Assembly (NCBI GenBank): GCA_040386695.1
Contig: JAZKFB010000004.1
Span: forward strand, 65,742 to 129,741
Direction of reading: 5' to 3'
Length of the DNA: 64,000 bases
Origin: Verrucomicrobiota bacterium
Lineage (GTDB): Bacteria > Verrucomicrobiota > Verrucomicrobiia > Verrucomicrobiales > V1-33
Shown: one piece after another, positions 1 through 64,000 of the stretch
Position numbering within the stretch: position 1 is the stretch's first letter
Layout: every line of letters starts with the position of its first letter
The notes under the pieces: model-generated
What the model saw: the letters and a program-made list of their open reading frames with translations, nothing else
Databases searched by the model: none
Told to the model about the DNA's origin: nothing
Made by a program: the position numbers and the translations under genes

Positions 1-591
1 GCGATGGATGCGGACATGTCCCGGCGCCAGGCCGAAGCGGACCAGACCGCCGGAGCGTCTTTTCAGGATGCCCCCGGGACCCTGCTGGCCCTGTTCCCGG
101 CGGAGGAGCGCATCCAGCTTCAGGAACTGCTGGATGGCCGGGACCACTGCCGCATTGCCAGCAGCATCGGGGGCGTGGTGGACAAGCTGGTGAAAACGCC
201 GGGAGATTATCTGCTGGCCGGGGATCATCTGCTGGAAATGGTGGGGCGCCCCAAACACATCACCGCCTTCGTCAGCACGGACGAGGCCGCCGATCTCCAG
301 CCCGGCGCCAAAGTCTGGGTCACACCCGCCCATGGCCGGAAGTGGGCCGTCCACGAAACCACCATCATCCGCGCGGCCCCCGATGCCGAGCGCCTGCCCC
401 TGAGCAGCAAAGCCGGCAGTGGCGCCTATCAGGCCGGACGCCGGATCACGGTGGCGTTCCCGCCGTCCGCCCATGCTTCGGGCCCGGACGCCGTGGCCGG
501 TCTGCTGCCGGGCGAGGGCATCACCGTCCACCTGGCCCATCCCGGGGATCTGTCCCTTTTCCGAAAGCTGAGCACCATGGCGGCGGAGTGA
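1..591 (+). CDS. hypothetical protein, C-terminal fragment truncated by window edge (possibly HlyD/membrane-fusion-type adaptor)
   Basis: Frame 1 is open from base 1 (ORF track 4..591). The segment RIASSIGGVVDKLVKTPGDYLLAGDHLLEMVG...DEAADLQPGAKVWVTP resembles the beta-barrel part of MFP/HlyD adaptors. Third-codon positions are GC-rich. Identity is tentative. Confidence 0.4.
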   Translation, partial: AMDADMSRRQAEADQTAGASFQDAPGTLLALFPAEERIQLQELLDGRDHCRIASSIGGVVDKLVKTPGDYLLAGDHLLEMVGRPKHITAFVSTDEAADLQPGAKVWVTPAHGRKWAVHETTIIRAAPDAERLPLSSKAGSGAYQAGRRITVAFPPSAHASGPDAVAGLLPGEGITVHLAHPGDLSLFRKLSTMAAE

Positions 592-820
592 AAAAGATCG
601 GAAAAAGCAGGTTATTCACATACATTAAGGCGGACATAATTCCGCAGGCGGATTTAAAGTGACCTGGAGTTCTTTAATTGCCGCAAGCGCGGGCGAAGGC
701 AGAAGGTTTATGCCACAAACCTGTCACGCGGCGGAACTCGAATAGCGCGCGGGACTGTGGCATGCCCATGACGGGCGGCTCGGAACAGCCGCCATTCCGT
801 CACCGAACCGAACGCCATCC

Positions 821-3373
821 ATGAAATTAAACTCGCCTTTCCGGACTCCGCCGCTTCTTCTGTCAGTTTTGTTTCTGACATTCCCGGCCCACCGAAGCCG
901 GGGAGCTATTTTATATTCGGAAAATTTTGACGGGGTCACCCTCGGGGCGAACAAGGAGGAGGGCATCACCACCGGCGACGGCGAGCGGAAAGCCCAGACG
1001 GCCGTGTGGACCAAAACGGCGCCCGCAGGCTGGACGGTGGACGATTCCCAGATGCAGGGGCTCGGGGATCCGACCACCGACGGGGTCGTGGAATGGGCGG
1101 GCTGGAGCTTTACCGATCCCCGCTGGTGGGCCTACACCGCCGGCAATCAGAACCGCACGAGCTTCGTCAAAGGCGGCGGCGCCATCGCGGTGACGGATCC
1201 GGATGAGTGGGATGACCTGACCCGCAACGGTCCTTATAATTCCTATCTCGTTTCCCCGCGGATTCCCGTCGCCGCCGCGGCAGGCGCCGAACTCACTCTG
1301 AGATTTGACTCCAGCTGGCGTCCGGAGGTCCCGCAGAAAGCCGTGATTCTTGTCTCCTGGGACAATGGAGCTTTCACGGAAATCCTGCGCTGGGAGGGCG
1401 CGGGCGATAAGCTCCATCCCGAGGGCATGGAGAACGAGACGGTTTATCTGACCCTGACCCCGCCGCCCGGGGCGCAGAACGCGCAGTTCCGTTTCGGAAC
1501 GATCGACGCCGGGAACAACTGGTGGTGGGCCATCGACAACCTGGCGCTTTACAGCGGTGCCGAGCCCCCGCATTTTGAAACCCATCCGGTGAGTCCCGCG
1601 GACACCAACGTGAGTTCCTCCTTCATCGTGGGCACGGGAGCGGCGGTCGATCTGGCGGTCTCGATGGACGGCACTCCGGCTGCCGGGACGCTGCAGTGGG
1701 TGAGAATGAACGGAGCCACCCGGACCGTGCTCACCGGTCAGACCGCCGAGACGCTGTCCCTTCCCTCCGCCGTTCTCGCGGATTCCGGGCTTTACCTCTG
1801 CGAGGCCACCAACGCCGCCGGCACCATCAAAAGCGCGCCCGTGCTGATGACCGTGGCCGGCTTCACCGTCACGGAGCAGCCGCTGGCCCAGACAGTGGCC
1901 GCCACTTTCCCCGCAGCCTTCACGGTGGCGGCGGACAGCACCTTCGCGCTCACCTACCAGTGGTTCAAAGGACCCGAGGCCACGCGTGTGGAAATACCCG
2001 GAGCGACCTCCAGCACCCTGAGCTTCGCCGCCGCCGCTCTGGCCGATGACGGCGTCTACAGTGTCAGAATCAGCGGCACCACGGGCACCGTCCCGTTCAG
2101 CGGGTTCAGCAATGTGGCGCGGCTTTCCGTCCAGCCTCTGCTCATTGATCAGCCGCCGGCCTCGACGGAGGCCGCCCAGGGGGAGGCCGCCAGCTTCGAA
2201 GTCGTGGCCTCCAGCACCGGCACCCCGACCTATCAGTGGCTCTTCCGGGCCATCGGGCAGGCAGGTCCGGCGGCTCCCGTGGATGGGGCCACCGGCTCCA
2301 CTCTTTCCCTGACCTCCGCCTCACGTTTCGGCACGGGTTATTACAGTGTCAGAGTCACCAATCCGCTGGGATCGGTGACCAGTCCGGAAGCCAAGCTCAC
2401 CGTGCATGTGCCGCCTTCCACCACTGAAATTTTCAAGGAAAACTGGCAGAGCGTGGCCCTCGGGCCGAATGTGGAGGAGGGCATCCTCACGGGTGCCGGC
2501 TTCCCCGCGCCCCAAACCGCGGTGTGGTCCCCGGCCGCCCCCAATGGCTGGACCATCGACAACTCCGCCATGCCCGTGCCCTCCCCGGAAAATGTCAGCG
2601 GCACCGACGGCGTGAAGGAATGGTTCGGCTGGTCCTTTGCGGAGCCTGGCTGGTGGAGCACCACGGCCGGTGAACAGGGCCGCAGCGGCTTCTCCAAAGG
2701 CCTGGGGGATTCCGCGGAAACCGGCATCCCCGCCGTCGTGGCCATCGCCGACACGGATGAATGGGATGACCTCGCGCACACCGGCGGCGCCTTCAGCTCC
2801 GCTCTCATCAGCCCCTCCATTTCCCTGGCCGGCACCACTCCCGGCAGCGTGGTTCTGTCCTTCGATTCCTGCTGGCAGCGGGAAGGCAATATGAAGGCCA
2901 TCCTGGAGGTCTCCCTGGATGGCGGCCCTTATCAGCAGGTGCTGTTCTGGACCGACAGCGGTCCCGACACCCACGACAACAACACGGACGAAACGGTCAC
3001 CATTCCCATCAGCACCACCGCCGCCAACACCTCGTTGAAGCTCCGCTACAGCCTCGTGGACGCCACGAATAACTGGTACTGGGCGATTGATAACATCCAG
3101 GTCACCGCCGCCACCACCGCGGTGCCCGGCGTTCCTCCGGTCATCACCTCCATGAATTTCAACGCGGCCACCAAAGTGATCACCCTCAAATGGAAGTCCG
3201 TTCCGCAGAAGGCCTACAAACTCCAGTATTCCCAGAATCTGCAGACCTGGCAGACAGCCGTGCCGAACCTGACGGGCGCCGCCGGAGCGGAAACCGAGGT
3301 TTCCTCCGATGTGGACACGCTCTTCCCCACCCCGCCGGTGCCGGGCAAGCTGTTCTTCCGCATCAGCGAGTGA
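821..3373 (+). CDS. secreted multi-domain protein: two paralogous beta-sandwich-like domains flanking three Ig-like repeats, with a C-terminal FFRI module
   Basis: 850-aa ORF with ATG at 821 and a hydrophobic signal-like N-terminus (LLLSVLFLTFPA). Domain A (aa ~31-245, ends NNWWWAIDNLALY) and domain B (aa ~522-762, ends NNWYWAIDNIQVT) align to each other. Three repeats carry YQW...G(L/V/Y)Y...(T/S)N..G motifs typical of I-set-like Ig domains. Confidence 0.8.
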   Translation: MKLNSPFRTPPLLLSVLFLTFPAHRSRGAILYSENFDGVTLGANKEEGITTGDGERKAQTAVWTKTAPAGWTVDDSQMQGLGDPTTDGVVEWAGWSFTDPRWWAYTAGNQNRTSFVKGGGAIAVTDPDEWDDLTRNGPYNSYLVSPRIPVAAAAGAELTLRFDSSWRPEVPQKAVILVSWDNGAFTEILRWEGAGDKLHPEGMENETVYLTLTPPPGAQNAQFRFGTIDAGNNWWWAIDNLALYSGAEPPHFETHPVSPADTNVSSSFIVGTGAAVDLAVSMDGTPAAGTLQWVRMNGATRTVLTGQTAETLSLPSAVLADSGLYLCEATNAAGTIKSAPVLMTVAGFTVTEQPLAQTVAATFPAAFTVAADSTFALTYQWFKGPEATRVEIPGATSSTLSFAAAALADDGVYSVRISGTTGTVPFSGFSNVARLSVQPLLIDQPPASTEAAQGEAASFEVVASSTGTPTYQWLFRAIGQAGPAAPVDGATGSTLSLTSASRFGTGYYSVRVTNPLGSVTSPEAKLTVHVPPSTTEIFKENWQSVALGPNVEEGILTGAGFPAPQTAVWSPAAPNGWTIDNSAMPVPSPENVSGTDGVKEWFGWSFAEPGWWSTTAGEQGRSGFSKGLGDSAETGIPAVVAIADTDEWDDLAHTGGAFSSALISPSISLAGTTPGSVVLSFDSCWQREGNMKAILEVSLDGGPYQQVLFWTDSGPDTHDNNTDETVTIPISTTAANTSLKLRYSLVDATNNWYWAIDNIQVTAATTAVPGVPPVITSMNFNAATKVITLKWKSVPQKAYKLQYSQNLQTWQTAVPNLTGAAGAETEVSSDVDTLFPTPPVPGKLFFRISE

Positions 3374-3393
3374 TCTGATAAAATCCGGATCCT

Positions 3394-3426
3394 GGCGGCG
3401 GACGGGAAATAATTCTGTCCGCCGCC
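3394..3426 (+). terminator. terminator-like hairpin downstream of 821..3373
   Basis: 10-bp perfect stem GGCGGCGGAC / GTCCGCCGCC with a 13-nt loop, 21 nt after the stop codon. There is no clean T-run, so the call is weak. Confidence 0.35.
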
Positions 3427-3442
3427 CTGTATCCGGGTTTGT

Positions 3443-3478
3443 GATCCGCAGGATCCGGCCGATCCGGCTGATCCTTTC
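3443..3478. repeat. tandem 9-bp repeat, 4 copies (GATCCGCAG GATCCGGCC GATCCGGCT GATCCTTTC)
   Basis: Read directly from the sequence. Intergenic, upstream of the aminotransferase gene. It produces the spurious IRRIRPIRLI translation in ORF 3309..3572. Confidence 0.75.
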
Positions 3479-3508
3479 TCACTCAAATTCCGTCCGCCCG
3501 CTCCGCCT

Positions 3509-4894
3509 GTGCCCGAATTCACCCTTCCCCCCGGCTCCTCCGACCATGGCCTGCTTTCCGAGGGCGATGTGAATTTCACGCCGGGGCGCGCGGCTTTCGC
3601 GGCGGAACATTTGTCAGACCCCACCCGCGATCTGCTGGCGGAGGACGCGGAGGTTTTCCTGCATCAGTCGCTTTCCACGCCCTGCCTCAATGCCCTGAGC
3701 GGCGCGGAGGGCGCGTGGATCACGGATCTGGAGGGGCGGCCATATCTGGATTTTCACGGCAACAACGTCCACCAGACCGGTTTTGCCCACCCGGCGGTGA
3801 TTGCCGCAGTGAAGCGGCAGCTGGACGAACTCAGCTTCTGCACCCGCCGCTACACCTGCCAGGCCGCGGTGGACCTGGCGAAACGCCTGCGCGGAATCGC
3901 GCCGCCGGGACTGACCCGCGTGCTCTTCGCGCCGGGCGGCACCACTGCCATCGGCATGGCCTTGAAACTGGCGCGGGTGGCCACGGGACGCTTCAAATTT
4001 GTCTCCATGTGGGACGCTTTCCATGGAGCCTCGCTGGATGCCATCTCCGTGGGCGGCGAGGCCGTCTTCCGCAAAAACATCGGCCCGCTGCTGCCCGGCT
4101 GCGAGCACGTGCCGCCGCCGGAGCCGCATGGCTGCCCCTTCCGCTGCGGAGCCTCGTGCAGCCTGGCCTGCGCCGACTACATTGAATACGTACTGGCCAA
4201 GGAGGGCGACGTCGCCGCCGTCATCGCCGAGACCGTCCGCTGCACCCCTTTCATTCCGCCGCCCGACTACTGGCAACGCGTGCGCGCCGCCTGCGACCGT
4301 CATGGGACCCTGCTCATTCTCGACGAAATCCCCGTCGGCCTCGGCCGCACCGGCCGCATGTTCGCCTGTGAGCATTACGGCGTGGTGCCCGACATGCTCG
4401 TTCTTGGCAAAGGCCTCGGCGGCGGCGTCATGCCCCTGGCGGCGCTGCTGGCAAAGGAGGAGCTGAACGTCGCCGCCCACACCGCTCTCGGTCACTACAC
4501 CCACGAGAAAAACCCCGTCGCCTGCGCCGCCGGCCTGGCCACGCTGGACGTGATTGAGGAGGAGGGCCTCGTCACCCGCGCGGCGGAACTCGGAGAACTG
4601 GCGCTGATCAAAATGCGGCAGATGGCGGTGAAACATCCACTCATCGCCGAAGTCCGCGGCCTCGGTCTCCTCATGGGCCTGGTGCTGCGGAAACCCGACG
4701 GCTCACCCGCCCGGACAGAAGCCGAACGCGTGATGCACGCCTCTCTGCGCCGGGGCCTGAATTTCAAAATCACCATGGGCCACATTCTCACCCTGACCCC
4801 CGCTCTCGTGCTCACGGAGGACGAACTCGCCCTGGCCATCGGCATCCTCGATGAGGCCCTCACGGAAGTGACGGCCGGCGTTTCCCGACCATGA
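3509..4894 (+). CDS. class III (omega-type) PLP-dependent aminotransferase family protein
   Basis: 461 aa with a GTG start. Motifs are LDFHGNN, FAPGGTTAIGMALKLAR, LLILDEIPVGLGRTGRMFACEHYGVVPDMLVLGKGLGGG (putative PLP lysine in LGKG) and HEKNP. Substrate is unknown. Confidence 0.85.
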   Translation: MPEFTLPPGSSDHGLLSEGDVNFTPGRAAFAAEHLSDPTRDLLAEDAEVFLHQSLSTPCLNALSGAEGAWITDLEGRPYLDFHGNNVHQTGFAHPAVIAAVKRQLDELSFCTRRYTCQAAVDLAKRLRGIAPPGLTRVLFAPGGTTAIGMALKLARVATGRFKFVSMWDAFHGASLDAISVGGEAVFRKNIGPLLPGCEHVPPPEPHGCPFRCGASCSLACADYIEYVLAKEGDVAAVIAETVRCTPFIPPPDYWQRVRAACDRHGTLLILDEIPVGLGRTGRMFACEHYGVVPDMLVLGKGLGGGVMPLAALLAKEELNVAAHTALGHYTHEKNPVACAAGLATLDVIEEEGLVTRAAELGELALIKMRQMAVKHPLIAEVRGLGLLMGLVLRKPDGSPARTEAERVMHASLRRGLNFKITMGHILTLTPALVLTEDELALAIGILDEALTEVTAGVSRP

Positions 4895-4980
4895 ATGACG
4901 GTGCTCTGACACACGATTCCCGCAGCCGATGCTCCGGCACCGGGCAGGATGCCCCGCAGGACAGGAGGAACCCCTGTTCT

Positions 4981-5025
4981 ATCTGATTTCTGACTTCTGA
5001 CCGCTGACTTCTGTTCCCTGACTTT
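4981..5025. repeat. degenerate short tandem repeat built on CTGAC(T)T units
   Basis: ATCTGATTTCTGACTTCTGACCGCTGACTTCTGTTCCCTGAC contains four CTGAC cores 7-14 nt apart. It lies directly upstream of the ATG at 5034. Confidence 0.45.
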
Positions 5026-5033
5026 CCAAACCC

Positions 5034-6938
5034 ATGAAACTTCTCCGTCTCTCATCCTGCCGCGCGCTGTTTCCGGCAGTGCTCGCTCTCGCCCCCATTG
5101 CCGCCAGGGCTCATCCTGACAAAGTGGAGGACCGTCTTCTCATGCACTTCGCCACCGGGTCCACGCCCATCCAGGGCGACACCTGGGAGGACCTGACACA
5201 CCACCTCAAAGCCCGCGTCATGGGGCAGCCGAAGCTCACCCACATCGGCCCCGCGCAGGCCCTTGTTTTCAACGGCCTCAGCGACTGGCTGCTGGCCGCG
5301 CCCGACAAAGCCACCGCCCAGCCCGTCCTGCCGGCAAAGGAAATGACCGCCAGCGTCTGGGTGCGCTTCAACGCCATGCGGGCCGAGGGCGGCCTCTGCG
5401 GCTTCATCCAGGACAACGGCAGTTTTGAGAAAGGCTGGCTCCTGGGATATGACCGCGAGCGCTTCACTTTCCGTCTCTCCAGCGCCGGAGGCAATACGGA
5501 CGGCGACGGCGTCCTGACCACGGTCACCGGCAAAAGCGCCGTGAAACCCGGTCCATGGTATCACGTCGCCGCCACCTACGACGGCGCGGCCATGCGGCTT
5601 TACGTCAATGGCCGGCTGGACGGTGAATCGGCCGCGCAGTCGGGTGACATTCTCTATCCCGATCAGGGAAAGCTGACCGTCGCCGCCTTCGCCGACAAGG
5701 ATGAGCTGGAGATTCTCGACGGCGGCCTCCTTGAGGTGAAAACCTACGGCCGCGCCCTGCCGGAAACCGAAGTCGCCGCCGTCGTGGAGCAGAACGCCGG
5801 GCTGCTCGCCTGGCAGGGCTCGATCAATGGCGATCTCCAGTTTGTGGTGAAGCCTTACCTCCAGGCGGCCTCCACCACCGGCATGAGCATCATGGCCGAA
5901 ACCAGCCGTCCCGCCGCCATGTCCGTGGAATATGCGGAAATCGCCCCGCTCACCGCCACCGCCTCCGTGCCCGCCGGGGCCTCGCCCATCAGCACCGTTT
6001 CCCTGACCGGTCTCAAGCCGCACACCCGCTACTTCTACCGTGTCACCTGCGACGACGGCAGCGGGAACACCGCCCGCAGCGAGGTGAAAAGCTTCCAGAC
6101 CCTCCCCGGTCCCGACGATGCCTGGGCTTTCGGCCTGATCGGCGACACCCAGCGGAACCCCGATGTCACCCGCCAGTGCGCCGAGGGCATCTTCGCCCTG
6201 CGGCCTAATTTCCTGCTCCACGTCGGCGATGTCGTGGACGACGGTTTCGCCAAGCAGCAGTGGGTCTTCGACCTCTTTGAGCCCTGCTCCAAACTGCTGT
6301 CCTACGTTCCCGTCTTCCCGGTCATCGGCAATCACGAGAAAAACTCGCACTGGTATTACGACTACTTCCACCTGCCCGAGCCCGAGTATTTTTACACCTT
6401 CAAATGCGGGAACGCCGAGTTCTTCATGGTGGACACCAACAAGGACGTCTCGCCCGCCAGCGAGCAGTATCAGAAACTGGAGAAAGCTCTCGCCGCCTCC
6501 ACCTCCACCTGGAAATTCACCGCCCACCACCACCCCTGCTGGAGTTCCGACAACGATGACTACGGCGACACCGAGCAGGGCAAGCCCGGCAAGCCCTTCA
6601 GTCAGGGTGAAATCAGGCTGCGCCCTCTGGTGTCACTTTACGAAAAATACGGTGTGGACATCGCCTTCGCCGGCCACATCCACAGCTACGAGCGCACCTG
6701 GCCGATTCTGAACATGGCCGTGAATCAGAAAAAGGGCGTGCGCTACATCGTCAGCGGCGGCGGCGGCGGGAATCTGGAGAAAGCCGCGCCCCAGCGCTCA
6801 TGGTTCAGCATTCACGTCAAAAGCGGCCACCACTTCTGCTTCGCCACCGTCCAGGACCGCACCATCCAGTTCAAAGCCTACGACCTTGAGGGCCGCCTCT
6901 TCGACACCTTCGAACTCACCAAAGCGACCGACCGCTGA
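5034..6938 (+). CDS. secreted LamG-like domain + purple-acid-phosphatase-like metallophosphoesterase
   Basis: 634 aa with a signal peptide (LFPAVLALAPIAARA). The N-terminal half has a LamG/ConA-like pattern (WYHVAATYDGAAMRLYVNG). The C-terminal half has metallophosphoesterase motifs GDTQ, HVGDVVDDG, GNHE, HHHP and GHIHSYER. Confidence 0.85.
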   Translation: MKLLRLSSCRALFPAVLALAPIAARAHPDKVEDRLLMHFATGSTPIQGDTWEDLTHHLKARVMGQPKLTHIGPAQALVFNGLSDWLLAAPDKATAQPVLPAKEMTASVWVRFNAMRAEGGLCGFIQDNGSFEKGWLLGYDRERFTFRLSSAGGNTDGDGVLTTVTGKSAVKPGPWYHVAATYDGAAMRLYVNGRLDGESAAQSGDILYPDQGKLTVAAFADKDELEILDGGLLEVKTYGRALPETEVAAVVEQNAGLLAWQGSINGDLQFVVKPYLQAASTTGMSIMAETSRPAAMSVEYAEIAPLTATASVPAGASPISTVSLTGLKPHTRYFYRVTCDDGSGNTARSEVKSFQTLPGPDDAWAFGLIGDTQRNPDVTRQCAEGIFALRPNFLLHVGDVVDDGFAKQQWVFDLFEPCSKLLSYVPVFPVIGNHEKNSHWYYDYFHLPEPEYFYTFKCGNAEFFMVDTNKDVSPASEQYQKLEKALAASTSTWKFTAHHHPCWSSDNDDYGDTEQGKPGKPFSQGEIRLRPLVSLYEKYGVDIAFAGHIHSYERTWPILNMAVNQKKGVRYIVSGGGGGNLEKAAPQRSWFSIHVKSGHHFCFATVQDRTIQFKAYDLEGRLFDTFELTKATDR

Positions 6939-6953
6939 TAAGCGATGGAACGG

Positions 6954-7565
6954 TCAATGCCTGACGTTCTTTGCTCCTGCCGGGGTCTGCATGAGGCGGT
7001 CGGTCCATGCGATGCCGATCGCGGACAGAATAAAGATGGCGTGAATGATGGTCTGCCACATCACGCCTTCGGCGGTGGGCACAGTCGCGGGGGCCACCAC
7101 CGCAAGGTCGGCGCTGACAGCGGCAGCGGGTTTGCCAATGTCGCCAGCCGCGATGAAGGTTTTCAAAAGATGCACGGAGCTGATGCCGATGATGGCCATG
7201 GCCAGCTTCACTTTGAGCACGGAGGCGTTCACATGGCTCAGCCACTCCGGCTGGTCCGGATGATTGTGCAGGCGCAGGCGGGAGACGAAGGTCTCATATC
7301 CGCCCACGATGACCATCATGAGCAGATTCGAGATCATGACCACGTCGATCAGACCCAGCACAATCAGCATCATGGCCTGCTCCTTGAGTGTCTTCGCCTC
7401 CAGGATCAGATGCTTCAGCTCCTTCATGAAGAGAAACACGTAAACCCCCTGGGCCACGATGAGGCCCAGATAGAGCGGCAGCTGCAGCCAGCGGGAGCTG
7501 AAGATCAGAGTGGGCAGCAGTCCAAGGCGGGGCGGGACAGTCGGAGGAGATGAATTTTCGGTCAT
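6954..7565 (-). CDS. yqhA: UPF0114 / YqhA family inner-membrane protein
   Basis: Clear similarity to E. coli YqhA (SSRWLQLPLYLGL..., GGYETFVS, ISSVHLLKTF, IIHAIFILSA...DRL). Start trimmed to the ATG at 7565. The longer ORF to 7781 adds an Arg/Pro-rich extension that runs through a terminator hairpin. Confidence 0.75.
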   Translation of the reverse strand: MTENSSPPTVPPRLGLLPTLIFSSRWLQLPLYLGLIVAQGVYVFLFMKELKHLILEAKTLKEQAMMLIVLGLIDVVMISNLLMMVIVGGYETFVSRLRLHNHPDQPEWLSHVNASVLKVKLAMAIIGISSVHLLKTFIAAGDIGKPAAAVSADLAVVAPATVPTAEGVMWQTIIHAIFILSAIGIAWTDRLMQTPAGAKNVRH

Positions 7566-7626
7566 ATTCTGGCGTGGGAGCCATGGCGGAAAACGGATGT
7601 TTTGCAAGTGGAGGGCACGGAGTTTT

Positions 7627-7657
7627 AAAAAAAGCGCCACCCCGCCGGTGGGTGGCG
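7627..7657 (-). terminator. intrinsic-terminator-like hairpin + U7 tract in the 5' leader of yqhA
   Basis: On the minus strand: CGCCACCC-ACCGGCG-GGGTGGCG (8-bp GC stem, 7-nt loop) followed by C-TTTTTTT. It lies about 60 nt upstream of the yqhA ATG, with no upstream minus-strand gene to terminate. Confidence 0.6.
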
Positions 7658-7851
7658 GAATTGTTCCATGGCGGCTCTGGCTCCGCCGCCTTCCGGGAGG
7701 AACCTTGTCCCGCCGGAGGGGTCCAGGTAGCCGTTCCGGTAAAGCACCCGGTGCCCGATTCATCCGCGCGCCAAATCCCAAGGGCCGGCGGGCGCGATTT
7801 TATTTGCCGCGCGCCGCACTTTCACCGACCTCACTCAAATCCTCCTCCCGC

Positions 7852-9024
7852 ATGGCTCTGAACTCCGTATCCTCCCGCGAACAAATCGTTATCATCGGCA
7901 GCGGCATCATCGGTCTGGCCCACGCCGTGACCGCCCGCGAGGCCGGTTATCAGGTCACGGTCATCGACCGCGACACCCGTCCCGTGGGCGCGTCCGTCCG
8001 GAATTTCGGCACTATCTGGCCCATCGGCCTGGCTTTCGGGCCGGAACGGGAACAGGGGCTTTGGGGCATGAAACGCTGGCGGGAGCTGGCTCCCCCAGCG
8101 GGTTTCACCGCCGATCCCTGCGGATCACTCAGCGTGGCCTACCGGGAGGAGGCCTGGAGTGTCCTGACCGAATTTTCCGACCAGCCGGAAGCCGCCGCCG
8201 AGGGCTTCACCCTGCTGACCCCGGAGGAAACGCTGACCCGTTTTCCCCTGACCAATCCCGACGGGCTGAAGGGCGCGCTGCTCAGCCCGCACGAGACCTG
8301 TGTCCGTCCCGCCGAGGCCCTCAACGCGCTCGTGGCTTACGCCCGGAGCCTGGGGGTGGAATTTGAACTGGGCGCCTGCGTCATCAAGGTTCATGAAGAC
8401 GCCGTGGAGCTGGCGGACGGCCGGTTTTTCCCCTTCGGCCACTGCGTCATCGCCGCCGGGGAGGACATGAAAACGCTCTTCCCCGCCGAGCTCTCCGCCG
8501 CCGGCATCCGCCCCTGCCGGCTCCAGATGATGCGCAGCGAGCCCATCGCCGGGCGGCTGGGAGCCATCATGGTCAGTGACCTGACCCTTGCCCATTACCC
8601 CGCCTTCAGCCTGTGCCCTTCCCTGCCCGCGCTGAAGCAAAAGATCGCCGGCACCATGGCCGCGCACCTTGACTGGGGCGTCCACGTCATCGCCGCCCAG
8701 CATGCGGACGGCTCCCTGACTCTCGGCGATTCCCATGAATACGGCGGCAGCCTGACCCCGGACCACTGGAGCCATGTGGATAAGCTGGTGTTGGAAAATC
8801 TCGCCAGCTTCACCCGGCTGCCGGACCTGAAAATCGCCTCCCGCTGGCACGGCACCTATCTGAAAAGCACTCTCGGCCAGACCCAGGTCATCCTCCAGCC
8901 GCGCGAACGCGTCACCATGGTCACGGCGATGGGCGGTCTGGGCATGACTCTCTCCTGGGGCCTCGCCCGGCGCACCGTCGCCTCCTGGGGAGATGCCTTT
9001 GAGTCCGTCGGGCCACTGCTCTGA
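7852..9024 (+). CDS. FAD-dependent oxidoreductase (DAO/glycine-oxidase superfamily; resembles the TIGR03364 clade)
   Basis: Start trimmed to the ATG at 7852 (MALNSVSSREQIVIIGSGIIGLAHA...). Has a GxGxxG motif, and ASVRNFGTIWPIG is the pattern I associate with the TIGR03364-type FAD oxidoreductases. Confidence 0.8.
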   Translation: MALNSVSSREQIVIIGSGIIGLAHAVTAREAGYQVTVIDRDTRPVGASVRNFGTIWPIGLAFGPEREQGLWGMKRWRELAPPAGFTADPCGSLSVAYREEAWSVLTEFSDQPEAAAEGFTLLTPEETLTRFPLTNPDGLKGALLSPHETCVRPAEALNALVAYARSLGVEFELGACVIKVHEDAVELADGRFFPFGHCVIAAGEDMKTLFPAELSAAGIRPCRLQMMRSEPIAGRLGAIMVSDLTLAHYPAFSLCPSLPALKQKIAGTMAAHLDWGVHVIAAQHADGSLTLGDSHEYGGSLTPDHWSHVDKLVLENLASFTRLPDLKIASRWHGTYLKSTLGQTQVILQPRERVTMVTAMGGLGMTLSWGLARRTVASWGDAFESVGPLL

Positions 9025-9132
9025 TTCCCCGATTCCTGGCTCCGGACACTTTGGCATCAGCTGGCATCCAAACGCCGCCATTTTCAATTCCCTGCTTGGG
9101 AAAACCGGAGGCCTGCGCATGGTCGCCGGGGA

Positions 9133-9726
9133 ATGGACATTCTTTCGACGTCGCTCACGCTGCTGTTGGTCATGGACCCTCTCGGGAATATCCCGAATTT
9201 CATGGCCGCTCTGCGGCAGGTGCCGGAGGAGCGGCGGCTGCGCATCATCTTCCGGGAGTGCCTGTTCGCCCTGGGCATTCTGCTGGCGGTGCTGGCGGGA
9301 GGACGCGGATTCATGGCCATTTTCGGCCTCAGCGCGGAGGCGCTGCGCATCTCCGGCGGCATCATGCTGTTTTTGATCGCCCTGCGCATGATTTTTCCGC
9401 CCGAAGGCGCGGAAAAGTCCGAAGGTATTCTGGAGGAGCCCTTTATCGTCCCGCTGGCCACGCCGCTGATTGCCGGTCCGTCGCTGATCGCGACCATCAT
9501 GGTTCTGGCGGGGAATCCCACCATCAGCCGGCCCGGCGTCTTCGCCTCCATTCTGGCCGCCTGGTGTGTCAGCACCCTCATTCTGCTGAGCGCTCCCTTT
9601 TTTGCCCGTGTCCTCGGGCGACGGGGAATCATGGCGGTGGAGCGTCTGATGGGCATGCTCCTCGTCGTCGTCGCCGTGCAGATGTTCCTCGACGGCCTGC
9701 ACCTTCCCTCCCGCGTGCCGGGGTGA
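9133..9726 (+). CDS. MarC (UPF0056/NAAT) family integral membrane protein
   Basis: 197 aa, multi-TM. The N-terminal LLLVMDPLGNIPNF motif and the GGIMLFLIALRMIF segment are typical of the MarC family. Confidence 0.8.
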   Translation: MDILSTSLTLLLVMDPLGNIPNFMAALRQVPEERRLRIIFRECLFALGILLAVLAGGRGFMAIFGLSAEALRISGGIMLFLIALRMIFPPEGAEKSEGILEEPFIVPLATPLIAGPSLIATIMVLAGNPTISRPGVFASILAAWCVSTLILLSAPFFARVLGRRGIMAVERLMGMLLVVVAVQMFLDGLHLPSRVPG

Positions 9727-9986
9727 GCCTTCTCATGAGGCGGAGGAAGCAAAACCCTGCCGTCCCCTGCCCGCTCCTCTCAGGGCGGAGCCGTCAGCTT
9801 TTTCAGCACTTCCTGGCGGCGGTCCTCCTGACGGATTTTCAGGGCCCAGGCCTGAGCGCCGGCCGGATCGGACGGGTTCACCGCCAGCGACAGCGTTTCC
9901 GCGCCCTTTCCGAATCCGGACAACCGTGACGGTGGCCCGGTGAATGCGGGGCATCCGGAGTTTTGCGGGGACCGTTCTCCCGCGAA

Positions 9987-10244
9987 ATGAGCACGCTTTC
10001 CTTTCCCGCCGGTCTGATGCGCGATCTTTTGGCCTTTATGGACGGGCCGGTTCCTGTGGAATCCGGCCCGGCGCTGATCGATGGCGAGTGGCGCATCACG
10101 CTGGGCGGTCAAACCTTCAGGTTTGAAGCGGAAAGCCCGCGCGGCCCGGAATTCCGCCGGCCGCCGGTGTGGCGGGGGTGGCAGGAACCGCCGCACGGCA
10201 GTCCGCTGCGGGCGGTGGAATTTTACTGCACCACCGGCTTCTGA
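9987..10244 (+). CDS. small hypothetical protein
   Basis: ATG at 9987 (the ORF track starts at a TTG at 9963). GC-rich third positions but no recognisable motif. Confidence 0.3.
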   Translation: MSTLSFPAGLMRDLLAFMDGPVPVESGPALIDGEWRITLGGQTFRFEAESPRGPEFRRPPVWRGWQEPPHGSPLRAVEFYCTTGF

Positions 10245-10368
10245 TCCGCCGGGCGGCCTGGCTTTCGGACAGGCGGACCACCTTCGAAAAAACCATCAAC
10301 CCCGGTGGTCGTTTTTTCGTAATCCGTTCACACTGGCGGGTTTCCCGCCATTTCCCCCTGCCCGCTTT

Positions 10369-10677
10369 ATGAATACCCCCGCTCCTCAAAATTCCGCCCC
10401 GGAGGTTTCCGTGAATATTGGCTCCTCCGATGGGGAGAAATGCGAAATTCAAATCGATCCCAAATCCGCCCAGTCATTCATCCGCTTTCTCCTCCACCGG
10501 GAGATCCGGCTGCTGCCGCCGGAGGGCGGAGTGGCGCGGACCCTTGACTGGCAGGTGGAAACTCAGGGCGTGCCGCCGCGGCATTCCTTTTTTGCCTACA
10601 CCACGGCGGACAACCTGAAGGATCTGACCGCCGAGTGGAAAGCATCGGGGTCGCGGGAGGTGATCGCCGGTCAGTGA
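10369..10677 (+). CDS. small hypothetical protein
   Basis: ATG at 10369 inside ORF 10081..10677. The upstream part of that ORF is Arg/Gly-rich noise. The sequence downstream of the ATG looks globular (KCEIQIDPKSAQSFIRFLLHREI...). Confidence 0.4.
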   Translation: MNTPAPQNSAPEVSVNIGSSDGEKCEIQIDPKSAQSFIRFLLHREIRLLPPEGGVARTLDWQVETQGVPPRHSFFAYTTADNLKDLTAEWKASGSREVIAGQ

Positions 10678-10871
10678 GTCCATCGTGCGGTCTCCCTCCG
10701 GCCTGATTTTTCAGGCGCGCGGAGGGAAAGAGGAAATTCAGAGTCACCGTGTCACGCGGCCGGCCTGAATTTCCAAGGGAATGTGCAACGGGATACTCCC
10801 CCGCGGAAGCCGGCATGACACCGGCCCCGCGGGATTCCCGTTCCGCTGGAATCCAAACTCATTCCCTATCC

Positions 10872-11618
10872 ATGAAATTCACGATGCTCCGCCTCCTGGC
10901 CCTGGCCGGCCTGCTTTCCTCCGTAAAGCTCTCGCCGGCCTGCGAAATCAAGCTGAACAATGATCCCGCTCTGGCAAAATCACCCAGCCTGAAAATCAAA
11001 AACGTCTCCGTCGAATACAAAGCGGACCTGGATGTCATGGTGTTCAGCATGGATCTGGAGGGCGAGGCCGGCAAAACGACCCCGAAAGCGGCGGGCCAGC
11101 TTGATGGCGCCCCGGTGCTGGCGTACGTTTTTCCCACCTCGCTCAAAGCCGCCGATGTGGGCATGGGCAAAGCGGAGGGGATTGTCGCTCTGGCCATCAC
11201 CTCGCATCCCGATTTTGATGACACCCCGCTCTGGGACGAGAACGCGAACGGGGATTACAACGACGACAAAAAGATCTGGCACACCCACTGGGCGCTGCTG
11301 GTCAAGGACGACCGGGTGCCCGGCGGCCTGTCCGTGAAGGAGTTCAAAAAGGGCGATAAAAAGGTGGTTCTGCCGCCCACGAACTGCGGTATGCCCATGT
11401 ATCTGGATGCCGCCGGGCATTCCGTTGTGGAACGCGGCAACACCATCCGCGCGGTGGTTCCGGCTTATTTTCTGCACCACAAAACGAAGTTCAGCTTCGA
11501 CGGCGTGGCCTGTTACATGCAGGTCAACACCTCCTGCATGTCCCGTCCGATGCTGGGGGTTTACGAGGTTTATTCCGTGGCCTCGAAGGATCTCAGCCTG
11601 CCTTACAAAACCAAATAG
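10872..11618 (+). CDS. secreted hypothetical protein
   Basis: ATG at 10872 gives a signal peptide MKFTMLRLLALAGLLSSVKLSPA. 248 aa with no family recognised. Confidence 0.65.
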   Translation: MKFTMLRLLALAGLLSSVKLSPACEIKLNNDPALAKSPSLKIKNVSVEYKADLDVMVFSMDLEGEAGKTTPKAAGQLDGAPVLAYVFPTSLKAADVGMGKAEGIVALAITSHPDFDDTPLWDENANGDYNDDKKIWHTHWALLVKDDRVPGGLSVKEFKKGDKKVVLPPTNCGMPMYLDAAGHSVVERGNTIRAVVPAYFLHHKTKFSFDGVACYMQVNTSCMSRPMLGVYEVYSVASKDLSLPYKTK

Positions 11619-11640
11619 CGCCCGCGCCCGGAATTCAGGC

Positions 11641-13422
11641 TCAGCTGTTGCCGGAGAAAGCGGCCTGCCATTTTTCCAGAGCCGTCCGCAGCTCGGCGGC
11701 GCGCAGGGGTTTGGTCAGATAATCGTTCATGCCGGCGGCCAGGCACTTTTCCCGGTCGCCGGCCATGGCGTGGGCTGTCAGGGCGATGATGTGCACGGGT
11801 AGATGCGGAAAATCCCGGCGGATGCACCTTGCGGCCTCATACCCGTCCATCTCCGGCATGCCGCAGTCCATGAGAATGATGTCGTAGGGACTCCTTTTCA
11901 GCGCCTCCACCGTTTCGACCCCGTTGGCCGCCACCACCGCCTGATACCCCATCTTCTTGAGCTGCAGCAGCGCCACTTTCTGATTCACGGTGTTGTCCTC
12001 CGCCAGCAGAATCCGGGCTTTGCGCGGTCCGGCGGAATCGGCCGGGGAAAGATCGGGGATGGTGATGCCTGTTTCCCGCCCCGGGTGGCTTTCGCGGGGA
12101 ATGCCCGCCGGGCCGGCAGCCGCCGGGGAGTTACCGGGAGGGAAGCGGGCGGTGAACCAGAACCGGGAGCCCTCGCCGGGAACACTCTCCAGCCCCATCT
12201 CCCCGCCCATCATCCCCACCAGCCGGCGTGAAATGGCCAGCCCCAGTCCGGTGCCGCCGTATTTCCGCGTGGTGGAGGCGTCCGCCTGACTGAAGGGCTG
12301 GAAAAGCCGTATTTTCTCCCCGCCGCTGATGCCGATCCCGGTATCCCGCACCTCAAATCTCAGAACCGCCGCCCCGGCATCGCCGGAAATCCGGGACACG
12401 CCGAGCACCACTTCACCCCGGGGCGTGAATTTCACGGCATTGCTCAGCAGATTCAGCAGCACCTGCCGGAGCCGGCCCTCATCCCCCCGGATCCGCGGCG
12501 GAATGGCCGGATGCAGTTCACTGGACAGCCGGAGGCCTTTGGACCCCGCGGCTCCGCTCACGATCTCCAGAGTGGTTTTCACAAGCTGCCGGAGATCAAA
12601 ATCCGAGTCCTCAAAAGTGAGTTTTCCAGCTTCGATTTTGGAGAAATCCAGAATGTCGTCGATCAGGGTCAGCAGCAGCTCGCCACTGTGGCGGATGGTT
12701 TCCGCGAAGCTGCGCTGCTCGGATGAAAGTTCGGTGTCCAGCAGCAGGCCCGCCATGCCCAGCACTCCATTCATGGGAGTCCGGATTTCGTGACTCATCG
12801 TGGCCAGAAACTCACTTTTGGCCCGGTTGGCTGATTCCGCGGCCTCCTTGGCCTGTTTCAGCTCCTGCTCCGCGCGGCCCCATCCGGCCTCCACCACCTG
12901 CAAAGCCTCCAGATCCCGCCGGTGGCGCTCGGCGGCCAGCCGCAGGGACACTTCTCCGGTCACCTGCCCGGCCAGGGCCGTCATGATGCCGATGTCCTGC
13001 TGCGTCCATGTCCGGGGCTCGAAATCCATGACGCAGAAAGCCCCCACCGGCGCTCCCTTCTCAGCGTAAACGGGAACTCCGAGGTAGGAGCGGACACCGA
13101 ATTCGCTGACCGCCGGATTATCCTTCACCATGGGATGCACCCGGGCATCCTCCACCACCAGTGTCTCGGAAAAAGCCACCACATACTTGCAGAATGAGTG
13201 ACTCAGGGGAGTCCCGCGGTCCGTGGCCGGAGCCCCCGTGAGGCCGCACTGGCTTTTGAAAAACTGGCGGTCCCTGTCAATCACCGAGATCAGCGCCACC
13301 GGCACCCCGAGCACCTGGCGGGCCAGGGCCGTGAGGGTGTCAAACGCCGGCTCAAGCGCGGGATCCAGCAGAAATGGCGGGGGGGCAGGGCCTTTTTTTA
13401 CCGAATTTTCCTGTGCCAGCAT
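11641..13422 (-). CDS. cytoplasmic hybrid sensor histidine kinase (GAF - HisKA - HATPase_c - receiver)
   Basis: H-box [16 protein letters not shown] boxes [18 protein letters not shown] and GGTGLGLAI. Receiver domain [12 protein letters not shown]...[12 protein letters not shown]...TKP. The N-terminal region is GAF-like, and no TM segment is present. Confidence 0.9.
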
Positions 13423-13571
13423 GAACGGAATTTACCGTCAGTTTACCGCCGGAAGCAAGCACCGGATACCCGCGAAGGAGTATTCCGTGAGGAAACGCCG
13501 GCTCCGGCGGGATTCAACCATTTCCGGGCCCTGGATCCGCCGTCCTCCCCCAAGGCCGCCGCCTCCTTCTG

Positions 13572-15857
13572 TCAGGGAATTCTTTTCACCCGGTAGAAGA
13601 CTCTGGAAGTGCCCGCGGGCAGCGTGGTGTCCGTGAAACCGGCGGTGGCCCCGGCGGCGGTGACATTGGGCGTCAGGTCGTCCCATCTGGAAAAATCAGC
13701 CGTGCGCTGGACGGTGTAAACCGCCCCGGCCGTGGAGGGCCATGCTAGGGTGACCTGCCCGGCGGCGGGGCCCCGGACCAGCGAGGAGATCTCAAAGCCG
13801 GCGGAGACGGGCGGCGTGCCCGCGCCGTTGATCATGATGCTTTGGATCTCGCTCCGGCTGAGGGCTTTTTTATAAATGGCGATGTCGTCCAGCTTGCCGT
13901 CAAAAGGAAAACCCAGACCGTTGTCGTCGCCCGCTCCGAGATGGAGATTCAGGGAATAATTCGGAGTGTACTGCGTGGGGGCCGACCGGGAGGTGTCCAC
14001 AGCCGCGCTCTCGCCGTTGACCCACAGCGTTTTGGTGTCCGTGGCGGCATCGTAGGTGATGGCCAGATGCGTCCAGGAGCCGACCACCACGGCCGGACCG
14101 CTGACATCATCCCAGTTCACCACCCCCTGCCCTGTCCAGAACGCCCAGCGCCCGCCATCGGCGTTGTAAAGAATATAACCGTTGGTCTCTCCGCCGCCGC
14201 CGTGGACGCGGCTGGTGACCGGCGAGGCATATCCGCTGGTGCCGTCGGCTTTGGCCCACAGCGTGACCGTGAAGCTGGTGGGATTCAGCAGCGCGTCGAA
14301 AGGCACCTCAATGTGCCCGCCTTCCGTGAAATCCGCGGCGGCGCCGGTCGCGGCATTGGCTCCCGCCTCGGTGAAACTCACCGCGCCCGGAGCCGTGACC
14401 ACGCCGTTGAACCCGTTGCCGCTGGCGTCATCGGCATTCGCGTCCAGCGGCCACCACGCGACCAGCGGCTTGGCCACCGGCACCTCCGCGTGCAGCACCA
14501 CCGTGATATTCGGCGTCAGCGGATCATCGGTGCTGACCAGCATCCGGCTGACAAAGGATCCGTCCTCCAGCAGCGGATCAAACACCACCTCCACCGTCCC
14601 GGTCGCGCCGGGAGCGAGGGTTTCCGGGAATTTGGTGACCGTGAAGGCCGCCATATCCGGACCGGCGGGCGTGACGGCACTGACATTCAGAGGCAGGGCC
14701 GCCCCGTCGTTGCGCAGGGTGAAAGATTTGGTCAGCGTGCTGGTGCCGGCCGGAAGCGTTCCGAACTCCAGCCGCTCCGTCAGGGACACGACGCTGGGAT
14801 CGTGAATGAACCCCGTGACCGTCACCGGCTTCACGGGATTCACCGCTGAATTGCTGGTCAGCTCCAGAATGGTCTCCACCGCTCCGGAAACCCCGGCGGG
14901 ATTGAACGAGATTCTGACCACGCCCGTGCCGCCCGCGGCAATGGGACCCGGCAGGCTGACCACGGAGAAACTGGCCGCATTGCCTCCGCTGAAAGCCGCC
15001 GCCGTGATATTCAGCGCTTTGGTGGCCCCGCCATTGTTCAGGGTGATGTCAAAGGTCTGGACGGCCCCGGTGAGCGTGAGCGGCCAGGGACTTGGCACCA
15101 GCAGATTCGGATCGGTGGAGGTGTCGGGCTTGATGCCGTTGGTCATGACCTCCTGCACCTGCGCCTCCGTCAGGGCATTGTCCCAGAATCCGATATCATC
15201 CATGCGGCCATCCCAGTAAAAGTCCCCGCCCAGATCCGAGCCCGAGCCGAAATGCATGGCCCGCAGCACATTGGCGGAGATGCCGATGACATCATTCAGA
15301 ACCACCACGCCATTGAGCAGCATTTTCCGCGTGGTCGTGTCCGCATCGTAGGTGATGGCCACATGCGTCCAGGCATTCACGGCCACGGGTCCGGCATCAC
15401 GGTTGTTCCACTGTCCCGACGAGCCATTATTGCCCGCCCAGAAGGTCCAGTTGCCGGCGGCGTCATTGTAAATCATGGGACCGTTGGAGGTCGTGCCGTT
15501 GTCCTCGCGGTTGGTGAATGGCGAGCGGTAGGCCCCGCCGCCCGCCGCTGTGGGGAACGCCCAGAAAGCCAGGCTGAAACTGCCGGACCCGTTCTCGGCC
15601 TGGGTGCCGGGATTCAGGTCCGGGGTATAGGGAATGTCGATGTGGCCCGGACCCGGGAAGTCGGCGGAGGAGCCCGTTTTGCCATTGGCTCCGGATTGTC
15701 CGAACGTCACCGTCCCCACCACCGTGCCGTTGTGGCCGTTGCCGGTGGCGTCCAGCGCATTGGCGTCCAGCGGCCAGTGGGCCACCAGTCCGGCGGAGGC
15801 TCCGACTATTGACATCACGGTAAACCAGCAGGAAAACACCAGGAATTTCATAGGCAT
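13572..15857 (-). CDS. secreted protein with two LamG-like domains, Ig-like middle repeats and a C-terminal FYRV module
   Basis: Signal peptide after the ATG at 15857/15851 (MKFLVFSCWFTVMSIVGASAG). There is a duplicated LamG signature (LVAHWPLDANALDATGNGHNG / LVAWWPLDANADDASGNGFNG; WTHVAITYDA / WTHLAITYDA). Start position is uncertain (15917, 15857 or 15851). Confidence 0.8.
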   Translation of the reverse strand: MPMKFLVFSCWFTVMSIVGASAGLVAHWPLDANALDATGNGHNGTVVGTVTFGQSGANGKTGSSADFPGPGHIDIPYTPDLNPGTQAENGSGSFSLAFWAFPTAAGGGAYRSPFTNREDNGTTSNGPMIYNDAAGNWTFWAGNNGSSGQWNNRDAGPVAVNAWTHVAITYDADTTTRKMLLNGVVVLNDVIGISANVLRAMHFGSGSDLGGDFYWDGRMDDIGFWDNALTEAQVQEVMTNGIKPDTSTDPNLLVPSPWPLTLTGAVQTFDITLNNGGATKALNITAAAFSGGNAASFSVVSLPGPIAAGGTGVVRISFNPAGVSGAVETILELTSNSAVNPVKPVTVTGFIHDPSVVSLTERLEFGTLPAGTSTLTKSFTLRNDGAALPLNVSAVTPAGPDMAAFTVTKFPETLAPGATGTVEVVFDPLLEDGSFVSRMLVSTDDPLTPNITVVLHAEVPVAKPLVAWWPLDANADDASGNGFNGVVTAPGAVSFTEAGANAATGAAADFTEGGHIEVPFDALLNPTSFTVTLWAKADGTSGYASPVTSRVHGGGGETNGYILYNADGGRWAFWTGQGVVNWDDVSGPAVVVGSWTHLAITYDAATDTKTLWVNGESAAVDTSRSAPTQYTPNYSLNLHLGAGDDNGLGFPFDGKLDDIAIYKKALSRSEIQSIMINGAGTPPVSAGFEISSLVRGPAAGQVTLAWPSTAGAVYTVQRTADFSRWDDLTPNVTAAGATAGFTDTTLPAGTSRVFYRVKRIP

Positions 15858-16008
15858 GAACGCGCCGCGTCCGGCATGGACGTTGGCGGGCGGCTCCAGC
15901 TTCGCCGCAGAAGCCATGCCTTTCGATTTTAAATCTCCGCAGACGCGTAGATTCCTGATCCTGAGCCTTTTGCGCAGAACGGCGGAGTCCTGTGATCCAC
16001 CGTGTTTG

Positions 16009-17340
16009 TCAGGAAACTTTGATGCGCTGAGCGACGGGAATATACCGGTTCAGCCAGGCCAGGAAAAAGAAAACCCGCAGCCGCCACCGCACCGCGAACG
16101 ACAGCCTGGTGCGTCCCGCCAGCACCGCGTTGATCGCGCAGACCATGCCGAAACGGTTATAGGGCTGGAAGAAGATCTGGGCGAAGTGGTTTTTGTAAAA
16201 GTTCCCGATGAATTCCCAATACTGGGAAATGCGCCGCCGGTTGTCCCTCTCATAACGCTTCATGCCGGAGGTCATGGACTGGCCGGAGGCGAGGGCCTCG
16301 TGCACGGCCTCCGCGCCCTGCTTGCCGCTGGTCATGGCCAGCATCACGCCGCTGGAGAAGACGGGATCGATGAACCCGGAGGCGTCGCCGATACGCACCA
16401 GACGGGGCGCCACCAGCTTTCCGTTGCGGTAGGAAAAATCCGTCAGCACCCGCAGCGGATCTTTGGCGGCGGCCTGGGTGAAGCGGTCGCCGACCACTTG
16501 GGTCGTGCGGACGGCGTCGTGAAAAATTTTGTCAGGATCCTTTCCCAACGCTTGGAATTCCCCCCGGTCCAGCACCAGACCCACACTCGTTTTGTTGGCC
16601 TCCAGGGGAATCATCCAGAACCAGGAGTTCTCGCGGCGCACCACCAGAATGTCCCCGTATTCCTCGCCCTGCGGCATGTCCACGTTTTCGAAATGGCCGA
16701 AGATGGCCATCTTTTTGTGTCCGGGATAAAACTCCCGCAGGGACGCCTGATTGGCCGTCAGATTCGACAGCCCGCTGGCGTCCATGAGAAAGCCGGCGGA
16801 AACCTCGTGCTCCATGCCGTCGGCGGCGCTCCGGTATTTCACGGTCACGCCGTCGGCGCTGATTTTGTGGGAGATCACCAGCGCCTCCTCCCGGACCCCG
16901 GCCCCGCATTCCCGCGAATGCTTCAGCAGGAGATCATCAAATTTCGACCGCTCCACCTGCACCGCCGTCGGGAATTCCGTGAACGAGCCGTCCGAAAAAT
17001 CCAGCCGCGTTTTCTGCGGGCCATTGCCCATGAGAAACTGGGCCCCGCGCTTCACCATGAACCCTGCGGATTCAATCTTCGGCCACACCCCGAGGCTGTC
17101 GAAAATCGCGCGGTTATACGGCAGCAGGGATTCCCCGATGTGAAAACGCGGGAACTTCTCCTTCTCCAGCACCAGCACCCGCCGCCCCGCTTTGGCCAGC
17201 GTGGTGGCCGCCGTGGAGCCGGCCGGGCCTCCTCCGATAATGACGACGTCCCAGGAGGTTTTTTCAGTGTTTTCGGAAGTCGGGGAAGGCATGGGGAGGC
17301 AGAAATTTATCAGGCTGGGCGGCTCGGAATGAGGCTCCAT
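16009..17340 (-). CDS. flavin-dependent halogenase-like FAD oxidoreductase, paralog 1
   Basis: Motifs: VVIIGGGPAGS, FPRFHIGESLLP, VKRG, WFWMIP (WxWxIP), GDASGFIDPVFSSGV. Hydrophobic C-terminal tail. An alternative ATG lies at 17292. Confidence 0.85.
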   Translation of the reverse strand: MEPHSEPPSLINFCLPMPSPTSENTEKTSWDVVIIGGGPAGSTAATTLAKAGRRVLVLEKEKFPRFHIGESLLPYNRAIFDSLGVWPKIESAGFMVKRGAQFLMGNGPQKTRLDFSDGSFTEFPTAVQVERSKFDDLLLKHSRECGAGVREEALVISHKISADGVTVKYRSAADGMEHEVSAGFLMDASGLSNLTANQASLREFYPGHKKMAIFGHFENVDMPQGEEYGDILVVRRENSWFWMIPLEANKTSVGLVLDRGEFQALGKDPDKIFHDAVRTTQVVGDRFTQAAAKDPLRVLTDFSYRNGKLVAPRLVRIGDASGFIDPVFSSGVMLAMTSGKQGAEAVHEALASGQSMTSGMKRYERDNRRRISQYWEFIGNFYKNHFAQIFFQPYNRFGMVCAINAVLAGRTRLSFAVRWRLRVFFFLAWLNRYIPVAQRIKVS

Positions 17341-17461
17341 CCTTAGTCATGGAAACTCTGTCCGCCAGTCAAAGCCTGGAGATTCCTGATACCAATTCGG
17401 CATCACTGCGATTTCAAAATATTATTTCCGATATCAGCGCGGCCGGCTTACAAGGTTGCAA

Positions 17462-18736
17462 ATGAACGACAACTCTTTCGACGTGATTGTGATCGGTGGC
17501 GGCCCCGCAGGCTCCAGTTCCTCGGCGATTCTGGGTGAGGCGGGGCACCGTGTGCTGCTCCTGGAGCGCGAAAAGTTCCCGCGCTACCACATTGGCGAGT
17601 CGCTGATCCCCTTCACCTACTTCCCGCTGGAGCGGCTGGGTCTGGTGAAGCGCATGCAGGAATCGAACTTCGTCAAAAAGTACAGCGTGTGTTTTGTCCC
17701 GCCCCATGGCCGGACCAGCCAGCCGTTCTATTTCTTCAACAGTTATGACAAGGACACGGTCGCCCAGACCTGGCAGGTGCTGCGCTCGGAGTTTGACGAG
17801 ATCCTTCTCAACAACGCCCGCGACAAAGGCGTGGAGGTTCATGAGCAGACCAAGGTAGACGAGCTGCTGCGCGATGACACCGGCCGCGTGATCGGCGTCC
17901 GCGCCCTGCATCACGATGGCACCGTGAAGGAATATCACGCCAAAATCACTCTCGACTGCACGGGCAAGGAGGCCTTCACCACCGTGCGCAACGGCTGGCG
18001 CGTCCGCGATCCCTATCTCAACAAAGTGGCGGTCTGGACTTATTATAAAGGCTCCCGCCGCGAGCCGGGCATCGACGAGGGACAGACCACGGTCGCCTTT
18101 GTAAAGGACAAGGGCTGGTTCTGGCACATTCCCCAGGCCAATGACATGGTCAGCGTCGGCGTGGTGGCGGAAGGCAAATATCTTTCCCGCGACGGCGTGC
18201 GGAGCCCGGAACTCATCTTCAAACGCGAGGTCGAGGAAAATCTCTGGGTCAAGGAATCCCTCTCCCACGGCGAGCAGACCGGACAGTATTACATCACCAG
18301 CGAATACACCCATCACGCCAAACACTGCGGCAGCGAGGGCCTGCTGCTGGTCGGTGATGCCTTCGCTTTCCTCGACCCCGTGTTCAGCAGCGGCCTCATG
18401 TTCGCCATGAAAAGCGGCGTCATGGCCGGCGAGGAGGTCAGCAAGGGCCTCAGGGAGGGCAATCTGAAACCCGGGCGTTTCGCCGAATACGGCCGCTTCC
18501 TGCGCGATGGCGTGGAGAACATGCGCAAGCTGGTTTACGCCTTCTACAATCCCGACTTCAGCTTCGGCAAACTCATCCGCAACCACCCCGACGCCCAGAC
18601 CTCCGTCACCGACTGCCTCAGCGGCGATGTGAACAAGGACTACTCCGTCCTCTGGGACCAGATCCGCGAGCTGGTCCCGCTGCCGGAGGAATTGCCCCTC
18701 GGCGAGCCGCTGGTCCGCGAGGAGGCGGCGGCATAG
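17462..18736 (+). CDS. flavin-dependent halogenase-like FAD oxidoreductase, paralog 2
   Basis: ATG at 17462 (the track start at 17456 is a TTG). Motifs: VIVIGGGPAGS, FPRYHIGESLIP, VKKY, WFWHIP, GDAFAFLDPVFSSGL. Confidence 0.85.
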   Translation: MNDNSFDVIVIGGGPAGSSSSAILGEAGHRVLLLEREKFPRYHIGESLIPFTYFPLERLGLVKRMQESNFVKKYSVCFVPPHGRTSQPFYFFNSYDKDTVAQTWQVLRSEFDEILLNNARDKGVEVHEQTKVDELLRDDTGRVIGVRALHHDGTVKEYHAKITLDCTGKEAFTTVRNGWRVRDPYLNKVAVWTYYKGSRREPGIDEGQTTVAFVKDKGWFWHIPQANDMVSVGVVAEGKYLSRDGVRSPELIFKREVEENLWVKESLSHGEQTGQYYITSEYTHHAKHCGSEGLLLVGDAFAFLDPVFSSGLMFAMKSGVMAGEEVSKGLREGNLKPGRFAEYGRFLRDGVENMRKLVYAFYNPDFSFGKLIRNHPDAQTSVTDCLSGDVNKDYSVLWDQIRELVPLPEELPLGEPLVREEAAA

Positions 18737-18752
18737 ACACCTATCACAGAAG

Positions 18753-18777
18753 CGGGAGCACAGGCGTCTCGCCTGTG
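18753..18777. repeat. left copy of a 25-bp inverted repeat (itself a hairpin)
   Basis: CGGGAGCACAGGCGTCTCGCCTGTG is the exact reverse complement of 19278..19302. It contains an internal 8-bp stem CACAGGCG/CGCCTGTG. Confidence 0.85.
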
Positions 18778-18825
18778 TGCTTGGGCTTGATCATTTTTCG
18801 TGGTTTGAGGCCTTCCTGAAAGAAT

Positions 18826-18904
18826 GGGCACCTCTAAAAACCCCGGAATTCGGCCAGATTTCCCCGCTGACCGGCGTCGGAAAAGGTGGTTTTTAGAGGT
18901 GCCC
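18826..18904. repeat. 17-bp perfect inverted repeat (long hairpin, 45-nt spacer)
   Basis: GGGCACCTCTAAAAACC (18826-18842) and GGTTTTTAGAGGTGCCC (18888-18904), read directly from the sequence. Confidence 0.8.
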
Positions 18905-18957
18905 GAATGAGGCACAGCTTGCATACAAAAACTTCCTTTTTCAAAAATCCGTGGTCC

Positions 18958-19206
18958 ATGTCCCTTCAAGTTTGCCCCCGATGCCAAAAGAAAGCGTTCA
19001 CATGGTCCGTGGACGAAGAGATGTCGAAGTTCACTATTTGGCATTGTGGCGATTGTGGCTACGAATCGTCTGAGGACGAAAAGCAGGAAATGACCTGCTG
19101 TCATTGCGGCCAGGAGCGCGGCAGTTTATTACTGAAAGATGACGAAGGATTTCACCGGTGGTGCTTTGGTTGCGGCCTGTTTGAACCCACGAGTGAGTCA
19201 CTTTGA
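18958..19206 (+). CDS. small double zinc-ribbon protein (four CxxC motifs)
   Basis: MSLQVCPRCQKK...HCGDCGYE...TCCHCGQE...WCFGCGLFEP gives two CxxC...CxxC pairs. ATG at 18958, with alternatives at 18907 or the track start 18886. The local DNA is lower in GC. Confidence 0.5.
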   Translation: MSLQVCPRCQKKAFTWSVDEEMSKFTIWHCGDCGYESSEDEKQEMTCCHCGQERGSLLLKDDEGFHRWCFGCGLFEPTSESL

Positions 19207-19277
19207 ACAGCATCAACAGAAAACGCCCGGGCAGCGGCGGCATCAGCATTCTTTTAAAATCCTCACACACAGCAACG

Positions 19278-19302
19278 CACAGGCGAGACGCCTGTGCTCC
19301 CG
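19278..19302. repeat. right copy of the 25-bp inverted repeat
   Basis: CACAGGCGAGACGCCTGTGCTCCCG is the reverse complement of 18753..18777. Confidence 0.85.
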
Positions 19303-19329
19303 TCTCAAGCCTATGACGTGTAATCTGAC

Positions 19330-20853
19330 ATGAAACGCGCCCCGATTCTCTATCTCATCATCCTCACTCTGGCTGTCGTTCCGATCGCCGCCATTCTGCA
19401 TTTCGGTCAGTCCCGGTCAGCTCCGGAAGCGCAACCCGCCGTCATTGCGGTCAGCCACGCCGCAGCCGCCCAGCCCGCGGCACCCGCAGCGGCAGCGGCA
19501 GCTCACGCGGCCAACGGCGTGTCAGCCGGGACCACAATGCCAGCGCCGGCGCCATCGGCGGTGGATTCCATGCTGGCCGCGCTCCGCGAGAATTTCCACA
19601 CGCCGCTCAGCTATCTGTTTCTACAGCTGGTGATCATCCTCACGGTTTCGCGGATGATGGGGAAAATCTTCACGCGCCTCGGCCAGCCGGCGGTGGTGGG
19701 GGAAATGGCGGCGGGCATTCTGCTGGGACCGTCGCTCTTCGGACTGCTGGCGCCGGACCTGTTTCAGTCCGTGTTTCCCCCCAGCTCCTTCGGCAATCTG
19801 AAACTGCTGAGCCAGGTGGGCGTGTGCTTTTTCATGTTCGCCGTGGGCATGGAGCTGAATGTGAACCACGTCCGCAGCAAAGCCCCCTTTGCGGTGGTTG
19901 TCAGCCACTCCGGCATTGGGATCTCCTATCTGCTGGGGGTGATTCTCGCCTGGTTTCTGTATCAGGACATGGCCGCGCCGGGCACGCGTTTCCTTCCCTT
20001 CGCGCTCTTCATGGGCATCTCCATGAGCATCACCGCCTTTCCGGTGCTGGCGCGCATCCTCCAGGACCGGGGCATGAGCCGCACCCGGCTGGGGAACACC
20101 GCCATCACCTGCGCGGCGGTGGATGATGTCACCGCCTGGAGCATCTTCGCCTTTGTCGTGGCCATGGCCCGGACCACGGGCATGGCCGGCTCCGCTCTGA
20201 ATCTGCTGCTGGTGGGCCTCCTGACCGCAGTGATGCTGCTGATGGTGAAACCCGGGCTGATCCGGTGGATCGGACCGCGTCAGCTTCAGAACGAGACTCC
20301 GTCAAAGGACACCATCGCGCTGGTCATCTGCATCGTCGTGTCGGCGGCGTTCTGCACCGAACTGATCGGCATCCACGCCCTCTTCGGCGCCTTTCTGGCC
20401 GGAGCCATCATGCCGGACACCCAGGGCTTCCGCCACAAGCTGGCGGTGCGCATTGAAAATTTCTGCTCCATCCTGCTTCTGCCGCTTTTCTTCGCCTTCA
20501 CCGGCCTGAGGACCCAGATCGGCCTGCTGGGCGACTGGCAGGGCTGGCTGCTGTGCCTCGGCATCATCGCCGTGGCCACCCTGGGGAAACTCGGCGGCAG
20601 CGCCGTGACCGCGCGGCTCACAGGCATGAGCTGGAGGGATTCCCTGCAGCTCGGCGCGCTCATGAACACCCGCGGTTTAATGGAACTGATTGCCTTGAAT
20701 ATTGGCTACGATCTGGGCATTCTCCCGCCGCGCATCTTCACCATGCTCGTGATCATGGCTTTGGCCACGACCATGCTGACCGGTCCGCTGCTCACCCTGT
20801 TTGGCTCCCGCCAGCCCGTCCCCGACGGCTTGCCGGAACCCGCGCCGCGCTGA
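19330..20853 (+). CDS. CPA2-family cation:proton antiporter (Kef/NapA-like)
   Basis: 507 aa and polytopic. The segment LQLVIILTVSRMMGKIFTRLGQPAVVGEMAAGILLGPS and the overall TM pattern are typical of the Na_H_Exchanger/CPA2 family. Confidence 0.9.
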   Translation: MKRAPILYLIILTLAVVPIAAILHFGQSRSAPEAQPAVIAVSHAAAAQPAAPAAAAAAHAANGVSAGTTMPAPAPSAVDSMLAALRENFHTPLSYLFLQLVIILTVSRMMGKIFTRLGQPAVVGEMAAGILLGPSLFGLLAPDLFQSVFPPSSFGNLKLLSQVGVCFFMFAVGMELNVNHVRSKAPFAVVVSHSGIGISYLLGVILAWFLYQDMAAPGTRFLPFALFMGISMSITAFPVLARILQDRGMSRTRLGNTAITCAAVDDVTAWSIFAFVVAMARTTGMAGSALNLLLVGLLTAVMLLMVKPGLIRWIGPRQLQNETPSKDTIALVICIVVSAAFCTELIGIHALFGAFLAGAIMPDTQGFRHKLAVRIENFCSILLLPLFFAFTGLRTQIGLLGDWQGWLLCLGIIAVATLGKLGGSAVTARLTGMSWRDSLQLGALMNTRGLMELIALNIGYDLGILPPRIFTMLVIMALATTMLTGPLLTLFGSRQPVPDGLPEPAPR

Positions 20854-20931
20854 GTTCCTCCTCTCCTTCCTCCATTTCTCTGATTCCTCGAAACTCACGT
20901 CTTCTCCTCCCCGCTTTTCGTTTTCCCAGCT

Positions 20932-22494
20932 ATGAACAATGAGGCTCCCGGCGGCAGCGCCAGTTATGATGTCGTGGTCATCGGCGGCGCGCTTTCCGGT
21001 GCCGCCACCGCCACCCTGCTGCTGCGCCACAATCCGGGAATCCGCGTGCTCATTGTCGAAAAATCCGCCACCCTCGGCCGGCGGGTTGGCGAGGCCACAG
21101 TGGAGATCAGCGGCTACTTCATGAGCCGCGTGCTGGGCATGACCCAGTATCTCAACGAGAACCATCTTGTGAAGCAGGGCCTGCGGTTCTGGTTCAAAAA
21201 CGAGGAGGTCACCAACGTCTCCGAAGCCAGCGAACTGGGCGCGAAATACCTCTCCCGCATTCCCTCCTACCAGCTCGACCGCGCCACCTTCGACGAGGAG
21301 GTCCTCCGCCGCGCCGTCGCCGCCGGAGCCGAGCTGATCCGCCCCGCCACCGTCTCCAATGTGGAGCTGAACGACGGCGGCCCGCAGTCGATGGAGATCA
21401 AACACGGCGACAGCACCCGGAAAATCACCACGCGCTGGATCGTCGACGCCTCGGGGCTCGCCGCCGTGCTGGCCCGCAAAAACGGCTGGTGGAAATCCAA
21501 CACCGAGCACCCCACGGCCGCCGCCTGGTCGCGCTGGAAAGGCGTCAAGGACTGGGACAGCCGCGAGCTGGCGGTGAAATATCCCGCCTGGTCCCGCGCC
21601 GTTTACGGCATCCGCAACACCGCCACGAATCACATCATCGGCGACGGCTGGTGGAGCTGGTGGATTCCTCTCAAAGGCGGCGATGTCAGCGTCGGATTCG
21701 TCATCGACCAGCGCATCGCCAGCTTCACCGAGGAGGGCGGCAAGCTCGGCGACCGCATCAAAGCTTTCCTCATGAAACACCCCGTCGCCCGCGAAATGCT
21801 GGCCGACGCCACCTTCTGCGAGGAGGACATGCACTGGCGGAAAAATCTGGCCTACTACAGCACCACCTTCGCCGGCGACGGTTTTGTGCTCGTGGGCGAC
21901 GCCGCCGCGTTCATGGATCCCTTTTACAGCCCCGGCATGGACTGGATCTCCTTCACCACCAGCAGCGCCGCCAATCTCATCACCCAGCAGCGCAAAGGCA
22001 AACCCATGGCCGGACGGGTCGTGGATTATAACCGCGATTTCCGCGTCAGTCACCGCCGCTGGTTCGAGTCCCTCTACAAGGACAAATACGAATACATGGG
22101 CGAATTCGACCTCATGAGCCTCGCCTTCCGCCTCGATCTCGGGCTGTATTACTGGGGCGTGGTCGAAGTGCCGTTCAATGAGGGCGAGGAGGCGCTTTTC
22201 GCCCCGCCCTTCTCCCCGCCCAGCGGCCGCCTTTTCGCGGCGCTCATGAGCACCTACAACCGCCGCTTCGCCAAAATCGCCCGCCGCCGCCGCCGCACCG
22301 GCACCCTCGGCCGCGCGAACGCCGGCAAGCGCCGCCTCATCCCCGGCTTCATGCTCAAGCGCAGCAATATGCTCACCCTCTTCCCCATGCTCGCCGAATG
22401 GGCCTGGCTGGAAATCCGGGAAGGCTGGCGCAGCTGGCTCGACGATTCCTCCCCCTACCCGGCTCCGGCCCCCCAGGCGAAAGCCAGCGCCTGA
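20932..22494 (+). CDS. flavin-dependent halogenase-like FAD oxidoreductase, paralog 3 (divergent)
   Basis: Motifs: VVVIGGALSGA (variant dinucleotide motif), RRVGEATVE, VKQG, WSWWIP, GDAAAFMDPFYSPGM. Has a long C-terminal extension with a basic and amphipathic tail. Confidence 0.8.
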   Translation: MNNEAPGGSASYDVVVIGGALSGAATATLLLRHNPGIRVLIVEKSATLGRRVGEATVEISGYFMSRVLGMTQYLNENHLVKQGLRFWFKNEEVTNVSEASELGAKYLSRIPSYQLDRATFDEEVLRRAVAAGAELIRPATVSNVELNDGGPQSMEIKHGDSTRKITTRWIVDASGLAAVLARKNGWWKSNTEHPTAAAWSRWKGVKDWDSRELAVKYPAWSRAVYGIRNTATNHIIGDGWWSWWIPLKGGDVSVGFVIDQRIASFTEEGGKLGDRIKAFLMKHPVAREMLADATFCEEDMHWRKNLAYYSTTFAGDGFVLVGDAAAFMDPFYSPGMDWISFTTSSAANLITQQRKGKPMAGRVVDYNRDFRVSHRRWFESLYKDKYEYMGEFDLMSLAFRLDLGLYYWGVVEVPFNEGEEALFAPPFSPPSGRLFAALMSTYNRRFAKIARRRRRTGTLGRANAGKRRLIPGFMLKRSNMLTLFPMLAEWAWLEIREGWRSWLDDSSPYPAPAPQAKASA

Positions 22495-22842
22495 TTCCTT
22501 CGGTAATCAAAAACGAGCCCATCGGTGGCATGCGCCCGCCGTTGTGCATGAATCCTGCTTTGCACCTGCGAAGAGACTTCCGCAGGCGGCGTTTACCGTT
22601 TTTTTGAAACCGGGCAAGTCCGAGAGCTTGGATAAAGGGCGGAAATTGGGGCCGACCTGATTTCACAATTTGCTCCTGCGATTTAACCTTGCTTTTATTT
22701 TGTGGGTTTTCCGGTATTTTTCTCTTTTCAGAGGCCTAATTAATGAAATCCTGATGAAAAATTGTGCATTTTGCCGTTTAAAAATGTATTAAACAGGCAT
22801 TCCTTCTTCGAGAGAATAAGAATTGAAGCTTTTTTCTGAATA

Positions 22843-25800
22843 ATGCGTATGATTATTCAGTTTGGACAACCTGAACGGAATAAACCCCTTATCCAGTCTC
22901 CCGTCATGAGAAAAGTTATACCGAAATTCTTAATTCACAGGCGCATACCGGAATCACAGTCAGGACTTTCAAGCGGAGCGCCTCCGCAGGCCGTCTGGCT
23001 TGCGGCCCTCGCCTCCCTTGCCGCAGGCCCCCTTCAGGCAGCCCTCACTCCCTACTGCTGGATGCGGCTGGGGGAGACGGGCAGTGTGAGAACGGATTCC
23101 AGCGGCGCGAACCGCACCTTCACTTCCGCCTTTTCAACTTCCTCGACGGGCGCCGGCCTCGGAGGGCAGGATTCCTCCGTCATTGTGCCCACCGGAGTCG
23201 GCGGCCCACTCGGCGCGGCGGGCGGTCCGGTCAGCGCCATCTCCTCCCGCTGGGGATCCCTGAACACCCGGACTTCGGGCATGTGGATTGAAGGACCCAA
23301 CGGCGCCGTGGGAGTGGACCAGTGGAATCTGCCCGCCACCAACTGGGTCATGGAATGCTGGCTCCTGCCGGTGGAGAATGGCACCACCAAAAGCAGCGGC
23401 TCCAACCAGGCCATTTTCGTCGGAGCGGGGTCCAATAACAATGGCGCACAGGCGGGTGGTTTGAGATTCAGGATTGCCCCCGATCTTGACGTGGATGGAC
23501 TTCCCACCGGACCCCAGACCATTTTCCTGGAGGATATCGCCGCCACCCAGCCGCATCCTCTGAACACTCCGGAAAGCCCCCGCGATCCCATTCCTTTAAG
23601 GGTCGGCACTCCGGTGCCGATGGACACCACCAAATGGATGCATGTGGCCGCCGTGAATGACAATGGTTCGGTGACCTTTTATGTGAACGGAGTGGCCAGC
23701 GGAACCCCGGTCACAGGCACCAGCGCGCCCCACGGATCCCCCACCATCGGCTCCGGTCCCGACACCCGCCTGCCCTTCAATGGTTATCTGGACGAAATCC
23801 GCTTTTCCACCTTTGCCCCCGGCGCCTTTACCGTCAGCGATCTCCTGCTCCGGCCTGCCGGCCCGGCGGTCCTCGCTCAAATGCCGGCCACCCTGTCCGT
23901 GTGGGAAGGCGGGGCCGCTCCTTTTGAAGTGGGAATCGCCTATGATGAAACCGCCACTTATCAATGGAAGCTTGGGGGCGCGCCACTGCCCGGAGCGACC
24001 TCCGCCGAATACCTGCTGAGTTCGGCGGCTCCCGCCAACAGCGCCGGCGTTTACTCCAACGCCATCACCAGCGGCGGGGTGACCGTCACCAGCTCCAATG
24101 CCACTCTGACAGTCGTTCCGGTCAAAACGGCGGACACCAATTTCTACCGGACCTCCGTCCAGGCCGAAGCCTCGCTGCTGGCCTTTTTCCCCGTGGACGG
24201 CGACACCGGCACCACGGTCACCAACACCAAAAACGCGGCCCTCAACGGCACCCTCGCGGCAGGCGTTTCCTACGACGGCCGCACCGACCGCTCACTGGGT
24301 CAGCGGGCGCTGCGGTTCAAAGGAAATGCCGGCGTCGATCTGCCGGCCAATGCCACTCTGGAGTTTCCCGGCGGCACCGGCACCATTGAAGCCATCGTTT
24401 ATCTCCAGCCTGCGGGCAGTCAGGGAGAAGCCACTCTCTTCTCCCTCGCGGATGGTGATCTCTCTTATTACAAAGTCAGCGCGGGGCTCGGCGGAGGTTC
24501 CCTGACCTTTACCAATGACGCCCTGGAACAGGCCGTGACCTGGTCCGTGCCCGCAAATCTCCGGAACCGCTTTGCCCACGTCGCCTTCACGTTTTCCAGC
24601 GTCCCGCCCGTCGCCATCGGCGATCCCGTCACCTATGCGGTCACCGCTTACGTTGACGGAGAATCTCTCGGTGCCAAACCCTTTGTCTCGTTTGGGAACA
24701 ACCCGGGATTGCCGGCGCATATCGGCTCGGCCGGTCTGAACGGCGATGAACTCGCCCAGTCTCCCTGGCAGGGAACCATTGATGAGCTGGCGGTTTACAG
24801 CACCGCCCTGCCCGCCACCACCATCGCCGTCCACAATTCCCGCTTCAAATTCGGCACCGCGGTTGCCCCGCCGGAAATCACCACTCAGCCCACCGGCACC
24901 CGGAATCTGCTTGCCGGCGGCGCTCCCGCCTTCCGTGTGGTCAGCACCGGCACCGCCCCCCTCAGCTATAAATGGCAGCGGAACGGCGCGGATATCAGCG
25001 GCAATCCCACGGCCACCACCTCCACTCTGGTCCTGAACAACTCCACGGCCGCCATGTCCGGCGCCTACACCGTGACGGTGACCAATCCCCAGGGATCGGA
25101 CTCCAGCGATCCTTTCACCGTGAATTTCGCCGCCCCTCCGGACACTTATTCCGGATTCGTGCTCGCGGACAATCCCACCGCTTACTGGCGTGTGAATGAA
25201 GCCTCCGGCACGGTCATGAAAGACTACGCTGGCGGACTGGATGGAACGTATTCCACCACGGCCACCCTCGGCACCGCCGCCCAGGCCTCCATGGCCCCGG
25301 ACACCGCCCTCCGGCTCACGGCCACCGGCACTCCCATTTCCAATGCCACGGTGCCCTTCACCCCGGTGCTCAATCCCAGCGGAGCGTTCTCCCTGGAATG
25401 CTGGGTGAAACCCACGGCCTCCGGGGACACCGCCCGCGCCGTGATCTCCGCTCAGAACCGCAATGCCGGGCGCTCCGGTTACGTCCTCTACCAGGGCCTC
25501 AACGCGGGAGCCGGCTGGGAAGTCCACCTCGGCGTCGCGGAAAGCGTGAAATTCATCCAAAGCGAGGTCCCCGCCGTCGCGGGCCGCTGGGACCATGTGG
25601 TCATCACCTGGAACGGCTCCGACACCGCCCGGCTTTATGTCAATGGCGTCGAGGAGGCCACCCACGTGAACGCCACCGCCGCCGCCGCCGAGCAGGGACC
25701 TTTCCGTCCCAATCTCGAAGCGCCTCTGGAAATTGGCACCCGATTCGGCGGGGGCATCCCCTGGGACGGCACGGTCGATGAAATCGCCTTCTACAACCAG

Positions 25801-27165
25801 GCTCTTACCCTGGAGCAGGTCCGCAAGCACCAAAGCATCGCCTGGGTGCCCGCCACCATCACGCAGGCACCACCCGCCACCGCCACCGCTCTGGAAGCGG
25901 GGAACCTGACCCTCACCGCGCAGGTGAGCGGCTTCCCCAATACCTACCAGTGGATGAAAAACGGCGTCGCCCTGGAAGTGGATGCCGCCCATTACCCGCA
26001 GGGAGTGACCTCCCCCTCGCTGGTCATCGCCGGCGTCGTCCAGGCGGACGGCGGAGCTTACCAGCTGGTGATCACGAACCCTCTGGGCAACCAGAGCACC
26101 GCAAATACCACGGTCACTTTCGCTGCGGACACCAGCCCTCCCTCAGTGGCCTATGCCACAGGTGATGGCAGTCTGCGCCGGGTGCGGGTGGGTTTTAACC
26201 GTGCGGTCACCCCCGAAACCGCCGGTCTCGCCGCCAACTACACCCTGACCGGCGGCCTCAAGGTCAGCAGCGTGGTTTTGACGGCCGGGGCCTCCGTGGT
26301 GGATCTGATCCTGACCAGTCCCATGACTCCCGGCGCCACCTATGGTCTGAGTGTCAGCGGTGTCAGAGATGAGCGCATCAACCATAATCTCATCGCGGCC
26401 AACCTCACCCCATTCAGCGGTCTGAGTCTCACTCCGGGAGTTCTCTCTCTTGATTTCTATGGAGGTATCACAGGGAACAACGTGGAGGATCTGAAAGGCG
26501 ACACCCAGTTCCCGGACGGGGTTTACACCAGCACCACGCTGACCAGCTTCAGCACCCGGGCACTGACCGGCGGGGACCTGGCCACTAATCCGGCCTACGC
26601 CGCCCTCGGCCTGGGTGGCAACTACGGCACTCATGTTTACGGCTGGATCACACCGGCGGTGAGCGGGAACTATACCTTCTTCCTCAACAGCGATGACGGC
26701 TCGGAACTCAATCTGAGCACCGACAGCAATCCCGCGAACGCTGATATGATCGCCTACATGTCGGTGTGCTGCACAGGCTGGAAGGAACCGGCGGCGAGCG
26801 TGGTGGAGACCTCCTCCCCCATCGCTCTGGTGGCCGGGAAAAGCTATTACATCGAAGCTTACCAGAAGGAAGGCGGCGGCGGCGATTACCTCGAAGTCGC
26901 CTGGCGCCTCGCGGGCGACACCACCGCGGTGGGCGCGCTTCAGCCCATTCCGGCCAGCGTCCTCTCCGGCTATGCCACCATCCCGCTGGTCGGAATGGGG
27001 CAGCCCGTGGTGGCCAATGGCCAAGTGGCCATTACCTGGGGTGGAACGGGCAAACTGCAGCAGTCCGACGATCTGATTATCTGGGCCGACGTGTCCGGCA
27101 ATCCCGTCAGCCCTTATGTGAGCCCAGTCGCCGGACGCAGGTTCTACCGCCTGGCTGTCCCCTGA
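22843..27165 (+). CDS. giant secreted adhesin-like protein (LamG-like x3, Ig-like repeats, Big-like, PA14-like, C-terminal FYRL module)
   Basis: 1440 aa. LamG-type signatures (WMHVAAVNDNGSVTFYVNG, WDHVVITWNGSDTARLYVNG). Ig-like YQW/YKW repeats. PA14-like segment (GNYTFFLNSDDGSELNLS...YYIEAYQKEGGGGDYLEVAWR). An alternative ATG lies at 22906. Confidence 0.85.
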   Translation: MRMIIQFGQPERNKPLIQSPVMRKVIPKFLIHRRIPESQSGLSSGAPPQAVWLAALASLAAGPLQAALTPYCWMRLGETGSVRTDSSGANRTFTSAFSTSSTGAGLGGQDSSVIVPTGVGGPLGAAGGPVSAISSRWGSLNTRTSGMWIEGPNGAVGVDQWNLPATNWVMECWLLPVENGTTKSSGSNQAIFVGAGSNNNGAQAGGLRFRIAPDLDVDGLPTGPQTIFLEDIAATQPHPLNTPESPRDPIPLRVGTPVPMDTTKWMHVAAVNDNGSVTFYVNGVASGTPVTGTSAPHGSPTIGSGPDTRLPFNGYLDEIRFSTFAPGAFTVSDLLLRPAGPAVLAQMPATLSVWEGGAAPFEVGIAYDETATYQWKLGGAPLPGATSAEYLLSSAAPANSAGVYSNAITSGGVTVTSSNATLTVVPVKTADTNFYRTSVQAEASLLAFFPVDGDTGTTVTNTKNAALNGTLAAGVSYDGRTDRSLGQRALRFKGNAGVDLPANATLEFPGGTGTIEAIVYLQPAGSQGEATLFSLADGDLSYYKVSAGLGGGSLTFTNDALEQAVTWSVPANLRNRFAHVAFTFSSVPPVAIGDPVTYAVTAYVDGESLGAKPFVSFGNNPGLPAHIGSAGLNGDELAQSPWQGTIDELAVYSTALPATTIAVHNSRFKFGTAVAPPEITTQPTGTRNLLAGGAPAFRVVSTGTAPLSYKWQRNGADISGNPTATTSTLVLNNSTAAMSGAYTVTVTNPQGSDSSDPFTVNFAAPPDTYSGFVLADNPTAYWRVNEASGTVMKDYAGGLDGTYSTTATLGTAAQASMAPDTALRLTATGTPISNATVPFTPVLNPSGAFSLECWVKPTASGDTARAVISAQNRNAGRSGYVLYQGLNAGAGWEVHLGVAESVKFIQSEVPAVAGRWDHVVITWNGSDTARLYVNGVEEATHVNATAAAAEQGPFRPNLEAPLEIGTRFGGGIPWDGTVDEIAFYNQALTLEQVRKHQSIAWVPATITQAPPATATALEAGNLTLTAQVSGFPNTYQWMKNGVALEVDAAHYPQGVTSPSLVIAGVVQADGGAYQLVITNPLGNQSTANTTVTFAADTSPPSVAYATGDGSLRRVRVGFNRAVTPETAGLAANYTLTGGLKVSSVVLTAGASVVDLILTSPMTPGATYGLSVSGVRDERINHNLIAANLTPFSGLSLTPGVLSLDFYGGITGNNVEDLKGDTQFPDGVYTSTTLTSFSTRALTGGDLATNPAYAALGLGGNYGTHVYGWITPAVSGNYTFFLNSDDGSELNLSTDSNPANADMIAYMSVCCTGWKEPAASVVETSSPIALVAGKSYYIEAYQKEGGGGDYLEVAWRLAGDTTAVGALQPIPASVLSGYATIPLVGMGQPVVANGQVAITWGGTGKLQQSDDLIIWADVSGNPVSPYVSPVAGRRFYRLAVP

Positions 27166-27195
27166 AAATCACACAACGGATCACAGCCTTCCGCA

Positions 27196-27229
27196 ACCAG
27201 CCCGCCCTGACCGGCGGGCTGGTTTTTTC
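27196..27229 (+). terminator. rho-independent terminator of the 22843..27165 gene
   Basis: 11-bp stem ACCAGCCCGCC / GGCGGGCTGGT, 6-nt loop, followed by TTTTTT. It sits 31 nt after the stop codon. Confidence 0.75.
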
Positions 27230-27456
27230 GTCTCTTCGCTTTACTGCCCCTTTCTTTCCGGAGTTCCCCCCAGGGTGACCAGGATTGGGGCCGCACCCTG
27301 CACCTGCACCTGCAACTTGCGCCGGAGGCCGGATCCGCATAGGCCGTTTCTGATGGATTGTGCAGCCAGAAGCCGAAGCTCCGGCAAAACAGGGAAAGAC
27401 CCGGTATCCGCTTGCCGCTTTCCCCTCCCTGCGGAGCTCTCAAGCCCCAAGTCGGT

Positions 27457-27510
27457 AAAAAGAAAACCCTGACGGCCGCTCCATTTGTGGAACAGCGGTC
27501 AGGGTTTTTG
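27457..27510. terminator. bidirectional terminator-like hairpin (A-run / stem / T-run)
   Basis: AAAAAGAAAA - CCCTGACGGCCGCT ... AGCGGTCAGGG - TTTTT. The stem is imperfect. It lies about 30 nt downstream of the bcp-like stop on the minus strand. Confidence 0.5.
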
Positions 27511-27536
27511 AAAATAACTTCTGCCGGTGCCGGCGC

Positions 27537-28067
27537 TCAGCTGCCTTTGATTTTGGCGACGGCCTCCAGCACTTTGGCGGTGTGGGTCGCGGGATCCACG
27601 GCGGGATCGCTCCAGACGATGTGGCCTTCCTTCACCAGAAAGGACTGGCGTTTGCTGAAGCCCAGGCGGACCATGGGGACTCCGAAACCTTTGACCAGCT
27701 TGCCCTCAGGATCAGCGAGAAGGGTGAAGGGCAGTTTGTATTTTTCCCTGAAGGCCTTCTGCGCCTCGGGCTTGTCCATGCTGACGCCGAGAATCTGAAC
27801 ACCGGTGTCCGTGATTTTGGAATATTCATCCCGCAGGCTACAGGCCTGTTTGGTGCAGCCGGGAGTATCCGCTTTGGGATAAAAATAAATCAGCGTCAGA
27901 CCTTTTTTATAAGTTGCGGCAAGGTCAAAATCCTTGCCATCCTGATCCTGCACCGTGGCCGTGGGAGCAAGAGCGCCCTGGGCGAGAGGCTCAGCGTGAC
28001 TGGAGGTCAGCATGTAGGCCGCAAAGAGGCCAATGCTGAGAACGGCGAGGAAAAGGGCTTTGAGCAT
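27537..28067 (-). CDS. bcp: Bcp-type peroxiredoxin (thiol peroxidase) with an N-terminal signal/anchor
   Basis: FYPKADTPGCTKQACSLRD matches the Bcp active-site region (E. coli FYPKAMTPGCTVQACGLRD). The N-terminus MLKALFLAVLSIGLFAAY is hydrophobic. Confidence 0.85.
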   Translation of the reverse strand: MLKALFLAVLSIGLFAAYMLTSSHAEPLAQGALAPTATVQDQDGKDFDLAATYKKGLTLIYFYPKADTPGCTKQACSLRDEYSKITDTGVQILGVSMDKPEAQKAFREKYKLPFTLLADPEGKLVKGFGVPMVRLGFSKRQSFLVKEGHIVWSDPAVDPATHTAKVLEAVAKIKGS

Positions 28068-28188
28068 ACCGGGGAATTTTAGGAAAACTTAAGGGAGGTT
28101 AATTATTTTGTCGAGAAACGTTTCCTTCATTTTCAACGGCCCCGACCCTTGATTAAATTTCCAGGAAATCAAGTCCTGTTCCATTTTC

Positions 28189-29250
28189 CTACTGCACTTC
28201 CTCACGCGAGCCGGAATAAAGCCATTTGACCACCTTTTCATCCCGGATGAGAGCGATGAGTTCCGTGGGAATGGGACCAAAAATCGCATTGTCCACAGTG
28301 CACTGCAGAGTGCCGGTCCAGAAAGTTTTGCCCTCAATCTCCTCAATGTTCAGGCTGCCCCAGGCCGTCACGCGGTCCGCCGTGGTTTCCTTGATCTCCC
28401 GGGCCTGAAGACTTTGCATCATGGCCGCGATGACGCCCTTGTCATCCACCTTCGGCCTGGGCCCGGCGGCGGCCAGCTCAGCCGCCGTGGCTCCATTGCC
28501 GCGGGACTTCAGGTCCCTGGCGCGCTGACGCTGCTTCATGACCTCCTCGGTTTTGAAAGCTTTGAATTTGTCATAAAGCATCGTCAGACTCTGCTTCAGA
28601 TCCGTGTTGGCCAGCGGCACCATGCTCCGCGAGGGATCCTCCTTGTTCCGCATCAGCACCAGCATTCCCTGCACCATGCCCACCGCGAGGGCATCGGATT
28701 TCTCAGGAAGCCTGATCTTGCCGCCGGGACCCTCAAAAGTGACCGCCACCAGTGTTTTGACCGTGCGGGGAAAAGCCCTGCTGGGGATGCTGGACCATTC
28801 CCTGGTGATTTCATCGATAGGCTTGAAGGACGGCAGCGGATAGCGGGTCTCGATTTCGTCCACGGCGGGGCCGGCCGCCGTGACGGCGGTCTCCGTGCCG
28901 GAGCCGGCCATGCCTTTATCATCCGGCGGAACTTCCGGCGGCGCGGAGGAACTGTCCGCCGTTTTCGGCTTATTTTTCCGCATGGTTTCCGCCAGCTGCG
29001 AGGCCGCGCTGGAAATATCCTTCTTCGGCGGACCTCCACTGGTTTTGGACGTGCCGGAGGACTCCCCTTTGGCGTCCACCGCCGCCTGCACAGTGGCCTC
29101 GAAGGCTTTTTTGGCGGCGGCTTTCTTGGCGCCCATCCAGTTCACCACGTCAGGATGGAGAAACCATCCCGCCGCAACGGCGAGGGCGACGACCAGAAGA
29201 TTGAAGACGATTTTCATCGGAAAAGGGGCACGGAAATTACGGGCGACCAT
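28189..29250 (-). CDS. membrane-anchored hypothetical protein
   Basis: 353 aa. N-terminal TM segment (IVFNLLVVALAVAAGWFL), then a Lys/Ala/Ser/Pro-rich linker, then a globular C-terminal half. An alternative ATG lies at 29217. Confidence 0.6.
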   Translation of the reverse strand: MVARNFRAPFPMKIVFNLLVVALAVAAGWFLHPDVVNWMGAKKAAAKKAFEATVQAAVDAKGESSGTSKTSGGPPKKDISSAASQLAETMRKNKPKTADSSSAPPEVPPDDKGMAGSGTETAVTAAGPAVDEIETRYPLPSFKPIDEITREWSSIPSRAFPRTVKTLVAVTFEGPGGKIRLPEKSDALAVGMVQGMLVLMRNKEDPSRSMVPLANTDLKQSLTMLYDKFKAFKTEEVMKQRQRARDLKSRGNGATAAELAAAGPRPKVDDKGVIAAMMQSLQAREIKETTADRVTAWGSLNIEEIEGKTFWTGTLQCTVDNAIFGPIPTELIALIRDEKVVKWLYSGSREEVQ

Positions 29251-29678
29251 TACCAGGTCCCGTCACGGAAGCAAGGCGGAACCCCTTCCTGATTCCGGAA
29301 AACCAGGCATAAAAAAACATAACGGCTCCCCACTTCCCAAACCCCTCCCCGCCAGTGAACGGGCGGTAATCCGCGCCTCCTCAAACAAGCCCGCAAGCCT
29401 GACTTCCGTGATATGCCGCAGGTCATTCTGATACCCCGGCGGCAATCGACGGCCTTGATCTGAAGATCCTGATCATGGCCCCGGGCGCATGACGGAGGAT
29501 CAGCGTCGGCGCGGGGCCAAAAGGCCCCCGCCTTTATGACTGGGCCTGAATGGCAGTGAACCATCCTTATGACAAACATGGTCCAGGCGCGGGCTTTTCA
29601 GGCGCGGCATTGCCGATCCGGCGGAGATCCCCTCCATCCCCGCTGTGGGGGAAATATCCTTTCCTCTGAGGCGGCCGA

Positions 29679-30317
29679 TCACAATTTACCTGCTTTTCTC
29701 AGCCCGCTATAATAATCCCGCGCGCTCTTGGCGCCGGGGTCCACTCCCCGCTTTACCAGCTTGCCCGTAGTCAGGTCGAACTCGCAGACGCCTTTATCGA
29801 TCAGGACCAGACGGAATCTGCCCTTTCGAATCCCATTGGGCTCCGTCTGAACTTCAGGCAGCCATTGATAGTGGCTGGTGGATTCCTCCAGGGCTTGCTT
29901 GTTCCGGATCAGTTGCCGCACCTGATATTGCCGAAGCAGCTTGCCTCCATCATAAAACGCCACGGCCAGATCGGTTTGCTTGTCCCTGTCACTGGCCCAG
30001 AGACCAAAACGGATAAAATAACGGCCATCGTCAGAGATATAACCTTGGTAAGTATACCAGCCGGAAACCCTCCAGAGTTCGCGGAAAGAGCCGTTCTCCG
30101 TCAGGGTATAAGCAACTCCCGCAGGTTGGCACGGACTGAAATTTTTCCCGCCCTCCCTCTTCCCAATATCCGGAATCATCTTGAAAAAACAGCCACCACC
30201 CGGTGAGGCAATGATGCGGGGTGTCCACTTGGCCGGTAAATCCGCCCACGAGGCGTGAGAAAGGGAAATCGTGAAAACCAGCACCCGCAAAGGAAAGGAG
30301 AGAACACAGCAGAACAT
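29679..30317 (-). CDS. secreted hypothetical protein in a lower-GC segment
   Basis: The ATG at 30317 gives a signal peptide MFCCVLSFPLRVLVFTISLSHA (the track start at 30371 is a TTG). In the overlap with ORF 30176..30616, this frame has the more GC-rich third positions. Confidence 0.55.
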   Translation of the reverse strand: MFCCVLSFPLRVLVFTISLSHASWADLPAKWTPRIIASPGGGCFFKMIPDIGKREGGKNFSPCQPAGVAYTLTENGSFRELWRVSGWYTYQGYISDDGRYFIRFGLWASDRDKQTDLAVAFYDGGKLLRQYQVRQLIRNKQALEESTSHYQWLPEVQTEPNGIRKGRFRLVLIDKGVCEFDLTTGKLVKRGVDPGAKSARDYYSGLRKAGKL

Positions 30318-30616
30318 GGACAAACGGGTGATTTTCCGGGTAGATATATCGTTGAACGGCTTTCGCCGCAATGAGATGCGGCATATGGCTCATTCTTCGC
30401 TGCTGCCAGGCTGGCCTCGGCTCCATGGACCAAACTATGCAATCCACGAAGAGCCTTCACGTCCCAGGGGAGCCTGCGCTGGGCGTGATAAGCCTTGTGC
30501 GCCTCAATAAGCCGGGCTTCCAGCGCCTCAAGGGACGGCATGGGATTGAGACGAACAACCGGCTCACGCGCAGGGTCGTTTCCTGGATCGTTCCCCGAAC
30601 TCGGAATACTCGTCAT
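30176..30616 (-). CDS. possible small ORF translationally coupled (ATGA) to the upstream giant gene; C-terminal half doubtful
   Basis: The ATG at 30616..30614 overlaps the TGA at 30615..30613 of gene 30613..34842. The first ~80 codons look coding. The remainder overlaps 29679..30317 in a frame with poor third-position GC. Confidence 0.3.
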   Translation of the reverse strand: MTSIPSSGNDPGNDPAREPVVRLNPMPSLEALEARLIEAHKAYHAQRRLPWDVKALRGLHSLVHGAEASLAAAKNEPYAASHCGESRSTIYLPGKSPVCPCSAVFSPFLCGCWFSRFPFLTPRGRIYRPSGHPASLPHRVVAVFSR

Positions 30617-33600
30617 TCACTTGGTTTGCTGGTCAGGAATTTGAGGAGTTCGAGGGCTTCGCGTTCGGGGAGGGATTCGAGGAGGCCGGGGGGCATGAGG
30701 GACTGCTCCAGCTTCTGACGTTCCCTGATGGCGGATTTGGGAATGGTGAGGGTTTCCGTGATGGTGCGGAGGGTGAGGGAATCCGGCTTGTCGGCGGCGA
30801 TGCTGCCGGAGAGGACCGTGCCGTCGGTTTTGGTGACGATGACCAGCTGGAAGTCCTCGCCGATGACGGCGTTGGGATCGACGATGTTTTCGAGGAAGTA
30901 ATCGATGCCGTTGCGCCAGGAGCCCGCGAGGTCAGGGCCGAGTTTGCGCTCCGTTCCGCCGCCCATGGTGTGGCAGGTGGCGCAGACGCGGTCGAAAACC
31001 AGCTGTCCCTTGGCGCTGTCGTAGGCCCAGAGGGGAGCTTCGCTGAAGGTCTTTTTCAGGCGGGCGATGCTGGCTTTGCCCTCGGCGCTGGACTCGTTGA
31101 ATTTGCCCCAGACTTTCTCCAGGCGGGCGTCGAGCGCGGGGTCCTTGAGGTTGCGCATCTGGCGGATGTGCAGGGTGGTCAGCTGTTTTTTGTCGAAGCC
31201 GCCGTCCTCCATGGATTTCACCAGAGCCAGGGCGTAAGTGGGGCGGCTGATGAGCGTGGCCAAAGCGGAGGCGGCATCGGCGGGTGAGAAGTCTTTCATG
31301 CCCGCGAGGAGACGGGCGGCGATGGCGGGATCGTTGGAGCGGGTCAGCTGCGGGAGGACGGCGGAGCGGAAAGCGGGGTCGTCGAGGAGTCCGGCAAAAA
31401 CGGGCAGAGCTTCGGGATCGCCGGTGCGGCGCAGTATGTCGAAGGCCGAGCGGCGTTCGGCGCGGGGCAGCGAGGCATTGGCCAGCACGGTCCTCATGCG
31501 GGCGAGCACGGCTTTGTCTCCGAAGATGGCGGAGAGCTGCTCGGTATCGGCGCGCACAGCGGCGTCCTGACTGGAGCTGAGGCGCGACTCCACGGTCGGC
31601 CAGGAGGCGGGCATGGGCAGGGAGGCTTCGGATTGCAGCGCGAAGGCGGCGATGCGCACCGCGCGCTCGGCGGCGGGAGGCGGCAGGAGGGCGAGGGTGG
31701 AAGTCAGAGCCTCGCGACCGGCGGGTGTCAGCGCGGCATACCAGCGGATGGAGTCGGCGAGGTCCGTGAGGGAAGTTTTGGAGGCGATGGCCAGGGCCTG
31801 CGGGAAGTCGGAGGCGGCGGTTTTGGCGAAGCCACTCCAGATGAGTTTGGGCAGAAAACGGTCGCTGGCATCCTCGCTGTGGGCGGAGAGGGAAGTGGTC
31901 AGCGGCCAGACATCAGCGGCCGGCAGGAAGGGAAGCGCGGAGGCCAGGGCCAGGCGGACGACGGGCGAGGGATCGGTCTTCGCCAGATTCGTCAGGGTGG
32001 CGGCATCCAGGCGCGGACTGCCGGCTTTTTCCGTGGCCAGCTGCACGGCCCAGGCGCGGACAGTTTCGGCGGGATTGGCGAGGGCTTTGGTCAGGCGGGC
32101 GGCGCTGAGGTTGCCGGTCTGGTGCAGCGACCAGAGGCCGCGCAGGGTGGTGGAGGCGTCGGCGGAATCGGCGAGAGATTCCAGGGCGGCCACGGTTTCG
32201 GCGGCGAGGGGAGCGGCGGCGGCGCGTTCCTGCAGGAGGCGGCGGGCGGTGCGGCCATACCACTGATTTTTGTGAGTCTGAAGCGCGGCGAGCTGGGCTT
32301 CGGTGGCGGAGGAAAGGTCGGCTTTCACCGGCTTATAGGTCGCCGCCCAGGACATGCGGTAAACGCGGCCATTGCTGCGGTCCCACTTTTCCTCAATGGG
32401 CGTGTGGCAGTGCTGCTGGTCGCACCAGTCGATGATGTAAACCGCGCCGTCCGGGCCGGTCTGGAGATCGACAGCGATGTAGCGCGGATCCGGCGTGTAA
32501 AGCATGTCATAACCGGCGTGCATGGTCTCGTAGCCGGAACCCTGGGGCACATTCACCTGATGATTCATCTGATGGCCGTGGAGGTTGTGGGTGAAGAGGT
32601 GGTTGCGGTAAATATCCGGCCAGTTGTCGCCCTGGTAGATGAGGGTGCCGACGTGGGAATGACCGCCATAAACAGTGGTGGTGCCCGGCTTGCCCGCGCC
32701 GCCCTCGCCGCTGTCATATTTGGCGGCGGCGGGCAGGTAGTTTTTCAGGCCGGGGGCGAAATCGGTGCCGACAGGAGAGATGTAAGGAGCGTAGTTGCCG
32801 TTCGCCTGATTCCAGAACTGTCCGCCGCGGATGACGTGGGTGGTGCCGCCGCCGCCGTAGAAACTGCGGCAGTGGGTCATGAAAAGATGACCGGCATCGT
32901 TGTAGTCGAGACCCCACTGATTGCTGCCGCCGCTGGCGAAGATTTCAAATTCCTTCCGCACGGGATGGAAGCGCCAGACCCCGGCGTTCATGAGCAGGCG
33001 CTGATTTTCGGGCGTGCCGGGTTTGCCGACGAGGGATTTGGTGAAGACGCCCTGACAGCCGTAGAGCCAGCCGTCGGGTCCCCAGGTGAAACTGTTGAGG
33101 GTCTCGTGCGTGTCCTGGTAGCCCCAGCCATCCAGGAGCACCTCGGCGGGACCATCGGGTTTGCCGTCGTGGTTTTTGTCAGGGATGAACAGCAGCTCCG
33201 GCGCGGCGCCGATGTAAACGCCGCCGAAACCGACTTCGATCCCGCTGGCGAGATTGAGTCCCTCCATGAAAACCGTGCGGGTTTCGAAGTTTCCGTCGCC
33301 GTCCCTGTCCTCCAGAATGACGATGCGGTCGCGGCCTTTGCCTTCGGGCTGCTTGTTGGGATAACTGATTCCCTCCAGCACCCAGAGCCGGGCTTTTTCA
33401 TCCATGCAGAAGGCGATGGGCTGCACGACCTCGGGCTCGGCGGCGATGAGCTGGGCCTGGAATCCGTCGGTCAGTTCCATGCCGGCCACGATTTTCTGAG
33501 CCTCGGCGTTGTTGGCCGGCGTGGGTTTGGCGGGGTTCGGGCGGAGGTGCCAGAGGACGGGGCTTTGGCTCACGCGGCTGCCGGTGGCGGCTTCGCGCTC

Positions 33601-34842
33601 GGGCGGGAGGTCGTGGAAAACGAAGTCGTCAAAATTGATATGCCCCCAGCCGTTTTTCGCGCGGTCGATGAGGCGGACAAAGGCTTTCTGTCCGGCCAGA
33701 GGGCGCATGTCCACGATCTCACGGTGCATGTCCTCCTCGAAACGTCCGGCGGCGGTGTGGAAGACCTTGCCGGTGTCCGCGTTCACGATTTCCGCGCGCA
33801 CGGCGGCGACTTCCCCACCGCCGCCAATGAGAAAACTGGCCCAGGGATGCGTGACGGAAAAGGGGGCGGAAGTCAGGACGCCGGTGCCGGCGTCGTTTTG
33901 GGTGGACTCGTAGTTCCCGACCCAGAAATTGCCCACGTGACGGCTGTATTGACCGGGCTTGCGGCGCTGCACGGTGTCGCCTTCGACCGGCTGTCCGGCC
34001 CAGCCGTCGCCCTCGGCGGTCCAGTCCTCGAGGTTGCCTTTTTCAAAGCCGAGGTTCAGCACTTTGCCTTTGTCGTCGGTGGCCGGGAAGGAGGGCGTGA
34101 CCGTCGGCGCGGCCGCAGCGGCGGACGCCAGGGCGGGCGGGAGCGCGGTTTTGCCGAGGGTTTTCAGACCGATGTTTTTGAACTGCACCTTTGCGGGCCC
34201 GGGACCGGCGTGAAGCTGGAAGGCGATGCGGCCGCTGTAGTCGGCGGCTTTGGTTTCGTGGTCGTCGAGCGCGCCGAAGAACACGCCGTTGACCCAGACC
34301 TCCATGTGCGGCCCGGCGGCGCGGATGCGGTAGTGATTCCAGTCACCGGCTTTGGGAACGCTTCGGAAGGAGACGGCCTCGGCGAAAGGATCCACCCAGC
34401 GGCGGCCATCCGGCGAGATGGAGACGCGGGTGCCGCGCTCCATGATCAGCTCGCGGCCGTGCTCGTCGTAGATGCGGCCCAGCCATTCCGCGCCGGCGTC
34501 GAGATCGGCCTGGTAGCCGATGGCGTGACCGTCGTCGGCGCGCCTGCTGCGGATCTGCACGCCGCTGTTGGCCGCGGGGCCGCCGGTGATGCGGTAGTCC
34601 AGCTCCAGCTCGAAATCATCGACCTCGCCTTTCCAGAAAATCCATTCGTTGGTTTTCAGGTCCGCGCCGTTGGCGATTTCTCCGGTGATCGCGCCGTCCT
34701 CAATGCGCCACATCCCCGGCGTGCCCTCCCAGCCGTTGAGCGTGGAGCCGTCGAAAAGCGACTGCGTCTCCGCCGCCCGGCTGGACGGCAGCACGGAGAG
34801 GGAAAACGCGAGGATGAGCGCGGGGCGGGAGAGCGGAATCAT
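30613..34842 (-). CDS. giant DUF1080-like + lectin-like + putative membrane-bound-dehydrogenase (beta-propeller) + HEAT repeats + C-terminal cytochrome c (PVC-type heme-binding CxxCH protein)
   Basis: 1409 aa with a signal peptide. N-terminal LFDGSTLNGWEG...WRIEDGAITG (DUF1080 pattern). The dehydrogenase-domain region includes LIAAEPEVVQPIAFCMDEKARLWV. Ala/Leu-rich HEAT-like repeats follow, then a C-terminal CATCHTMGG heme motif. Confidence 0.9.
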   Translation of the reverse strand: MIPLSRPALILAFSLSVLPSSRAAETQSLFDGSTLNGWEGTPGMWRIEDGAITGEIANGADLKTNEWIFWKGEVDDFELELDYRITGGPAANSGVQIRSRRADDGHAIGYQADLDAGAEWLGRIYDEHGRELIMERGTRVSISPDGRRWVDPFAEAVSFRSVPKAGDWNHYRIRAAGPHMEVWVNGVFFGALDDHETKAADYSGRIAFQLHAGPGPAKVQFKNIGLKTLGKTALPPALASAAAAAPTVTPSFPATDDKGKVLNLGFEKGNLEDWTAEGDGWAGQPVEGDTVQRRKPGQYSRHVGNFWVGNYESTQNDAGTGVLTSAPFSVTHPWASFLIGGGGEVAAVRAEIVNADTGKVFHTAAGRFEEDMHREIVDMRPLAGQKAFVRLIDRAKNGWGHINFDDFVFHDLPPEREAATGSRVSQSPVLWHLRPNPAKPTPANNAEAQKIVAGMELTDGFQAQLIAAEPEVVQPIAFCMDEKARLWVLEGISYPNKQPEGKGRDRIVILEDRDGDGNFETRTVFMEGLNLASGIEVGFGGVYIGAAPELLFIPDKNHDGKPDGPAEVLLDGWGYQDTHETLNSFTWGPDGWLYGCQGVFTKSLVGKPGTPENQRLLMNAGVWRFHPVRKEFEIFASGGSNQWGLDYNDAGHLFMTHCRSFYGGGGTTHVIRGGQFWNQANGNYAPYISPVGTDFAPGLKNYLPAAAKYDSGEGGAGKPGTTTVYGGHSHVGTLIYQGDNWPDIYRNHLFTHNLHGHQMNHQVNVPQGSGYETMHAGYDMLYTPDPRYIAVDLQTGPDGAVYIIDWCDQQHCHTPIEEKWDRSNGRVYRMSWAATYKPVKADLSSATEAQLAALQTHKNQWYGRTARRLLQERAAAAPLAAETVAALESLADSADASTTLRGLWSLHQTGNLSAARLTKALANPAETVRAWAVQLATEKAGSPRLDAATLTNLAKTDPSPVVRLALASALPFLPAADVWPLTTSLSAHSEDASDRFLPKLIWSGFAKTAASDFPQALAIASKTSLTDLADSIRWYAALTPAGREALTSTLALLPPPAAERAVRIAAFALQSEASLPMPASWPTVESRLSSSQDAAVRADTEQLSAIFGDKAVLARMRTVLANASLPRAERRSAFDILRRTGDPEALPVFAGLLDDPAFRSAVLPQLTRSNDPAIAARLLAGMKDFSPADAASALATLISRPTYALALVKSMEDGGFDKKQLTTLHIRQMRNLKDPALDARLEKVWGKFNESSAEGKASIARLKKTFSEAPLWAYDSAKGQLVFDRVCATCHTMGGGTERKLGPDLAGSWRNGIDYFLENIVDPNAVIGEDFQLVIVTKTDGTVLSGSIAADKPDSLTLRTITETLTIPKSAIRERQKLEQSLMPPGLLESLPEREALELLKFLTSKPSE

Positions 34843-34994
34843 GGAACGAAAAGAAAAGGAAGCGGCGGAGAGGGACGGGAGGGACAGACAGAGAGACGGA
34901 AGGGACGAACGGAAAATTGGAGAATCGCGGGGACTGCGGGAAACGACGTGGTTTTTCAGATGGGCTTATCGTTAAATCCTTTACGGGGAATTCC

Positions 34995-35681
34995 TCAGGG
35001 CCGGGCCACCAGCTTGAGTTCGCTGACCCGGCTCCAGTGCGGAGCCTCCACGGTGCCCTGATAAAACATGAGGGCGATCTGCTCCCTGCCGCCTGCGGGC
35101 CGGGGGGCGGTGCAGGTCCCGGCTTTCAGCCACGGGCCCTCGCCATCCGGCTGGTATTCGCCGGTGATGTTATCGCCCTGCACATTCAGCCGCAGCTTCA
35201 CCTTGCTGGTTTTCAGCGGATAAATGCCCATGGTTTTCGTGGTGTCCTTCTCCTCGCGGCCCATGACGATGCTGAGTTTTCCGTCCACCATCTCCTGACC
35301 GATTTTGACCATGTGGCTGTCATCGAAATACCACACAAGGTCGGTCTGCTCGTATTGGCCGGTGGGCTGATTGTGGACGGTGGCGGTGACTTCCAGGCTG
35401 CCGGAGGCGGGCGCTGCCGGAGCGGGGCGCACGAGAATATTCTTCGCGTCATTGGCCGGGCCCCACATGTTGCCGGGCTCGATTCTCACCTCCAGTCCCT
35501 GTGGGCCGGTGCGCCAGGCGGCTTTGTTTTCCCGGATCCACTTCCAGGGAGCGGCGGGAGCGGCGGCGAAGGTTTCCGTGAAGCCGTCACCGCTGCCCGC
35601 GTGCGCCGTGGTTGGGGACAGGCCGGCGGTCAAAGCGGAAACGAGCACGGCGGCGAGGGCGAAGCAGGGGCGGAGATTCAT
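34995..35681 (-). CDS. secreted ConA/LamG-like hypothetical protein
   Basis: 228 aa with a signal peptide MNLRPCFALAAVLVSALTAGLSPTTAHA. Beta-rich sequence. Family not firmly recognised. Confidence 0.65.
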   Translation of the reverse strand: MNLRPCFALAAVLVSALTAGLSPTTAHAGSGDGFTETFAAAPAAPWKWIRENKAAWRTGPQGLEVRIEPGNMWGPANDAKNILVRPAPAAPASGSLEVTATVHNQPTGQYEQTDLVWYFDDSHMVKIGQEMVDGKLSIVMGREEKDTTKTMGIYPLKTSKVKLRLNVQGDNITGEYQPDGEGPWLKAGTCTAPRPAGGREQIALMFYQGTVEAPHWSRVSELKLVARP

Positions 35682-35909
35682 GCCTCAGCCTGCTCCGGGT
35701 CGGCGGTCAGTGACAAGAAAAATGCGGTCCAGGAAATTACGGCGGCGGCGGAGCTTGCCAGCGGCGGGGAAAACAGGCAGCTTCCCGCGCCATGAACCAT
35801 CCGTTGCGTGCCGCCCGTCGATTTGCTGGATCAGAAATCGGACGAAGAGCGGCGCCCCGCAGCGGCCCGGGTGGAGCAGGCGGCCCTTTCCCCGGAGGGG
35901 AAACAGATA

Positions 35910-36113
35910 TTAGCCGGTGGTTGAGCGCAGCGACACCACCGGAATCGTCCTCCCCGGATGTCATCCATCCCGGAGGGATGGCAGACCATGGCCATAGCCG
36001 GGCGGCACGACCGGCCAGGCTTATGGCGTTCCCGCGTGATCTGGCATCCCTCCGGGATGCAGGGCCGCTTTTGGGGGCTGCCGGTGGTGTCGCTGCGCTC
36101 AACCACCGGCTAA
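35910..36113. repeat. ~200-bp nested palindromic element (33-bp perfect terminal inverted arms)
   Basis: TTAGCCGGTGGTTGAGCGCAGCGACACCACCGG (35910-35942) is the exact reverse complement of 36081-36113. Each arm also self-pairs (CCGGTGG...CCACCGG). Inner imperfect inverted repeats are CATCCCGGAGGGATG / CATCCCTCCGGGATG. Confidence 0.85.
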
Positions 36114-36136
36114 TTTCTGTGAAGCCTCCGGCTTCC

Positions 36137-39103
36137 ATGCAGGGCGAAGGCCATAGGCCATCCGGGAAACCTCTGGTTTCAATTCCGCATCATTCCGCTT
36201 CGCTGGCGTTACTGGTAATGGCCGCCATGGGCGCGCGGCTTGCCGCGCAGGAGGAAAAAGCCGCCCTTCCCACCCTGACCGCCGCGCCCGGCTGGACGGT
36301 GGAATTGGTGGCGGGCCCGCCGCTGGTGGACCGGCCGGTGGAGATGTCGCTGTCGCCGGATGGACGGCTTTTTGTGACCGAGGTGTCGGGAACCAATGAC
36401 CCGGTGAAAAAGCAGCTGATCGACAAACCACACCGCCTGCTTTGTCTGCGGGACACGGATGGCGACGGGAAATTTGACAGCCGCAGCATCTTTGCGGACG
36501 GCCTGTCGTTTCCTGAAGGCTGCCTGTGGTTTGCGGGCTCAATCTATGTCGCCGCCCCGCCGGTGATCTGGAAATTCACCGACAAGGACGGCGACGGCGT
36601 GGCCGAGGAGCGCGCCGTCTGGTATGACGGCAAAACCCTGACCGGCTGCGCCAACGATCTGCACGGGCCCTACGCCGGGCCGGACGGCTGGATTTACTGG
36701 GGCAAGGGCGGGTTTGCCAAACAGACGCATCCCGGCACTGACGGCAAAGTCAGGGAAACCGCCGCCAGCCACATCATGCGCGCGCGGCCGGACGGATCGC
36801 AGGTGGAGGCGGTGATGAATGGCGGCATGGACAATCCCGTGGGCATCACCTGGACGGCCGACGGCGAGTGCATCCTCAGCAACACTTTTCTCCAACATCC
36901 CGGCGGCGGGAAGCGCGACGGGCTGATCCACGCGGTGGAAAACGGGCTGTGGGGCAAGGATCACGATATTATCCAGGGCCTGCCCATCACCGGCCCGCTG
37001 ATGCCCATCATGACCCACATGGGCCCGGCGGCTCCCTGCGGCTTGGCGACGCTGCGGACGGGGGAAATTCTGGCCTGCCAGTTTAATATGCGCAAAGTCT
37101 CGCGGCATGAACTGCGGCCGGAAGGTGCGACTTTCGCGACGGCGGACTCGGATTTTCTGATTTCGGAAAATCCTGATTTTCATCCCACCGATGTTCTGGA
37201 GGACCGCGATGGCAGCGTGCTGGTGGTGGACACCGGCGGCTGGTATAAAATCTGTTGCCCCACCAGCCAGATTGCCAAACCGCAGGTCACCGGCGGCATT
37301 TACCGGCTGCGGCGCACGGGCGGAGCGGCGTTGTCGAAATCGGACCCCGGCCCGGCCACTGCGGCGGCAACTCCTGCTTTGTCTCCGTCTCCCGGGGAAA
37401 CCGCCGCTGACAAAATCTGGGCCGCCGTCCGCCGTGGCGATGCGGCATCGGTCCGCGCGCAGCTGCTTCCTGGCACCGCCGCCCCTGCCCGCGCGGCCGC
37501 TCTGGCCGCCGGGCGCCTGCGCGACCGCGAAGCCGTTCCTGCGCTGCTGGCCTGCCTGAAATCCACGGACGCCGGAATCGTCCGCGCCGCCGCCGAAGCT
37601 CTGGGCCGCTGTGCGGCCCCCGGGCCCGATGCCGTGCAGCCGCTACTGGAGGCGCTGCGGCTTTATCCGGACGACCGCTTCATCCAGCATTCGGTGAGCG
37701 ATTCAATCCGCCTGCTGGCGGATGATGCCATTTTGTCAGCCGCCTGGAAAACCGAAACTTCCCCCGCCGTCAAAGCCGCCCTGCTTTACGCCGCCCACAG
37801 CCGGGGCGGAGTCTGGCCGGACGCCGCCACGGTTCTGCCCTGCCTGGCCACCGGCACGCCGAAAGCCCTGAGGGAGGCCGCCCTGCGGCTTTGTCAGGAT
37901 CACAGGGACTGGGCGGAGGAAGGCGGCAAAGCTCTGGGCGGCCTGACGGCGGACGGCGCTCCTTTGCCCGGGGATTTTGTGGCCCTGGCCACCGCCTGGA
38001 TGGACGCGGATTCCATGCGCGGGACCGTCGCCCGCTGGCTGGATCAGCCCGGCACGTCCGCCAGCGCTCTGAAAGCCATCCGCGATGCGGAGCTGAAGGA
38101 TCTTCCGGCCGAATTTCCGCCGCCGCTGCTGCGGCTGCTGGAGCGCGGCCAGGGGCTGGAGGTCGTGGCCACGCTCAAAGGACGCGCCCGCCAGCCTTTT
38201 GTCCCCGCGCTGGAAAAACTGGCGCATGGCACCGGTTCCACGCCGCCCAATGTTCAGGCCCTGCGGCTTCTCGATCCCGCGCCCTTGGACGATGAACTTT
38301 TCGCCGGCCTTCTGAAGCGGCTGCCAGCCAAAACCGGCGACACCCTGCCCGAGGGCCTGGGCGCTGTTCTGGCCGCCGCTCCCCTGACGACTTCCCAGCG
38401 CGCCGCCTTATTGAAATTCCTGCCCCTGGCCGGACCGGTGGAGCTCCCCGGTCTGGTGGCCGCTGTGGCCCGGCAGCCGGACGAAGCCATCGGCCTGGAG
38501 CTGCTGCATCTGCTGGATCAGCAGCACCTTCTCACCAGCCTGCCGCCGGAGCTTCTCACTCAAAAGCTGGCGGCTTTTCCGGCACCTGTGAAAGCCGCCC
38601 TGAAATCGCTTCAGGACCGGGAACTGGCCGCCGCCGCCGCCCGCCGGGCGGGTCTGACGGAAATCGCCGCCGCCGCCGCCAAATCCGGTGACGCCGCGCG
38701 CGGTCATCTCGTTTTTCAAAGCGCCAAAGCCGCCTGCGCCACCTGTCATCAGATCGGCTATAAAGGCGGCGCCCTGGGCCCCGATCTGTCCAATATCGGC
38801 GCCATCCGCACCGAGCTGGATCTGCTGGAGGCCGTCACCCTGCCCAGCGCGGGATTTGTCCGGAGCTACGAGCCCCTTCTGGTGAAACTGAAGGACGGCA
38901 GCGCGCAGTATGGCATCCAGCGCAACCGCAGCGACCGGGAACTCACGCTCGGCGTGCCGCCTGACGTGGAAATCCGGATTCCCCTGACGGAGATCGTCAG
39001 CACCGAGTCCGGCGAATTTTCCCTGATGCCCGCCGGATTCGGGGAATCGCTCACGCGGACGGAGCTGACCGATCTGGTGGCTTTCCTGAAGTCCCTGCGC
39101 TGA
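36137..39103 (+). CDS. putative membrane-bound-dehydrogenase domain + HEAT repeats + C-terminal cytochrome c (PVC-type heme-binding CxxCH protein), paralog of 30613..34842
   Basis: Start trimmed to the ATG at 36137 (alternative 36218), because the longer ORF from 35792 runs through the palindromic element. Contains WTVELVAGPPLVDRPVEMSLSPDGRLFV, HEAT-like repeats and a C-terminal CATCHQIGYKGG motif. Confidence 0.85.
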   Translation: MQGEGHRPSGKPLVSIPHHSASLALLVMAAMGARLAAQEEKAALPTLTAAPGWTVELVAGPPLVDRPVEMSLSPDGRLFVTEVSGTNDPVKKQLIDKPHRLLCLRDTDGDGKFDSRSIFADGLSFPEGCLWFAGSIYVAAPPVIWKFTDKDGDGVAEERAVWYDGKTLTGCANDLHGPYAGPDGWIYWGKGGFAKQTHPGTDGKVRETAASHIMRARPDGSQVEAVMNGGMDNPVGITWTADGECILSNTFLQHPGGGKRDGLIHAVENGLWGKDHDIIQGLPITGPLMPIMTHMGPAAPCGLATLRTGEILACQFNMRKVSRHELRPEGATFATADSDFLISENPDFHPTDVLEDRDGSVLVVDTGGWYKICCPTSQIAKPQVTGGIYRLRRTGGAALSKSDPGPATAAATPALSPSPGETAADKIWAAVRRGDAASVRAQLLPGTAAPARAAALAAGRLRDREAVPALLACLKSTDAGIVRAAAEALGRCAAPGPDAVQPLLEALRLYPDDRFIQHSVSDSIRLLADDAILSAAWKTETSPAVKAALLYAAHSRGGVWPDAATVLPCLATGTPKALREAALRLCQDHRDWAEEGGKALGGLTADGAPLPGDFVALATAWMDADSMRGTVARWLDQPGTSASALKAIRDAELKDLPAEFPPPLLRLLERGQGLEVVATLKGRARQPFVPALEKLAHGTGSTPPNVQALRLLDPAPLDDELFAGLLKRLPAKTGDTLPEGLGAVLAAAPLTTSQRAALLKFLPLAGPVELPGLVAAVARQPDEAIGLELLHLLDQQHLLTSLPPELLTQKLAAFPAPVKAALKSLQDRELAAAAARRAGLTEIAAAAAKSGDAARGHLVFQSAKAACATCHQIGYKGGALGPDLSNIGAIRTELDLLEAVTLPSAGFVRSYEPLLVKLKDGSAQYGIQRNRSDRELTLGVPPDVEIRIPLTEIVSTESGEFSLMPAGFGESLTRTELTDLVAFLKSLR

Positions 39104-39293
39104 CCTTTTCTCCGGCTGCGGCAAAACCAGTAAATATCCGGACAGTGCCGTTGCGTAAAAATTGCGTAACGCGCCGTATTTTGATGACTAATTCGCGGAA
39201 ACCATTTAGTTTCACCGAGTTTTCATCCATTGCGGCTACAGCCCGCAGTGGAGTTCCTCCTTGGAGGGACCGGCACCACAACCCGCTCCTGTC

Positions 39294-40904
39294 ATGGTTT
39301 TCACCTCCTTCGCTCTCCTGTCCCGCCGGTTTTTTCCGGCAGGGGCCGCCGGACTTATGATGGGCTCCGCCCTGGGGGCCGAGGATTTGCTTGTTAACAA
39401 CTTCGACACCGCCGCCGAAGTCCCCCAGTGGCCGACGGACGAATATCCGTCCAAGCCGAACAATTTTTGGGAAAGATGGTGGGGGGACGCAATCATCGAC
39501 GGGCAGTCCATGTCCTTTGACGCCACGATGGACGCAGCCGGCAGTGCGGCGTCCGGATCCATGAAAGTGGTGGTGGATTTCGACAGGCAGACGGCGAACC
39601 ATGAGCAGTTTTCCGTCGTCCGGTATCTGAATCCCTCACCCATTGACGGCAGCCAGTATCTCAGTCTGGAAATGGACATCCGGTACAAGCCCGGATCCGT
39701 GACCCGGCCGGACGGCACTTTTGGCTACCTTGAAGTGGGATTCTCGACTGAGGCTCCCCTCAATGGCCAGATCTACGCCCGGCAGATGGCGGTCCCGGCT
39801 TCGGCCGCCGACGGGTGGCTGCATATCTCCGCCCCCATCAACAAGACGGTGGCGAATATTGAAAGGATCAGCGGCATCCATTTCAAAATGTGGATGGGCG
39901 GAGCCACTGACCCCATCGGTAACAGCACCTTCTGGGTGGACAATATCCATCTGAAAGCTCCGGAAGTGGTGGAGGAAGCCCCCATCCCGGTCATCCGGGT
40001 GGAGCCCGCCACTCCCGGCCTGCATCTTGTCTCCAGCGGGGCCGGCATTTATGACCGGCAGACGCTGCGGACCACGACGCCGGAGTATTCCTGGGTGGGG
40101 CGGACTCAGCCGGTGACTTATTCCTTCACCATTAAGGAATTTCCTCCGACGGCCGGCTACACGGCTTTCCTGTACCTGACGCCGGGCAGTGGTCTGGGCA
40201 CCGGATTAAACTATGTGGATTACAGCGCCGACAACTGTCTGGTCCTTTTTCTCAATAACAACGCGGACGGCAGCGGCGGCATGAGACTGGCCTACAAGGA
40301 CAGCGCGCCCAACAGTAACGGTCAGGCCGGGCATGATTATTGGACCGCTGATGACGGCACCGGCAAAGGAGGATCCCTCGCTTTTGTCAACGGAGGCAGC
40401 ATTCTGGGCACCTGGTCCCTTACTTTCGAAAACAGCACCAGCGCCACCATCACCTCGCCCGACGGACAGACGGCATCCGCCACCCTGCTGCCGGAAACAG
40501 CGGCCAAATATGCCAATCCCCTGTATGCCTATTTTGGCGCGGTGCCGGGGGATGCCGCCCGGCAGGGACAGACGGCCATTTTCTCGCGGATCAAAATCAC
40601 GGGCACGGAAAATCCCATCGACGAGGATTTCTCGGTGCTGCCCTTCAGCCCGCTTCTCGAAAAATCCGCCTCCGACGCCAATGGCATCCAGCAGGTGACC
40701 CGGGGGGACACTCCCTTCTGGGTCAAGTGGACCCTGCCGGCCGTGGGTTATAAACTTCAACAAAGTCTTGACCTTGGAGTCACCGGCTGGCAGGACATGA
40801 GCGTGACCAACGCCCTGACTGTCAAAGGCGAACGCTGTGTCCTTCTGAATGCGGTGGATCTTCCGGATCCCAAGCGGGGCTTTTTCCAGCTTTTGAAACC
40901 CTGA
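39294..40904 (+). CDS. secreted protein with an N-terminal CBM-like beta-sandwich and a C-terminal FFQL module
   Basis: ATG at 39294 (the track start at 39261 is a TTG). Signal-like MVFTSFALLSRRFFPAGAAGLMMGSALGA. The ending ...TFWVDNIHLKAP is typical of carbohydrate-binding-module-like domains. Confidence 0.7.
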   Translation: MVFTSFALLSRRFFPAGAAGLMMGSALGAEDLLVNNFDTAAEVPQWPTDEYPSKPNNFWERWWGDAIIDGQSMSFDATMDAAGSAASGSMKVVVDFDRQTANHEQFSVVRYLNPSPIDGSQYLSLEMDIRYKPGSVTRPDGTFGYLEVGFSTEAPLNGQIYARQMAVPASAADGWLHISAPINKTVANIERISGIHFKMWMGGATDPIGNSTFWVDNIHLKAPEVVEEAPIPVIRVEPATPGLHLVSSGAGIYDRQTLRTTTPEYSWVGRTQPVTYSFTIKEFPPTAGYTAFLYLTPGSGLGTGLNYVDYSADNCLVLFLNNNADGSGGMRLAYKDSAPNSNGQAGHDYWTADDGTGKGGSLAFVNGGSILGTWSLTFENSTSATITSPDGQTASATLLPETAAKYANPLYAYFGAVPGDAARQGQTAIFSRIKITGTENPIDEDFSVLPFSPLLEKSASDANGIQQVTRGDTPFWVKWTLPAVGYKLQQSLDLGVTGWQDMSVTNALTVKGERCVLLNAVDLPDPKRGFFQLLKP

Positions 40905-40994
40905 AACCTTTCCCGCGCCTGGAGCGCGGATCCCTTTTCCTGACGTAGAGTCCGGCCTCCGGGGGGTGGCCGGACTTCAACTCGGGAACCACCC

Positions 40995-41032
40995 GGCCGT
41001 TCCCGTTCAAAAAACGGGAACGGCCCTTTTTT
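40995..41032 (+). terminator. rho-independent terminator after 39294..40904
   Basis: 13-bp perfect stem GGCCGTTCCCGTT / AACGGGAACGGCC, 5-nt loop, then CTTTTTT. Confidence 0.75.
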
Positions 41033-41050
41033 CAGCGCTCCGGACCGGTT

Positions 41051-41929
41051 TTAAAGGATTCCCAGCCGTGTCATCACCGCGCTCAGCTCGTCCTGTTTGG
41101 CGGCGGGCATCGGAACCATGGGAAGGCGGAGGTCGCCTCCGATAAGCCCTTTGAGGGCCATGGCGGCTTTGATCGGCACCGGGTTGCTGTCGAGCTTCAG
41201 AAAAGCGCTGAGCAGGGGATAAAGCCGGCGGTGCAGACTGCGGGCCCCAGGCAGATCGTCCGCCAGAGCGGCGTTGACGAGAGCGCTCATTTCCCCGGGA
41301 ATGAGATTCGAGGCCACGCTGATCACACCGGTCGCGCCGACCGAGATGAACGGCAGGGTCATGGAGTCATCGCCGCTGAGCACCGTGAAGTTTTCCGGCA
41401 GGGCGGCCACCAGCTGATTCACCCGCTCCACACTGCCGCTGGCCTCTTTAATGCAGACCACATTCGGGCAGGCTTCGGCGAGCCGCACGGCGGTTTCGAC
41501 AGGAATCTCGATGCCGCAGCGGCCGGGGACGCTGTAGAGAATGACTTTGCATTTCGTGCTGTCGGCGACGGCTTTGAAATGCTGGAACAGGCCTTCGGGC
41601 GAGGGCTTGTTGTAATAGGGCGCCACCTGAAGCACGGCCTCGCAGCCGGCGGCCTCGGCGCTGGCGGTGAGTTCGATGGCCTCATCCGTGCTGTTGGAGC
41701 CGGTGCCGCCGATGACGGGGCCGCGGCCCCGGGCGCACTCCACGGCGAGGCGGATCACGGCTTTGTGCTCGTCGTAGGAAAGCGTGGGCGACTCTCCGGT
41801 GGTGCCGACGGGGACAATGCCGGTGACGCCGTTTTCAAACTGGGCATCCACCAGCTTGCGGAAGGCCTCCTCGTCCAGAGAGCCGTTGCGGAAAGGGGTG
41901 ACGAGGGCTGTGAAAGTGCCGCGGTACAT
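41051..41929 (-). CDS. dapA: 4-hydroxy-tetrahydrodipicolinate synthase
   Basis: Start trimmed to the ATG at 41929 (MYRGTFTALVTPF...). Motifs GTTGESPTL, YNKP and IKEASG (catalytic Lys) are present. The upstream part of ORF 41051..42340 is Arg/Gly/His-rich noise that overlaps dapF. Confidence 0.9.
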   Translation of the reverse strand: MYRGTFTALVTPFRNGSLDEEAFRKLVDAQFENGVTGIVPVGTTGESPTLSYDEHKAVIRLAVECARGRGPVIGGTGSNSTDEAIELTASAEAAGCEAVLQVAPYYNKPSPEGLFQHFKAVADSTKCKVILYSVPGRCGIEIPVETAVRLAEACPNVVCIKEASGSVERVNQLVAALPENFTVLSGDDSMTLPFISVGATGVISVASNLIPGEMSALVNAALADDLPGARSLHRRLYPLLSAFLKLDSNPVPIKAAMALKGLIGGDLRLPMVPMPAAKQDELSAVMTRLGIL

Positions 41930-42018
41930 GGGGATAGTGAGTTTGCTGTTTGAAAAATAAAAGATTTTTGCCGGAGGCGCGCCGACCGGGAAACGGGCGG
42001 CGGAAGGAGGAGCGGGTT

Positions 42019-42828
42019 TTAAAGAATCGTGCTTCCCTTGAAAACCATATCCGCCGGACCGGTGAGAGTCACCTCGCGGAAGCTTTCGCCGTCCCGGGTG
42101 AAGCCGACCTCCAGGGTGTCGCCGCCCTTCACCTTCACCGAGATAGGGGAAGGATCGCCGCTGAGCAGATGGTGAATGATGGCGCTGGCGACCATGCCGG
42201 TGCCGCAGGCCAGGGTCTCGTCCTCCACCCCGCGCTCGTAGGTGCGGATGGCGATGGCCGAAGGCCCGGTGACGCTGGCAAAATTCGCGTTCGTGCCCTT
42301 CGGGGCGAAAGCGGTGTGGTAACGCAGGGCCGCGCCCCATTCCCGGATCGGGACCTCCTCCAGATTTTTCGTCAGCACGACCGCGTGGGGCACGCCGGTG
42401 TTCAGGAAATGCACGACCTGATTCGTGCCCGCCACGTCGAGGGTCAGGCCGGATTTCAAATCCACGGGGTCGCTCATGTTCAGCCGCACCTGATCACCGT
42501 GAAAGGTCGCGCCGATCACGCCGGCGGGGGTCTCGAAACTCACCTGCTCCAGCGACTGACCGTTGAGGAAATTCGTGAACCGCGCAAAACACCGCGCGCC
42601 ATTGCCGCACATCTCGGCCTCGCCGCCGTCGGCATTGTAATACCTCATGCGGAAATCCGCGCCGTTCTCCGCCGGCTCCACCGCCAGCAGTCCATCCGCG
42701 CCCACGCCCCGGTGGCGGTCGCAGAGGCGGGCGATGGCCGCGCCGTCCAGGCGGTGGCGCAGGTCGCGGTTGTCAATGACCACAAAGTCATTGCCCGCGC
42801 CGTTCATTTTCCAGAATTCAATCTCCAT
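42019..42828 (-). CDS. dapF: diaminopimelate epimerase
   Basis: KMNGAGNDFVVID, CGNGARCFARF and the second active-site Cys region ETLACGTG are all present. Confidence 0.9.
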   Translation of the reverse strand: MEIEFWKMNGAGNDFVVIDNRDLRHRLDGAAIARLCDRHRGVGADGLLAVEPAENGADFRMRYYNADGGEAEMCGNGARCFARFTNFLNGQSLEQVSFETPAGVIGATFHGDQVRLNMSDPVDLKSGLTLDVAGTNQVVHFLNTGVPHAVVLTKNLEEVPIREWGAALRYHTAFAPKGTNANFASVTGPSAIAIRTYERGVEDETLACGTGMVASAIIHHLLSGDPSPISVKVKGGDTLEVGFTRDGESFREVTLTGPADMVFKGSTIL

Positions 42829-42856
42829 ATCATCAAACAGGCTTTTAAAAAGGGGC

Positions 42857-43663
42857 TTAAACGGACTTCACGGCATCAACAAGCGGTTTCACAAACGCCG
42901 CCAGCTCCGCCTGCGCCCTTGGCGTTCCTCCGTGGGTCTGAATGACTTTCACAATGGCGCTGCCCACCACCACACCGTCGGCGGACTGCGCGACCTCCCG
43001 CGCCTGCTCCGGGGTGGAGATGCCGAAACCGACGCAGACGGGAGCGGTGACGCCGCCCGCTTTGATCACCGCGACCTGGCTGCCGATGTTGGTGGCCAGA
43101 GTCGTCTGCGCCCCGGTCACGCCCTCACGGGAGATGTAGTAAATAAAACCCTGCGCGCCCGCCGCCAGCTGATGGATGCGCGCCTCCGGCGTGGTCGGCG
43201 CGATGAGGCAGATGCGCTGGAGACTTTTTCCGCCCAGCAGCTCCTCATTCAGCGGGGCCTCGTCCGGCGGCAGATCCAGGAGCAGCACCCCATCGGCTCC
43301 GGCGGCGGCGGCATCCGTGTGGAATTTCTCGAATCCGTAGGCGTAGACCGGATTCAGATAAGTGAAAAGCACGAGCGGAATCTGCGACACCTCCCGGATG
43401 CGGCGGATCAGTTCCATCACGCCCACCGTGGTCGCCCCGGCTTCCAGCGCCCGCTGCGCCGCCAGCTGATTCACGATTCCGTCCGCCAGCGGATCGGAGA
43501 ACGGCAGCCCCAGCTCAATCACGTCCGCCCCGCAGGCCTCCAGCGTCAGCACATTGGCCAGCGTCTCCTCCATGGACGGGTCCCCGGCGGCGATGTAGGC
43601 GACAAAGGCCCGGCGGCCGGACTGGCGCAGGGCGGCGAAAGTTTGATCGAGACGGGAGGGCAT
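42857..43663 (-). CDS. trpA: tryptophan synthase alpha chain
   Basis: Start trimmed to the ATG at 43663. Motifs are FVAYIAAGDP, GADVIELGLPFSDPLADG and YYISREGVTG...GFGIS. Confidence 0.9.
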   Translation of the reverse strand: MPSRLDQTFAALRQSGRRAFVAYIAAGDPSMEETLANVLTLEACGADVIELGLPFSDPLADGIVNQLAAQRALEAGATTVGVMELIRRIREVSQIPLVLFTYLNPVYAYGFEKFHTDAAAAGADGVLLLDLPPDEAPLNEELLGGKSLQRICLIAPTTPEARIHQLAAGAQGFIYYISREGVTGAQTTLATNIGSQVAVIKAGGVTAPVCVGFGISTPEQAREVAQSADGVVVGSAIVKVIQTHGGTPRAQAELAAFVKPLVDAVKSV

Positions 43664-43869
43664 GGGAAAATCCGCGCGCACGGCGGGCCGGAGACATACC
43701 CCGTCCCCACCGCAGGGCAAGCGCCCGGAACGTCTTCGGCAAACCATTACCGTATGCCATCCGGGCGGCATGAAATTACCCAGGCTTCCTGCCTCTCAAG
43801 CGGAATCCCCCTGATTTGCCGGCTTTGATTCTGACAAAAAGCAGGTTATAAAGGGCAGAAACCCGATTC

Positions 43870-45063
43870 ATGACACCAGAAGAACTGACAGCCCTGATTC
43901 TTGCCGGCGAGAAGGACCACGTGGAACGCACACGGTCCACAACGGACACCAACAAATTCCGCGAAGCAATCTGTGCTTTTTCCAATGACCTGCCCGGACA
44001 CGGGAAAGCGGGATTCTTGCTTATCGGAGTAGCCGATAATGGGGACCCGGTCGGCCTTGAAGCCACGGATGCCCTTCTCAAACAATTCACCAACTACCGC
44101 GATGACGGCCAAATCCTGCCCCAACCCTTAGTTAGTGTAACCCACCAGGCCCATCCACAGGGAGGTGGTGATGTCATCATCGTGGAAGTTCTTCCCCACG
44201 ATCTGCCTCCTGTGCGTTTCAAAGGACGCACCCATATTCGAGTTGGTCCCCGCAAAGGCACCGCCAGCGAATCCGAGGAACGCGTGCTCATGGAGCGCCG
44301 CAGCTCGAATTTCCCGACATTTGATGCCACGCCCTGCCCTGAAGGCGAATTGCGGCGCATGGACACCGAGACCTTCCGGCTGACTTACCGTCGGCAGGCC
44401 ATCGCACCGGAGGTGATTGCCGAAAATCACCGCAGCGTGGAGGAACAGTTCGCCGCACTCCGTTTTTACAATCTTCGGCGGAATTGCCCGACCAATGCCG
44501 GGATGCTCGTTTTTGGTGACGATCCGCTCGATATTTTCCCCGGCGCCAAAGTTCAGTTCGTTCAGTTTGCGGGTTCCGATCTGGCGGACGAGGTCCTCGC
44601 CGATAAAATGTTCACGGGAAATATCATCACGCTTCTCGCTGAAATGGACAGCTTTCTGAAAGGCAGGTTTACGCAAAAGCCTGTGCCTGTTTCCGATCTC
44701 CGGGAGGAGACGGTCTTCGATTTTCCCAGAGAAGCGGTCAGGGAGCTTCTGATGAACGCCATTGTTCACCGCGATTACCAGTCCACCAGCCCCGTGCGTT
44801 TCTATCAATTCAGCGACCGCATTGAAATTCAAAATCCCGGCGGGCTGTACGGCGATGCCTCGCCGGAAAACTTTCCACGGGTTAATTCCTACCGTAATCC
44901 CATCATTGCCGAAGCCATGCATGTTCTCGGCTATGTGAACCGGTTTGGCCGCGGGATCGCCCGCGCCAAACGGGCATTGTCGGAAAACGGCAGCCCGGAC
45001 GCCAGGTTTGATTTTCAAACCAGTCACTTTCTTGCCGTTATCCCTAAACATTCCCTGCGATGA
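43870..45063 (+). CDS. AlbA_2/Schlafen-like DNA-binding domain + HATPase_c_4-like (RecG-C-like) ATP-binding protein
   Basis: 397 aa. The N-terminus has E..HVERTRS...FREAICAFSNDLPGHGKAGFLLIGVADNGDPVG (AlbA_2 pattern). The C-terminus has VRELLMNAIVHRDYQ...IEIQNPGGLY...RNPIIAEAM...VNRFGRGI. Confidence 0.8.
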   Translation: MTPEELTALILAGEKDHVERTRSTTDTNKFREAICAFSNDLPGHGKAGFLLIGVADNGDPVGLEATDALLKQFTNYRDDGQILPQPLVSVTHQAHPQGGGDVIIVEVLPHDLPPVRFKGRTHIRVGPRKGTASESEERVLMERRSSNFPTFDATPCPEGELRRMDTETFRLTYRRQAIAPEVIAENHRSVEEQFAALRFYNLRRNCPTNAGMLVFGDDPLDIFPGAKVQFVQFAGSDLADEVLADKMFTGNIITLLAEMDSFLKGRFTQKPVPVSDLREETVFDFPREAVRELLMNAIVHRDYQSTSPVRFYQFSDRIEIQNPGGLYGDASPENFPRVNSYRNPIIAEAMHVLGYVNRFGRGIARAKRALSENGSPDARFDFQTSHFLAVIPKHSLR

Positions 45064-46067
45064 AAATTCTCTCTTTTTTCAACAATAAAGGGGGAGTCGG
45101 AAAAACCACGCTGGTTTATCACCTGGCGTGGATGTTTGCCGATATGGGCAAACGCGTGCTTGTGGCTGACCTTGATCCTCAGGCCAACCTGACCTCCATG
45201 TTCCTGAATGACCGGGAATTGGAATCTCTATGGGACCCCGACGACGGGAAACATCGGAGTATCATGGCTCCTCTCCGGCCCCTGATTGAAGGGGTTGGCG
45301 ATATCAGCGAAAGTCCCTTTCATCAAATTTCTCCGGAAATCAGACTTATCCCCGGGGATCTTGATCTCTCGAATTTTGAATACAACCTCTCCGACGCGTG
45401 GGGCAAATGTCTGGACCGGCAGCCGTCGGCTTTCCGCATCACCAGCTCGCTTCACCGCATTGTAAACCAAGCTGCTGAGGACTTTAACGCGGATCTGGTA
45501 TTTATTGATGTCGGGCCGAATTTTGGTGCCATCAACCGCGCGGCATTGCTCAGCGCGCACGCCCTTGTGGTGCCCGTGGCTCCGGATCTTTTTTCCCTTC
45601 AGGGGCTGCGTAATCTCGGTCCCACTCTTGCCCGATGGAGACAGGATTGGAAAAAACGACTGGCGGAAAATCCCGTTTATGGATTGCTGCTCCCCGAAGG
45701 ACTGATGAATCCTTTGGGATATGTGGTGATCCAATTCGGAATCCATGACAGCCAGCCGATCAAAGCTTACGATAAATGGGCTCGTCGGATCCCAGCCACT
45801 TTTGCCGAGAAAGTGCTGAACCTGCCTGCAAATCCGTTTCTGGATTCTTCAGACAATCCTCACTGCCTCGGACTTCTGAAACATTATCGAAGTCTCATGC
45901 CTATGGCGATGGAGGCCAGAAAGCCCATTTTTCACCTCAAAGCGGCCGATGGCGCCATCGGCGCCCATTCGGCCAGTGTCAAAAATTGCGAGGAGGATTT
46001 CCGGCGGCTTGCCAACGCGATTCTGAATCAACTGGAGGGCATGCCCTTCCTGCAGGCGTGTTACTGA
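45060..46067 (+). CDS. orphan ParA/MinD-superfamily P-loop ATPase with a C-terminal extension
   Basis: Deviant Walker A FNNKGGVGKTT, then VADLDPQANLT and DLVFIDVGP. The ATG overlaps the upstream stop codon (ATGA at 45060-45063). Confidence 0.85.
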   Translation: MKILSFFNNKGGVGKTTLVYHLAWMFADMGKRVLVADLDPQANLTSMFLNDRELESLWDPDDGKHRSIMAPLRPLIEGVGDISESPFHQISPEIRLIPGDLDLSNFEYNLSDAWGKCLDRQPSAFRITSSLHRIVNQAAEDFNADLVFIDVGPNFGAINRAALLSAHALVVPVAPDLFSLQGLRNLGPTLARWRQDWKKRLAENPVYGLLLPEGLMNPLGYVVIQFGIHDSQPIKAYDKWARRIPATFAEKVLNLPANPFLDSSDNPHCLGLLKHYRSLMPMAMEARKPIFHLKAADGAIGAHSASVKNCEEDFRRLANAILNQLEGMPFLQACY

Positions 46068-46172
46068 CGCATCAGGGCACAGTGGGGATTGCTGTTTAAA
46101 GATCCCAGAACTTGAAACTCGGATTTCCCATCCATCACGAATTTTTTCCTCCACATTTGGAAAACTTCAGCC

Positions 46173-46212
46173 GCCCGGTCTTCGGATTGTTCAATTTGAC
46201 CGAAGACCGGGC
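46173..46212. terminator. hairpin between convergent genes (putative bidirectional terminator)
   Basis: 13-bp perfect stem GCCCGGTCTTCGG / CCGAAGACCGGGC with a 14-nt loop. No strong T-run on either side. Confidence 0.5.
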
Positions 46213-46228
46213 ACTTTAACAAAAACGG

Positions 46229-47305
46229 TCACAGTTTGCCCATGGAGTCGTCGAGGGCGGCGATGAGTTCGCCGATGGTTTCGGCGGTTTCGTCGCCCAT
46301 GTTGGAGAGGCGGAAGGTGGTGCCTTTGATCTTGCCGTAACCGCCGTCGATGGCCATTTGATGGTCCTTTTTCATGATGGACACCAGCTTGGCGGTGTCG
46401 ATCTCCCGGTTGTTTTTGACGCAGGTGAGGGACTTCGAACGGTAGCCTTCCGGTGCGAGGAAATCGAGGCCCTGGCGGCGCACCCAGTCGTGGACGAGAC
46501 CGTTCAGCTCCGCGTGGCGGGCGTAACGGGCTTCCAGGCCTTCGGCGAGGATGTCCTCCATCTTGCTTTCCAGGGCGTAGATCAGCGGGATCACCGGGGT
46601 GCTGGGAGTCATGAGGTTGTCCGCGTTTTTGCGGAACTCCACGAAATCGAAATAATACCCGCGGTCCTTCACGGTGGCGGCTTTGGCCAGAGCGGCGTCG
46701 CTGATGGCGAAAAGCGCCATGCCCGGCGGCATCGCGAGAGCTTTCTGCGTGCCCAGCAGCATCACGTCCACGCCGAGTTCATCGAACGGTGTCGGCACCG
46801 CGCTGAAACTGCTGACGGTGTCGGTGATGAGGCTGACGCCGGGGTATTTTTTGACGACGGCGGCGATTTCCTTCAGCGGATTGAGGACCCCGGTGGAGGT
46901 TTCGTTGTGCACGAGGGTCACGGCGTCAAAACCGCCGGCGGCAAGGCGCTCATCCACCATTTCCGCCGTGATCGGCTGGCCCCACTCGACTTTAAGGGCT
47001 TCGGCCTGTTTGCCGCAGGCCAGGGAAACGTCATACCACTTGTCTGAAAATGCGCCGCAGCAGCAGTTGAGCACTTTCTGTGTCACCAGATTGCGGATGG
47101 AGCCCTCCATGACGCCCCAGGCGGAGGAGGTGGAAAGAAACACGGGCCGCGTGGTGCCGAACACCTGCTGCAGCATTGGCATGATGCGGCCGTAAAGCGC
47201 CTGAAAATCCTTGCTGCGGTGACCCATCATCGGCCGAGTGAGGGCCTGGGTGGTTTTGGGGCTGACTTCGACAGGACCGGGGATGAAGAGCTTCGTGTGT
47301 GACAT
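46229..47305 (-). CDS. class V aminotransferase (serine-pyruvate / alanine-glyoxylate aminotransferase family)
   Basis: The ATG at 47305 gives MSHTKLFIPGPVEVSP.... Also has HNETSTG and the GTQKALAMPPG region (putative PLP Lys). Confidence 0.85.
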   Translation of the reverse strand: MSHTKLFIPGPVEVSPKTTQALTRPMMGHRSKDFQALYGRIMPMLQQVFGTTRPVFLSTSSAWGVMEGSIRNLVTQKVLNCCCGAFSDKWYDVSLACGKQAEALKVEWGQPITAEMVDERLAAGGFDAVTLVHNETSTGVLNPLKEIAAVVKKYPGVSLITDTVSSFSAVPTPFDELGVDVMLLGTQKALAMPPGMALFAISDAALAKAATVKDRGYYFDFVEFRKNADNLMTPSTPVIPLIYALESKMEDILAEGLEARYARHAELNGLVHDWVRRQGLDFLAPEGYRSKSLTCVKNNREIDTAKLVSIMKKDHQMAIDGGYGKIKGTTFRLSNMGDETAETIGELIAALDDSMGKL

Positions 47306-47349
47306 GGAGGGAATGGAGGACAGGGGGAGCACGGACTCCGGGGCGGGAG

Positions 47350-49908
47350 TCAACGGGAGTCCGGCCAGATTTTGTATTGCAGCAGGAGTTTGTTCACGAG
47401 ATCGGCAGCGGCACGACCGCGGGGGCCGGGAGCTTTGGCCAACTTTTTCACAATCTCAACGGCTTCCTCATACTTTCCGGCATCCTCCAGCAGCCGCCGG
47501 GCTTTTTCCCCCGCCCGGTGAAACCAGAAATCCTCCGGCGGCGGGTCCGCGGGCAGCGCGGGCGTGACCGGCGGGTCGCTCAGAATGTCATAATAAGCCT
47601 CCAGCGCCTCCGGCAGGCGCTTCAGCGCCTCCAGACACACGCCTTTGCGGAACATCGTCTGGTGCTTCCAGTCGGCGGGCACTTTAGGGTCGCGGATCAG
47701 CTCATCAAAGGACGTCAGCCCCTCCCGGATCTCCTCCGGTTTCCGGCCGGGGGCCGCCAGCAGTTCCCCCCGCACGCTCAGCGCCTGCCAGCGGGTGGTC
47801 CGGTCCACGGCCGGAATGGCGGGCGGCGCGGCCGCCAGAATCTCGTCCACCAGCTGCAGCGCGGCGTCACCTTTCCGCAGCCGCTGATTTAAAAGGGCCT
47901 CCTGCAGGCGGGCCTGCCATTTCAGTTTGCCGTTTCTCTGGAAAACCTCCTCCCACAGGCTGACCGCCTGATCGTAGTTGGCGGGTCCCAGGGCCAGCGC
48001 CGCCTTGCCCGCCCAGAAAACCGCCGCCTCCGCCAGCGGCCCCTGCTGGTCATCACGGGCCAGGGTCTCGAACTGCTGGCGGGCCGCGCTGTACTGCTGC
48101 CGGAGGTAATACATCTCCGCCACTTTCATGCGCAGATCCGAGCGGTCGGCGGAAAGCGGCCAGGTTTCCAGAAATTTCGCCGCTTTGCCCGCCAGCGCCT
48201 CCTGCCCTCCGGAGATTTCGGCCACATAGACATCCAGCAGATCCGCCCGCTCCCGCCGGGCGGGATCGTCCCCCGCCGCCGTCCGCGCCCGGGCCACCCA
48301 GCGCTCCGCCTCCGCCGCGCGCGGGGGATCGGCCCGCAGGTTCAGTTCCGCCAGAGCGATCAGGGCATCAAAATAACGCGCATGATCCGGCAGGGTGGCC
48401 ACAAAGGATTTCAGCCCCTCCATGGCCTCCTCCTGGCCGCGCGAGGCCATGTGCAGCGCGCGCTCCAGCTGAAACTCCGCGCCGGCCATCCGGTATTCCG
48501 CCAGCGGCGAGGCCTCCAGAACCGCCAGCTCCTCCAGCGCCTGCCCGGCGCCGGACTGGAGTTCCGCCACGGCGGCATTGTAGGCGGCGGCGGCGCGCAC
48601 CGACGGATCCGGGGACTGCTGCCCGGCCTGCCGGAAGTTCTGACTGGCCCTGCGGTAACTGCCCGCATCGTAATCCGCCTGCCCCGCCACCCAGTCGGCC
48701 CAGGCCAGCAGGGCCGGGCCCGGGGAAAGATGCCGCAGCTTTTTCAGCACGGAAACCGCCTCCGCCCGCCGTTTCTGAACCGTGTAAAACTGCGCCTGAC
48801 GCAGCAGCGCCTCCGGCAGCAGCGGACTGCCGGTCAGATCCCCGGGAATCGCGGCCCAGGCGGCTTCCGCCGCTTTCAGTTCCCCGGGCGTGTCGGCATC
48901 CGGGGCATCCGCGGCCCCGGCCTCCAGAGCCGCCGCCAGAGCGAATCCGGCGCGCGCCTTCACCTGCGGATCCGGTGAAGCCGCCAGAGTGGCCAGAAAC
49001 GCCTGCGTTTCCTTCGCCGGGGGATTGTTCATGGACTCCAGCTCCCGGAAAGCCGGGGCCAGCACCTCCGGCACCGGCACCGGTGAAAGAACGAGCAGCT
49101 GCTTCAGCACCGGCAGCGCCTCCAGCGAACGCCCCGCCGCCCGCAGCGCCCGCACCCGGCCCAGCATCGCGGCCTGGCGCAGACGCGCCGGCGTCCGGCC
49201 GGAATTCTCCGTGATCAGCGAGAACAGGGACTCCGCGCCCGCCGCGTCCCCCATGGCCAGGGCCACCCGCCCCCGCACATAACGCACCGCCGCCTCCCAC
49301 GGCGCGGGCAGCGAGGCCTGCGCCGGCAGAAGCTCCGAGGCTTCCCGCGCTTTCCCGATGGAGAGCAGCAGCTCCGCGGACCACAGCCGCGCCCGCACCT
49401 GGTGCTCACCGCCGCCGGACGCCGCGGTCAGCGGAGCCAGCAGCCGCAGCGCGCGCGGAACATCGCCGAGGGCGGCCTGCATCCCGGCCTGGCAAAAAAC
49501 CGTCTCCACCGCGTAACGAAAATCCGGAAGCCCCGCCAATGCCTCAAAATCCTTCTCCGCCCCGCGCCATTCCCCCAGTTTGCCCAGGGCCTGGGCATGC
49601 CAGAAACGGGCCTCCGGCAGCGCCTTCAAATCGGGGGATTCCGTCAAAACCCTCGCCTCCGCCGCCTGCCCCGCCCGCACCTGAGCCTCGGCCAGCAGCA
49701 GTTGCACCGCCGTCCGCGCCGGGCCTTTGACTCCCGGGCCGGCCAGCAGACGCGTGAGCTTCACCACCGCCACTTCCGGCAGCCGGTCGCGCAGGGCATT
49801 CACCGACAATTTGTATTCCGGGATTTTGGCCAGTCCGTTGTCCACCGTCTGGGCTCCTGCCAGCGGCAACCAGCCCAGGGTGAAAACGCAGCAGCAGAGC
49901 AACTTCAT
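47350..49908 (-). CDS. secreted TPR-repeat protein
   Basis: The ATG at 49908 gives a signal peptide MKLLCCCVFTLGWLPLAGA. It is followed by about 850 aa of Ala/Leu/Arg-rich helical repeats with TPR-like periodicity. Confidence 0.75.
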   Translation of the reverse strand: MKLLCCCVFTLGWLPLAGAQTVDNGLAKIPEYKLSVNALRDRLPEVAVVKLTRLLAGPGVKGPARTAVQLLLAEAQVRAGQAAEARVLTESPDLKALPEARFWHAQALGKLGEWRGAEKDFEALAGLPDFRYAVETVFCQAGMQAALGDVPRALRLLAPLTAASGGGEHQVRARLWSAELLLSIGKAREASELLPAQASLPAPWEAAVRYVRGRVALAMGDAAGAESLFSLITENSGRTPARLRQAAMLGRVRALRAAGRSLEALPVLKQLLVLSPVPVPEVLAPAFRELESMNNPPAKETQAFLATLAASPDPQVKARAGFALAAALEAGAADAPDADTPGELKAAEAAWAAIPGDLTGSPLLPEALLRQAQFYTVQKRRAEAVSVLKKLRHLSPGPALLAWADWVAGQADYDAGSYRRASQNFRQAGQQSPDPSVRAAAAYNAAVAELQSGAGQALEELAVLEASPLAEYRMAGAEFQLERALHMASRGQEEAMEGLKSFVATLPDHARYFDALIALAELNLRADPPRAAEAERWVARARTAAGDDPARRERADLLDVYVAEISGGQEALAGKAAKFLETWPLSADRSDLRMKVAEMYYLRQQYSAARQQFETLARDDQQGPLAEAAVFWAGKAALALGPANYDQAVSLWEEVFQRNGKLKWQARLQEALLNQRLRKGDAALQLVDEILAAAPPAIPAVDRTTRWQALSVRGELLAAPGRKPEEIREGLTSFDELIRDPKVPADWKHQTMFRKGVCLEALKRLPEALEAYYDILSDPPVTPALPADPPPEDFWFHRAGEKARRLLEDAGKYEEAVEIVKKLAKAPGPRGRAAADLVNKLLLQYKIWPDSR

Positions 49909-50041
49909 TCCGTAAGTAAGACCACGAAACTGCCCGCCCGCGCCCCGCAATGCAACCGCCACCTTCCCCGCAGGCGGACGGCCATTTCCCGGTGCCGCCG
50001 CCATGGCGCGCTGTGGCGGGGGCCGCTTTATTTCTTAAAGC

Positions 50042-50086
50042 CGATAGATCCTATAGGACCTATAGGTCTTATAAGTCCTATGTCCT
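50042..50086. repeat. tandem 9-bp repeat, 5 copies (CGATAGATC CTATAGGAC CTATAGGTC TTATAAGTC CTATGTCCT)
   Basis: Read directly from the sequence. Intergenic between the permease stop (50120) and the TPR gene start (49908). Confidence 0.75.
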
Positions 50087-50119
50087 GGAAATTGTTCCAC
50101 CCCGGCGGCGGCTGACATT

Positions 50120-51319
50120 TCAACTGTCCCGCAGCGCGGAGGCGATCGGCAGGCGGGCGGCGCGGATGGCGGGGAAAAACCCGCCGAGCAGCCCGAGAAT
50201 GGCGGCGGTGATGATGGCGACCACCAGGAGCTTCGGGGTGACGGCAAAAGCGAAGGTGACCTGGCTGAAGGTCTGAAAATTCATGGTCGCGGCCTGGTAA
50301 CCGTCAAAAGCGAAATACGCTCCCGCCGCGCCGATGATCCCGCCGAAAAGCGAGAGAGCGAGGGATTCCGCCAGCACCGAGAAAATCACGGGCATGGAGG
50401 AAAAGCCCAGCGCCCGCAGGGTCGCAATCTCGCGCGTCCGGCTGGAGACGGCGCTGTACATCGTGTTCAGGGCTCCAAAAAGCGCGCCGAAGGCCATCAT
50501 CACGGAGATGAAAACCCCGAAGCCGGTGATGAATCCGCTCAGCATCTCGGACTGGTCAGCGTAGAATTCACTGAGGGGTTTGACCTTGGTTTTCAGTTCC
50601 GGATTTTTCGTCAGGCCGTCCTTGAAAGCCTGGAAATCACTGTCGGATTTCAGCTTCACATACACCGACTGAAAAGTGGTGCCCCGGTTGTAAGCGGGCT
50701 GAAGCACGGCGGCGTCCGTCCAGATTTCGGAATCGGAAATCCCGCCGTCCGTGGAGAAAATGCCGACCACTTCCCAGGTGTTCTGACCGATTTTGAGCTG
50801 ACTTCCCAGATCCAGTCCCGAGAATTCACGGGCGGCTCCCGCTCCCACGATGATCTCGTTCTTGCCGGACTCAAAGCGCCGGCCCTGGAGCATTTTCACA
50901 TTCCCCCGCACCTCAAAGCCGGCGGACTGCACGCCGCGCAGAGGGACGTTGGCGTCGGTGCCGGTGGAGCGTTTGGGCAGATTGATGATGACAAACAGTT
51001 CGGCGGAAGCCAGAGGGCCCTCCGCATTGCGGGCGACTTCCGGAGCGTCGGAAATAATGCGCGTCTCATCCCGGGTGATGCCGCTGGTCATCTCGTTTTC
51101 CGCGCCGGTGCGCAGCACGATGGCCACGCCGGGGGTGGCCGCCGAGGTCATGGTTTTGCGGAATCCCTCGGCGATGGCCAGCACGCCCACCAGCACCGCG
51201 ACCACGCCGGCAATGCCCACGGCGGCGGAGATGGCGGAGCCTTTCCTCGCCGGGATGGAGCGCAGGCTGAAAAGCGAGACCGAGAAGAGCTGGGAAAACC
51301 AGTTGGAGAGTCCAGTCAC
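50120..51319 (-). CDS. ABC transporter permease (MacB/FtsX family)
   Basis: 399 aa with a GTG start. N-terminal TM segment, a large periplasmic domain, and a C-terminal FtsX-type 3-TM bundle (REIATLRALGFS). Confidence 0.85.
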   Translation of the reverse strand: MTGLSNWFSQLFSVSLFSLRSIPARKGSAISAAVGIAGVVAVLVGVLAIAEGFRKTMTSAATPGVAIVLRTGAENEMTSGITRDETRIISDAPEVARNAEGPLASAELFVIINLPKRSTGTDANVPLRGVQSAGFEVRGNVKMLQGRRFESGKNEIIVGAGAAREFSGLDLGSQLKIGQNTWEVVGIFSTDGGISDSEIWTDAAVLQPAYNRGTTFQSVYVKLKSDSDFQAFKDGLTKNPELKTKVKPLSEFYADQSEMLSGFITGFGVFISVMMAFGALFGALNTMYSAVSSRTREIATLRALGFSSMPVIFSVLAESLALSLFGGIIGAAGAYFAFDGYQAATMNFQTFSQVTFAFAVTPKLLVVAIITAAILGLLGGFFPAIRAARLPIASALRDS

Positions 51320-51424
51320 GGTGATGGGAAGGATTGGGGCGGAAAGGCCACAGTTGAAAAAATCGGAGGAAAGAAGCAGGAGGAACCGGAAGCGGCGGAC
51401 GCGCCCCCGGCGGAAAGGATCGGA

Positions 51425-52597
51425 TCAGCCATCGCGCCGCAGCGCCTCCGCGATACGCAGGCGGGAGGCCTGAATGGCGGGCACCGCGCCGGTGATCAGC
51501 CCCAGCAGAATCGCCAGGCCGACGCCGATGATGAGGTCGGAATTGGCGATGTAGAACACCGGCAGCATCGTCGGCACCGGACTGCCCCGCAGGGTGATCA
51601 GCCAGGCCAGCCCCAGCCCGGACAATCCGCCGAGCAGGGCGATGAGGCAGCTTTCCGCGAGCACCAGCACCAGCGTCAGGGAGTTTGTGAAGCCGATGGC
51701 CTTCAGCACCCCCAGCTCCGCATAACGCTCGCGCACCGCCTGGCTCATGGTGTTGCCCGCGACCAGCAGGATCGTGAAAAAGACGGCGCTGAGCACCGCG
51801 ATGATGATGGTGGCGATGTTCCCCATCTGCTGGATGAAGCCCTGCACCATCGCGCCTTCGGGCTCGGCCTTGGTTTCCCAGGGCGAGTTGGCGAACTCGG
51901 CGTCGATCAGTTTGGACACGGCATCCGCGTCCTTGGCGTCCTTCACCCGCACGCTGTACCAGCCGACCATTCCCTTGTCGAGACTGCCGCGGCCCTCCTC
52001 GAAATAATCATAACGGAAGAGAAAACCGGAGGTGTCCGTGTTTTTTCTGGCCCCGGTGTAAATGCCGACGATATCGAATTCCCAGTTGTTGCTGCCGCTT
52101 TCGGTCTGCCAGAGCGGCGAGGTCAGCTGGATGTGATCCCCGATTTTCCAATGCTGTTTATCGGCCAGGGCTTTGCCCACGATGGCTCCGATGCGGTTGG
52201 TCTGCCAGGCCTGCAGCTGCTCCGGCGGCAAAATGAACTCCGGGACGACTTTCAAATAAATATCCTGCTCCACCGGAAAGCTGGGAATCATTTCCGGCTG
52301 GCTGGAATTCATGGATTTATACATCCCGTTGAACCAGGTCTGATGGGCCACCATGGAGACGCCGGGGATGGCCCGGATGCGGTTGCCGTAGCTCATCGGC
52401 AGCAGCTGGATGAAGCTCACTTTGTGCCGCACCACCAGGCGCTCGGCGTCGGTGGCGCTCACGCCGCCGATCAGCGCCATTTTCAGCGCGCAGAGAATGC
52501 CGAAGAGCAGAAAAGCCACGAAGATGGAGAGCAGCGTCAGGGTGGTGCGCAGCTTCTTCCGCTTCAGGTTGCTCCAGATGAGGCTGAAGAATTTCAT
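51425..52597 (-). CDS. ABC transporter permease (MacB/FtsX family), second copy
   Basis: 390 aa beginning [25 protein letters not shown]. FtsX motif ERYAELGVLKAIGF. The start overlaps the ATPase stop codon (ATGA). Confidence 0.85.
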   Translation of the reverse strand: MKFFSLIWSNLKRKKLRTTLTLLSIFVAFLLFGILCALKMALIGGVSATDAERLVVRHKVSFIQLLPMSYGNRIRAIPGVSMVAHQTWFNGMYKSMNSSQPEMIPSFPVEQDIYLKVVPEFILPPEQLQAWQTNRIGAIVGKALADKQHWKIGDHIQLTSPLWQTESGSNNWEFDIVGIYTGARKNTDTSGFLFRYDYFEEGRGSLDKGMVGWYSVRVKDAKDADAVSKLIDAEFANSPWETKAEPEGAMVQGFIQQMGNIATIIIAVLSAVFFTILLVAGNTMSQAVRERYAELGVLKAIGFTNSLTLVLVLAESCLIALLGGLSGLGLAWLITLRGSPVPTMLPVFYIANSDLIIGVGLAILLGLITGAVPAIQASRLRIAEALRRDG

Positions 52598-53295
52598 GTG
52601 GTCTCGCCGGTGGTGGACAGCTGGCCTTTGTCGAGATGCACGGTGCGGGAAGCCCGCGCGGAGGCGTGGGGATCGTGCGTCACCATGACGATGGTTTTGC
52701 CGTGCTCCTGATTCAGGGCCTGGAGCAGGCTGAGAATCTCATCGCCGGATTTGCGGTCGAGATCACCCGTCGGCTCATCGCAGAGAAGCAGCGTGGGGTC
52801 GGTGACAATCGCCCGGGCAATACCCACCCGCTGCTGCTCCCCGCCCGAAAGCGTGCGCGGATAATGATTCAACCGGTGGGAAAGCCCGACCACTTTCAGG
52901 GCGATCTCGGCGTGTTCCCGGCGCTCCTTTTTATTCAAATGCGTCAGGAGCAGGGGAAGCTCCACATTCTTCTGCGCCGTCAGCACCGGCATCAGATTGT
53001 AAAACTGGAACACAAACCCGACATGCCGCGCGCGCCAGGCGGCGAGCTGCCGGTCATCGAGCCCATCCAGGCGGTCGTTCTCAATCTGCACGCTGCCGGA
53101 AGTCGCGCGGTCCAGACCGCCGATCAGGTTCAGCAGCGTCGATTTCCCGGAACCGGAGGGTCCCATGAGCGCGAGGAATTCCCCCTTGGCGACGTGCAGA
53201 TCCAGTCCCGACAGAACGTGAATCTCCTCCGATCCCCGGCGGAAGGTTTTGGTGACATTATCAATCCGGACAAGGCCGGGAGTTTCCGTGCTCAT
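52594..53295 (-). CDS. ABC transporter ATP-binding protein (MacB/LolD-like)
   Basis: Walker [10 protein letters not shown], signature LSGGEQQRV, Walker [13 protein letters not shown]. Confidence 0.92.
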
Positions 53296-54557
53296 GGTTT
53301 TTCCTCTTTGACGCTGCTGCCGTCCACCAGAGCGGCGGGCGGTTGAATGACGACTTTTTCACCCACGTTCAGACCGCCGGCAACCGTGGTCTCGCCGTTG
53401 GAACTGCCGGAAACGGTGACCGCCCGGCGCTCCACTTTTGATCCCCTCACCACCCACACCACGGCCGCGCCCTCGGGATTCACCACCGCTGTCTCCGGGA
53501 CCACAATGACGCGTTTGGGCGTGGTCCTGGTCCCGGGTGTTTTAGCGGGTTCGGCGCCGCTTTGGAACGCGACCTTCACCCCCATCTCCGGCAGGATGCG
53601 TGGATCCAGTTTATCAAAACCGACGCGCACCTTGACGGTCGCCTTCTGGCGGTTGGCCGTGGGGATGATGGCGATGACTTTGCAGGGAATCTGCCAGTCG
53701 GAATAAGCATCCAGAGTGGCCACCACCGGCTGACCGGGCACCACGCGGTGGATAAAGCTTTCATTCACATCGACATCGATCTCCAGCGAACTCATGTCGA
53801 CCAGGGTGCAGATGCCGGTGCGGGTGAATCCGCCCGAGGACATCGGGGAAATCATCTCGCCAGGCTGCGAGTTTTTAATGGTCACCATGCCCGCGAAGGG
53901 CGCGCGGATCAGCATGTCGTCCATCTGCTGTTTCCACTGATCCACCGTGCGGTCCGCCACCACCACATCGGCGGTCTGCCGGACAATCCTCGCTTTCAGC
54001 GCCCGGACTTCGGTTTCGGCGCGGTAAATATCCGACTGGCTGGCGGCATTGCTGGCCGTCAGCTTCGCAAAACGACCGCGCTCCTCCTCGGCGAAAGCGA
54101 GGTTCGGTCCGGTCTCCTCCAGAATCTTTTTGGACGAGTCCAGCTGCGCTTCCGCCAGTTTCAGACCCGCGTCCACATTCGAGGCGTCCAGTTTCGCCAG
54201 CACCTGGCCCAGTTCCACTTTCATGCCCTCCTCCACCAGCACCTCCATCACCTTGCCCGTGACTTTCGAGGAAACCGTGGCCTCCCGCCGCGCGGCCACA
54301 TAACCTGAGGCGTTCAATAAAGTTTTCCCCGCCCCGCCCGATTGCGCCGCGCCGCCGGAAACCACCTCCCTGGCCTCCGCCGTGCGCACCGCAATCGTGT
54401 CCGACTGCCCGTGCCACCAGAAAATCCCGCCTCCCGCCGCTGCCAGCAGCAAAAGAATCACCACCCACTTCCCCGCCCCGCCCCCGGAACGCGCGGGTGC
54501 GGATGAAGCGCTCCGGTCAATGCGCAGTCCATCCAAGGCGGTTTTCTGGGAACTCAT
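53292..54557 (-). CDS. efflux periplasmic adaptor (HlyD/MacA family)
   Basis: 421 aa. N-terminal TM segment (WVVILLLLAAAGGGIFWW), a coiled-coil middle, and beta-barrel segments (IRAPFAGMVT). The stop codon overlaps the ATPase start. Confidence 0.85.
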   Translation of the reverse strand: MSSQKTALDGLRIDRSASSAPARSGGGAGKWVVILLLLAAAGGGIFWWHGQSDTIAVRTAEAREVVSGGAAQSGGAGKTLLNASGYVAARREATVSSKVTGKVMEVLVEEGMKVELGQVLAKLDASNVDAGLKLAEAQLDSSKKILEETGPNLAFAEEERGRFAKLTASNAASQSDIYRAETEVRALKARIVRQTADVVVADRTVDQWKQQMDDMLIRAPFAGMVTIKNSQPGEMISPMSSGGFTRTGICTLVDMSSLEIDVDVNESFIHRVVPGQPVVATLDAYSDWQIPCKVIAIIPTANRQKATVKVRVGFDKLDPRILPEMGVKVAFQSGAEPAKTPGTRTTPKRVIVVPETAVVNPEGAAVVWVVRGSKVERRAVTVSGSSNGETTVAGGLNVGEKVVIQPPAALVDGSSVKEEKP

Positions 54558-54633
54558 CGGCGCTTAAAAGAGCGTTCGGTCTCACAGTTGCAAGCCCTTT
54601 CCAACAGAATCCGCTGATTCCAGGACCGGCGGA

Positions 54634-54759
54634 AGATTTGAACAGAAGGAAGCGAAGGAAGCAAAGAGGAGGGCGGCGATTGTTATTTCAGATCCGAAAA
54701 GAGAAAAACCCATTTTCTCTCCCCTTCTTTGCTTCCTTCGCTTCCTTCTGTTCAAATCT
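54634..54759. repeat. 34-bp perfect inverted repeat with a 58-bp spacer
   Basis: AGATTTGAACAGAAGGAAGCGAAGGAAGCAAAGA (54634-54667) is the exact reverse complement of 54726-54759. Each arm contains GAAGGAAGC x2. The right arm ends 7 nt from the stop codon of the minus-strand gene 54766..55245. Confidence 0.85.
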
Positions 54760-54765
54760 TTTCCC

Positions 54766-55245
54766 TCACTTCGTGTCCTCAAAAAATCCCGAAGCCTCGG
54801 TGGCCACGTTGGTGTCCAGGATCTGCCAATGGCCGGCGGTGAAGTAGAAATAAAAGGTCCAGCGGAGGGGACGTTTTTCCCCGTTCAGCACATACGTCAC
54901 CTCCCGGAGGGTGCGGCCGGCGGCGCGGGCGCGGAGGAATTCCGCTCCGTCGATCTGGCCGGTCATCTCCAGCACGCGGGTGGTGGAGGCCATCAGCTTT
55001 TTCACCATCTCCGGGTTTTCATCCGGGAGGATCGATCCGTCAAAAAGCTTGCCGTAAGCAACCTCCACTTTCCGTTGTTTCAAATACCCGAAAAAACTGT
55101 CCACCCGCGTCCGGATTTCGGCTTCCAGGGTCGAAGCGTCCAGTTTCGCGGGCACCCTGGGTTCGGTGGCGGGTTTTTCGACGGATTTCGTCTGGGCGGC
55201 AGCCATTCCGGCACACAGGAGAAAAGGAATAAGACGGCGGATCAT
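54766..55245 (-). CDS. secreted hypothetical protein
   Basis: Trimmed to the ATG at 55245 (MIRRLIPFLLCAGMAAAQT signal peptide). The rest of ORF 54766..55983 is antisense to the GNAT gene and low-complexity. Confidence 0.55.
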   Translation of the reverse strand: MIRRLIPFLLCAGMAAAQTKSVEKPATEPRVPAKLDASTLEAEIRTRVDSFFGYLKQRKVEVAYGKLFDGSILPDENPEMVKKLMASTTRVLEMTGQIDGAEFLRARAAGRTLREVTYVLNGEKRPLRWTFYFYFTAGHWQILDTNVATEASGFFEDTK

Positions 55246-55407
55246 ACCGCAAAGGAGCCCCGCCCCCGGCCGCACGCAATGGAAAGCCGCGGCGTCACTT
55301 GCCTGCCTGCCTGCCGTCCCTTCGAGTCGCTCTGATCCCCGTCCCGCTGCGGTCAATCTCCAGCACCCTGCCATTGAAACTCCCCTCCACCCGCGCCTCC
55401 TCTTCCC

Positions 55408-56061
55408 ATGATCCCCGAAGTCCCCACGCTGACCGGCCGTTTCATCACCCTCACCCCGCTTGATCCCGTCAGCGATTCCCCCGCGCTTTTCGACATCTCC
55501 CACACCCCCGGCGTCCCGGAAGCCCTCTGGCGCTGGATGCCCGCCGGCCCCTTCGCCGACGTCGAAGCCATGCGGCAATATTTTCAGAACTGGCAGGCCA
55601 ATCCCGATGTCCGCGCCTTCACGGTGCGGACCCTCCCGGACGGCCAGCCGGTGGGCAGCATTTCCCTGATGAGCATCCGCCCGCCCCACGGTGTGGCCGA
55701 GCTGGGGAATATCTGGTATGCCCCCTCCGTCCAGCGGACCAAGGTCAACACCGAGGCCAATTTCCTCCTCCTCCGCCACTGTTTCGAAACTCTCGGTTAC
55801 CGCCGCATGGAGTGGAAATGCAACGCTCTCAACGCTCCCAGCCGCCAGGCCGCCCTGCGTCTCGGTTACCGCTTCGAGGGAATCTTCCGCCAGCACATGA
55901 TCGTGAAAGGCCAAAACCGCGACACCGCCTGGTTCTCCATCATCGACCAGGAATGGGCAAAAACCGGCCAGGCCCTCGCCCACTGGCTTTACGAGGACGA
56001 CTCCCAGGCGCTGGGTAGTCTCACCCGGCTTGGGGAAGGCACCGCCTCCTCCGCTCCCTGA
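55408..56061 (+). CDS. GNAT family N-acetyltransferase (RimJ/RimL-like)
   Basis: 217 aa. The segments VGSISLM...AELGNIWY, NFLLLRHCFETLGYRRMEWKCNALNAPSRQAALRLGYRFEG and ...RDTAWFSIIDQEW are typical of Acetyltransf_3-type GNATs. Confidence 0.85.
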   Translation: MIPEVPTLTGRFITLTPLDPVSDSPALFDISHTPGVPEALWRWMPAGPFADVEAMRQYFQNWQANPDVRAFTVRTLPDGQPVGSISLMSIRPPHGVAELGNIWYAPSVQRTKVNTEANFLLLRHCFETLGYRRMEWKCNALNAPSRQAALRLGYRFEGIFRQHMIVKGQNRDTAWFSIIDQEWAKTGQALAHWLYEDDSQALGSLTRLGEGTASSAP

Positions 56062-56072
56062 AACAGCGCCCA

Positions 56073-56108
56073 GTCCATCAAGCCCACTCCGTCCATCAGG
56101 TCCATCCG
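56073..56108. repeat. short 9-bp-unit repeat (GTCCATCA ... GTCCATCAG GTCCATCCG)
   Basis: Read directly from the sequence. Intergenic between the GNAT gene and the DUF1592-family gene. It produces the spurious MDLMDGVGLMD translation on the minus strand. Confidence 0.55.
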
Positions 56109-56165
56109 CCTGACTTTCAACGATTTAAAGGCAAGGAGCACTGCCCCGCAGGCGTAGTTCTCCCG

Positions 56166-58178
56166 ATGCCCCCCTTTCTCCCCGCCCGCCTGATTTCCCT
56201 GCTGATCCTCGCAGCCGGAGCTGCTTTGGCGCAAACGGAAACCCCGCTCGTCTCCCCGCCGCCTTCCTCTCCCCCGGGAGCTGCGGCACCGTCTCCGGAA
56301 GCGCCCGCCACCCCGGCTCCGTCACCTCCCGCGCCCAAACCCATCCGCAGCGAAACCGTCTGGAAGGAGGAAATCTTCCCCCTTCTCCAGGAATACTGCA
56401 CCGACTGCCACGACAAGGATTCCCAAAAAGGCGGCGTTGACCTCGCCTCGCTGCAGCATCTGCCCGACGCCCGCGCCGCCCTGCGCCTCTGGTGGCGCGC
56501 CAAGGACCAGATGGACGCGAAGCAGATGCCGCCGCCCAAAAAAACGCAGCCCACCGACGCCGAACGCGACCGTCTCATCGCCTGGATCGGGGACAACGAA
56601 ACCTTCCTGCGCGGCGGCGCGGTCCAGGATCCCGGCGAGCACCGCCTGCGCCGCCTGAACCGCACGGAATACGCCACCGCCCTCCACGACCTGCTCGGCA
56701 TTCAACCGGACACGGTCACGGACTTTTTCGCGGAGGAAGGCGGTGGCGGGGAAGGCTTCGACAATGTCGGCGACACCCTCTTCATCCCGCCGGTCATGGC
56801 CGAGCAGTATGTCGCCGCCGCCGATGCCGCGCTGGCCGAAGTTCTCCGGAAGCCGGACCTGAAATCCCGCCTTCTCCCCACCCCGCCCGGCGAAGCCCTC
56901 TCCCCGGAGGAGGCCGCCAAAGCCACGCTCCGCCCGCTTCTCCGCGTCGCTTTCCGGCATTCTCCATCCGACGAAACGCTGGACCGCTACACTGCCATCG
57001 CCACCGGTCGCATGAAACGCGGCGGCTCCTGGGAGGACGGCCTGCGGGTCGCGGCCAAAGCCGTGATCTGTTCCCCCGATTTTCTCCTCCTCCGCGAAGC
57101 CGACCGCCCCGCGAATCCCTCCGCGCCCGCCGCCGTCTGGCCCATCAGCGGCACCGAGCTGGCGACCCGCCTCAGCCTCTTCCTCTGGAGCAGCCTTCCG
57201 GACGCCGCCCTCCTGGATGAAGCCGAAGCCGGCACCCTCACCCAGCCGGAGGTTCTCGAAAAGCAGACCCGCCGGATGCTCGCCGACCCGCGCGCCATCG
57301 CTCTGGCCACGAATTTCGGGGGACAGTGGCTGCAATTCGAAAAAATCCTGACCACCGCCGATCCCGACCGGGGCAAATACAAGTTCAATTCCGACCTCCG
57401 CCGCGCCCTTTACAACGAGGCCGTGCAGTTCTGCGATCACCTCCTGCGCGGCGGCGGCTCGCTCCTGGATGTGCTCGACAGCGACTACACCTTTTTAAAC
57501 AAGCAGCTGGCCAGACACTACGACCTTCCCGATCTGGAGGGCGACGAGCTCCGCCTCGTCAAACTGACCAATCCCAACCGCGGAGGCGCCCTCGGTCTCG
57601 GCGCGGTCCTCACCACCACCTCCCTTCCCCGCCGCACCAGCCCCGTTCTGCGCGGAAAGTGGATTCTGGAACAACTCCTCGGAGCCCCGCCGCCCGCGCC
57701 GCCGCCGAATGTGGGCACCATTCTGGAGGACGACCGCAAAACGAAAAACCCCACCATCCGCCAGGAACTTCAGGCTCATCTCCGCCGCGACGACTGCCGC
57801 GCCTGCCATGCCCGCATGGACCCGCTCGGGTTTTCCCTGGAGAATTTCGACCCCGTCGGCCGCTGGCGCGACACCCTGAACAATCAAAACCTCGACGTCA
57901 CCGGCAAGCTCCCCGACGGCCGCGCCTTCAACGGTCCGGCGGAGATGAAGAAGGTCCTCCTGCAAGAGCAGGACCGCTATGCCCGTAATCTCGCCGTGAA
58001 ATTGCTGTCATACGCGCTCGGACGCGGCATTGAGGCGGCGGACATGCCGGTCATCGCCAAAATGGAGCAGTGCCTGAAGGACAACCAGTTCCAGGCCGCC
58101 CCGCTCATTCTTGAAATCGTGAAAAGCCTGCCCTTCACCCACCGCCGCGCCCAGCCCATCCCGATTCCCGCCGAATAA
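56166..58178 (+). CDS. DUF1592-family protein with an N-terminal CxxCH (planctomycete-cytochrome-c-like) and DUF1587/1595/1588/1585-like regions
   Basis: Signal peptide, then CTDCHDKDSQKGGVDL heme motif, RLNRTEYATALHDLLGI, GGQWLQ, and the C-terminal CRACHARMDPLGFSLENFDPVGRWRD. Confidence 0.85.
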   Translation: MPPFLPARLISLLILAAGAALAQTETPLVSPPPSSPPGAAAPSPEAPATPAPSPPAPKPIRSETVWKEEIFPLLQEYCTDCHDKDSQKGGVDLASLQHLPDARAALRLWWRAKDQMDAKQMPPPKKTQPTDAERDRLIAWIGDNETFLRGGAVQDPGEHRLRRLNRTEYATALHDLLGIQPDTVTDFFAEEGGGGEGFDNVGDTLFIPPVMAEQYVAAADAALAEVLRKPDLKSRLLPTPPGEALSPEEAAKATLRPLLRVAFRHSPSDETLDRYTAIATGRMKRGGSWEDGLRVAAKAVICSPDFLLLREADRPANPSAPAAVWPISGTELATRLSLFLWSSLPDAALLDEAEAGTLTQPEVLEKQTRRMLADPRAIALATNFGGQWLQFEKILTTADPDRGKYKFNSDLRRALYNEAVQFCDHLLRGGGSLLDVLDSDYTFLNKQLARHYDLPDLEGDELRLVKLTNPNRGGALGLGAVLTTTSLPRRTSPVLRGKWILEQLLGAPPPAPPPNVGTILEDDRKTKNPTIRQELQAHLRRDDCRACHARMDPLGFSLENFDPVGRWRDTLNNQNLDVTGKLPDGRAFNGPAEMKKVLLQEQDRYARNLAVKLLSYALGRGIEAADMPVIAKMEQCLKDNQFQAAPLILEIVKSLPFTHRRAQPIPIPAE

Positions 58179-58269
58179 CTCCTGCTTCGCCGCCATTTGG
58201 CTCCTTATATATTAGTACCGTCCGGCCGCCCTCCCTCCCTTGGCTGAAACTAAATTTTCAAAACCGACC

Positions 58270-59664
58270 ATGAATCCCTCCTCTCCCCTCCCGGCTCTCC
58301 GCCGCCGTCAGGTCCTGCGCGGCATCGGCGCCACCATCGCCCTGCCCTTCATGGAATCCCTGGCCCCGCGCGCCGCCCGCGCGGCCACCGCCGCCGGGAC
58401 GCCGCCCACGCGCATGGCTTTCCTGTTCATGCCCAACGGCGTCCACCCCGACAAATGGACTCCGGAAGGCGGCGAAACGGACTGGAAGCTCAGCCCGCTC
58501 CTGGAGCCGCTCGCCGCGCACCGCAACGACGTCACCATTCTCAGCCAGCTTCAGAACGCCTTCGCGGACGGCGGCGACGGCCACTACGCCAAAAGCGCCT
58601 CCTGGCTCACCGGCTTCCGCGTCCGCAAAACCAACGGCCGCGATGTCGATGTCGGCGGCCCCTCCATCGACCAGACCTACGCCGCCCACTGCGGCCATCT
58701 CACCCGCCTTCCCTCCCTGGAGCTGGGCACCGAGCCCGTGCGCAAAGGCGTCGATCTCCAGGTGAATTTCACGCAGCTCTACGGCGGCCACATCGCCTGG
58801 AGGAACCGTCAGGTGCCCCTGCCCGCCGAAATCAACCCGCGCACCTCCTTCGACCGCCTCTTCCGAGAGCGCGGCGAAAATGACCGCCAGACCGCCGAGG
58901 ACACCCGCAGCGTGCTCGACCTGACGCTGGAGCAGGCCAAATCCATGCGCGGCAAAGTCAGCCAGGCCGACCAGCAGCGGCTTGATGAATATCTCGAATC
59001 CATCCGATCCCTCGAAACCCGCATACAGGCCGACATCGCGCGCGTCGCCAGCGGCGAGAACCTCGATCCCGCCGTCAAGGATCAGCTCGCCGTCCTCAAC
59101 CAGCGCATCGACGCCTTCACCAACGCCAAAAACGCCGGCGGCCAGATGCGTCACGACCACACCGAGCACGCCCGCCTGATGATGGATCTCATCGCCATGG
59201 CCTTCTGGAGCGACAACACCCGCGCCGCCACCTTCATGTTCGGCGTCGATGTCAGCAGCAAGAATTTCAGCTTCCTCGAAGGCGTCCATGAGAGCCACCA
59301 CGAAAGCTCCCACCACAGCAATCAGGAGGAGAAACTCGCCCAGTACGCCCGCATCAACCAGTGGCACGTCGAGCAGTACGCCTATCTCCTCGACCGCCTG
59401 AAAAACATGAAGGAGGGCAGCGGCAATGTCCTCGACAACAGCATGATCATGTTCGGCTCCAGCCTGCGGAACGGCAACGCCCACGAGTGGAAAAACCTCC
59501 CCCTCGTCCTCGCCGGCCGCGGCGGTGGCCTCCAGCCCGGCCGCCATCTCGTCAGCAAAAAGGACACTCCCCTCTGCAACCTCTACCTCAGCCTCCTCCA
59601 GCGCAGCGGCATGGACATCAAACAATTCGGCGACAGCACCGCCCCCCTCGCCGGTTTGGTTTAA
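58270..59664 (+). CDS. DUF1552 domain protein with a Tat-type signal
   Basis: The ATG at 58270 gives MNPSSPLPALRRRQVLRGIGATIALPFMESL (the track start at 58240 is a TTG). Contains GDGHYAKSASWLTG and the typical ending ...FGDSTAPLAGLV. Confidence 0.85.
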   Translation: MNPSSPLPALRRRQVLRGIGATIALPFMESLAPRAARAATAAGTPPTRMAFLFMPNGVHPDKWTPEGGETDWKLSPLLEPLAAHRNDVTILSQLQNAFADGGDGHYAKSASWLTGFRVRKTNGRDVDVGGPSIDQTYAAHCGHLTRLPSLELGTEPVRKGVDLQVNFTQLYGGHIAWRNRQVPLPAEINPRTSFDRLFRERGENDRQTAEDTRSVLDLTLEQAKSMRGKVSQADQQRLDEYLESIRSLETRIQADIARVASGENLDPAVKDQLAVLNQRIDAFTNAKNAGGQMRHDHTEHARLMMDLIAMAFWSDNTRAATFMFGVDVSSKNFSFLEGVHESHHESSHHSNQEEKLAQYARINQWHVEQYAYLLDRLKNMKEGSGNVLDNSMIMFGSSLRNGNAHEWKNLPLVLAGRGGGLQPGRHLVSKKDTPLCNLYLSLLQRSGMDIKQFGDSTAPLAGLV

Positions 59665-59914
59665 GCTCTGAGGGTAAAAAAGACCCGGCGGGACCTTTCG
59701 ATGCCCGCCGGGTCAGAAACGGGAACCACACACGATCCCGCTTCCTCCCTTTTATACGTGAAGGGCTGTCCATCAGGTTGATCAAAAATGGAATTCCCCG
59801 GAAATTAAATCCTCCCCCGGCGGAATGCGTGGCTCAAACGGCGGGAATGCCGCATCGGAAGCCTGAGTTTCAGCGTTTAACCGGTGCGGAATTTCCACAC
59901 GCTCCCCGTTGCTG

Positions 59915-60400
59915 ATGAAACTCCTGGAAAAATACCTGAATGACCACCTTTCAGGCTCGGCGGCCGCTCTGAGCCTGCTCCGGACCCTCGCGGACTCCGA
60001 TTCCCGGGAATCCGTATTCTATTTGAAGCTGCGGGATGACATTGCGGAAAACCGTAAAATCCTGACGCAGATAATGCGCGCGGCGGGATTTCAGCGCCGT
60101 CACTGGCTGGAGCATCTCGCGGCTCTGACCTCCGCCGCCGGCCAGCTCCGGCTCCGGTGGCAGGGGCTTTCGGCGGGTCATCTGGGACTGGTGGAGGCTT
60201 TGGAGATCCTGGAGCTGGGAATTCAGGGCCAGCTGCTCCTGTGGCGGTGCCTGAAACAGACAGGCCCGGCGCTGGGACTGTGGGACGAGGTGAATTTTGC
60301 CGGACTGATCATGAGCGCGGAAACCCAGCGGAATCAGGTGGAAACCCGGCGGCTCACAGCGGCGAAACGGGCTTTCTCCCGCGGAGCGGATGAGGCTTGA
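59915..60400 (+). CDS. hypothetical helical protein
   Basis: ATG at 59915 (the track start is a TTG at 59909). 161 aa and predicted helical. No family recognised. Confidence 0.5.
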   Translation: MKLLEKYLNDHLSGSAAALSLLRTLADSDSRESVFYLKLRDDIAENRKILTQIMRAAGFQRRHWLEHLAALTSAAGQLRLRWQGLSAGHLGLVEALEILELGIQGQLLLWRCLKQTGPALGLWDEVNFAGLIMSAETQRNQVETRRLTAAKRAFSRGADEA

Positions 60401-60802
60401 GCGGCGCGGGCTTCATGAAGGCACAAACCGCGCCATAGAGCCATGCCGTCTGAATGATCCCGCTCACCAGTTTTCCGTGTTTGATTTTTTTAACTGCTTG
60501 ACCTGCTGGTTCTTAATGTTTATTTGATTCGTATTAAATTAATTATTTTGATTCATTAGTTCGACTTTGCTAATTCCCCGGTGGCGCAGGCTTCCAGCCC
60601 GGTGATTTCCTCCATTTTCTTTCATTTAACAAAGTCGAATTAGTCAGCTCTCCCATCTGCGGCTGCCGGGATGCGCAGCGGATTATCCGGCCTGGGATCA
60701 GGCGATCCCGTGAATTTTCTTATTCCCGCTTTGGGCACAGGCATCGGGATTTCCCCTCAAATTCAATCACCCGGACAGTAGAAAAACCACCTATTAAAAC
60801 CA

Positions 60803-61381
60803 ATGAGCATCAAACCATTCGTCATGGCGTTTCTGTTTTCTGCCGGAGCGGCCCAGGCCAGTATCTGGAATTTCACGCTGGATCTGGCAGGCGCGAATGA
60901 GTCACCGCCGGTCGTCTCCGCGGGAACCGGCTCAGGCACGGTCTCCATTGATGATGTCGCTTTCACCCTGCAGCTGGATGTCACTTTTTCCGGCCTCACG
61001 GGAACGACCACCGCCACCCACATTCATGCGGCGACGGCGGTCCCGTTCGCCGGTAATGCCGGCGTGGCCACCACAACCCCCACTTTCACCGGGTTTCCCT
61101 CAGGAGTCAGCAGCGGGTCCTACAGCCAGCTTTTCGACATGACCCTGGCATCCAGCTACAATGCCACTTACATCACCAACAACGGCGGCACCACAGCCTC
61201 CGCCTTTGCCGCGCTGCTCGCCGCCGCCAACAATGGGCAGGCCTATCTTAATATTCACACCAGCACCTCCCCCGGCGGGGAGATCCGCGGATTCGTGACT
61301 CCGGTTCCGGAGACGGGCTCCAGTGGTTTGCTGCTTCTGGGGGCTGCTGGCTGCGGTTTGTTCCGCCGGCGGGTCAAATAA
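60803..61381 (+). CDS. CHRD-domain protein with a PEP-CTERM sorting tail
   Basis: Signal peptide. CHRD-like pattern (NESPPV...GTGSGTVSID...HIHAA...AYLNIHTSTSPGGEIRG). The C-terminus PVPETGSSGLLLLGAAGCGLFRRRVK is a PEP-CTERM motif followed by a TM segment and a basic tail. Confidence 0.85.
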   Translation: MSIKPFVMAFLFSAGAAQASIWNFTLDLAGANESPPVVSAGTGSGTVSIDDVAFTLQLDVTFSGLTGTTTATHIHAATAVPFAGNAGVATTTPTFTGFPSGVSSGSYSQLFDMTLASSYNATYITNNGGTTASAFAALLAAANNGQAYLNIHTSTSPGGEIRGFVTPVPETGSSGLLLLGAAGCGLFRRRVK

Positions 61382-61468
61382 TCCATTCCAGCCGGAAATT
61401 TCCGCCCGCCATATCCCGCCTGAGAGCTGTGAAGCTCCAGGCGGAATGCGATGCTCCGCCTGGAGCGG

Positions 61469-62251
61469 TCAGGGTTTGGCGGTCACGGTGATGTCGTCAA
61501 AATCCACCGGCAGTTCCGAATAAGGCGCGGCCCAGACGGAGGCCTTGCCGGTGGCGGGCGGGGTTTTGGCGGCGAACGTCAGTTGAGGGGCGTCCGGGCG
61601 CGGCTGGCCCTCCGCCCACAGGCGGCCCTCGACCGCCGAGCCGCCGTCCGCGGAGGCGGTGACGCTGAATTCGAAATTCGTCCAGGCACCGGATTTCCAC
61701 TCCAGAGGAACCTTGGCGACCACCGCATCGTCCTTCATCACCTGCAGCTCCTTGTCCGCCGGCGCGGCCAGCAGCCGGTAACCGCTGACACCATGCAGGC
61801 CCACGCCGAACCGGGGAAAGCTGCGGCGCTTGCCGGTCGCCCGGATGCGGGCGGTGACGGTGGCTCCGCCTTTGACTGATTTCCCAACCAGCACACCGCC
61901 GTCCACAATGGGTGAGGGATTCATTCTCAGGGCTTTATTGCCACTGTCGTCCTCGATGGTGAACTTCGCCTCAGCGTCCGAAACCATGTAATCCGAAGGC
62001 AGGTCACCGGGTTCATCCTTGGAAAAGTCAATTTTCACGGTGTCCCCGCCGGCAGCGCCCGCAGGTGACGCCGGAGCAGCAGGTGACGGCTCCGCAGGGG
62101 AAGCCGGGACCGCCGCCTCAGACGCGGGTTTGGCTCCGGACGGGGATTTTTCCTGAGCCCGGGCGGTCGGCGGCGTGACTCCCGTTCCCAGTGTCAAAAC
62201 TAAAGCGGTCAGACGGAAGGAAGCGGAAAAGGAGAGGGGAGGCTTACTCAT
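61469..62251 (-). CDS. secreted ConA/LamG-like hypothetical protein
   Basis: 260 aa. Signal-like N-terminus, a Pro/Ala-rich linker, then a beta-rich domain. The start overlaps the end of the upstream FtsX permease gene by 8 nt. Confidence 0.6.
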   Translation of the reverse strand: MSKPPLSFSASFRLTALVLTLGTGVTPPTARAQEKSPSGAKPASEAAVPASPAEPSPAAPASPAGAAGGDTVKIDFSKDEPGDLPSDYMVSDAEAKFTIEDDSGNKALRMNPSPIVDGGVLVGKSVKGGATVTARIRATGKRRSFPRFGVGLHGVSGYRLLAAPADKELQVMKDDAVVAKVPLEWKSGAWTNFEFSVTASADGGSAVEGRLWAEGQPRPDAPQLTFAAKTPPATGKASVWAAPYSELPVDFDDITVTAKP

Positions 62252-64000
62252 GGCGCAGGGAGTCGGTCAAACGCCGGCCCAGCGCGAGCCGGGCGGCGAT
62301 CTGGCAGAAAATAAGCCCGCCCGCCACCAGACTTATCAGGAGAATGGAGAGCAGCCGCACGGGCATGCCGCCGGCTCCGGCGAGCTTCAGATTCGGCCAC
62401 ACCGCCAGCAGAGCGGTGCCGGTGCCGAGCACCACGGCGCTCAGGAACAGGAACCAGTGCTCGGCCAGCACCATTTTCCGCAGCTGGCTGTTTTTGAAAC
62501 CCACGGCGCGGAGCAGCGCGAACTCCGCCTGCCGCTCCAGGACCTGCCGCGCCACCAGCACGCCCAGGCCCACCGTGGACAGAATCAGCGCCAGACCGCC
62601 GAGAGTGGAGAAAATCGTCAGATACGTGTTCTGCACCGCCTGATACTGCGCCAGCCGCTCCGCCGCCGGGACGATGGCAAGGCCCCGGTTCGCCAGCTGG
62701 CGCACCACCGCCGCCCGCCAGATTTCCGCCTGCGCGGGCTCGGCATCGGCGAGGAAATACCGGAATCCGCCACTGTCGGGATACAGTTTCACAAACGCCG
62801 CGTCGCCGATAATCACATTCCCCTGCAGCACGGTGCCGCCCAGCAGCGCCACCAGGCGCAGCTTCACCGGATTCCCCTGCCCGTCCGGCACGGTGATCAC
62901 ATCACCCGCGTTTTTCCCGAGGGCGAACATCGCGGAATACTGATCCATGATGGCCGGGATGGTGCCATCGGTGGGCTTTTGGTTCAGCAAAGTCCAGGGG
63001 GACGCGCCGGGCGCCGGGCGGATCTCCGAAGCGAAGCCGGTGAACGGGAACGCCTCGCGCGCGGCCAGCGTCCTTGGATCGACACCTAAAACGCGGGGGG
63101 TCTGCGCGCGGTTCAGATTCAGGCAGGAGGCCTCCTCGCCATCACGGGCGCGGAACGGCACCACCATCACTCCCTTGGTTTCATCCGCCTCCAGATCCCA
63201 GGCGGAGCGGCCGGACACGCTGTTGAGGTCCTCATAAACCGGCAGGGTGCTGGTGCCCAGGAGCGCGAATCCACCGGTGCCGGTTTCACGGCCCGAAGGC
63301 ATCCGCGTGGCGTCCTGACGGAAGGCGTTCAGCGCCACCACCATGAAAATCCCCGACGCCAGCAGCCCCGCCATGGCCATGCTGCGGCCCCGCCGGCGCA
63401 CGGCGTTGCGCACGCCCAGCTGCCACAGGCCGGGCACGCCCTCCTCCGAAACCGCTCGCTCCGTCCGGCGCAGTTTCCAGCCCAGCAGCCGCAGGCCGTC
63501 CGCCAGCAGCAGCGCGGAGGCTCCGAAAAACAGCATCGGCACCAGATGCGGCGGCGATGTCCGGGTCATGTAAAGCATCACCAGACCACCCAGCGTCAGC
63601 AGCCCGATGGGCAGCATCCGCCACCGGCGGGAGATAACAGGGGTTCCGGAATCAATTACCGCCACCTTCGCCGCCTCCGTCAGGGAAGCTCCGGAAAGCA
63701 GCGCCCGGGGCTGCGCCTTCAGAATGCGGCGCGTGGCCAGCCATACGGACAACAGACTGAGAACCAGCGTTCCCGCCCACGCGATGATCAGCGTGACCGG
63801 CTTCACGGTGTAAAGGAATTTCAGGCCCAGCGCCGCATCCGCCCAGTCCCGCTCCAGCTTGCCCAGTGTCCATTTGGTGTAAAGCAGACCGAGCAGGACA
63901 CCCACCAGCGCCGACGGCACCGCCACCCACAAACCCTCGGCCGTAAACAGCCGCCGGACCTCCTTCGCCCGCCAGCCCGCCGCCCGCAGCAGGCCGATCT
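62244..64000 (-). CDS. large FtsX-family ABC permease, N-terminally truncated by the window edge
   Basis: The frame stays open beyond the annotated TTG at 63932 up to base 64000 (…IGLLRAAGWRAKEVRRLFTAEGLWVAV…, an FtsX motif). A second FtsX repeat follows (FALLRAVGFKNSQLRKMVLAEH). Confidence 0.8.
   Translation of the reverse strand, partial: IGLLRAAGWRAKEVRRLFTAEGLWVAVPSALVGVLLGLLYTKWTLGKLERDWADAALGLKFLYTVKPVTLIIAWAGTLVLSLLSVWLATRRILKAQPRALLSGASLTEAAKVAVIDSGTPVISRRWRMLPIGLLTLGGLVMLYMTRTSPPHLVPMLFFGASALLLADGLRLLGWKLRRTERAVSEEGVPGLWQLGVRNAVRRRGRSMAMAGLLASGIFMVVALNAFRQDATRMPSGRETGTGGFALLGTSTLPVYEDLNSVSGRSAWDLEADETKGVMVVPFRARDGEEASCLNLNRAQTPRVLGVDPRTLAAREAFPFTGFASEIRPAPGASPWTLLNQKPTDGTIPAIMDQYSAMFALGKNAGDVITVPDGQGNPVKLRLVALLGGTVLQGNVIIGDAAFVKLYPDSGGFRYFLADAEPAQAEIWRAAVVRQLANRGLAIVPAAERLAQYQAVQNTYLTIFSTLGGLALILSTVGLGVLVARQVLERQAEFALLRAVGFKNSQLRKMVLAEHWFLFLSAVVLGTGTALLAVWPNLKLAGAGGMPVRLLSILLISLVAGGLIFCQIAARLALGRRLTDSLRHE

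Follow-up and report, generated by a model that had tools for sequence, protein, structure and literature searches.

Three genes related to flavin-dependent halogenases (FDHs), H1, H2 and H3, lie together in the 64-kb stretch of verrucomicrobial DNA analysed here (the window), in which neither PKS, NRPS, carrier-protein or flavin-reductase domains in any large ORF nor ACP, KS or other aryl-polyene genes are detected. This arrangement raises the question of whether these genes encode halogenases and, if so, on which substrate the enzymes would act. Absence of a flavin reductase from the locus is normal for two-component FDHs.

Family membership of H1, H2 and H3

H1 (16009..17340, minus strand; 443-aa ORF) is of the CndH/CmlS/PltA type, H2 (17456..18736, plus strand; 426 aa from TTG) is of the FasV/CndH type, and H3 (20932..22494, plus strand; 520 aa) is divergent. 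The three ORFs are present where the first-pass annotation placed them, except that TTG at 17456 is an alternative to the ATG at 17462 chosen there for H2. The start of H1 is also debatable, the NCBI annotation being 427 aa from Met17 (about 16009..17292). The divergent spacer between H1 and H2 (17341..17455), a putative bidirectional promoter, contains one weak sigma-70-like match at 17397-17425 (+), and the divergent H1(-)|H2(+) or H1(-)|H3(+) layout is kept in about 35 loci.

All the motifs that had been listed for these proteins are found: GGGPAGS (36-42), IGES (68-71), K97, WFWMIP (240-245) and GDASGFIDPVFSSG (318-331) in H1; GGGPAGS (14-20), IGES (46-49), K75, WFWHIP (221-226) and GDAFAFLDPVFSSG (300-313) in H2; and GGALSGA (18-24), VGEA (52-55), K81, WSWWIP (241-246) and GDAAAFMDPFYSPG (322-335) in H3. 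The Lys residue, noted earlier as aligned about 25-30 aa after GES/GEA, is located exactly 27 residues past the Glu residue of this motif in all three proteins, corresponds in alignments to the catalytic Lys of CndH/CmlS and is invariant in each family (121 sequences per family). K97 of H1 is aligned in the printed alignment to the CndH residue counted as position 76, which is the catalytic Lys. The scores against Pfam Trp_halogenase (PF04820) are 120.8, 96.9 and 57.5 bits for H1, H2 and H3 respectively, all above the gathering threshold of 21 bits, and the best relatives of known structure are halogenases without exception: CndH (8e-58) and FasV (8zop; 5e-55), followed by ChlB4, CmlS and PltA, for H1; FasV (8zop; 1.2e-59), CndH (1.8e-52) and CmlS (3.5e-49) for H2; and CmlS (3.4e-22) for H3.

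H1 and H2 match the 'variant B' phenol/pyrrole FDHs (CndH, CmlS, PltA, Mpy16, Bmp2 and FasV) at E 1e-40 to 1e-60 over about 360 residues, and share with them GxGxxG, the Glu of GES, the aligned Lys, WxWxIP and GDAxxFxDPxxSxG; their size of 426-443 aa fits two-component enzymes. Unlike these FDHs, they are encoded apart from PKS/NRPS genes and keep 65-89% identity across a phylum, and H1 bears a conserved hydrophobic C-terminal tail. They are equivalogs of none of them, the NCBIfam CmlS model giving 232 and 193 bits for H1/H2 against a cut-off of 900.

H3 is assigned, by its sequence, to an uncharacterised FDH subfamily with a GxAxxG dinucleotide motif. In an alignment of 85 family members, which are 24-82% identical to H3, conservation of E54, K81, WxWxIP and G322 is 90% or higher, and across the wider H3-like family the G322, D329 and P330 residues of the GD/DP motif are retained together with the Lys, the Glu and WxWxIP. 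Because the second Gly of the dinucleotide motif is replaced by Ala in the H3 clade, FAD affinity of H3 is only predicted, which counts against the explanation favoured below. The AlphaFold (AF2) model of H3 has a pLDDT of 93.2 and a pTM of 0.91. When the PDB is searched with this model by Foldseek, the top 45 matches are all halogenases. The best full-length structural matches are the Pseudomonas phloroglucinol halogenase PltM and the tetracycline 7-halogenase CtcP (TM 0.70-0.74; 0.71-0.74 for PltM, the best), both of which act on phenolic rings. The match takes in the C-terminal part of the model, which is predicted to be a PltM-like helical domain. In contrast to this likeness in fold, identity to PltM/CtcP is 18-20%, and unlike them, H3 is paired with an H1-like FDH and, in many loci, a CPA2 antiporter. 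The substrate of PltM is a free phenol, not a carrier-bound one, and this too counts against the favoured explanation.

These results indicate that H1, H2 and H3 belong to the FDH family, as had been proposed, and not to geranylgeranyl-reductase or monooxygenase clades; they would accordingly be expected, from family knowledge, to halogenate. It is highly improbable that they are non-halogenating flavoenzymes (a monooxygenase, a reductase or a LodB/QhpG-like protein modifier) that keep a halogenase-like scaffold and have a core lipid, quinone or protein as substrate. The variant dinucleotide motif of H3, the core-gene-like conservation, the NCBI name, which is only 'NAD(P)/FAD-dependent oxidoreductase', and NCBIfam similarity to QhpG, the geranylgeranyl-reductase family and LodB are consistent with such a role, but these NCBIfam matches are all below the curated cut-offs and below the CmlS halogenase match, the aligned Lys and WxWxIP vary little or not at all, and the fold search of H3 meets its first non-halogenase only at rank 46.

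The mutual homology claimed for the three proteins is genuine though remote, with identities of 29% (E 2e-43) for H1/H2, 22% (E 2e-17) for H1/H3 and 24% (E 2e-23) for H2/H3. Orthologues of each halogenase across Verrucomicrobiota are 65-89% identical (69-89% for H2 in Verrucomicrobium, Prosthecobacter, Brevifollis and Pedosphaera; 66-88% for H3). Local duplication as the source of the trio is ruled out by this difference between paralogues and orthologues, and the three genes are, as judged from these identities, anciently diverged paralogues. For enzymes that tailor secondary metabolites, such conservation across orders (65-89%) is unusual and counts against the favoured explanation. The hydrophobic or amphipathic C-terminal tail of H1, to which attention had already been drawn, is kept in all 36 H1 orthologues examined, and a related subfamily has a variant of it.

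A module conserved across Verrucomicrobiota

H3 relatives are encoded in 386 genomes, and neighbourhoods were counted in the best 80 of these, all from Verrucomicrobiota. A second FDH-like gene lies beside H3 in 65 of the 80 loci. The gene for the CPA2-family cation/proton antiporter (19330..20853, plus strand; 507 aa, without a KTN/RCK domain), which scores 203.7 bits against Pfam Na_H_Exchanger and has Thermus NapA as its best solved relative (1.6e-21), adjoins H3 in 29/80 loci in at least four gene orders, its relatives there showing either 59-75% or 37-41% identity. The exact order H1|H2-CPA2-H3 recurs in L004, L007, L008, L010 and L015, and Brevifollis gellanilyticus is among the genomes with this layout. 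Unbiased ORF clustering returns only the H3, H1/H2-like and CPA2 families as recurrent across the locus set; other recurrent families, including a LysR regulator and lineage-specific neighbours, are each found in 12 loci or fewer. Sets of two to three H3-like FDH genes also occur elsewhere, in PKS clusters of Nocardia. The clustering of three paralogues is thus not the oddity, nor the antiporter the bystander between halogenases, that the first-pass annotation took them to be: the comparisons show that the three halogenase genes and the CPA2 gene form a module conserved across Verrucomicrobiota, of which the antiporter is a member. The interest of this module lies in an uncharacterised FDH subfamily and an unexplained antiporter link, not in a new kind of system.

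The segment between H2 and the CPA2 gene (18753..19302, 550 bp) carries a small Zn-ribbon ORF with four CxxC motifs (about 18958-19206, plus strand) and is bounded, as described earlier, by an inverted repeat, a perfect one of 25 nt with arms at 18753-18777 and 19278-19302. Each arm is a copy of a REP-like hairpin, the two being opposite in orientation, and 14 unrelated metagenome contigs contain the arm but lack the ORF. Zn-ribbon matches of the ORF are only sub-threshold, and no counterpart is found in 84 related loci. The H2-CPA2 spacer is 43 bp once the segment is removed, as compared with 42 bp in L004. The segment, unlike the antiporter gene, is an insertion specific to the window.

Substrate and role of the module

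More distant relatives lie among genes of aryl-polyene/xanthomonadin/flexirubin-type clusters (about 37-43% identity overall for H3-like and H1-like proteins). H3 relatives at about 40% identity, with an H1-like partner at 37-39%, adjoin genes for ACP, KS/CLF, adenylate ligase, chorismatase and ApeI/ApeP-like proteins. Puniceicoccus vermicola (L083) has H1-like and H3-like genes with a chorismatase gene on one side and ACP, KS, acyltransferase, ApeI-like, GT2, LolA-like and ApeP-like genes on the other. In L084, two H3-like genes come after two KS genes, a thioesterase gene, ACP, KR and two ApeI-like genes. L087 contains KS/CLF, ACP, an H1-type FDH that shares the C-terminal tail of H1, an adenylate ligase, and a CPA2 gene (a 40% relative) next to and divergent from the H3-like gene. 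In L088, an H3-like gene is followed by ApeP-like and AMP-ligase genes. An H2 orthologue is not seen in these clusters. Unlike them, the window and the 82 closest relatives have the module detached from the core genes, with no ACP, KS or other aryl-polyene gene recurrent within 8-10 kb of H3 in these 82 loci. This detachment and the lack of an H2 orthologue in the clusters count against the favoured explanation. The carrier-protein context reported missing is indeed missing from the 64-kb window, which reflects a lineage with a detached module, but it is present beside the relatives at about 40% identity to H3. Halogenase genes are carried by the clusters for brominated xanthomonadin aryl-polyenes, which contain 0-2 Br each (PMC3691225), and an aryl-polyene cluster is reported for the yellow verrucomicrobium Oceaniferula flavus (PMC9865893); no report of a halogenated aryl-polyene from Verrucomicrobiota was found in the literature searched.

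Given these relatives, the most likely substrate is a phenolic membrane lipid or pigment whose biosynthesis is encoded at another place in the genome. We give about an even chance to the explanation that the module is a conserved two-component FDH trio with a CPA2 antiporter, halogenating an ACP-bound or membrane phenolic substrate of the aryl-polyene type encoded elsewhere. From family knowledge, a general cellular flavin reductase would supply FADH2, which with O2 and halide would give hypohalous acid; this would be captured by the conserved Lys (K97, K75 or K81) close to the Glu of GES/GEA, and the halogen would then be passed to an electron-rich aromatic ring. The ring is likely to be a hydroxyphenyl head group, carried by an ACP-tethered aryl-polyene or by a phenolic polyketide lipid related to it, because of orthology with the relatives in aryl-polyene-type (type II PKS/FAS-like) clusters, although transfer of the substrate from relatives of such low identity is uncertain. 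The genes making it would be placed elsewhere in the genome. H1, H2 and H3 may each add halogens at a position or stage of their own, the tail of H1 may anchor it at the membrane, where such lipids are located, and the antiporter would probably support the chemistry via ion, pH or halide balance. The possibly membrane-associated substrate proposed earlier is still plausible, now as a phenolic one.

It is rather unlikely that the enzymes are instead PltM-like halogenases of a free substrate, a small diffusible phenol of the phloroglucinol/resorcinol type or an environmental aromatic, with a signal, an antimicrobial or a detoxified compound as the product. In that case the module would be self-contained and have no PKS partner of its own, and the antiporter would be for ion homeostasis or export. 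PltM, the best structural match, is crystallised with phloroglucinol; a carrier-protein gene is near the module in 0/82 loci; and a LysR regulator, adjacent in 9 loci (9 close copies), would fit small-molecule sensing. However, the nearest relatives of H1 and H2 are CndH, PltA, Mpy16 and Bmp2, which act on carrier-bound substrates, in more distant relatives an ACP gene is directly next to the FDH gene or overlaps it, and structural identity between H3 and PltM is just 19%. A type III PKS cluster, also reported for O. flavus (PMC9865893), is in favour of the free phenol.

Aryl-polyene-type tailoring is also preferred to a non-biosynthetic role in halide or oxidant physiology, which is very unlikely. 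In such a role, hypohalous acid would be made, or halide consumed, for stress defence, antagonism or halide homeostasis, with CPA2 (and a ClC channel in one genome) handling the ion and proton fluxes that go with it. Conservation like that of core genes, in the absence of a biosynthetic cluster, would then be accounted for, and such a role agrees with the high identity of all three enzymes across orders, the conserved CPA2 link, the absence of biosynthetic genes nearby and the presence of a voltage-gated ClC gene directly after H3 in Prosthecobacter fusiformis. However, ClC adjoins the module in only 1/84 loci, and we know of no CPA2 member that carries halides. A bound organic substrate is favoured by WxWxIP and by the C-terminal domain on the substrate side, which is intact, and the association of relatives with aryl-polyene genes speaks for tailoring chemistry.

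The antiporter has a parallel in context in StaN and Dbv35 of glycopeptide antibiotic clusters, where a cation/proton antiporter gene is likewise conserved next to genes for a halogenated product, but these clusters are from Actinobacteria and encode an NRPS pathway. These glycopeptide antibiotics are halogenated, and to our knowledge the role of the antiporter in their clusters is unexplained. Na+/H+-antiporter genes recur in such clusters (PMC11727664, PMC8291499).

Halogenase family membership of H1, H2 and H3

The three ORFs for the flavin-dependent-halogenase-like (FDH) proteins H1, H2 and H3 are all present in the window as the first-pass annotation had described them. H1 is encoded by a 443-residue ORF at 16009-17340 on the minus strand, although the NCBI annotation of the identical protein starts at Met17, giving 427 residues. 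H2 is encoded at 17456-18736 on the plus strand (426 residues from a TTG; the ATG chosen previously is at 17462), and H3 (520 residues) at 20932-22494 on the plus strand. The mutual homology claimed for these proteins is significant for all three pairs, though at 22-29% identity (29% for H1/H2, 22% for H1/H3 and 24% for H2/H3). Every motif listed for them is also found. The dinucleotide motif GxGxxG is present in H1 and H2 as GGGPAGS (residues 36-42 and 14-20), while H3 contains GGALSGA, a GxAxxG variant of its clade; the consensus of the wider H3-like family is GGGLAG. The WxWxIP motif is WFWMIP in H1 (240-245), WFWHIP in H2 (221-226) and WSWWIP in H3 (241-246), and both GES/GEA and GDAxxFxDPxxSxG are present in all three proteins. 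A lysine is located exactly 27 residues past the Glu of GES/GEA (K97 in H1, K75 in H2 and K81 in H3), and each of these lysines is invariant in 121 sequences, consisting of the window protein and 120 orthologues. When 85 sequences of the wider H3-like family, with 24-82% identity to H3, are aligned, G18/G19/G23, the beta2 acid E43, G53-E54, K81, W241/W243/I245/P246, G322, D329 and P330 are conserved in at least 90% of them. H1 has a hydrophobic tail (WRLRVFFFLAWLN...), which is kept in 36 of the 36 H1 orthologues examined, and a variant form of it is found in H4, an H1-like subfamily with 34-41% identity to H1.

The Pfam Trp_halogenase profile (PF04820) matches H1, H2 and H3 with 120.8, 96.9 and 57.5 bits, respectively, against a gathering score of 21. 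The top NCBIfam match of all three is the CmlS halogenase (NF033113; 232, 193 and 110 bits). The 900-bit cut-off of this equivalog, which includes a C-terminal winged-helix region, is not reached, and only the N-terminal ~355 of the 570 profile positions are matched. The scores for H1, H2 and H3 are below the cut-offs of the geranylgeranyl reductase model TIGR02032 (124, 119 and 91 bits; cut-off 158.8), the QhpG model (134, 115 and 86 bits; cut-off 240) and, among the LodB/GoxB maturases, the LodB model (107, 90 and 93 bits; cut-off 400), and all of these scores are weaker than the halogenase match of the same protein. The ten best solved relatives of H1 and H2 (E of 1e-32 to 1e-60) are nine halogenases, namely CndH, FasV (8zop), ChlB4, CmlS, PltA, Mpy16, wild-type Bmp2, a Bmp2 mutant and RadH, and the uncharacterised structural-genomics flavoprotein 3nix. 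H3 is more remote from the solved structures, its best sequence match being CmlS at 3e-22. In the HMMER alignments, H1 K97 is opposite CndH position 76, H2 K75 is opposite the aligned lysine of FasV, and H3 K81 is opposite the second lysine of the CmlS 'VKK'. By our own counting, we take CndH position 76 and the CmlS lysine to be the catalytic K76 and K71. The GES glutamate, the neighbour of the catalytic lysine, aligns with the CmlS glutamate numbered E44.

An AlphaFold model of H3 built on the 85-sequence alignment has a pLDDT of 93.2 and a pTM of 0.91; a model from an earlier, shallow alignment of 15 sequences (pLDDT 54) was discarded. When this model is compared with the PDB by Foldseek, ranks 1-45 are all counted as flavin-dependent halogenases. 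The best match is PltM, crystallised with phloroglucinol (TM 0.71-0.74 over ~525 columns), followed by CmlS, 3nix, Bmp2, CtcP, PltA, FasV, RadH, ChlB4, MalA', CndH and Mpy16, and the first non-halogenase is a geranylgeranyl reductase at rank 46. The FDH fold is thus seen for H3 in a predicted model, and alignments of ~360 residues with CndH and FasV stand in for such models of H1 and H2. The FDH subfamily of H3 is uncharacterised, and its nearest solved structure is ~20% identical.

These results indicate that H1, H2 and H3 are members of the FDH family in which the FDH motifs are conserved and the catalytic residues align, and they are very probably true halogenases, for which halogenation is predicted. 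The first-pass annotation had considered that they might fall in a non-halogenating clade. They do not, because the Pfam scores, the solved relatives, the conserved lysine and WxWxIP and the fold of H3 all place them with the halogenases. That they are non-halogenating flavoenzymes is most improbable, given the invariant lysine and WxWxIP and the fold ranking of the H3 model.

Conservation of the halogenase module and its antiporter

Orthologues of H1, H2 and H3, each 65-89% identical, are found in Prosthecobacter, Verrucomicrobium (H2 orthologue only seen), Brevifollis, Luteolibacter, Haloferula, Chthoniobacterales, Pedosphaera/Limisphaerales and many MAGs. H1, H2 and H3 are ancient paralogues under strong purifying selection, because the identity among orthologues is far above that among the three proteins. 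A recent tandem duplication is ruled out by the same comparison (22-29% mutual identity vs 65-89% for the orthologues).

H3 relatives were collected from 386 genomes by two exact peptide patterns, with one genome per species, and the window proteins were mapped onto the loci of the best 80 of these 386 genomes, all 80 of which are Verrucomicrobiota. The exact order of the window, H1(-) | H2(+) CPA2(+) H3(+), where CPA2 is a cation/proton antiporter gene, is found in five loci, including that of Brevifollis gellanilyticus NBRC 108608. Among the same best 80, the order H2-CPA2-H3 is found in further loci, H1(-) | H3(+) alone in ~30, and an H4 gene directly upstream of H3 in ~23. A second FDH-like gene adjoins H3 in 65 of the 80 loci, so that the cluster of three paralogues, which had been noted as a local oddity, is instead a conserved module. 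When all ORFs of 83 loci are clustered without bias, the only families that recur across the set are H3, the H1/H2-like proteins and CPA2, and no other family that might be a further conserved partner is present in more than 12 loci. The remaining recurrent families, in 12 loci or fewer, are shadow ORFs or lineage-specific neighbours, except for a LysR regulator (9 close copies), the sole additional family plausibly tied to the cluster. This LysR-type regulator, which is missing from the window, may regulate the module. It adjoins the H3, CPA2 or H2 genes in L009, L027, L031, L036, L037, L041, L043, L069 and L075, is 60-95% identical among these loci (e.g. L043 11060-11953), and is sometimes divergent from CPA2-H2.

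The CPA2 gene of the window (19330-20853, plus strand) is located between H2 and H3. Its 507-residue product is matched by Pfam Na_H_Exchanger (PF00999) with 203.7 bits against a threshold of 26.2 and by TIGR00932 with 154.7 bits, the cut-off of which is 238.3; the nearest solved relative is NapA, and the protein is without a KTN/RCK domain. A CPA2 gene adjoins H3 in 29 of the loci of the best 80 of the 386 genomes, in at least four gene orders, and the adjoining genes are of two types, with either 59-75% or 37-41% identity. The first-pass annotation correctly placed the antiporter gene and an inverted-repeat-bounded Zn-ribbon cassette between the halogenase genes. Judged from these gene neighbourhoods, the antiporter is a conserved partner of the module and not an interruption, because it recurs across loci, both adjoining H3 and in the ORF clustering. 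H1, H2 and H3 thus form a conserved module with the CPA2 antiporter. In five loci (L027, L036, L037, L041 and L043), two CPA2 paralogues, ~65% and ~40% identical to that of the window, flank H3 on opposite strands (e.g. L043 6521-7945 and 9683-10939).

The cluster of Prosthecobacter fusiformis (L001) is without a CPA2 gene, and a gene for a voltage-gated ClC chloride channel/antiporter (5333-6796) is located directly 3' of H3 on the same strand. A chloride-channel link of the module was dropped, since this arrangement is found in P. fusiformis only, in 1 of 84 loci. The same count weighs against a physiological role of the module in halide or oxidant handling that is coupled to ion transport, a very unlikely explanation that the core-gene-like conservation and the ClC gene of P. 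fusiformis would nevertheless fit. A related reading is decidedly unlikely as well: that the module is a self-sufficient, core-gene-like conserved physiological system of Verrucomicrobiota, in which membrane halogenation or hypohalite generation, not pigment tailoring, is obligatorily coupled to the antiporter. Such a system would, for example, make a widespread halogenated membrane lipid or manage halide/oxidant stress, and these proteins would then be the first FDHs working with a dedicated transporter in a primary-like physiology.

The products of glycopeptide clusters are chlorinated, and the antiporter encoded in these clusters is not known to have an assigned role. The Na+/H+ antiporter genes StaN and Dbv35 recur in such clusters (PMC11727664, PMC8291499), and as cluster members they are a possible precedent for the halogenase-antiporter pairing seen here. 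A role of the antiporter in ion/pH balance or in halide supply is a guess. An Rfam scan of 15500-23000 gives nothing credible as a riboswitch or other known RNA, such as a fluoride riboswitch before the antiporter gene, and promoter and terminator scans gave nothing informative.

The Zn-ribbon segment (18753-19302, 550 bp), which separates H2 from the CPA2 gene, has a perfect 25-nt inverted repeat at its two ends, and each arm of this repeat is itself a hairpin, CACAGGCG-AGA-CGCCTGTG. The segment contains an ORF at ~18958-19206 for an 82-residue protein with four CxxC pairs, and no homologue of this ORF is found in 84 related loci. Without this segment, H2 and the CPA2 gene would be 43 bp apart, as compared with 42 bp in the related locus L004. 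It is the Zn-ribbon segment, and not the antiporter gene, that interrupts the module, as an insertion relative to the orthologous loci. The repeat arm is a dispersed REP-like element and does not mark the end of a cassette, because single copies of it are found in 14 unrelated metagenome contigs, and there is only partial support for describing the segment as a mobile cassette.

Biosynthetic context and probable substrate

In none of the large ORFs of the 64-kb window is a PKS, NRPS, carrier-protein or flavin-reductase domain found, as the first-pass annotation had stated, but this isolation does not extend to the ~40%-identity relatives of H3, which are encoded beside ACP and KS genes. The core genes of aryl-polyene synthesis (ACP, KS/CLF, ApeI/ApeP-like, adenylate ligase and chorismatase) are absent from the window, and none recurs among the 82 closest loci. 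When 1.8 billion representative proteins are searched in full with HMMER, 446 H3 relatives are found at E<1e-30, and the gene contexts were examined where the contigs are long. Co-location with aryl-polyene genes is found only in ~40%-identity relatives (L083, L084, L087 and L088). L083, from Puniceicoccus vermicola (Opitutae; 42% to H3), is a typical aryl-polyene cluster, containing genes for a chorismatase (FkbO/Hyg5), an H1-like FDH (37% to H1), the H3-like protein, an ACP, a KS, an acyltransferase, an ApeI-like dehydratase, a GT2, a LolA-like protein and an ApeP-like protein. L084 (41%) contains two KS, a 4HBT thioesterase, an ACP, a KR and two ApeI-like genes, after which come two H3-like genes and a LysR gene. 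In L087, on a 776-kb contig (42%), both FDH types and the antiporter are encoded together with the ACP/KS machinery: KS/CLF, KS, ACP, an H1-type FDH, an adenylate-forming ligase, CPA2 and the H3-like gene. Its H1-type FDH is 39% identical to H1, has the same C-terminal tail, and is encoded by a gene that overlaps the ACP gene; its CPA2 gene is 40% identical to that of the window and divergent from the H3-like gene. In L088 (43%), the H3-like gene is accompanied by ApeP-like and AMP-ligase genes. These results indicate that more distant orthologues of the window proteins are embedded in ACP-dependent aryl-polyene-type clusters.

Other relatives are found in different contexts. L090 (35%) contains a type I PKS, a carbamoyltransferase, a MATE transporter and a thioesterase, and L085 and L089 (36-45%) are without a clear cluster. 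L086 of Nocardia rhizosphaerae (33%) appears to be an uncharacterised cluster for a multi-halogenated polyketide, in which three tandem H3-like genes (8001-13217; 603, 565 and 572 residues) are followed by thioesterase and type I PKS genes, with a SARP regulator gene upstream.

In xanthomonadin clusters, halogenase genes adjoin the KS/CLF pair, and xanthomonadins carry 0-2 Br (PMC3691225). The yellow verrucomicrobium Oceaniferula flavus is also reported to have an aryl-polyene cluster (PMC9865893). By analogy with established FDH chemistry, a general flavin reductase would supply FADH2, which with O2 and halide would yield hypohalous acid, and the Lys/Glu pair would steer the halogen onto an electron-rich aromatic carbon. 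The probable substrate would be the hydroxyphenyl head of an ACP-bound aryl polyene or of a related phenolic polyketide lipid encoded elsewhere in the genome; the case for such an aryl-polyene or phenolic-lipid substrate is evenly balanced. The three subfamilies may act at different positions or in successive halogenations, and the tail of H1 may bring it into proximity to the membrane. Halogenation of a free phenol, as by PltM, is unlikely, though consistent with the structural match of H3 to PltM and with the lack of an ACP gene nearby.

Flavin-dependent halogenases have nearly always been studied as tailoring enzymes within biosynthetic clusters. The system described here is not a new category, being a detached set of tailoring FDHs of three subfamilies with a conserved antiporter. 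Its interest is that three FDH subfamilies are kept together, and strongly conserved, across a whole poorly studied phylum, away from core biosynthetic genes yet adjoining a cation/proton antiporter gene, and that H3 has no characterised member closer than ~20% identity. Within the searchable literature, no report linking halogenases to these Verrucomicrobia genera or to an antiporter was found, and nothing specific pairing halogenases with aryl polyenes. If the substrate is an aryl polyene, halogenated phenolic membrane pigments that are so far unreported should be made by many Verrucomicrobiota, among them cultured Prosthecobacter and Brevifollis and probably also Verrucomicrobium. The module would in addition be a source of new regio-complementary halogenases for use in biocatalysis. 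The recurrent link to the antiporter, echoed in glycopeptide clusters, provides a tractable system for testing whether halogenases need dedicated ion handling.

Other genes of the window

Elsewhere in the window are genes for giant LamG/Ig proteins, a hybrid histidine kinase, DUF7133/cytochrome proteins and components of ABC/HlyD transport, as well as for PSD-family proteins of the kind typical of the PVC group. Giant secreted LamG (Laminin_G_3)/Ig/PA14 proteins flank the module at 13572-15917 (minus strand, 781 residues) and 22843-27165 (plus strand, 1440 residues), and similar LamG/Ig proteins are encoded at 821-3373 and 5034-6938; the related loci do not share this flanking arrangement. A PVC-typical pair is encoded at 56166-59664 (plus strand), with a DUF1552 (HXXSHH) protein downstream of a 670-residue PSD1-5/PSCyt (DUF1592/1588/1585/1587/1595) cytochrome-like protein. 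A Schlafen/AlbA_2 protein with HATPase_c_4 is followed by a ParA/AAA_31 ATPase at 43870-46067 (plus strand). This region may be a mobile or defence-related islet; the GC content is 0.543 at 44-46 kb as compared with ~0.63 elsewhere.

Follow-up and report, generated by a model that had tools for sequence, protein, structure and literature searches.

What is a small zinc-ribbon gene, framed by a perfect inverted repeat, doing in the middle of a cluster of halogenase-like genes? The locus lies in a 64-kb stretch of Verrucomicrobiota DNA, here called the window, whose numbering is used throughout. A FAD-dependent tryptophan-halogenase-like gene (halogenase-like gene 2, 17456-18736, plus strand; Pfam Trp_halogenase, E 1.6e-27) and a CPA2 antiporter gene of the Na_H_Exchanger type (19330-20853, plus strand), whose product matches a Verrucomicrobiota MAG protein of NCBI at 100% identity, are separated by a spacer of 593 nt (18737-19329). 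The original prediction, made from the DNA letters, saw in this spacer either a MITE-like or other small mobile cassette, or a structured regulatory unit in which a zinc-ribbon regulator and hairpins control the neighbouring genes, and it proposed to search for copies of the repeats in other genomes, for empty sites in relatives, and for structural and profile relatives of the protein. The usual picture of REP elements and RAYTs, the transposases that go with them, is of a closed system, passed on vertically, in which nothing but short non-coding hairpin doublets is copied. We find that the brackets of the insert belong to a widespread REP that normally flanks RAYT genes, which favours a small insertion, neat and somewhat out of the ordinary, over a regulatory device.

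Results

On the one hand, the relatives provide the empty sites. In three orthologous Verrucomicrobiota loci (L121, L122 and L123) the halogenase stop codon and the CPA2 start codon are 12, 8 and 8 nt apart, as against 593 nt in the window, the gap in the alignment of these orthologues covers exactly the 593-nt segment, and the zinc-ribbon gene is missing from all three clusters. The alignments show that the segment is an insertion into an otherwise tightly packed operon. On the other hand, the composition of the insert is foreign. Its GC content is 0.518 versus 0.629 for the window; along 18800-19399 it runs at 0.48-0.54 between flanks of about 0.60-0.65, as had been noticed from the letters, and GC3 is 0.566 in the zinc-ribbon ORF and 0.75-0.86 in the neighbouring genes. 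The spacer is best explained by horizontal acquisition, the ancestral state being a tight operon of halogenase-like gene 2, the CPA2 antiporter gene and halogenase-like gene 3. The closest relative (L124) carries a different insert at the same halogenase-CPA2 junction, indicating that the site tolerates insertions. About 33 of the gaps between genes in the window are at least 40 nt long. The DNA of the cassette has no match among plasmids, and neither the fetched loci nor the rest of the window yielded a further copy of the insert.

Just beyond the inverted repeat described below, reading of the sequence reveals a direct repeat that agrees at 7 of 8 positions, CCTATCAC at 18740-18747 (plus strand, 5 nt outside the left arm) and CCTATGAC at 19310-19317 (plus strand, 7 nt outside the right arm). 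It is possibly a target duplication, possibly a product of chance (p about 0.1 by our own rough estimate). Of the bases separating it from the inverted repeat, only 2 in 5 positions agree, and no target duplication directly adjoins either 25-nt arm. A minus-strand ORF of 154 aa (18640-19104) was judged spurious, as it has no Pfam match and overlaps both a REP and the 3' end of the halogenase gene.

The bounding repeat is as predicted: a perfect 25-nt inverted repeat whose copies (18753-18777, plus strand, and 19278-19302, minus strand) lie 500 nt apart. Each arm is itself a hairpin, CACAGGCG-TCT-CGCCTGTG, with a 3-nt loop and a stem of 8 bp on the left, as foreseen, and of 9 bp on the right; the RNA folding energies are -19.1 kcal/mol (left) and -17.0 kcal/mol (right). 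In the left copy a GGAG head (18755-18758) precedes the stem (18759-18766 and 18770-18777) and its TCT loop (18767-18769), and the GGAG head of the inverted right copy (19297-19300, minus strand) faces outward. The left copy begins 16-17 nt past the halogenase stop codon, the right one stands 72 nt past the zinc-ribbon stop codon, with 27 nt left to the CPA2 ATG, and the hairpin motif occurs in the 64 kb at these two sites only (chance expectation 0.01). Both arms have several of the properties by which REPs are defined, being short (20-40 nt) G+C-rich stem-loops with a tetranucleotide head, here GGAG, directly 5' of the stem, and both are extragenic and follow, as is typical, closely on the 3' end of an ORF. 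The published head is GT(A/G)G (PMC3733652; PMC2817692), GTGG head variants have been reported for the verrucomicrobium O. terrae, and head positions 2 and 3 are described as variable, GGAG itself not being among the variants given (PMC3733652). In gene pairs that run in one direction, REPs typically lie within 20 bp of the 3' end of the first ORF (PMC3733652), and they normally keep out of DNA that is atypical in composition and was acquired recently (PMC3390384). The 25-nt arms are two copies of a REP element and not private repeats.

Where else does this element occur? In the REP sequence the hairpin is preceded by a head of the form G[T/G][A/G]G, and its 20-mer is present exactly in at least 120 loci from at least 10 phyla; the proposed search for further copies therefore showed that the arms are not unique to the locus. 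Among 241 headed hairpins of the fetched loci and the window, the head is GTGG in 131, GTAG in 79, GGGG in 17 and GGAG in 14, the GGAG/GGGG form being a variant found in Verrucomicrobiota and Sumerlaeota. Copies often form inverted doublets with heads outward, most commonly with spacers of 10-30 nt and rarely of up to about 50. The element is multi-copy elsewhere (six REP-bearing loci come from one Planctomycetaceae MAG), and two copies are present in the 64-kb window. Searching the literature for the REP sequence string gave no result.

In other genomes this REP family is linked to genes for RAYTs (IS200-like Y1 transposases). A Y1_Tnp ORF (38.9 bits, cutoff 23) lies between two GGAG-headed REP doublets in L016; in L065, from the Verrucomicrobiales, a RAYT homologue stands between single inverted REPs, heads outward, that are 608 nt apart, a layout like that of the window with its 500 nt; and a RAYT is found nearby in L079. 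Where a genome is rich in REPs, inverted REP pairs can surround ordinary genes too, as they do ClpS in L069, so the bracketing layout is not diagnostic by itself. The 64-kb window contains no RAYT gene, and Pfam Y1_Tnp has no match between its two REPs. A degenerate RAYT inside the cassette was considered and rejected: tblastn with the RAYTs of L016 and L065 gave a 21-bit, chance-level match, and DNA alignment stayed at shuffle level.

The gene between the arms (18958-19206, plus strand) encodes, as predicted, an 82-aa protein with four CxxC motifs, arranged as two CxxC...CxxC zinc ribbons. A word-index protein search found no homologue of it; an exhaustive HMMER search brought up an uncurated family of about 80 aa, in which 139 cluster representatives pass E<=1e-3 and 50 pass E<=1e-10, nearly all of them matched over their full length. 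Residues C6, P7, W16, C33, E39, C47 and C50 are invariant in the family, the homologues all begin at the position matching ATG 18958 (MxLQxCPxC), and the AlphaFold2 model reaches a pLDDT of 89.6. The ORF is a real gene. Its product is acidic (pI 4.76; pI below 6 in 35 of 44 members), and thus unlike a DNA-binding regulator.

The proposed structure and profile searches of this protein recovered a family, and no curated family or fold above threshold. The curated zinc-ribbon families (Pfam Zn_ribbon_16 and Zn_ribbon_IS1595; NCBIfam ECs_2282_CxxC, Lar and Elf1) all fall below their cut-offs, with 18.8 bits against 27 for the best Pfam match and 24 against 109 for the best in NCBIfam; PHROG and PADLOC matches all have E>=1e-4, rubredoxin and rubrerythrin knuckles match marginally (E 0.008-0.02), and fold and PDB searches gave no match above threshold. 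With Rpb9/TFS/RPA12 and with Lar-type or rubredoxin-type CxxC knuckles the protein shares two CxxC...CxxC ribbons, an all-beta make-up and a length of about 80 aa; these are its best fold and profile matches, all non-significant, and we claim no membership. The related-locus search with the protein returned one weak metagenome locus and none in viral data, and the phage protein search gave no match.

The family has no conserved neighbours and no conserved link to halogenase or antiporter genes. On two Hymenobacter plasmids the homologue sits between isonitrile synthase and TauD dioxygenase genes, followed by a FAD oxidoreductase gene; other contexts are OstA/LptD-like and aminotransferase genes, a gene without a Pfam match, an attC array and runs of small ORFs. 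The homologue P0130 (51% identical) is an integron-type cassette in an array of attC-like sites, and in the L127 array there are boxes of the form CATAAC...GTTATG, together with 9 covarying pairs and an extrahelical base, attC sites being judged by eye and by fold alignment. An integron cassette would have an attC site (R''-L''...L'-R', with GTTRRRY at its end) downstream of the ORF; it was rejected for the window, given that 19207-19329 contains no R''/R' boxes or attC-like palindrome. Inverted repeats comparable to those of the window were absent around the homologues in L126, L129, L132, L133 and L134.

The second inverted repeat of the original prediction, a perfect 17-nt repeat (18826-18842 and 18888-18904), was found with its 45-nt spacer. 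It forms a 79-nt inner hairpin, I2 (18826-18904, plus strand), with a 17-bp perfect stem and a structured 45-nt loop, folding at -44.1 kcal/mol (z -5.6); the repeat is unique in the window, where 0.12 would be expected. It had been thought to overlap the 5' end of the ORF, yet it overlaps only a mechanical, GTG-extended frame from 18886. As the homologues begin at ATG 18958, there are 53 nt between the end of the hairpin and the ORF downstream. Rfam, searched at E<=1 over 18000-20000 and in L140 and L141, contained nothing relevant. No copy of I2 occurs in any fetched locus, and against viral contigs its arm gave three matches at about chance level and, in a gapped search, one locus, which do not make a family.

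Discussion

How did a zinc-ribbon gene come to lie between two REPs? The reading that we favour, tentatively and with a little short of an even chance, is that of a passenger cassette bounded by REPs that arrived as one unit, a RAYT-REP architecture with other cargo. The REP-cargo-REP segment would have entered as an oversized, REPIN-like non-autonomous element, moved either by a RAYT-type enzyme acting in trans on single-stranded hairpins or by recombination at the REPs. The REPs can be assigned to the insert given that they are the sole two copies in 64 kb and that REPs normally avoid acquired DNA (PMC3390384). Against arrival as a unit stands the finding that neither the window nor the fetched loci hold a second REP-cargo-REP copy. 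The lack of a RAYT gene in the window, the other family members examined, none of which stands between REPs, and the ordinary genes that do so elsewhere speak against it as well. The REPs lie 16-17 and 27 nt inside the gene boundaries and the ancestral spacer, with its 8-12 nt, supplies less than this, so that the inserted DNA may not end exactly at the REPs. We know of no system in which a RAYT has been demonstrated to move a REP-bounded unit of 0.5 kb, and nothing relevant was found in the literature on REPIN/RAYT 'cargo'. That REP/RAYT systems carry passenger genes in general, this locus being the first recognised 'REP-bounded gene cassette', moved by a RAYT in trans, is a bolder proposal that we consider unlikely.

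Once in place, the insert would be transcribed through from the operon promoter, given that no promoter-like site was found in 18400-19600 and that the right REP leaves no more than 27 nt up to the CPA2 ATG; two terminator-like matches in the same region are at chance level. By analogy with what is described for REPs in other organisms, the two REPs and the inner hairpin could act as RNA stem-loops without U-tracts that punctuate or stabilise segments of the transcript. The zinc-ribbon protein would be passenger cargo, a stand-alone and probably protein- or metal-binding protein, and no regulator of its neighbours.

A less probable account, still to be taken seriously, has the foreign gene and the REPs come separately. 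The zinc-ribbon gene would have arrived by illegitimate recombination or by capture of an integron cassette at a secondary site, either landing in a REP doublet that the halogenase-CPA2 spacer already contained or being followed by REPs that colonised both new spacers. The left REP, 17 nt after a stop codon, occupies the place usual for REPs near the 3' end of an upstream ORF (PMC3733652), heads-outward doublets with 10-30 nt spacers are the common form of the family, and a head variant seen in Verrucomicrobiota and Sumerlaeota means that the REPs could be native and the cargo, with its GC3 of 0.57, foreign. One family member being an integron-type cassette, the different insert of L124 at the same junction and the ordinary genes found between REP pairs elsewhere fit this account as well. 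However, on this account two or three events must have hit one spot independently, in a window with no other REP. By our own estimate, REPs placed at random would fall in adjacent gaps in about 6% of cases, and around the sole foreign gene in about 0.2%. Moreover, the insert contains no attC site or remnant, the two REP copies are identical over 25 nt, and recently acquired DNA is a place that REPs usually avoid (PMC3390384).

Is the insert rather a conventional MITE-like or IS-derived element of a DDE transposase, with 25-bp terminal or subterminal inverted repeats and CCTATCAC/CCTATGAC as its 8-bp target-site duplication? The perfect inverted repeat, the 7/8 direct repeat just beyond the arms and the empty sites in relatives all agree with such an element, which we nevertheless regard as improbable. 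The direct repeat stands 5 and 7 nt off the inverted repeat and has a chance of about 0.1 on our rough estimate of arising by accident, the element carries a gene, no copies were found elsewhere in the window or the fetched loci, and the arms are true REP hairpins, from a family associated with Y1/RAYT genes; we know of no target duplications made by Y1 (IS200/IS605-type) transposases. Of the mobile-element half of the original prediction, insertion and transposase-associated repeats are thus upheld, and a MITE in the usual sense is not. A functional add-on, in which the protein either controls the halogenase and antiporter genes by way of the hairpins or serves the FAD enzymes as a rubredoxin-like metal or redox partner, is likewise improbable. 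It could appeal to the surrounding cluster of FAD-dependent enzymes, to the TauD dioxygenase and FAD oxidoreductase genes beside the Hymenobacter homologues and to the marginal knuckle profiles. Opposed to it are the absence of the gene from the orthologous clusters, homologues without a conserved partner gene, the acidity of the protein and family, fold and PDB matches that are all below threshold; and the hairpins, being members of a genome-wide repeat family, are no operators peculiar to this locus. The regulatory half of the prediction has no support on these grounds, also because no other family member examined lies between such repeats.

How does a REP-bounded passenger cassette, the reading we prefer, compare with known systems? 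Like the RAYT-REP units or 'REPtrons' (Nunvar 2010, PMC2817692; Di Nocera 2013, PMC3733652), it has inverted, outward-facing G[T/G][A/G]G-headed REPs around about 0.5-0.6 kb with one ORF, and its very REP sequence also flanks RAYT genes in L016 and L065. Unlike these and other IS200/IS605-type units, its ORF encodes a zinc-ribbon protein instead of a Y1 (HUH) transposase and there is no RAYT remnant, the head is GGAG and not GTAG or GTGG, and an additional 79-nt hairpin is present. With REPINs (Bertels and Rainey 2011, PMC3116915; PMC3337134) and BIMEs it shares an identical inverted REP pair, a non-autonomous nature and a position between unidirectional genes. However, REPINs have a short non-coding spacer, of roughly 10-100 nt, form one long hairpin and are usually abundant, whereas here the spacer is 500 nt long, coding for an 82-aa protein and containing a separate hairpin, and there is one unit in 64 kb. 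Small, without a transposase, bounded by inverted repeats and missing at orthologous sites, the insert resembles a MITE, but MITEs have no coding capacity whereas it holds a conserved gene, its arms are REP hairpins and no target-site duplication adjoins them. Integron gene cassettes are likewise lone, small, promoterless ORFs of unknown function between genes, and P0130 lies in an attC-like array; in contrast, the insert of the window has no attC, integrase or array and is bounded by REPs.

A 'REP desert' is what DNA of recent acquisition usually forms; here the sole two REPs of 64 kb bracket a foreign gene that splits a conserved operon. If whole units move, small genes would have in REP/RAYT systems a route of insertion that has so far gone unrecognised, and a supposedly domesticated transposase family could shuttle small genes from the integron-cassette pool into operons. 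If the gene and the REPs came separately, the locus is an ordinary gene gain beside REPs. It also offers a natural test case for the effect of REP hairpins on the expression of a downstream operon gene. Two observations came to notice with it: a widespread, nameless family of proteins of about 80 aa with two zinc ribbons, and one REP sequence that is conserved to the base in at least 10 phyla.

The insert at the halogenase-antiporter junction

The insert (18737-19329) lies between a FAD-dependent tryptophan-halogenase-like gene (17456-18736) and a CPA2/Na_H_Exchanger antiporter gene (19330-20853), downstream of which is a further halogenase-like gene (20932-22494). Empty sites exist in relatives. 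In three orthologous loci obtained via antiporter homologues of 68-72% identity (L121, L122 and L123), 12, 8 and 8 nt, respectively, separate the halogenase stop from the antiporter start; these spacers hold no counterpart of the insert, and the DNA alignment leaves a clean gap opposite the extra segment. The segment is AT-rich, as the original prediction had it, with a GC content of 0.48-0.54 over 18800-19399 versus about 0.60-0.65 in both flanks. GC of the insert is 0.518 versus 0.629 for the whole window, and GC3 of its zinc-ribbon ORF is 0.566 versus 0.75-0.86 in five adjacent genes. The composition of the insert is foreign. Taken together, empty orthologous junctions and foreign composition point to probable gain by horizontal transfer rather than loss from the relatives. 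The closest relative (L124; antiporter 78% identical) has another insert at the same junction, about 575 nt long and distinct from that of the window (L124:47-623); it lacks REP hairpins and encodes a 134-aa ORF (216-620) with no match in Pfam, PHROG, PADLOC or NCBIfam. The halogenase/antiporter junction looks like a recurrent insertion site.

The neighbourhood itself is kept across Verrucomicrobiota loci (L122:3260-9074; window 16009-22494): of three halogenase-like FAD enzymes, the second is followed and the third preceded by a CPA2 antiporter, which places an ion antiporter among halogenase-like enzymes. The first of the three (16009-17340, minus strand; Trp_halogenase, E 9e-35) is divergent from the second; a 570-aa plus-strand ORF at 15634-17346 is a shadow frame of this gene and has no family match. 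An NCBI Verrucomicrobiota MAG encodes a protein with 100% identity to the window antiporter.

A REP family with associated transposases

A repeat search recovered both predicted perfect inverted repeats: 25-nt arms at 18753-18777 and 19278-19302, 500 nt apart, and 17-nt arms at 18826-18842 and 18888-18904, 45 nt apart. The hairpin core of the former, CACAGGCG-TCT-CGCCTGTG, occurs at only two sites in 64 kb, one in each arm (0.01 expected), and the 17-mer as a single pair (0.12 expected). The arm sequence is widely repeated elsewhere. A scan of species-representative genomes with the 20-mer GCACAGGCGTCTCGCCTGTG found it base-identical in at least 120 loci (L001-L120) of at least 10 phyla, and it also occurs in 28 stretches of IMG/VR viral contigs (L142-L169). 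Among the matches listed are Phycisphaerae and other Planctomycetota, Desulfobaccales, Syntrophobacterales, filamentous cyanobacteria, Verrucomicrobiota (including Akkermansia), Acidobacteriota, Chloroflexi, Sumerlaeota, Hydrogenedentota and Armatimonadota. Match-centred alignment defines a conserved unit with a GTGG, GTAG, GGAG or GGGG head immediately 5' of the stem. Copies are frequently paired as heads-outward inverted doublets, spaced mostly by 10-30 nt and at times by up to about 50, in which partner stems differ yet remain self-complementary (CACGGGCG, CACCGCCG and others). Judged by head and stem, the 25-nt arms are REP elements fitting the published GT(A/G)G-headed definition. Published occurrences include the PVC superphylum, cyanobacteria and Chloroflexi, and GTGG heads have been described in the verrucomicrobium Opitutus terrae; such REPs typically sit at most 20 bp from the 3' end of the upstream ORF and are occasionally intragenic (PMC3733652; PMC2817692). 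Two copies at L050 (1857-1879 and 2602-2624) fall within a 1468-aa polyketide-synthase-like ORF and are translated as ...GTGVSPV..., consistent with the intragenic REPs of O. terrae; several mechanical ORFs at other loci likewise contain the GTGVSPV signature.

Association of the family with Y1 (Y1_Tnp) transposases, or RAYTs, is confirmed. In a Sumerlaeota locus (L016) a 244-aa ORF with a Pfam Y1_Tnp score of 38.9 bits (cut-off 23) lies between two GGAG-headed doublets. A homologue 50% identical to it, in Verrucomicrobiales (L065), lies between single inverted heads-outward REPs 608 nt apart, the layout of the window pair, and a third (L079) is near REPs. RAYTs adjoining GCACAGGCGTCTCGCCTGTG REPs are 41-50% identical between phyla; the REP hairpin is much better conserved than its presumed transposase. 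Neither the window nor the insert holds a RAYT or a RAYT remnant.

The zinc-ribbon cargo gene

The cargo gene (18958-19206, plus strand) encodes an 82-aa protein whose four CxxC motifs correspond to the predicted double zinc ribbon. A word-indexed search returned no homologues; exhaustive HMMER over 1.84 billion cluster representatives gave 139 at E<=1e-3, of which 50 reached E<=1e-10; almost all are 75-87 aa long and align end to end. C6, P7, W16, C33, E39, C47 and C50 are invariant, and the other cysteines are at least 90% conserved. AlphaFold2 on this alignment predicts with confidence an all-beta protein of two ribbons (pLDDT 89.6). The protein falls in no curated family: all matches in Pfam, NCBIfam, PHROGs and PADLOC are under cut-off, and neither the PDB, by sequence or fold, nor BFVD gives a significant match, the best being single ribbons of Rpb9, TFS, Lar or rubredoxin type. 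Most of the family is acidic: the window protein has a pI of 4.76, and 35 of 44 members have a pI below 6. The inner repeat had been described as overlapping the 5' end of the ORF, which holds only for a mechanical GTG-extended frame from 18886; because all homologues share the start at ATG 18958, the gene begins 53 nt downstream of the inner hairpin.

Nothing is common to the genomic contexts of the homologues. At L127 and L128 the context is an integron-type array of 11-12 attC-like sites with CATAAC...GTTATG boxes, an extrahelical base and nine covarying pairs. The sites (L127:392-7911; L128 near-identical) are about 110 nt long and alternate with small same-strand ORFs without Pfam matches, one of which encodes a zinc-ribbon homologue with 51% identity to the window protein; YebC-like, DUF2924 and resolvase genes break the array, and the L127 contig has no integrase. 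At L129 the homologue sits in a run of small ORFs, none with a Pfam match. Two Hymenobacter plasmids (NZ_CP007144.1 and NZ_CP040937.1) carry an unannotated homologue (L132:4001-4225 and L138:4001-4225) that has an isonitrile synthase gene 15 nt upstream and, downstream, genes for a TauD dioxygenase and an FAD oxidoreductase. The PLSDB gene table, which is incomplete, has no gene at this position, and the homologue may be a missed small gene in a putative biosynthetic cluster. In Chitinophaga the homologue follows a 310-aa gene without a Pfam match, and on 14 contigs it has an OstA/LptD-like gene on one side and an aminotransferase on the other. No comparable inverted repeats bracket the homologues in the contexts compared. 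The gene is thus real and promiscuous, with no tie to halogenases, antiporters or REPs. The closest homologue (P0122, 54% identity), on a contig of only 604 nt, has other repeat-like hairpins upstream (L126:40-130), one of them GTAG-headed (GTAG-GAGCG...CGCTC); these are not of the same family as the window REP.

Origin of the segment

Of about 33 intergenic gaps in the window that measure at least 40 nt, the two flanking the one compositionally foreign gene hold the window's sole two REPs. By our own arithmetic, two randomly placed REPs would be adjacent in about 6% of cases and around this gene in about 0.2%. A study of Pseudomonas found REPs to be a mark of old and stable DNA, with REP deserts where DNA had been acquired (PMC3390384). 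In view of this pattern and of the gap placement, the association of REPs with the foreign gene is probably more than incidental. The simplest reading, which we hold tentatively and at somewhat less than even odds, is that REP, cargo and REP entered a short spacer in one event. The segment has the same build as a RAYT-REP unit, except that its cargo is another gene, and its movement may have been due to a RAYT working in trans on the hairpins of single-stranded DNA or to recombination at REPs. Against such a single insertion, no second REP-cargo-REP copy is known, and REP-rich genomes also show inverted REP pairs around ordinary genes (ClpS at L069). Moreover, the distances between the REPs and the adjoining gene boundaries, 16 and 27 nt, exceed what an 8-12-nt ancestral spacer would leave. 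A 7/8 direct repeat (CCTATCAC / CCTATGAC), 5 nt outside the left arm and 7 nt outside the right, could be a target duplication or chance, and we count it against a single insertion.

A less probable course is one in two steps, in which the gene struck a resident REP doublet or REPs colonised its surroundings afterwards. The mobile cassette originally proposed is right in broad outline; its MITE-like form is not upheld, as the element is bounded by REPs, and a DDE-type MITE-like element is improbable. About as improbable is a functional or regulatory add-on: control of the antiporter and halogenase genes, the other original proposal, finds no support in a zinc-ribbon gene that is not tied to either.

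Transcription across the insert and the inner hairpin

No sigma-70-like promoter was found in 18400-19600, and the two terminator-like matches there equal the chance rate. With just 27 nt between the right REP and the antiporter ATG, transcription of the antiporter and of the halogenase-like gene after it must, we infer, come by read-through across the insert. The transcript would carry three strong stem-loops without U-tracts, namely the left REP, the 79-nt inner hairpin (18826-18904) and the right REP; the predicted fold of 18737-18960 has -81.7 kcal/mol (z -3.35). Stabilisation of mRNA and partial termination are ascribed to REPs elsewhere (PMC3733652), and by analogy similar effects might be expected here.

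The inner hairpin has no Rfam match, no copy in any compared locus and no family by gapped search. Its 17-mer has three exact matches in viral contigs, about the chance number. Two of them are followed by a partial self-complement (L140:3061-3104, 14/17; L141:7858-7911, 10 nt) in otherwise unrelated contexts; this may be coincidence, or the hairpins may be of a rare type.

Follow-up and report, generated by a model that had tools for sequence, protein, structure and literature searches.

A C-terminal beta-sandwich module common to diverse exported proteins of Verrucomicrobiota, a candidate address or anchor domain

Soil, water and the gut harbour abundant Verrucomicrobiota, whose exported enzymes and adhesin-like proteins form very large sets. 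Among the closest described counterparts of the module reported here are C-terminal sorting signals. The T9SS C-terminal domains (CTDs) of Bacteroidota (Por_Secre_tail, PF18962/TIGR04183) are beta-sandwiches of ~70–100 aa that form the extreme C-terminus of numerous unrelated exported proteins in a genome. The genes are unlinked to those of the machinery, and the domains are removed or exchanged at the surface. PEP-CTERM (PF07589/TIGR02595), which is also present in Verrucomicrobiota, and other tripartite C-terminal signals are likewise found many times per genome on diverse exported proteins; PEP-CTERM is recognized by a PEP motif, a hydrophobic helix and an Arg-rich tail. Two folds enter the comparison as well: FN3, a seven-stranded sandwich, and discoidin, an eight-stranded sandwich of ~130 aa. 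Ordinary Ig/FN3 spacers are typically internal. Roles of FN3 domains in export have nevertheless been described: in Pel3, loops of the Fn3 domain combine with loops of the catalytic domain into a composite signal for T2SS secretion (PMC7949064), and in Xanthomonas CbsA the C-terminal FnIII domain is required for SecB interaction and efficient export, with a secreted form that is without the FnIII domain (PMC9190976).

In a 64,000-nucleotide stretch of a Verrucomicrobiota genome (the window), a first-pass annotation had pointed to four secreted proteins, here p1 to p4, ending in an alignable module, and had compared the logic of this module with that of T9SS CTDs and PEP-CTERM. The open reading frames and tails are as quoted there (Table 1). 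We searched all 1091 six-frame segments with an HMM derived from 56 family members, none of them from the window. It gave domain matches with i-E<1 at exactly the four claimed C-termini and nowhere else, and no fifth copy was found; its envelopes begin further upstream, by 21 to 45 nt, than the module starts originally proposed. Leave-one-out HMMs made from the window alone clearly recovered the modules of p1 (E 1.7e-5) and p2 (2.3e-6), with p4 marginal (0.026) and p3 not significant (0.7–8.8). Shortened and divergent, the p3 module is the weakest member, still C-terminal and still among the only four matches in the window, and it is retained in a p3-related fragment (P0001) that is 81% identical over the aligned tail. 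Recent 3′-end gene conversion within the window was rejected because the modules of p2, p3 and p4 share just 27–34% amino-acid identity with that of p1, and an ORF-extension artefact was rejected because the module is kept in orthologues at 37–77% overall identity.

Table 1. Host genes and C-terminal modules in the window. E values are those of the HMM built from members outside the window.
Feature	Position	Strand	Description
p1 host gene	821..3373	+	Signal peptide, Ig repeats flanked by two copies of an unannotated ~220-aa domain, then module
p2 host gene	13572..15917	-	Longest ORF; gene about 13572-15857
p3 host gene	22843..27165	+	LamG x3, Ig, PA14, then shortened module
p4 host gene	39261..40904	+	Likely start ATG at 39294
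p1 C-terminal module	3119..3370	+	HMM envelope to last codon; tail ...GKLFFRISE-stop; E 2.6e-14
p2 C-terminal module	13575..13817	-	Tail ...SRVFYRVKRIP-stop; E 1.9e-23
p3 C-terminal module	26977..27162	+	Tail ...GRRFYRLAVP-stop; E 0.012
p4 C-terminal module	40665..40901	+	Tail ...KRGFFQLLKP-stop; E 1.6e-5

The host proteins are about 540–1440 aa long, so just one of them qualifies as the giant that all four had been called. p1 matches Pfam Ig_3/I-set, with no Pfam match on its tail; p2, with a likely start at Met21 or Met23 of the longest ORF that gives a canonical signal peptide, carries two LamG domains and choice-of-anchor D/HYDIN-type Ig domains ahead of the module; p4 has a Tat-like N-terminus (SRRFF), and neither its body nor any other part of it is matched by Pfam or NCBIfam. 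The cargoes are not wholly unrelated, since a Pfam search finds LamG in both p2 and p3 and Ig in both p1 and p3. Across the family the cargo is highly diverse, comprising LamG, Ig, PA14, Peptidase_S8, Peptidase_S13, Exo_endo_phos (nuclease/phosphatase family), CBM6, DUF11, Calx-beta, LTD and YDG/MBG domains. Signal-peptide-like N-terminal segments can be seen by eye in all four window proteins (4/4). Co-occurrence of the module with such N-termini showed as an enrichment (65% vs 39%) with a crude rule-based predictor, which flagged p1 and p2 only and missed p3 and p4.

AlphaFold2 models the p2 module as a six-stranded beta-sandwich (pLDDT 87.8), in agreement with the fold proposed at first pass, and the p3 module with five strands (pLDDT 69.7, about 80 over residues 21–75); module length is 60–80 aa. 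The conserved positions—W, Y-x-L-Q-x-S-x-D-L-x-x-W and R-F-Y-R-V—could all be structural. With FN3 the module appears to share a small Greek-key beta-sandwich, and it parallels the motif order "..V.L.W..", "Y.v.y", "W", "Y.frV", but it is shorter, with six predicted strands, its chain ends right behind the "FYRV" strand, and it is terminal, whereas bona fide fn3 domains of the same proteins are internal (L045). Among PDB structures the fold is matched best by FN3con, tenascin, TENCON and integrin beta4 FN3 (TMq 0.5–0.63), none of the fold matches reaching E<=1e-3, and the module profile weakly matches FN3 chains in the PDB and true fn3 arrays. Pfam fn3 (PF00041) at E<=1 matched neither the four tails nor 60 family modules, and canonical internal fn3 domains are detected elsewhere (L045, P0003). 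The resemblance to FN3 is distant only, and a generic FN3 domain was rejected at the sequence level on the missing Pfam fn3 match.

The relation to discoidin (F5_F8_type_C/CBM32) is confined to a ~50-residue stretch, "V.L.W......Y.iq.S.D....W..v". Discoidin domains of a Paenibacillus glucanase/chitosanase are the best PDB sequence matches (2rv9, 4zy9; E about 3.5e-4; profile positions 11–64), and sub-threshold F5_F8_type_C_2 matches occur in 9/60 modules (best E 0.008). These alignments are partial and below curated thresholds, with no full-length PF00754 or PF22633 match above the gathering score, and in the exhaustive search described below the discoidin matches were again partial, located in genuine discoidin domains about 20 aa from their end. 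No entry in Pfam, NCBIfam or the PDB covers the module, which agrees with the earlier remark that no assigned function was known for it.

A word-indexed homologue search returned just 2 proteins from the four modules and 22 from 60 modules, and an exhaustive profile search was therefore needed. At E<=1e-3 it returned 5764 cluster representatives, some cross-hits included, and 201 at <=1e-10; true fn3 arrays make up the top-scoring matches and discoidin tails some of the others, and we treat both as cross-hits and not as family members. The genome loci used below (1.26 Mb) come nearly all from Verrucomicrobiota MAGs, among them ones assigned to Luteolibacter, Prosthecobacter, Roseibacillus, Pedosphaera and Chthoniobacter, and were retrieved with a "YRLQYK"-subtype consensus, which biases their taxonomic picture to that subtype. 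Module genes number 4 in the 64-kb window and about 30 per Mb in the non-seed flanks, and per-genome numbers are similarly high for known families of sorting domains. Across 74 p2 orthologues the module is 45% identical and the rest of the protein 46%, i.e. both are equally conserved. Literature searches on a verrucomicrobial C-terminal domain, on the motif strings of the module and on sorting signals found nothing relevant. The module is a new domain family, phylum-wide in Verrucomicrobiota, for which we infer a function from position only.

The gene neighbourhood yielded no conserved non-cargo partner when 909 reading frames from 80 loci were clustered after masking of the module; neither the window nor the loci showed a candidate translocon, and no T9SS-like genes were seen within the window. 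The genes that recur nearby encode propeller-type histidine kinases, LytTR regulators, acetyl-CoA synthetase and prepilin-type proteins, the last forming two clusters close to module genes (5 and 4 loci). The prepilin-type genes would fit an export-pathway determinant, i.e. a module recognized or chaperoned by a general pathway (T2SS or Sec-associated) in the manner of the Fn3 domains of some proteobacterial exoenzymes, with Pel3 and CbsA as precedents. Such genes are, however, very abundant in PVC genomes, which makes their proximity uninformative; the precedents concern canonical Fn3 domains, in Pel3 as part of a composite signal, and not a universal tag; and the Tat-like N-terminus of p4 speaks against a Sec-chaperone role. 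We regard such a determinant as very improbable.

Placement at the extreme C-terminus, the central feature of the initial proposal, holds for most of the family. The last module copy lies 0–5 aa before the stop in 102/110 module-bearing frames of the genome loci and in 25 of the 30 frames not used as seeds; it lies 0–1 aa from the C-terminus in 85/98 p2 homologues, and the short homologues are module-terminated without exception (24/24). F-Y-R is followed by 4–5 residues and the stop in 81/100, the chain terminating with the end of the last strand. The module is thus neither mostly internal nor a generic Pfam fn3/Ig domain lacking positional bias, outcomes that would have spoken against the proposal. 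Placement is not strict in every case: although 104/110 frames hold a single copy, about 5% of proteins carry tandem arrays of 2–8 copies, in which the period is 70–80 aa, the linkers are short and contain Pro, and the internal copies retain the RFYRV strand; in some proteins (P0014, P0016) the module is sandwiched between other domains; and in a minority (L021, L023, L076, L079) it stands at the N-terminus, directly behind the signal peptide.

Positional bias by itself can stem from domain accretion at 3′ ends, and a purely structural role, in which the module would be a compact FN3-like cap, spacer or stabilizer brought to the C-terminus by easy 3′-end domain shuffling, is consistent with its repeat-unit behaviour, with its occurrence at either end of and between domains in some proteins, with the weak yet consistent FN3 resemblance and with a neighbourhood devoid of machinery. 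Against this explanation, which we consider somewhat unlikely, the module is the very last element in >90% of proteins, with no residues past the strand, unlike internal Ig/FN3 spacers; within these proteins canonical Pfam fn3 and Ig domains occupy internal positions, and the module goes unrecognized as fn3; and it is as well conserved as the catalytic or binding parts.

Comparison with the sorting systems leads to a different possibility. T9SS-type placement, i.e. the extreme C-terminus of diverse signal-peptide-bearing cargo, is what we observe, with the signal-peptide test being crude. A cleavable secretion signal, read by a dedicated putative outer-membrane translocation or attachment system of Verrucomicrobiota and then removed or exchanged on the surface, would follow the logic of T9SS CTDs: a small terminal beta-sandwich, mostly in single copy, on diverse cargo, encoded by many genes without linkage to machinery, and with a tightly fixed distance from F-Y-R to the free C-terminus. 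The module differs from T9SS CTDs in phylum and in having tandem and N-terminal copies, which, together with the between-domain ones, are ill-suited to a signal read from the C-terminus. Neither PF18962/TIGR04183 nor any other sorting-domain model in Pfam and NCBIfam matched it at E<=1, the 50 best PDB fold matches listed include no T9SS CTD, the sequence upstream of the module shows no conserved cleavage or linker motif, and the lack of a candidate translocon in the window and the loci weighs in the same direction. On balance a cleaved signal appears doubtful. Equally doubtful is the broader proposal that an undiscovered pathway for outer-membrane secretion or surface attachment, specific to Verrucomicrobiota, uses the module as its cargo tag; this would be a functional analogue of the T9SS CTD system, with a clientele of the order of one hundred proteins or more in each genome. 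The likeness to PEP-CTERM ends with placement and cargo: the module is a folded beta domain without signature motif, transmembrane helix or basic tail, the PEP-CTERM models do not match it, none of that signal's three elements was found, and the four tails finish in a beta-strand, ...[FY][FY][RQ][ILV]xx(x), without a hydrophobic helix.

Given its terminal placement on diverse exported proteins and the lack of any database model, the module looks like an address or anchor tag. The reading that we favour, tentatively and with less than even confidence, is that of an independently folding domain of ~70 aa that would serve as a retained terminal address or anchor of exported Verrucomicrobiota proteins; retention is preferred to cleavage because tandem arrays keep RFYRV, because N-terminal copies follow the signal peptide and because no cleavage motif lies upstream. 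Cargo would cross the inner membrane via Sec or Tat, and the shared module may then bind a common envelope partner, such as a surface glycan, LPS or an outer-membrane or surface-layer protein, by which otherwise unrelated enzymes and adhesin-like proteins would be targeted to, or held at, the cell surface. One unannotated domain marks the C-terminus of roughly 30–60 genes per Mb, which would allow the exported or surface proteome of Verrucomicrobiota to be predicted from a simple sequence feature and would make the domain a bait for an envelope partner or translocon and a candidate tag for engineered display or secretion; at a minimum, a family of thousands of clusters merits a Pfam or NCBIfam model.

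We also counted the family membership of p2 in favour of an anchor. Residues 371–450 of this protein, a part of its cargo only, belong to NCBIfam choice-of-anchor D (NF012200; 54.7 bits vs a cut-off of 45), a class named for its co-occurrence with alternative C-terminal anchor signals. The orthologues of p2 carry the NCBI name "choice-of-anchor D domain-containing protein", and p2 itself is 100% identical to a protein of a Verrucomicrobiota MAG at NCBI.

The four open reading frames that the first-pass annotation assigned to predicted exported proteins (p1 to p4), together with their C-terminal tails, are present as claimed in ORF calls and translations, and the tails have no Pfam or NCBIfam match even at E ≤ 1. 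Leave-one-out profiles from the window only recovered p1 and p2 (E ~1e-5 to 1e-6) and p4 (0.026), with p3 not significant. We then searched all 1091 six-frame window segments with a profile of 56 family members, every one from outside the window. At i-E < 1 it found the four claimed C-termini only (E: p2 1.9e-23, p1 2.6e-14, p4 1.6e-5, p3 0.012), which confirms the common module and leaves p3 as its weakest member. The p3 module is a shortened variant with about ten middle residues absent, and P0001, a related fragment, retains the same tail (81% identical over the aligned tail).

Coordinates of module-bearing genes and other features (window, or locus from the genome scan)
Feature	Sequence	Position	Strand	Description
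p1	window	821-3373	+	850 aa ORF; tail ...GKLFFRISE
p1 domain copies	window	905-1570 and 2408-3130	+	~220-aa unannotated domain, twice
p2	window	13572-15917	-	781 aa in longest form; tail ...SRVFYRVKRIP
Trp-halogenase-like	window	16009-17340	-	FAD-dependent enzyme
Trp-halogenase-like	window	20932-22494	+	FAD-dependent enzyme
p3	window	22843-27165	+	1440 aa ORF; tail ...GRRFYRLAVP
Giant protein	window	30613-34842	-	DUF7133, HEAT, cytochrome c, 3-keto-disaccharide hydrolase domain
Giant protein	window	35792-39103	+	DUF7133, HEAT, cytochrome c
p4	window	39261-40904	+	547 aa ORF; tail ...KRGFFQLLKP
p4 N-terminus	window	39294-39390	+	MVFTSFALLSRRFFPAGAAGLMMGSALGA
AlbA_2 to AAA_31	window	43870-46067	+	Schlafen AlbA_2/HATPase_c_4 protein, then ParA-like AAA_31 ATPase
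TPR protein	window	47350-50004		large
HlyD/ABC/MacB row	window	50120-54557	-	HlyD-family adaptor, ABC ATPase, two MacB-type FtsX permeases, consecutive
PSCyt1 to DUF1552	window	56166-59664	+	PSCyt1/PSD2-5/PSCyt3 (DUF1585-1595) gene adjoining DUF1552 (HXXSHH) gene
L002	locus	9278-10445		apparent frameshift within tandem array
L021	locus	10131-11693		N-terminal module, then pentapeptide repeats
L023	locus	6133-7515		N-terminal module, then pentapeptide repeats
L073	locus	1114-2334		"internal" module, then Arg-rich out-of-frame sequence
L076	locus	9749-20194		N-terminal module, then >3300 further residues
L079	locus	9863-11122		N-terminal module, then FGE-sulfatase domain

To assess terminal placement, we scanned a single genome for each species with the consensus of the commonest subtype as seed and obtained 80 loci (1.26 Mb), nearly all of them in Verrucomicrobiota MAGs (Limisphaerales, Pedosphaera, Chthoniobacter(ales), Luteolibacter, Prosthecobacter, Verrucomicrobiales and contigs labelled Akkermansia); the few in bins with other names may be mis-binned. 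A six-frame HMM scan of these loci gave 110 module-bearing frames, 102 of which end their last copy 0–5 residues before the stop, mostly at 0, as do 25 of the 30 non-seed frames. F-Y-R stands 4 or 5 residues from the stop in 81 of 100 cases; Pro is the final residue in 46%. In 85 of 98 p2 homologues, with overall identities as low as 37%, the module ends 0–1 residues from the C-terminus, and in 74 orthologues it is conserved like the remaining protein (45% versus 46% identity); p2 has orthologues in Akkermansiaceae, Verrucomicrobiales and Roseibacillus. The density of ~30 non-seed module genes per Mb in the locus flanks, with four in the 64-kb window, suggests about a hundred or more module genes per genome, although seed flanks may be enriched.

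When the profile was searched exhaustively against 1.84 billion cluster representatives, 5764 proteins matched at E ≤ 1e-3, some cross-hits included, and 201 at E ≤ 1e-10. In the best 150 of the 5764, re-scanned locally, the last copy lies mostly 0–4 residues from the C-terminus; 110 carry an F-Y-R-like motif in the final 12 residues (usually "..QRFYRVxLxP"), and many have 2–8 tandem copies with a 70–80 aa period, internal copies showing the identical RFYRV strand and, after it, a short linker that contains Pro. Since 104 of the 110 locus frames hold a single copy, the tandem arrays that dominate this ranking reflect summed scores. The top-scoring matches were rejected as family members, being genuine fn3 arrays (P0003, Pfam fn3 E 1e-124), and eight further proteins (P0027, P0032, P0044, P0046, P0049, P0063, P0065, P0075) were partial matches to genuine F5/8 type C (discoidin) ends, whose last strands align with module profile positions ~8-51 and end "..YGYSLWEFEVYG".

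The module is predicted to be a variant of the FN3-like sandwich. AlphaFold2 modelled the p2 module from a 21-sequence alignment as six strands (mean pLDDT 87.8, pTM 0.73), the final one, F-Y-R-V-K-R-I, ending one residue from the C-terminus; the p3 model has five strands at lower confidence (pLDDT 69.7). In a Foldseek comparison with the PDB nothing reached E ≤ 1e-3; FN3 domains (FN3con, tenascin, TENCON, integrin beta4; TMq 0.5–0.63) were the best of the weak matches. Profile matches to PDB sequences were marginal only: a partial one to a Paenibacillus glucanase discoidin/CBM32 (E ~3.5e-4), and FN3 chains. None of 60 family modules matched a Pfam or NCBIfam model, with sub-threshold F5_F8_type_C_2 matches in nine. 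The module is thus a predicted sandwich with a distant likeness to FN3 and a "Y-x-[LIV]-x-x-S-x-D-x-x-x-W" hairpin in common with discoidin domains; it belongs to neither curated family. With no Pfam, NCBIfam or PDB entry, no solved structure in the PDB and no description in the literature searched, the family and its phylum-wide terminal rule appear undescribed.

The cargo is diverse. Pfam places Ig domains in p1, two Laminin_G_3 and HYDIN/DUF1573-type Ig domains in p2, three Laminin_G_3, Ig and PA14 in p3, and no domain in the p4 body; in NCBIfam, p2 also scores as choice-of-anchor D (54.7 bits against a cut-off of 45). Beyond the window we found Peptidase_S8, Exo_endo_phos, CBM_6, DUF11, He_PIG, Calx-beta, Lamin-tail, YDG/MBG, TSP3 and PKD, as well as Peptidase_S13 cargo with an additional, internal canonical fn3. 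A crude rule-based test called signal peptides in 65% of complete module-bearing frames and, at these loci, in 39% of the remaining frames with 250 aa or more (odds ratio 2.9, p 1.7e-5). The rule is over-strict: by eye the N-termini of p3 and p4 resemble export signals, yet it passed over both. The module joins the preceding domain through a very short Pro-containing linker, and the 20 residues upstream have no distinctive composition or motif.

Known sorting and anchoring domains are marked by three features together: strict terminal placement on exported proteins of great diversity, numerous paralogous hosts in each genome, and conservation among orthologues. The module has all three. The first-pass annotation had proposed a sorting, secretion or surface-anchoring tag; mostly internal placement, cytoplasmic hosts or a generic FN3/Ig domain lacking positional bias, which it named as counter-evidence, were not what we found. 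From sequence position and anatomy we infer, tentatively, a retained terminal targeting or retention domain, parallel in logic to known C-terminal sorting domains. A purely structural cap or spacer is only slightly less probable. A T9SS-like cleaved signal with unknown machinery would share this logic and seems improbable: none of the 50 PDB fold matches listed is a T9SS C-terminal domain, and such a signal fits poorly with the tandem arrays, with the copies between YDG/MBG domains in P0014 and P0016 (which also have one terminal copy), and with a small class of proteins in which an N-terminal signal peptide leads straight into the module (L021, L023, L076, L079). A retained binding or anchor module would fit such copies better than a cleaved signal read from a free C-terminus. 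A determinant for T2SS or Sec-associated export is very unlikely, even with precedents in Fn3 domains: loop regions of that of Pel3 form part of a composite T2SS signal (PMC7949064), and the C-terminal FnIII domain of CbsA is required for SecB interaction and missing from the secreted enzyme (PMC9190976).

After masking the module, we clustered 909 reading frames of the loci and found no conserved partner gene. To our knowledge, cargo and machinery genes are likewise unlinked in known sorting-domain systems, so that the outcome counts as uninformative, not as negative. Recurrent neighbours were propeller-type sensor kinases (11 loci), LytTR response regulators (7), acetyl-CoA synthetase (6) and two clusters of prepilin-type N-terminal proteins (5 and 4 loci), the last very common in PVC genomes. 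At both L021 and L023, the gene with the N-terminal module directly follows, on its downstream side, one with a C-terminal module. L073 is apparently frameshifted, and at L002 a four-copy array resumes in another frame; both are possibly pseudogenes or assembly errors.

The N-terminus of p4 carries an S-R-R-x-F motif (S-R-R-F-F) and is twin-arginine (Tat)-signal-like, unlike the Sec-type appearance of p1, p2 and p3. At NCBI, p2 has a 100% identical counterpart in a "Verrucomicrobiota bacterium" MAG; its annotated start is Met35 in the longest ORF (747 aa), which loses the hydrophobic core of the signal peptide; a start at Met21 or Met23 gives a canonical one (MPMKFLVFSCWFTVMSIVGASAG), and the public start is probably mis-called. 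The duplicated p1 domain (41% identical, E 4e-56) ends "NNW[WY]WAIDN" and has in Pfam a sub-threshold Reelin_subrepeat-B match only; module-free p2 paralogues (938–940 aa; P0251, P0262-P0264) end "...SIDNIEVTD", resembling it.

The genes around p1 to p4 are of PVC-type chromosome content plus ordinary metabolic genes. The two divergent giants, both without the module, we take to be typical PVC membrane-bound dehydrogenase-like proteins. The HlyD/ABC/MacB row, with the TPR gene downstream, is a predicted MacB-like efflux or export operon, and the two Trp-halogenase-like genes lie near p2 and p3.
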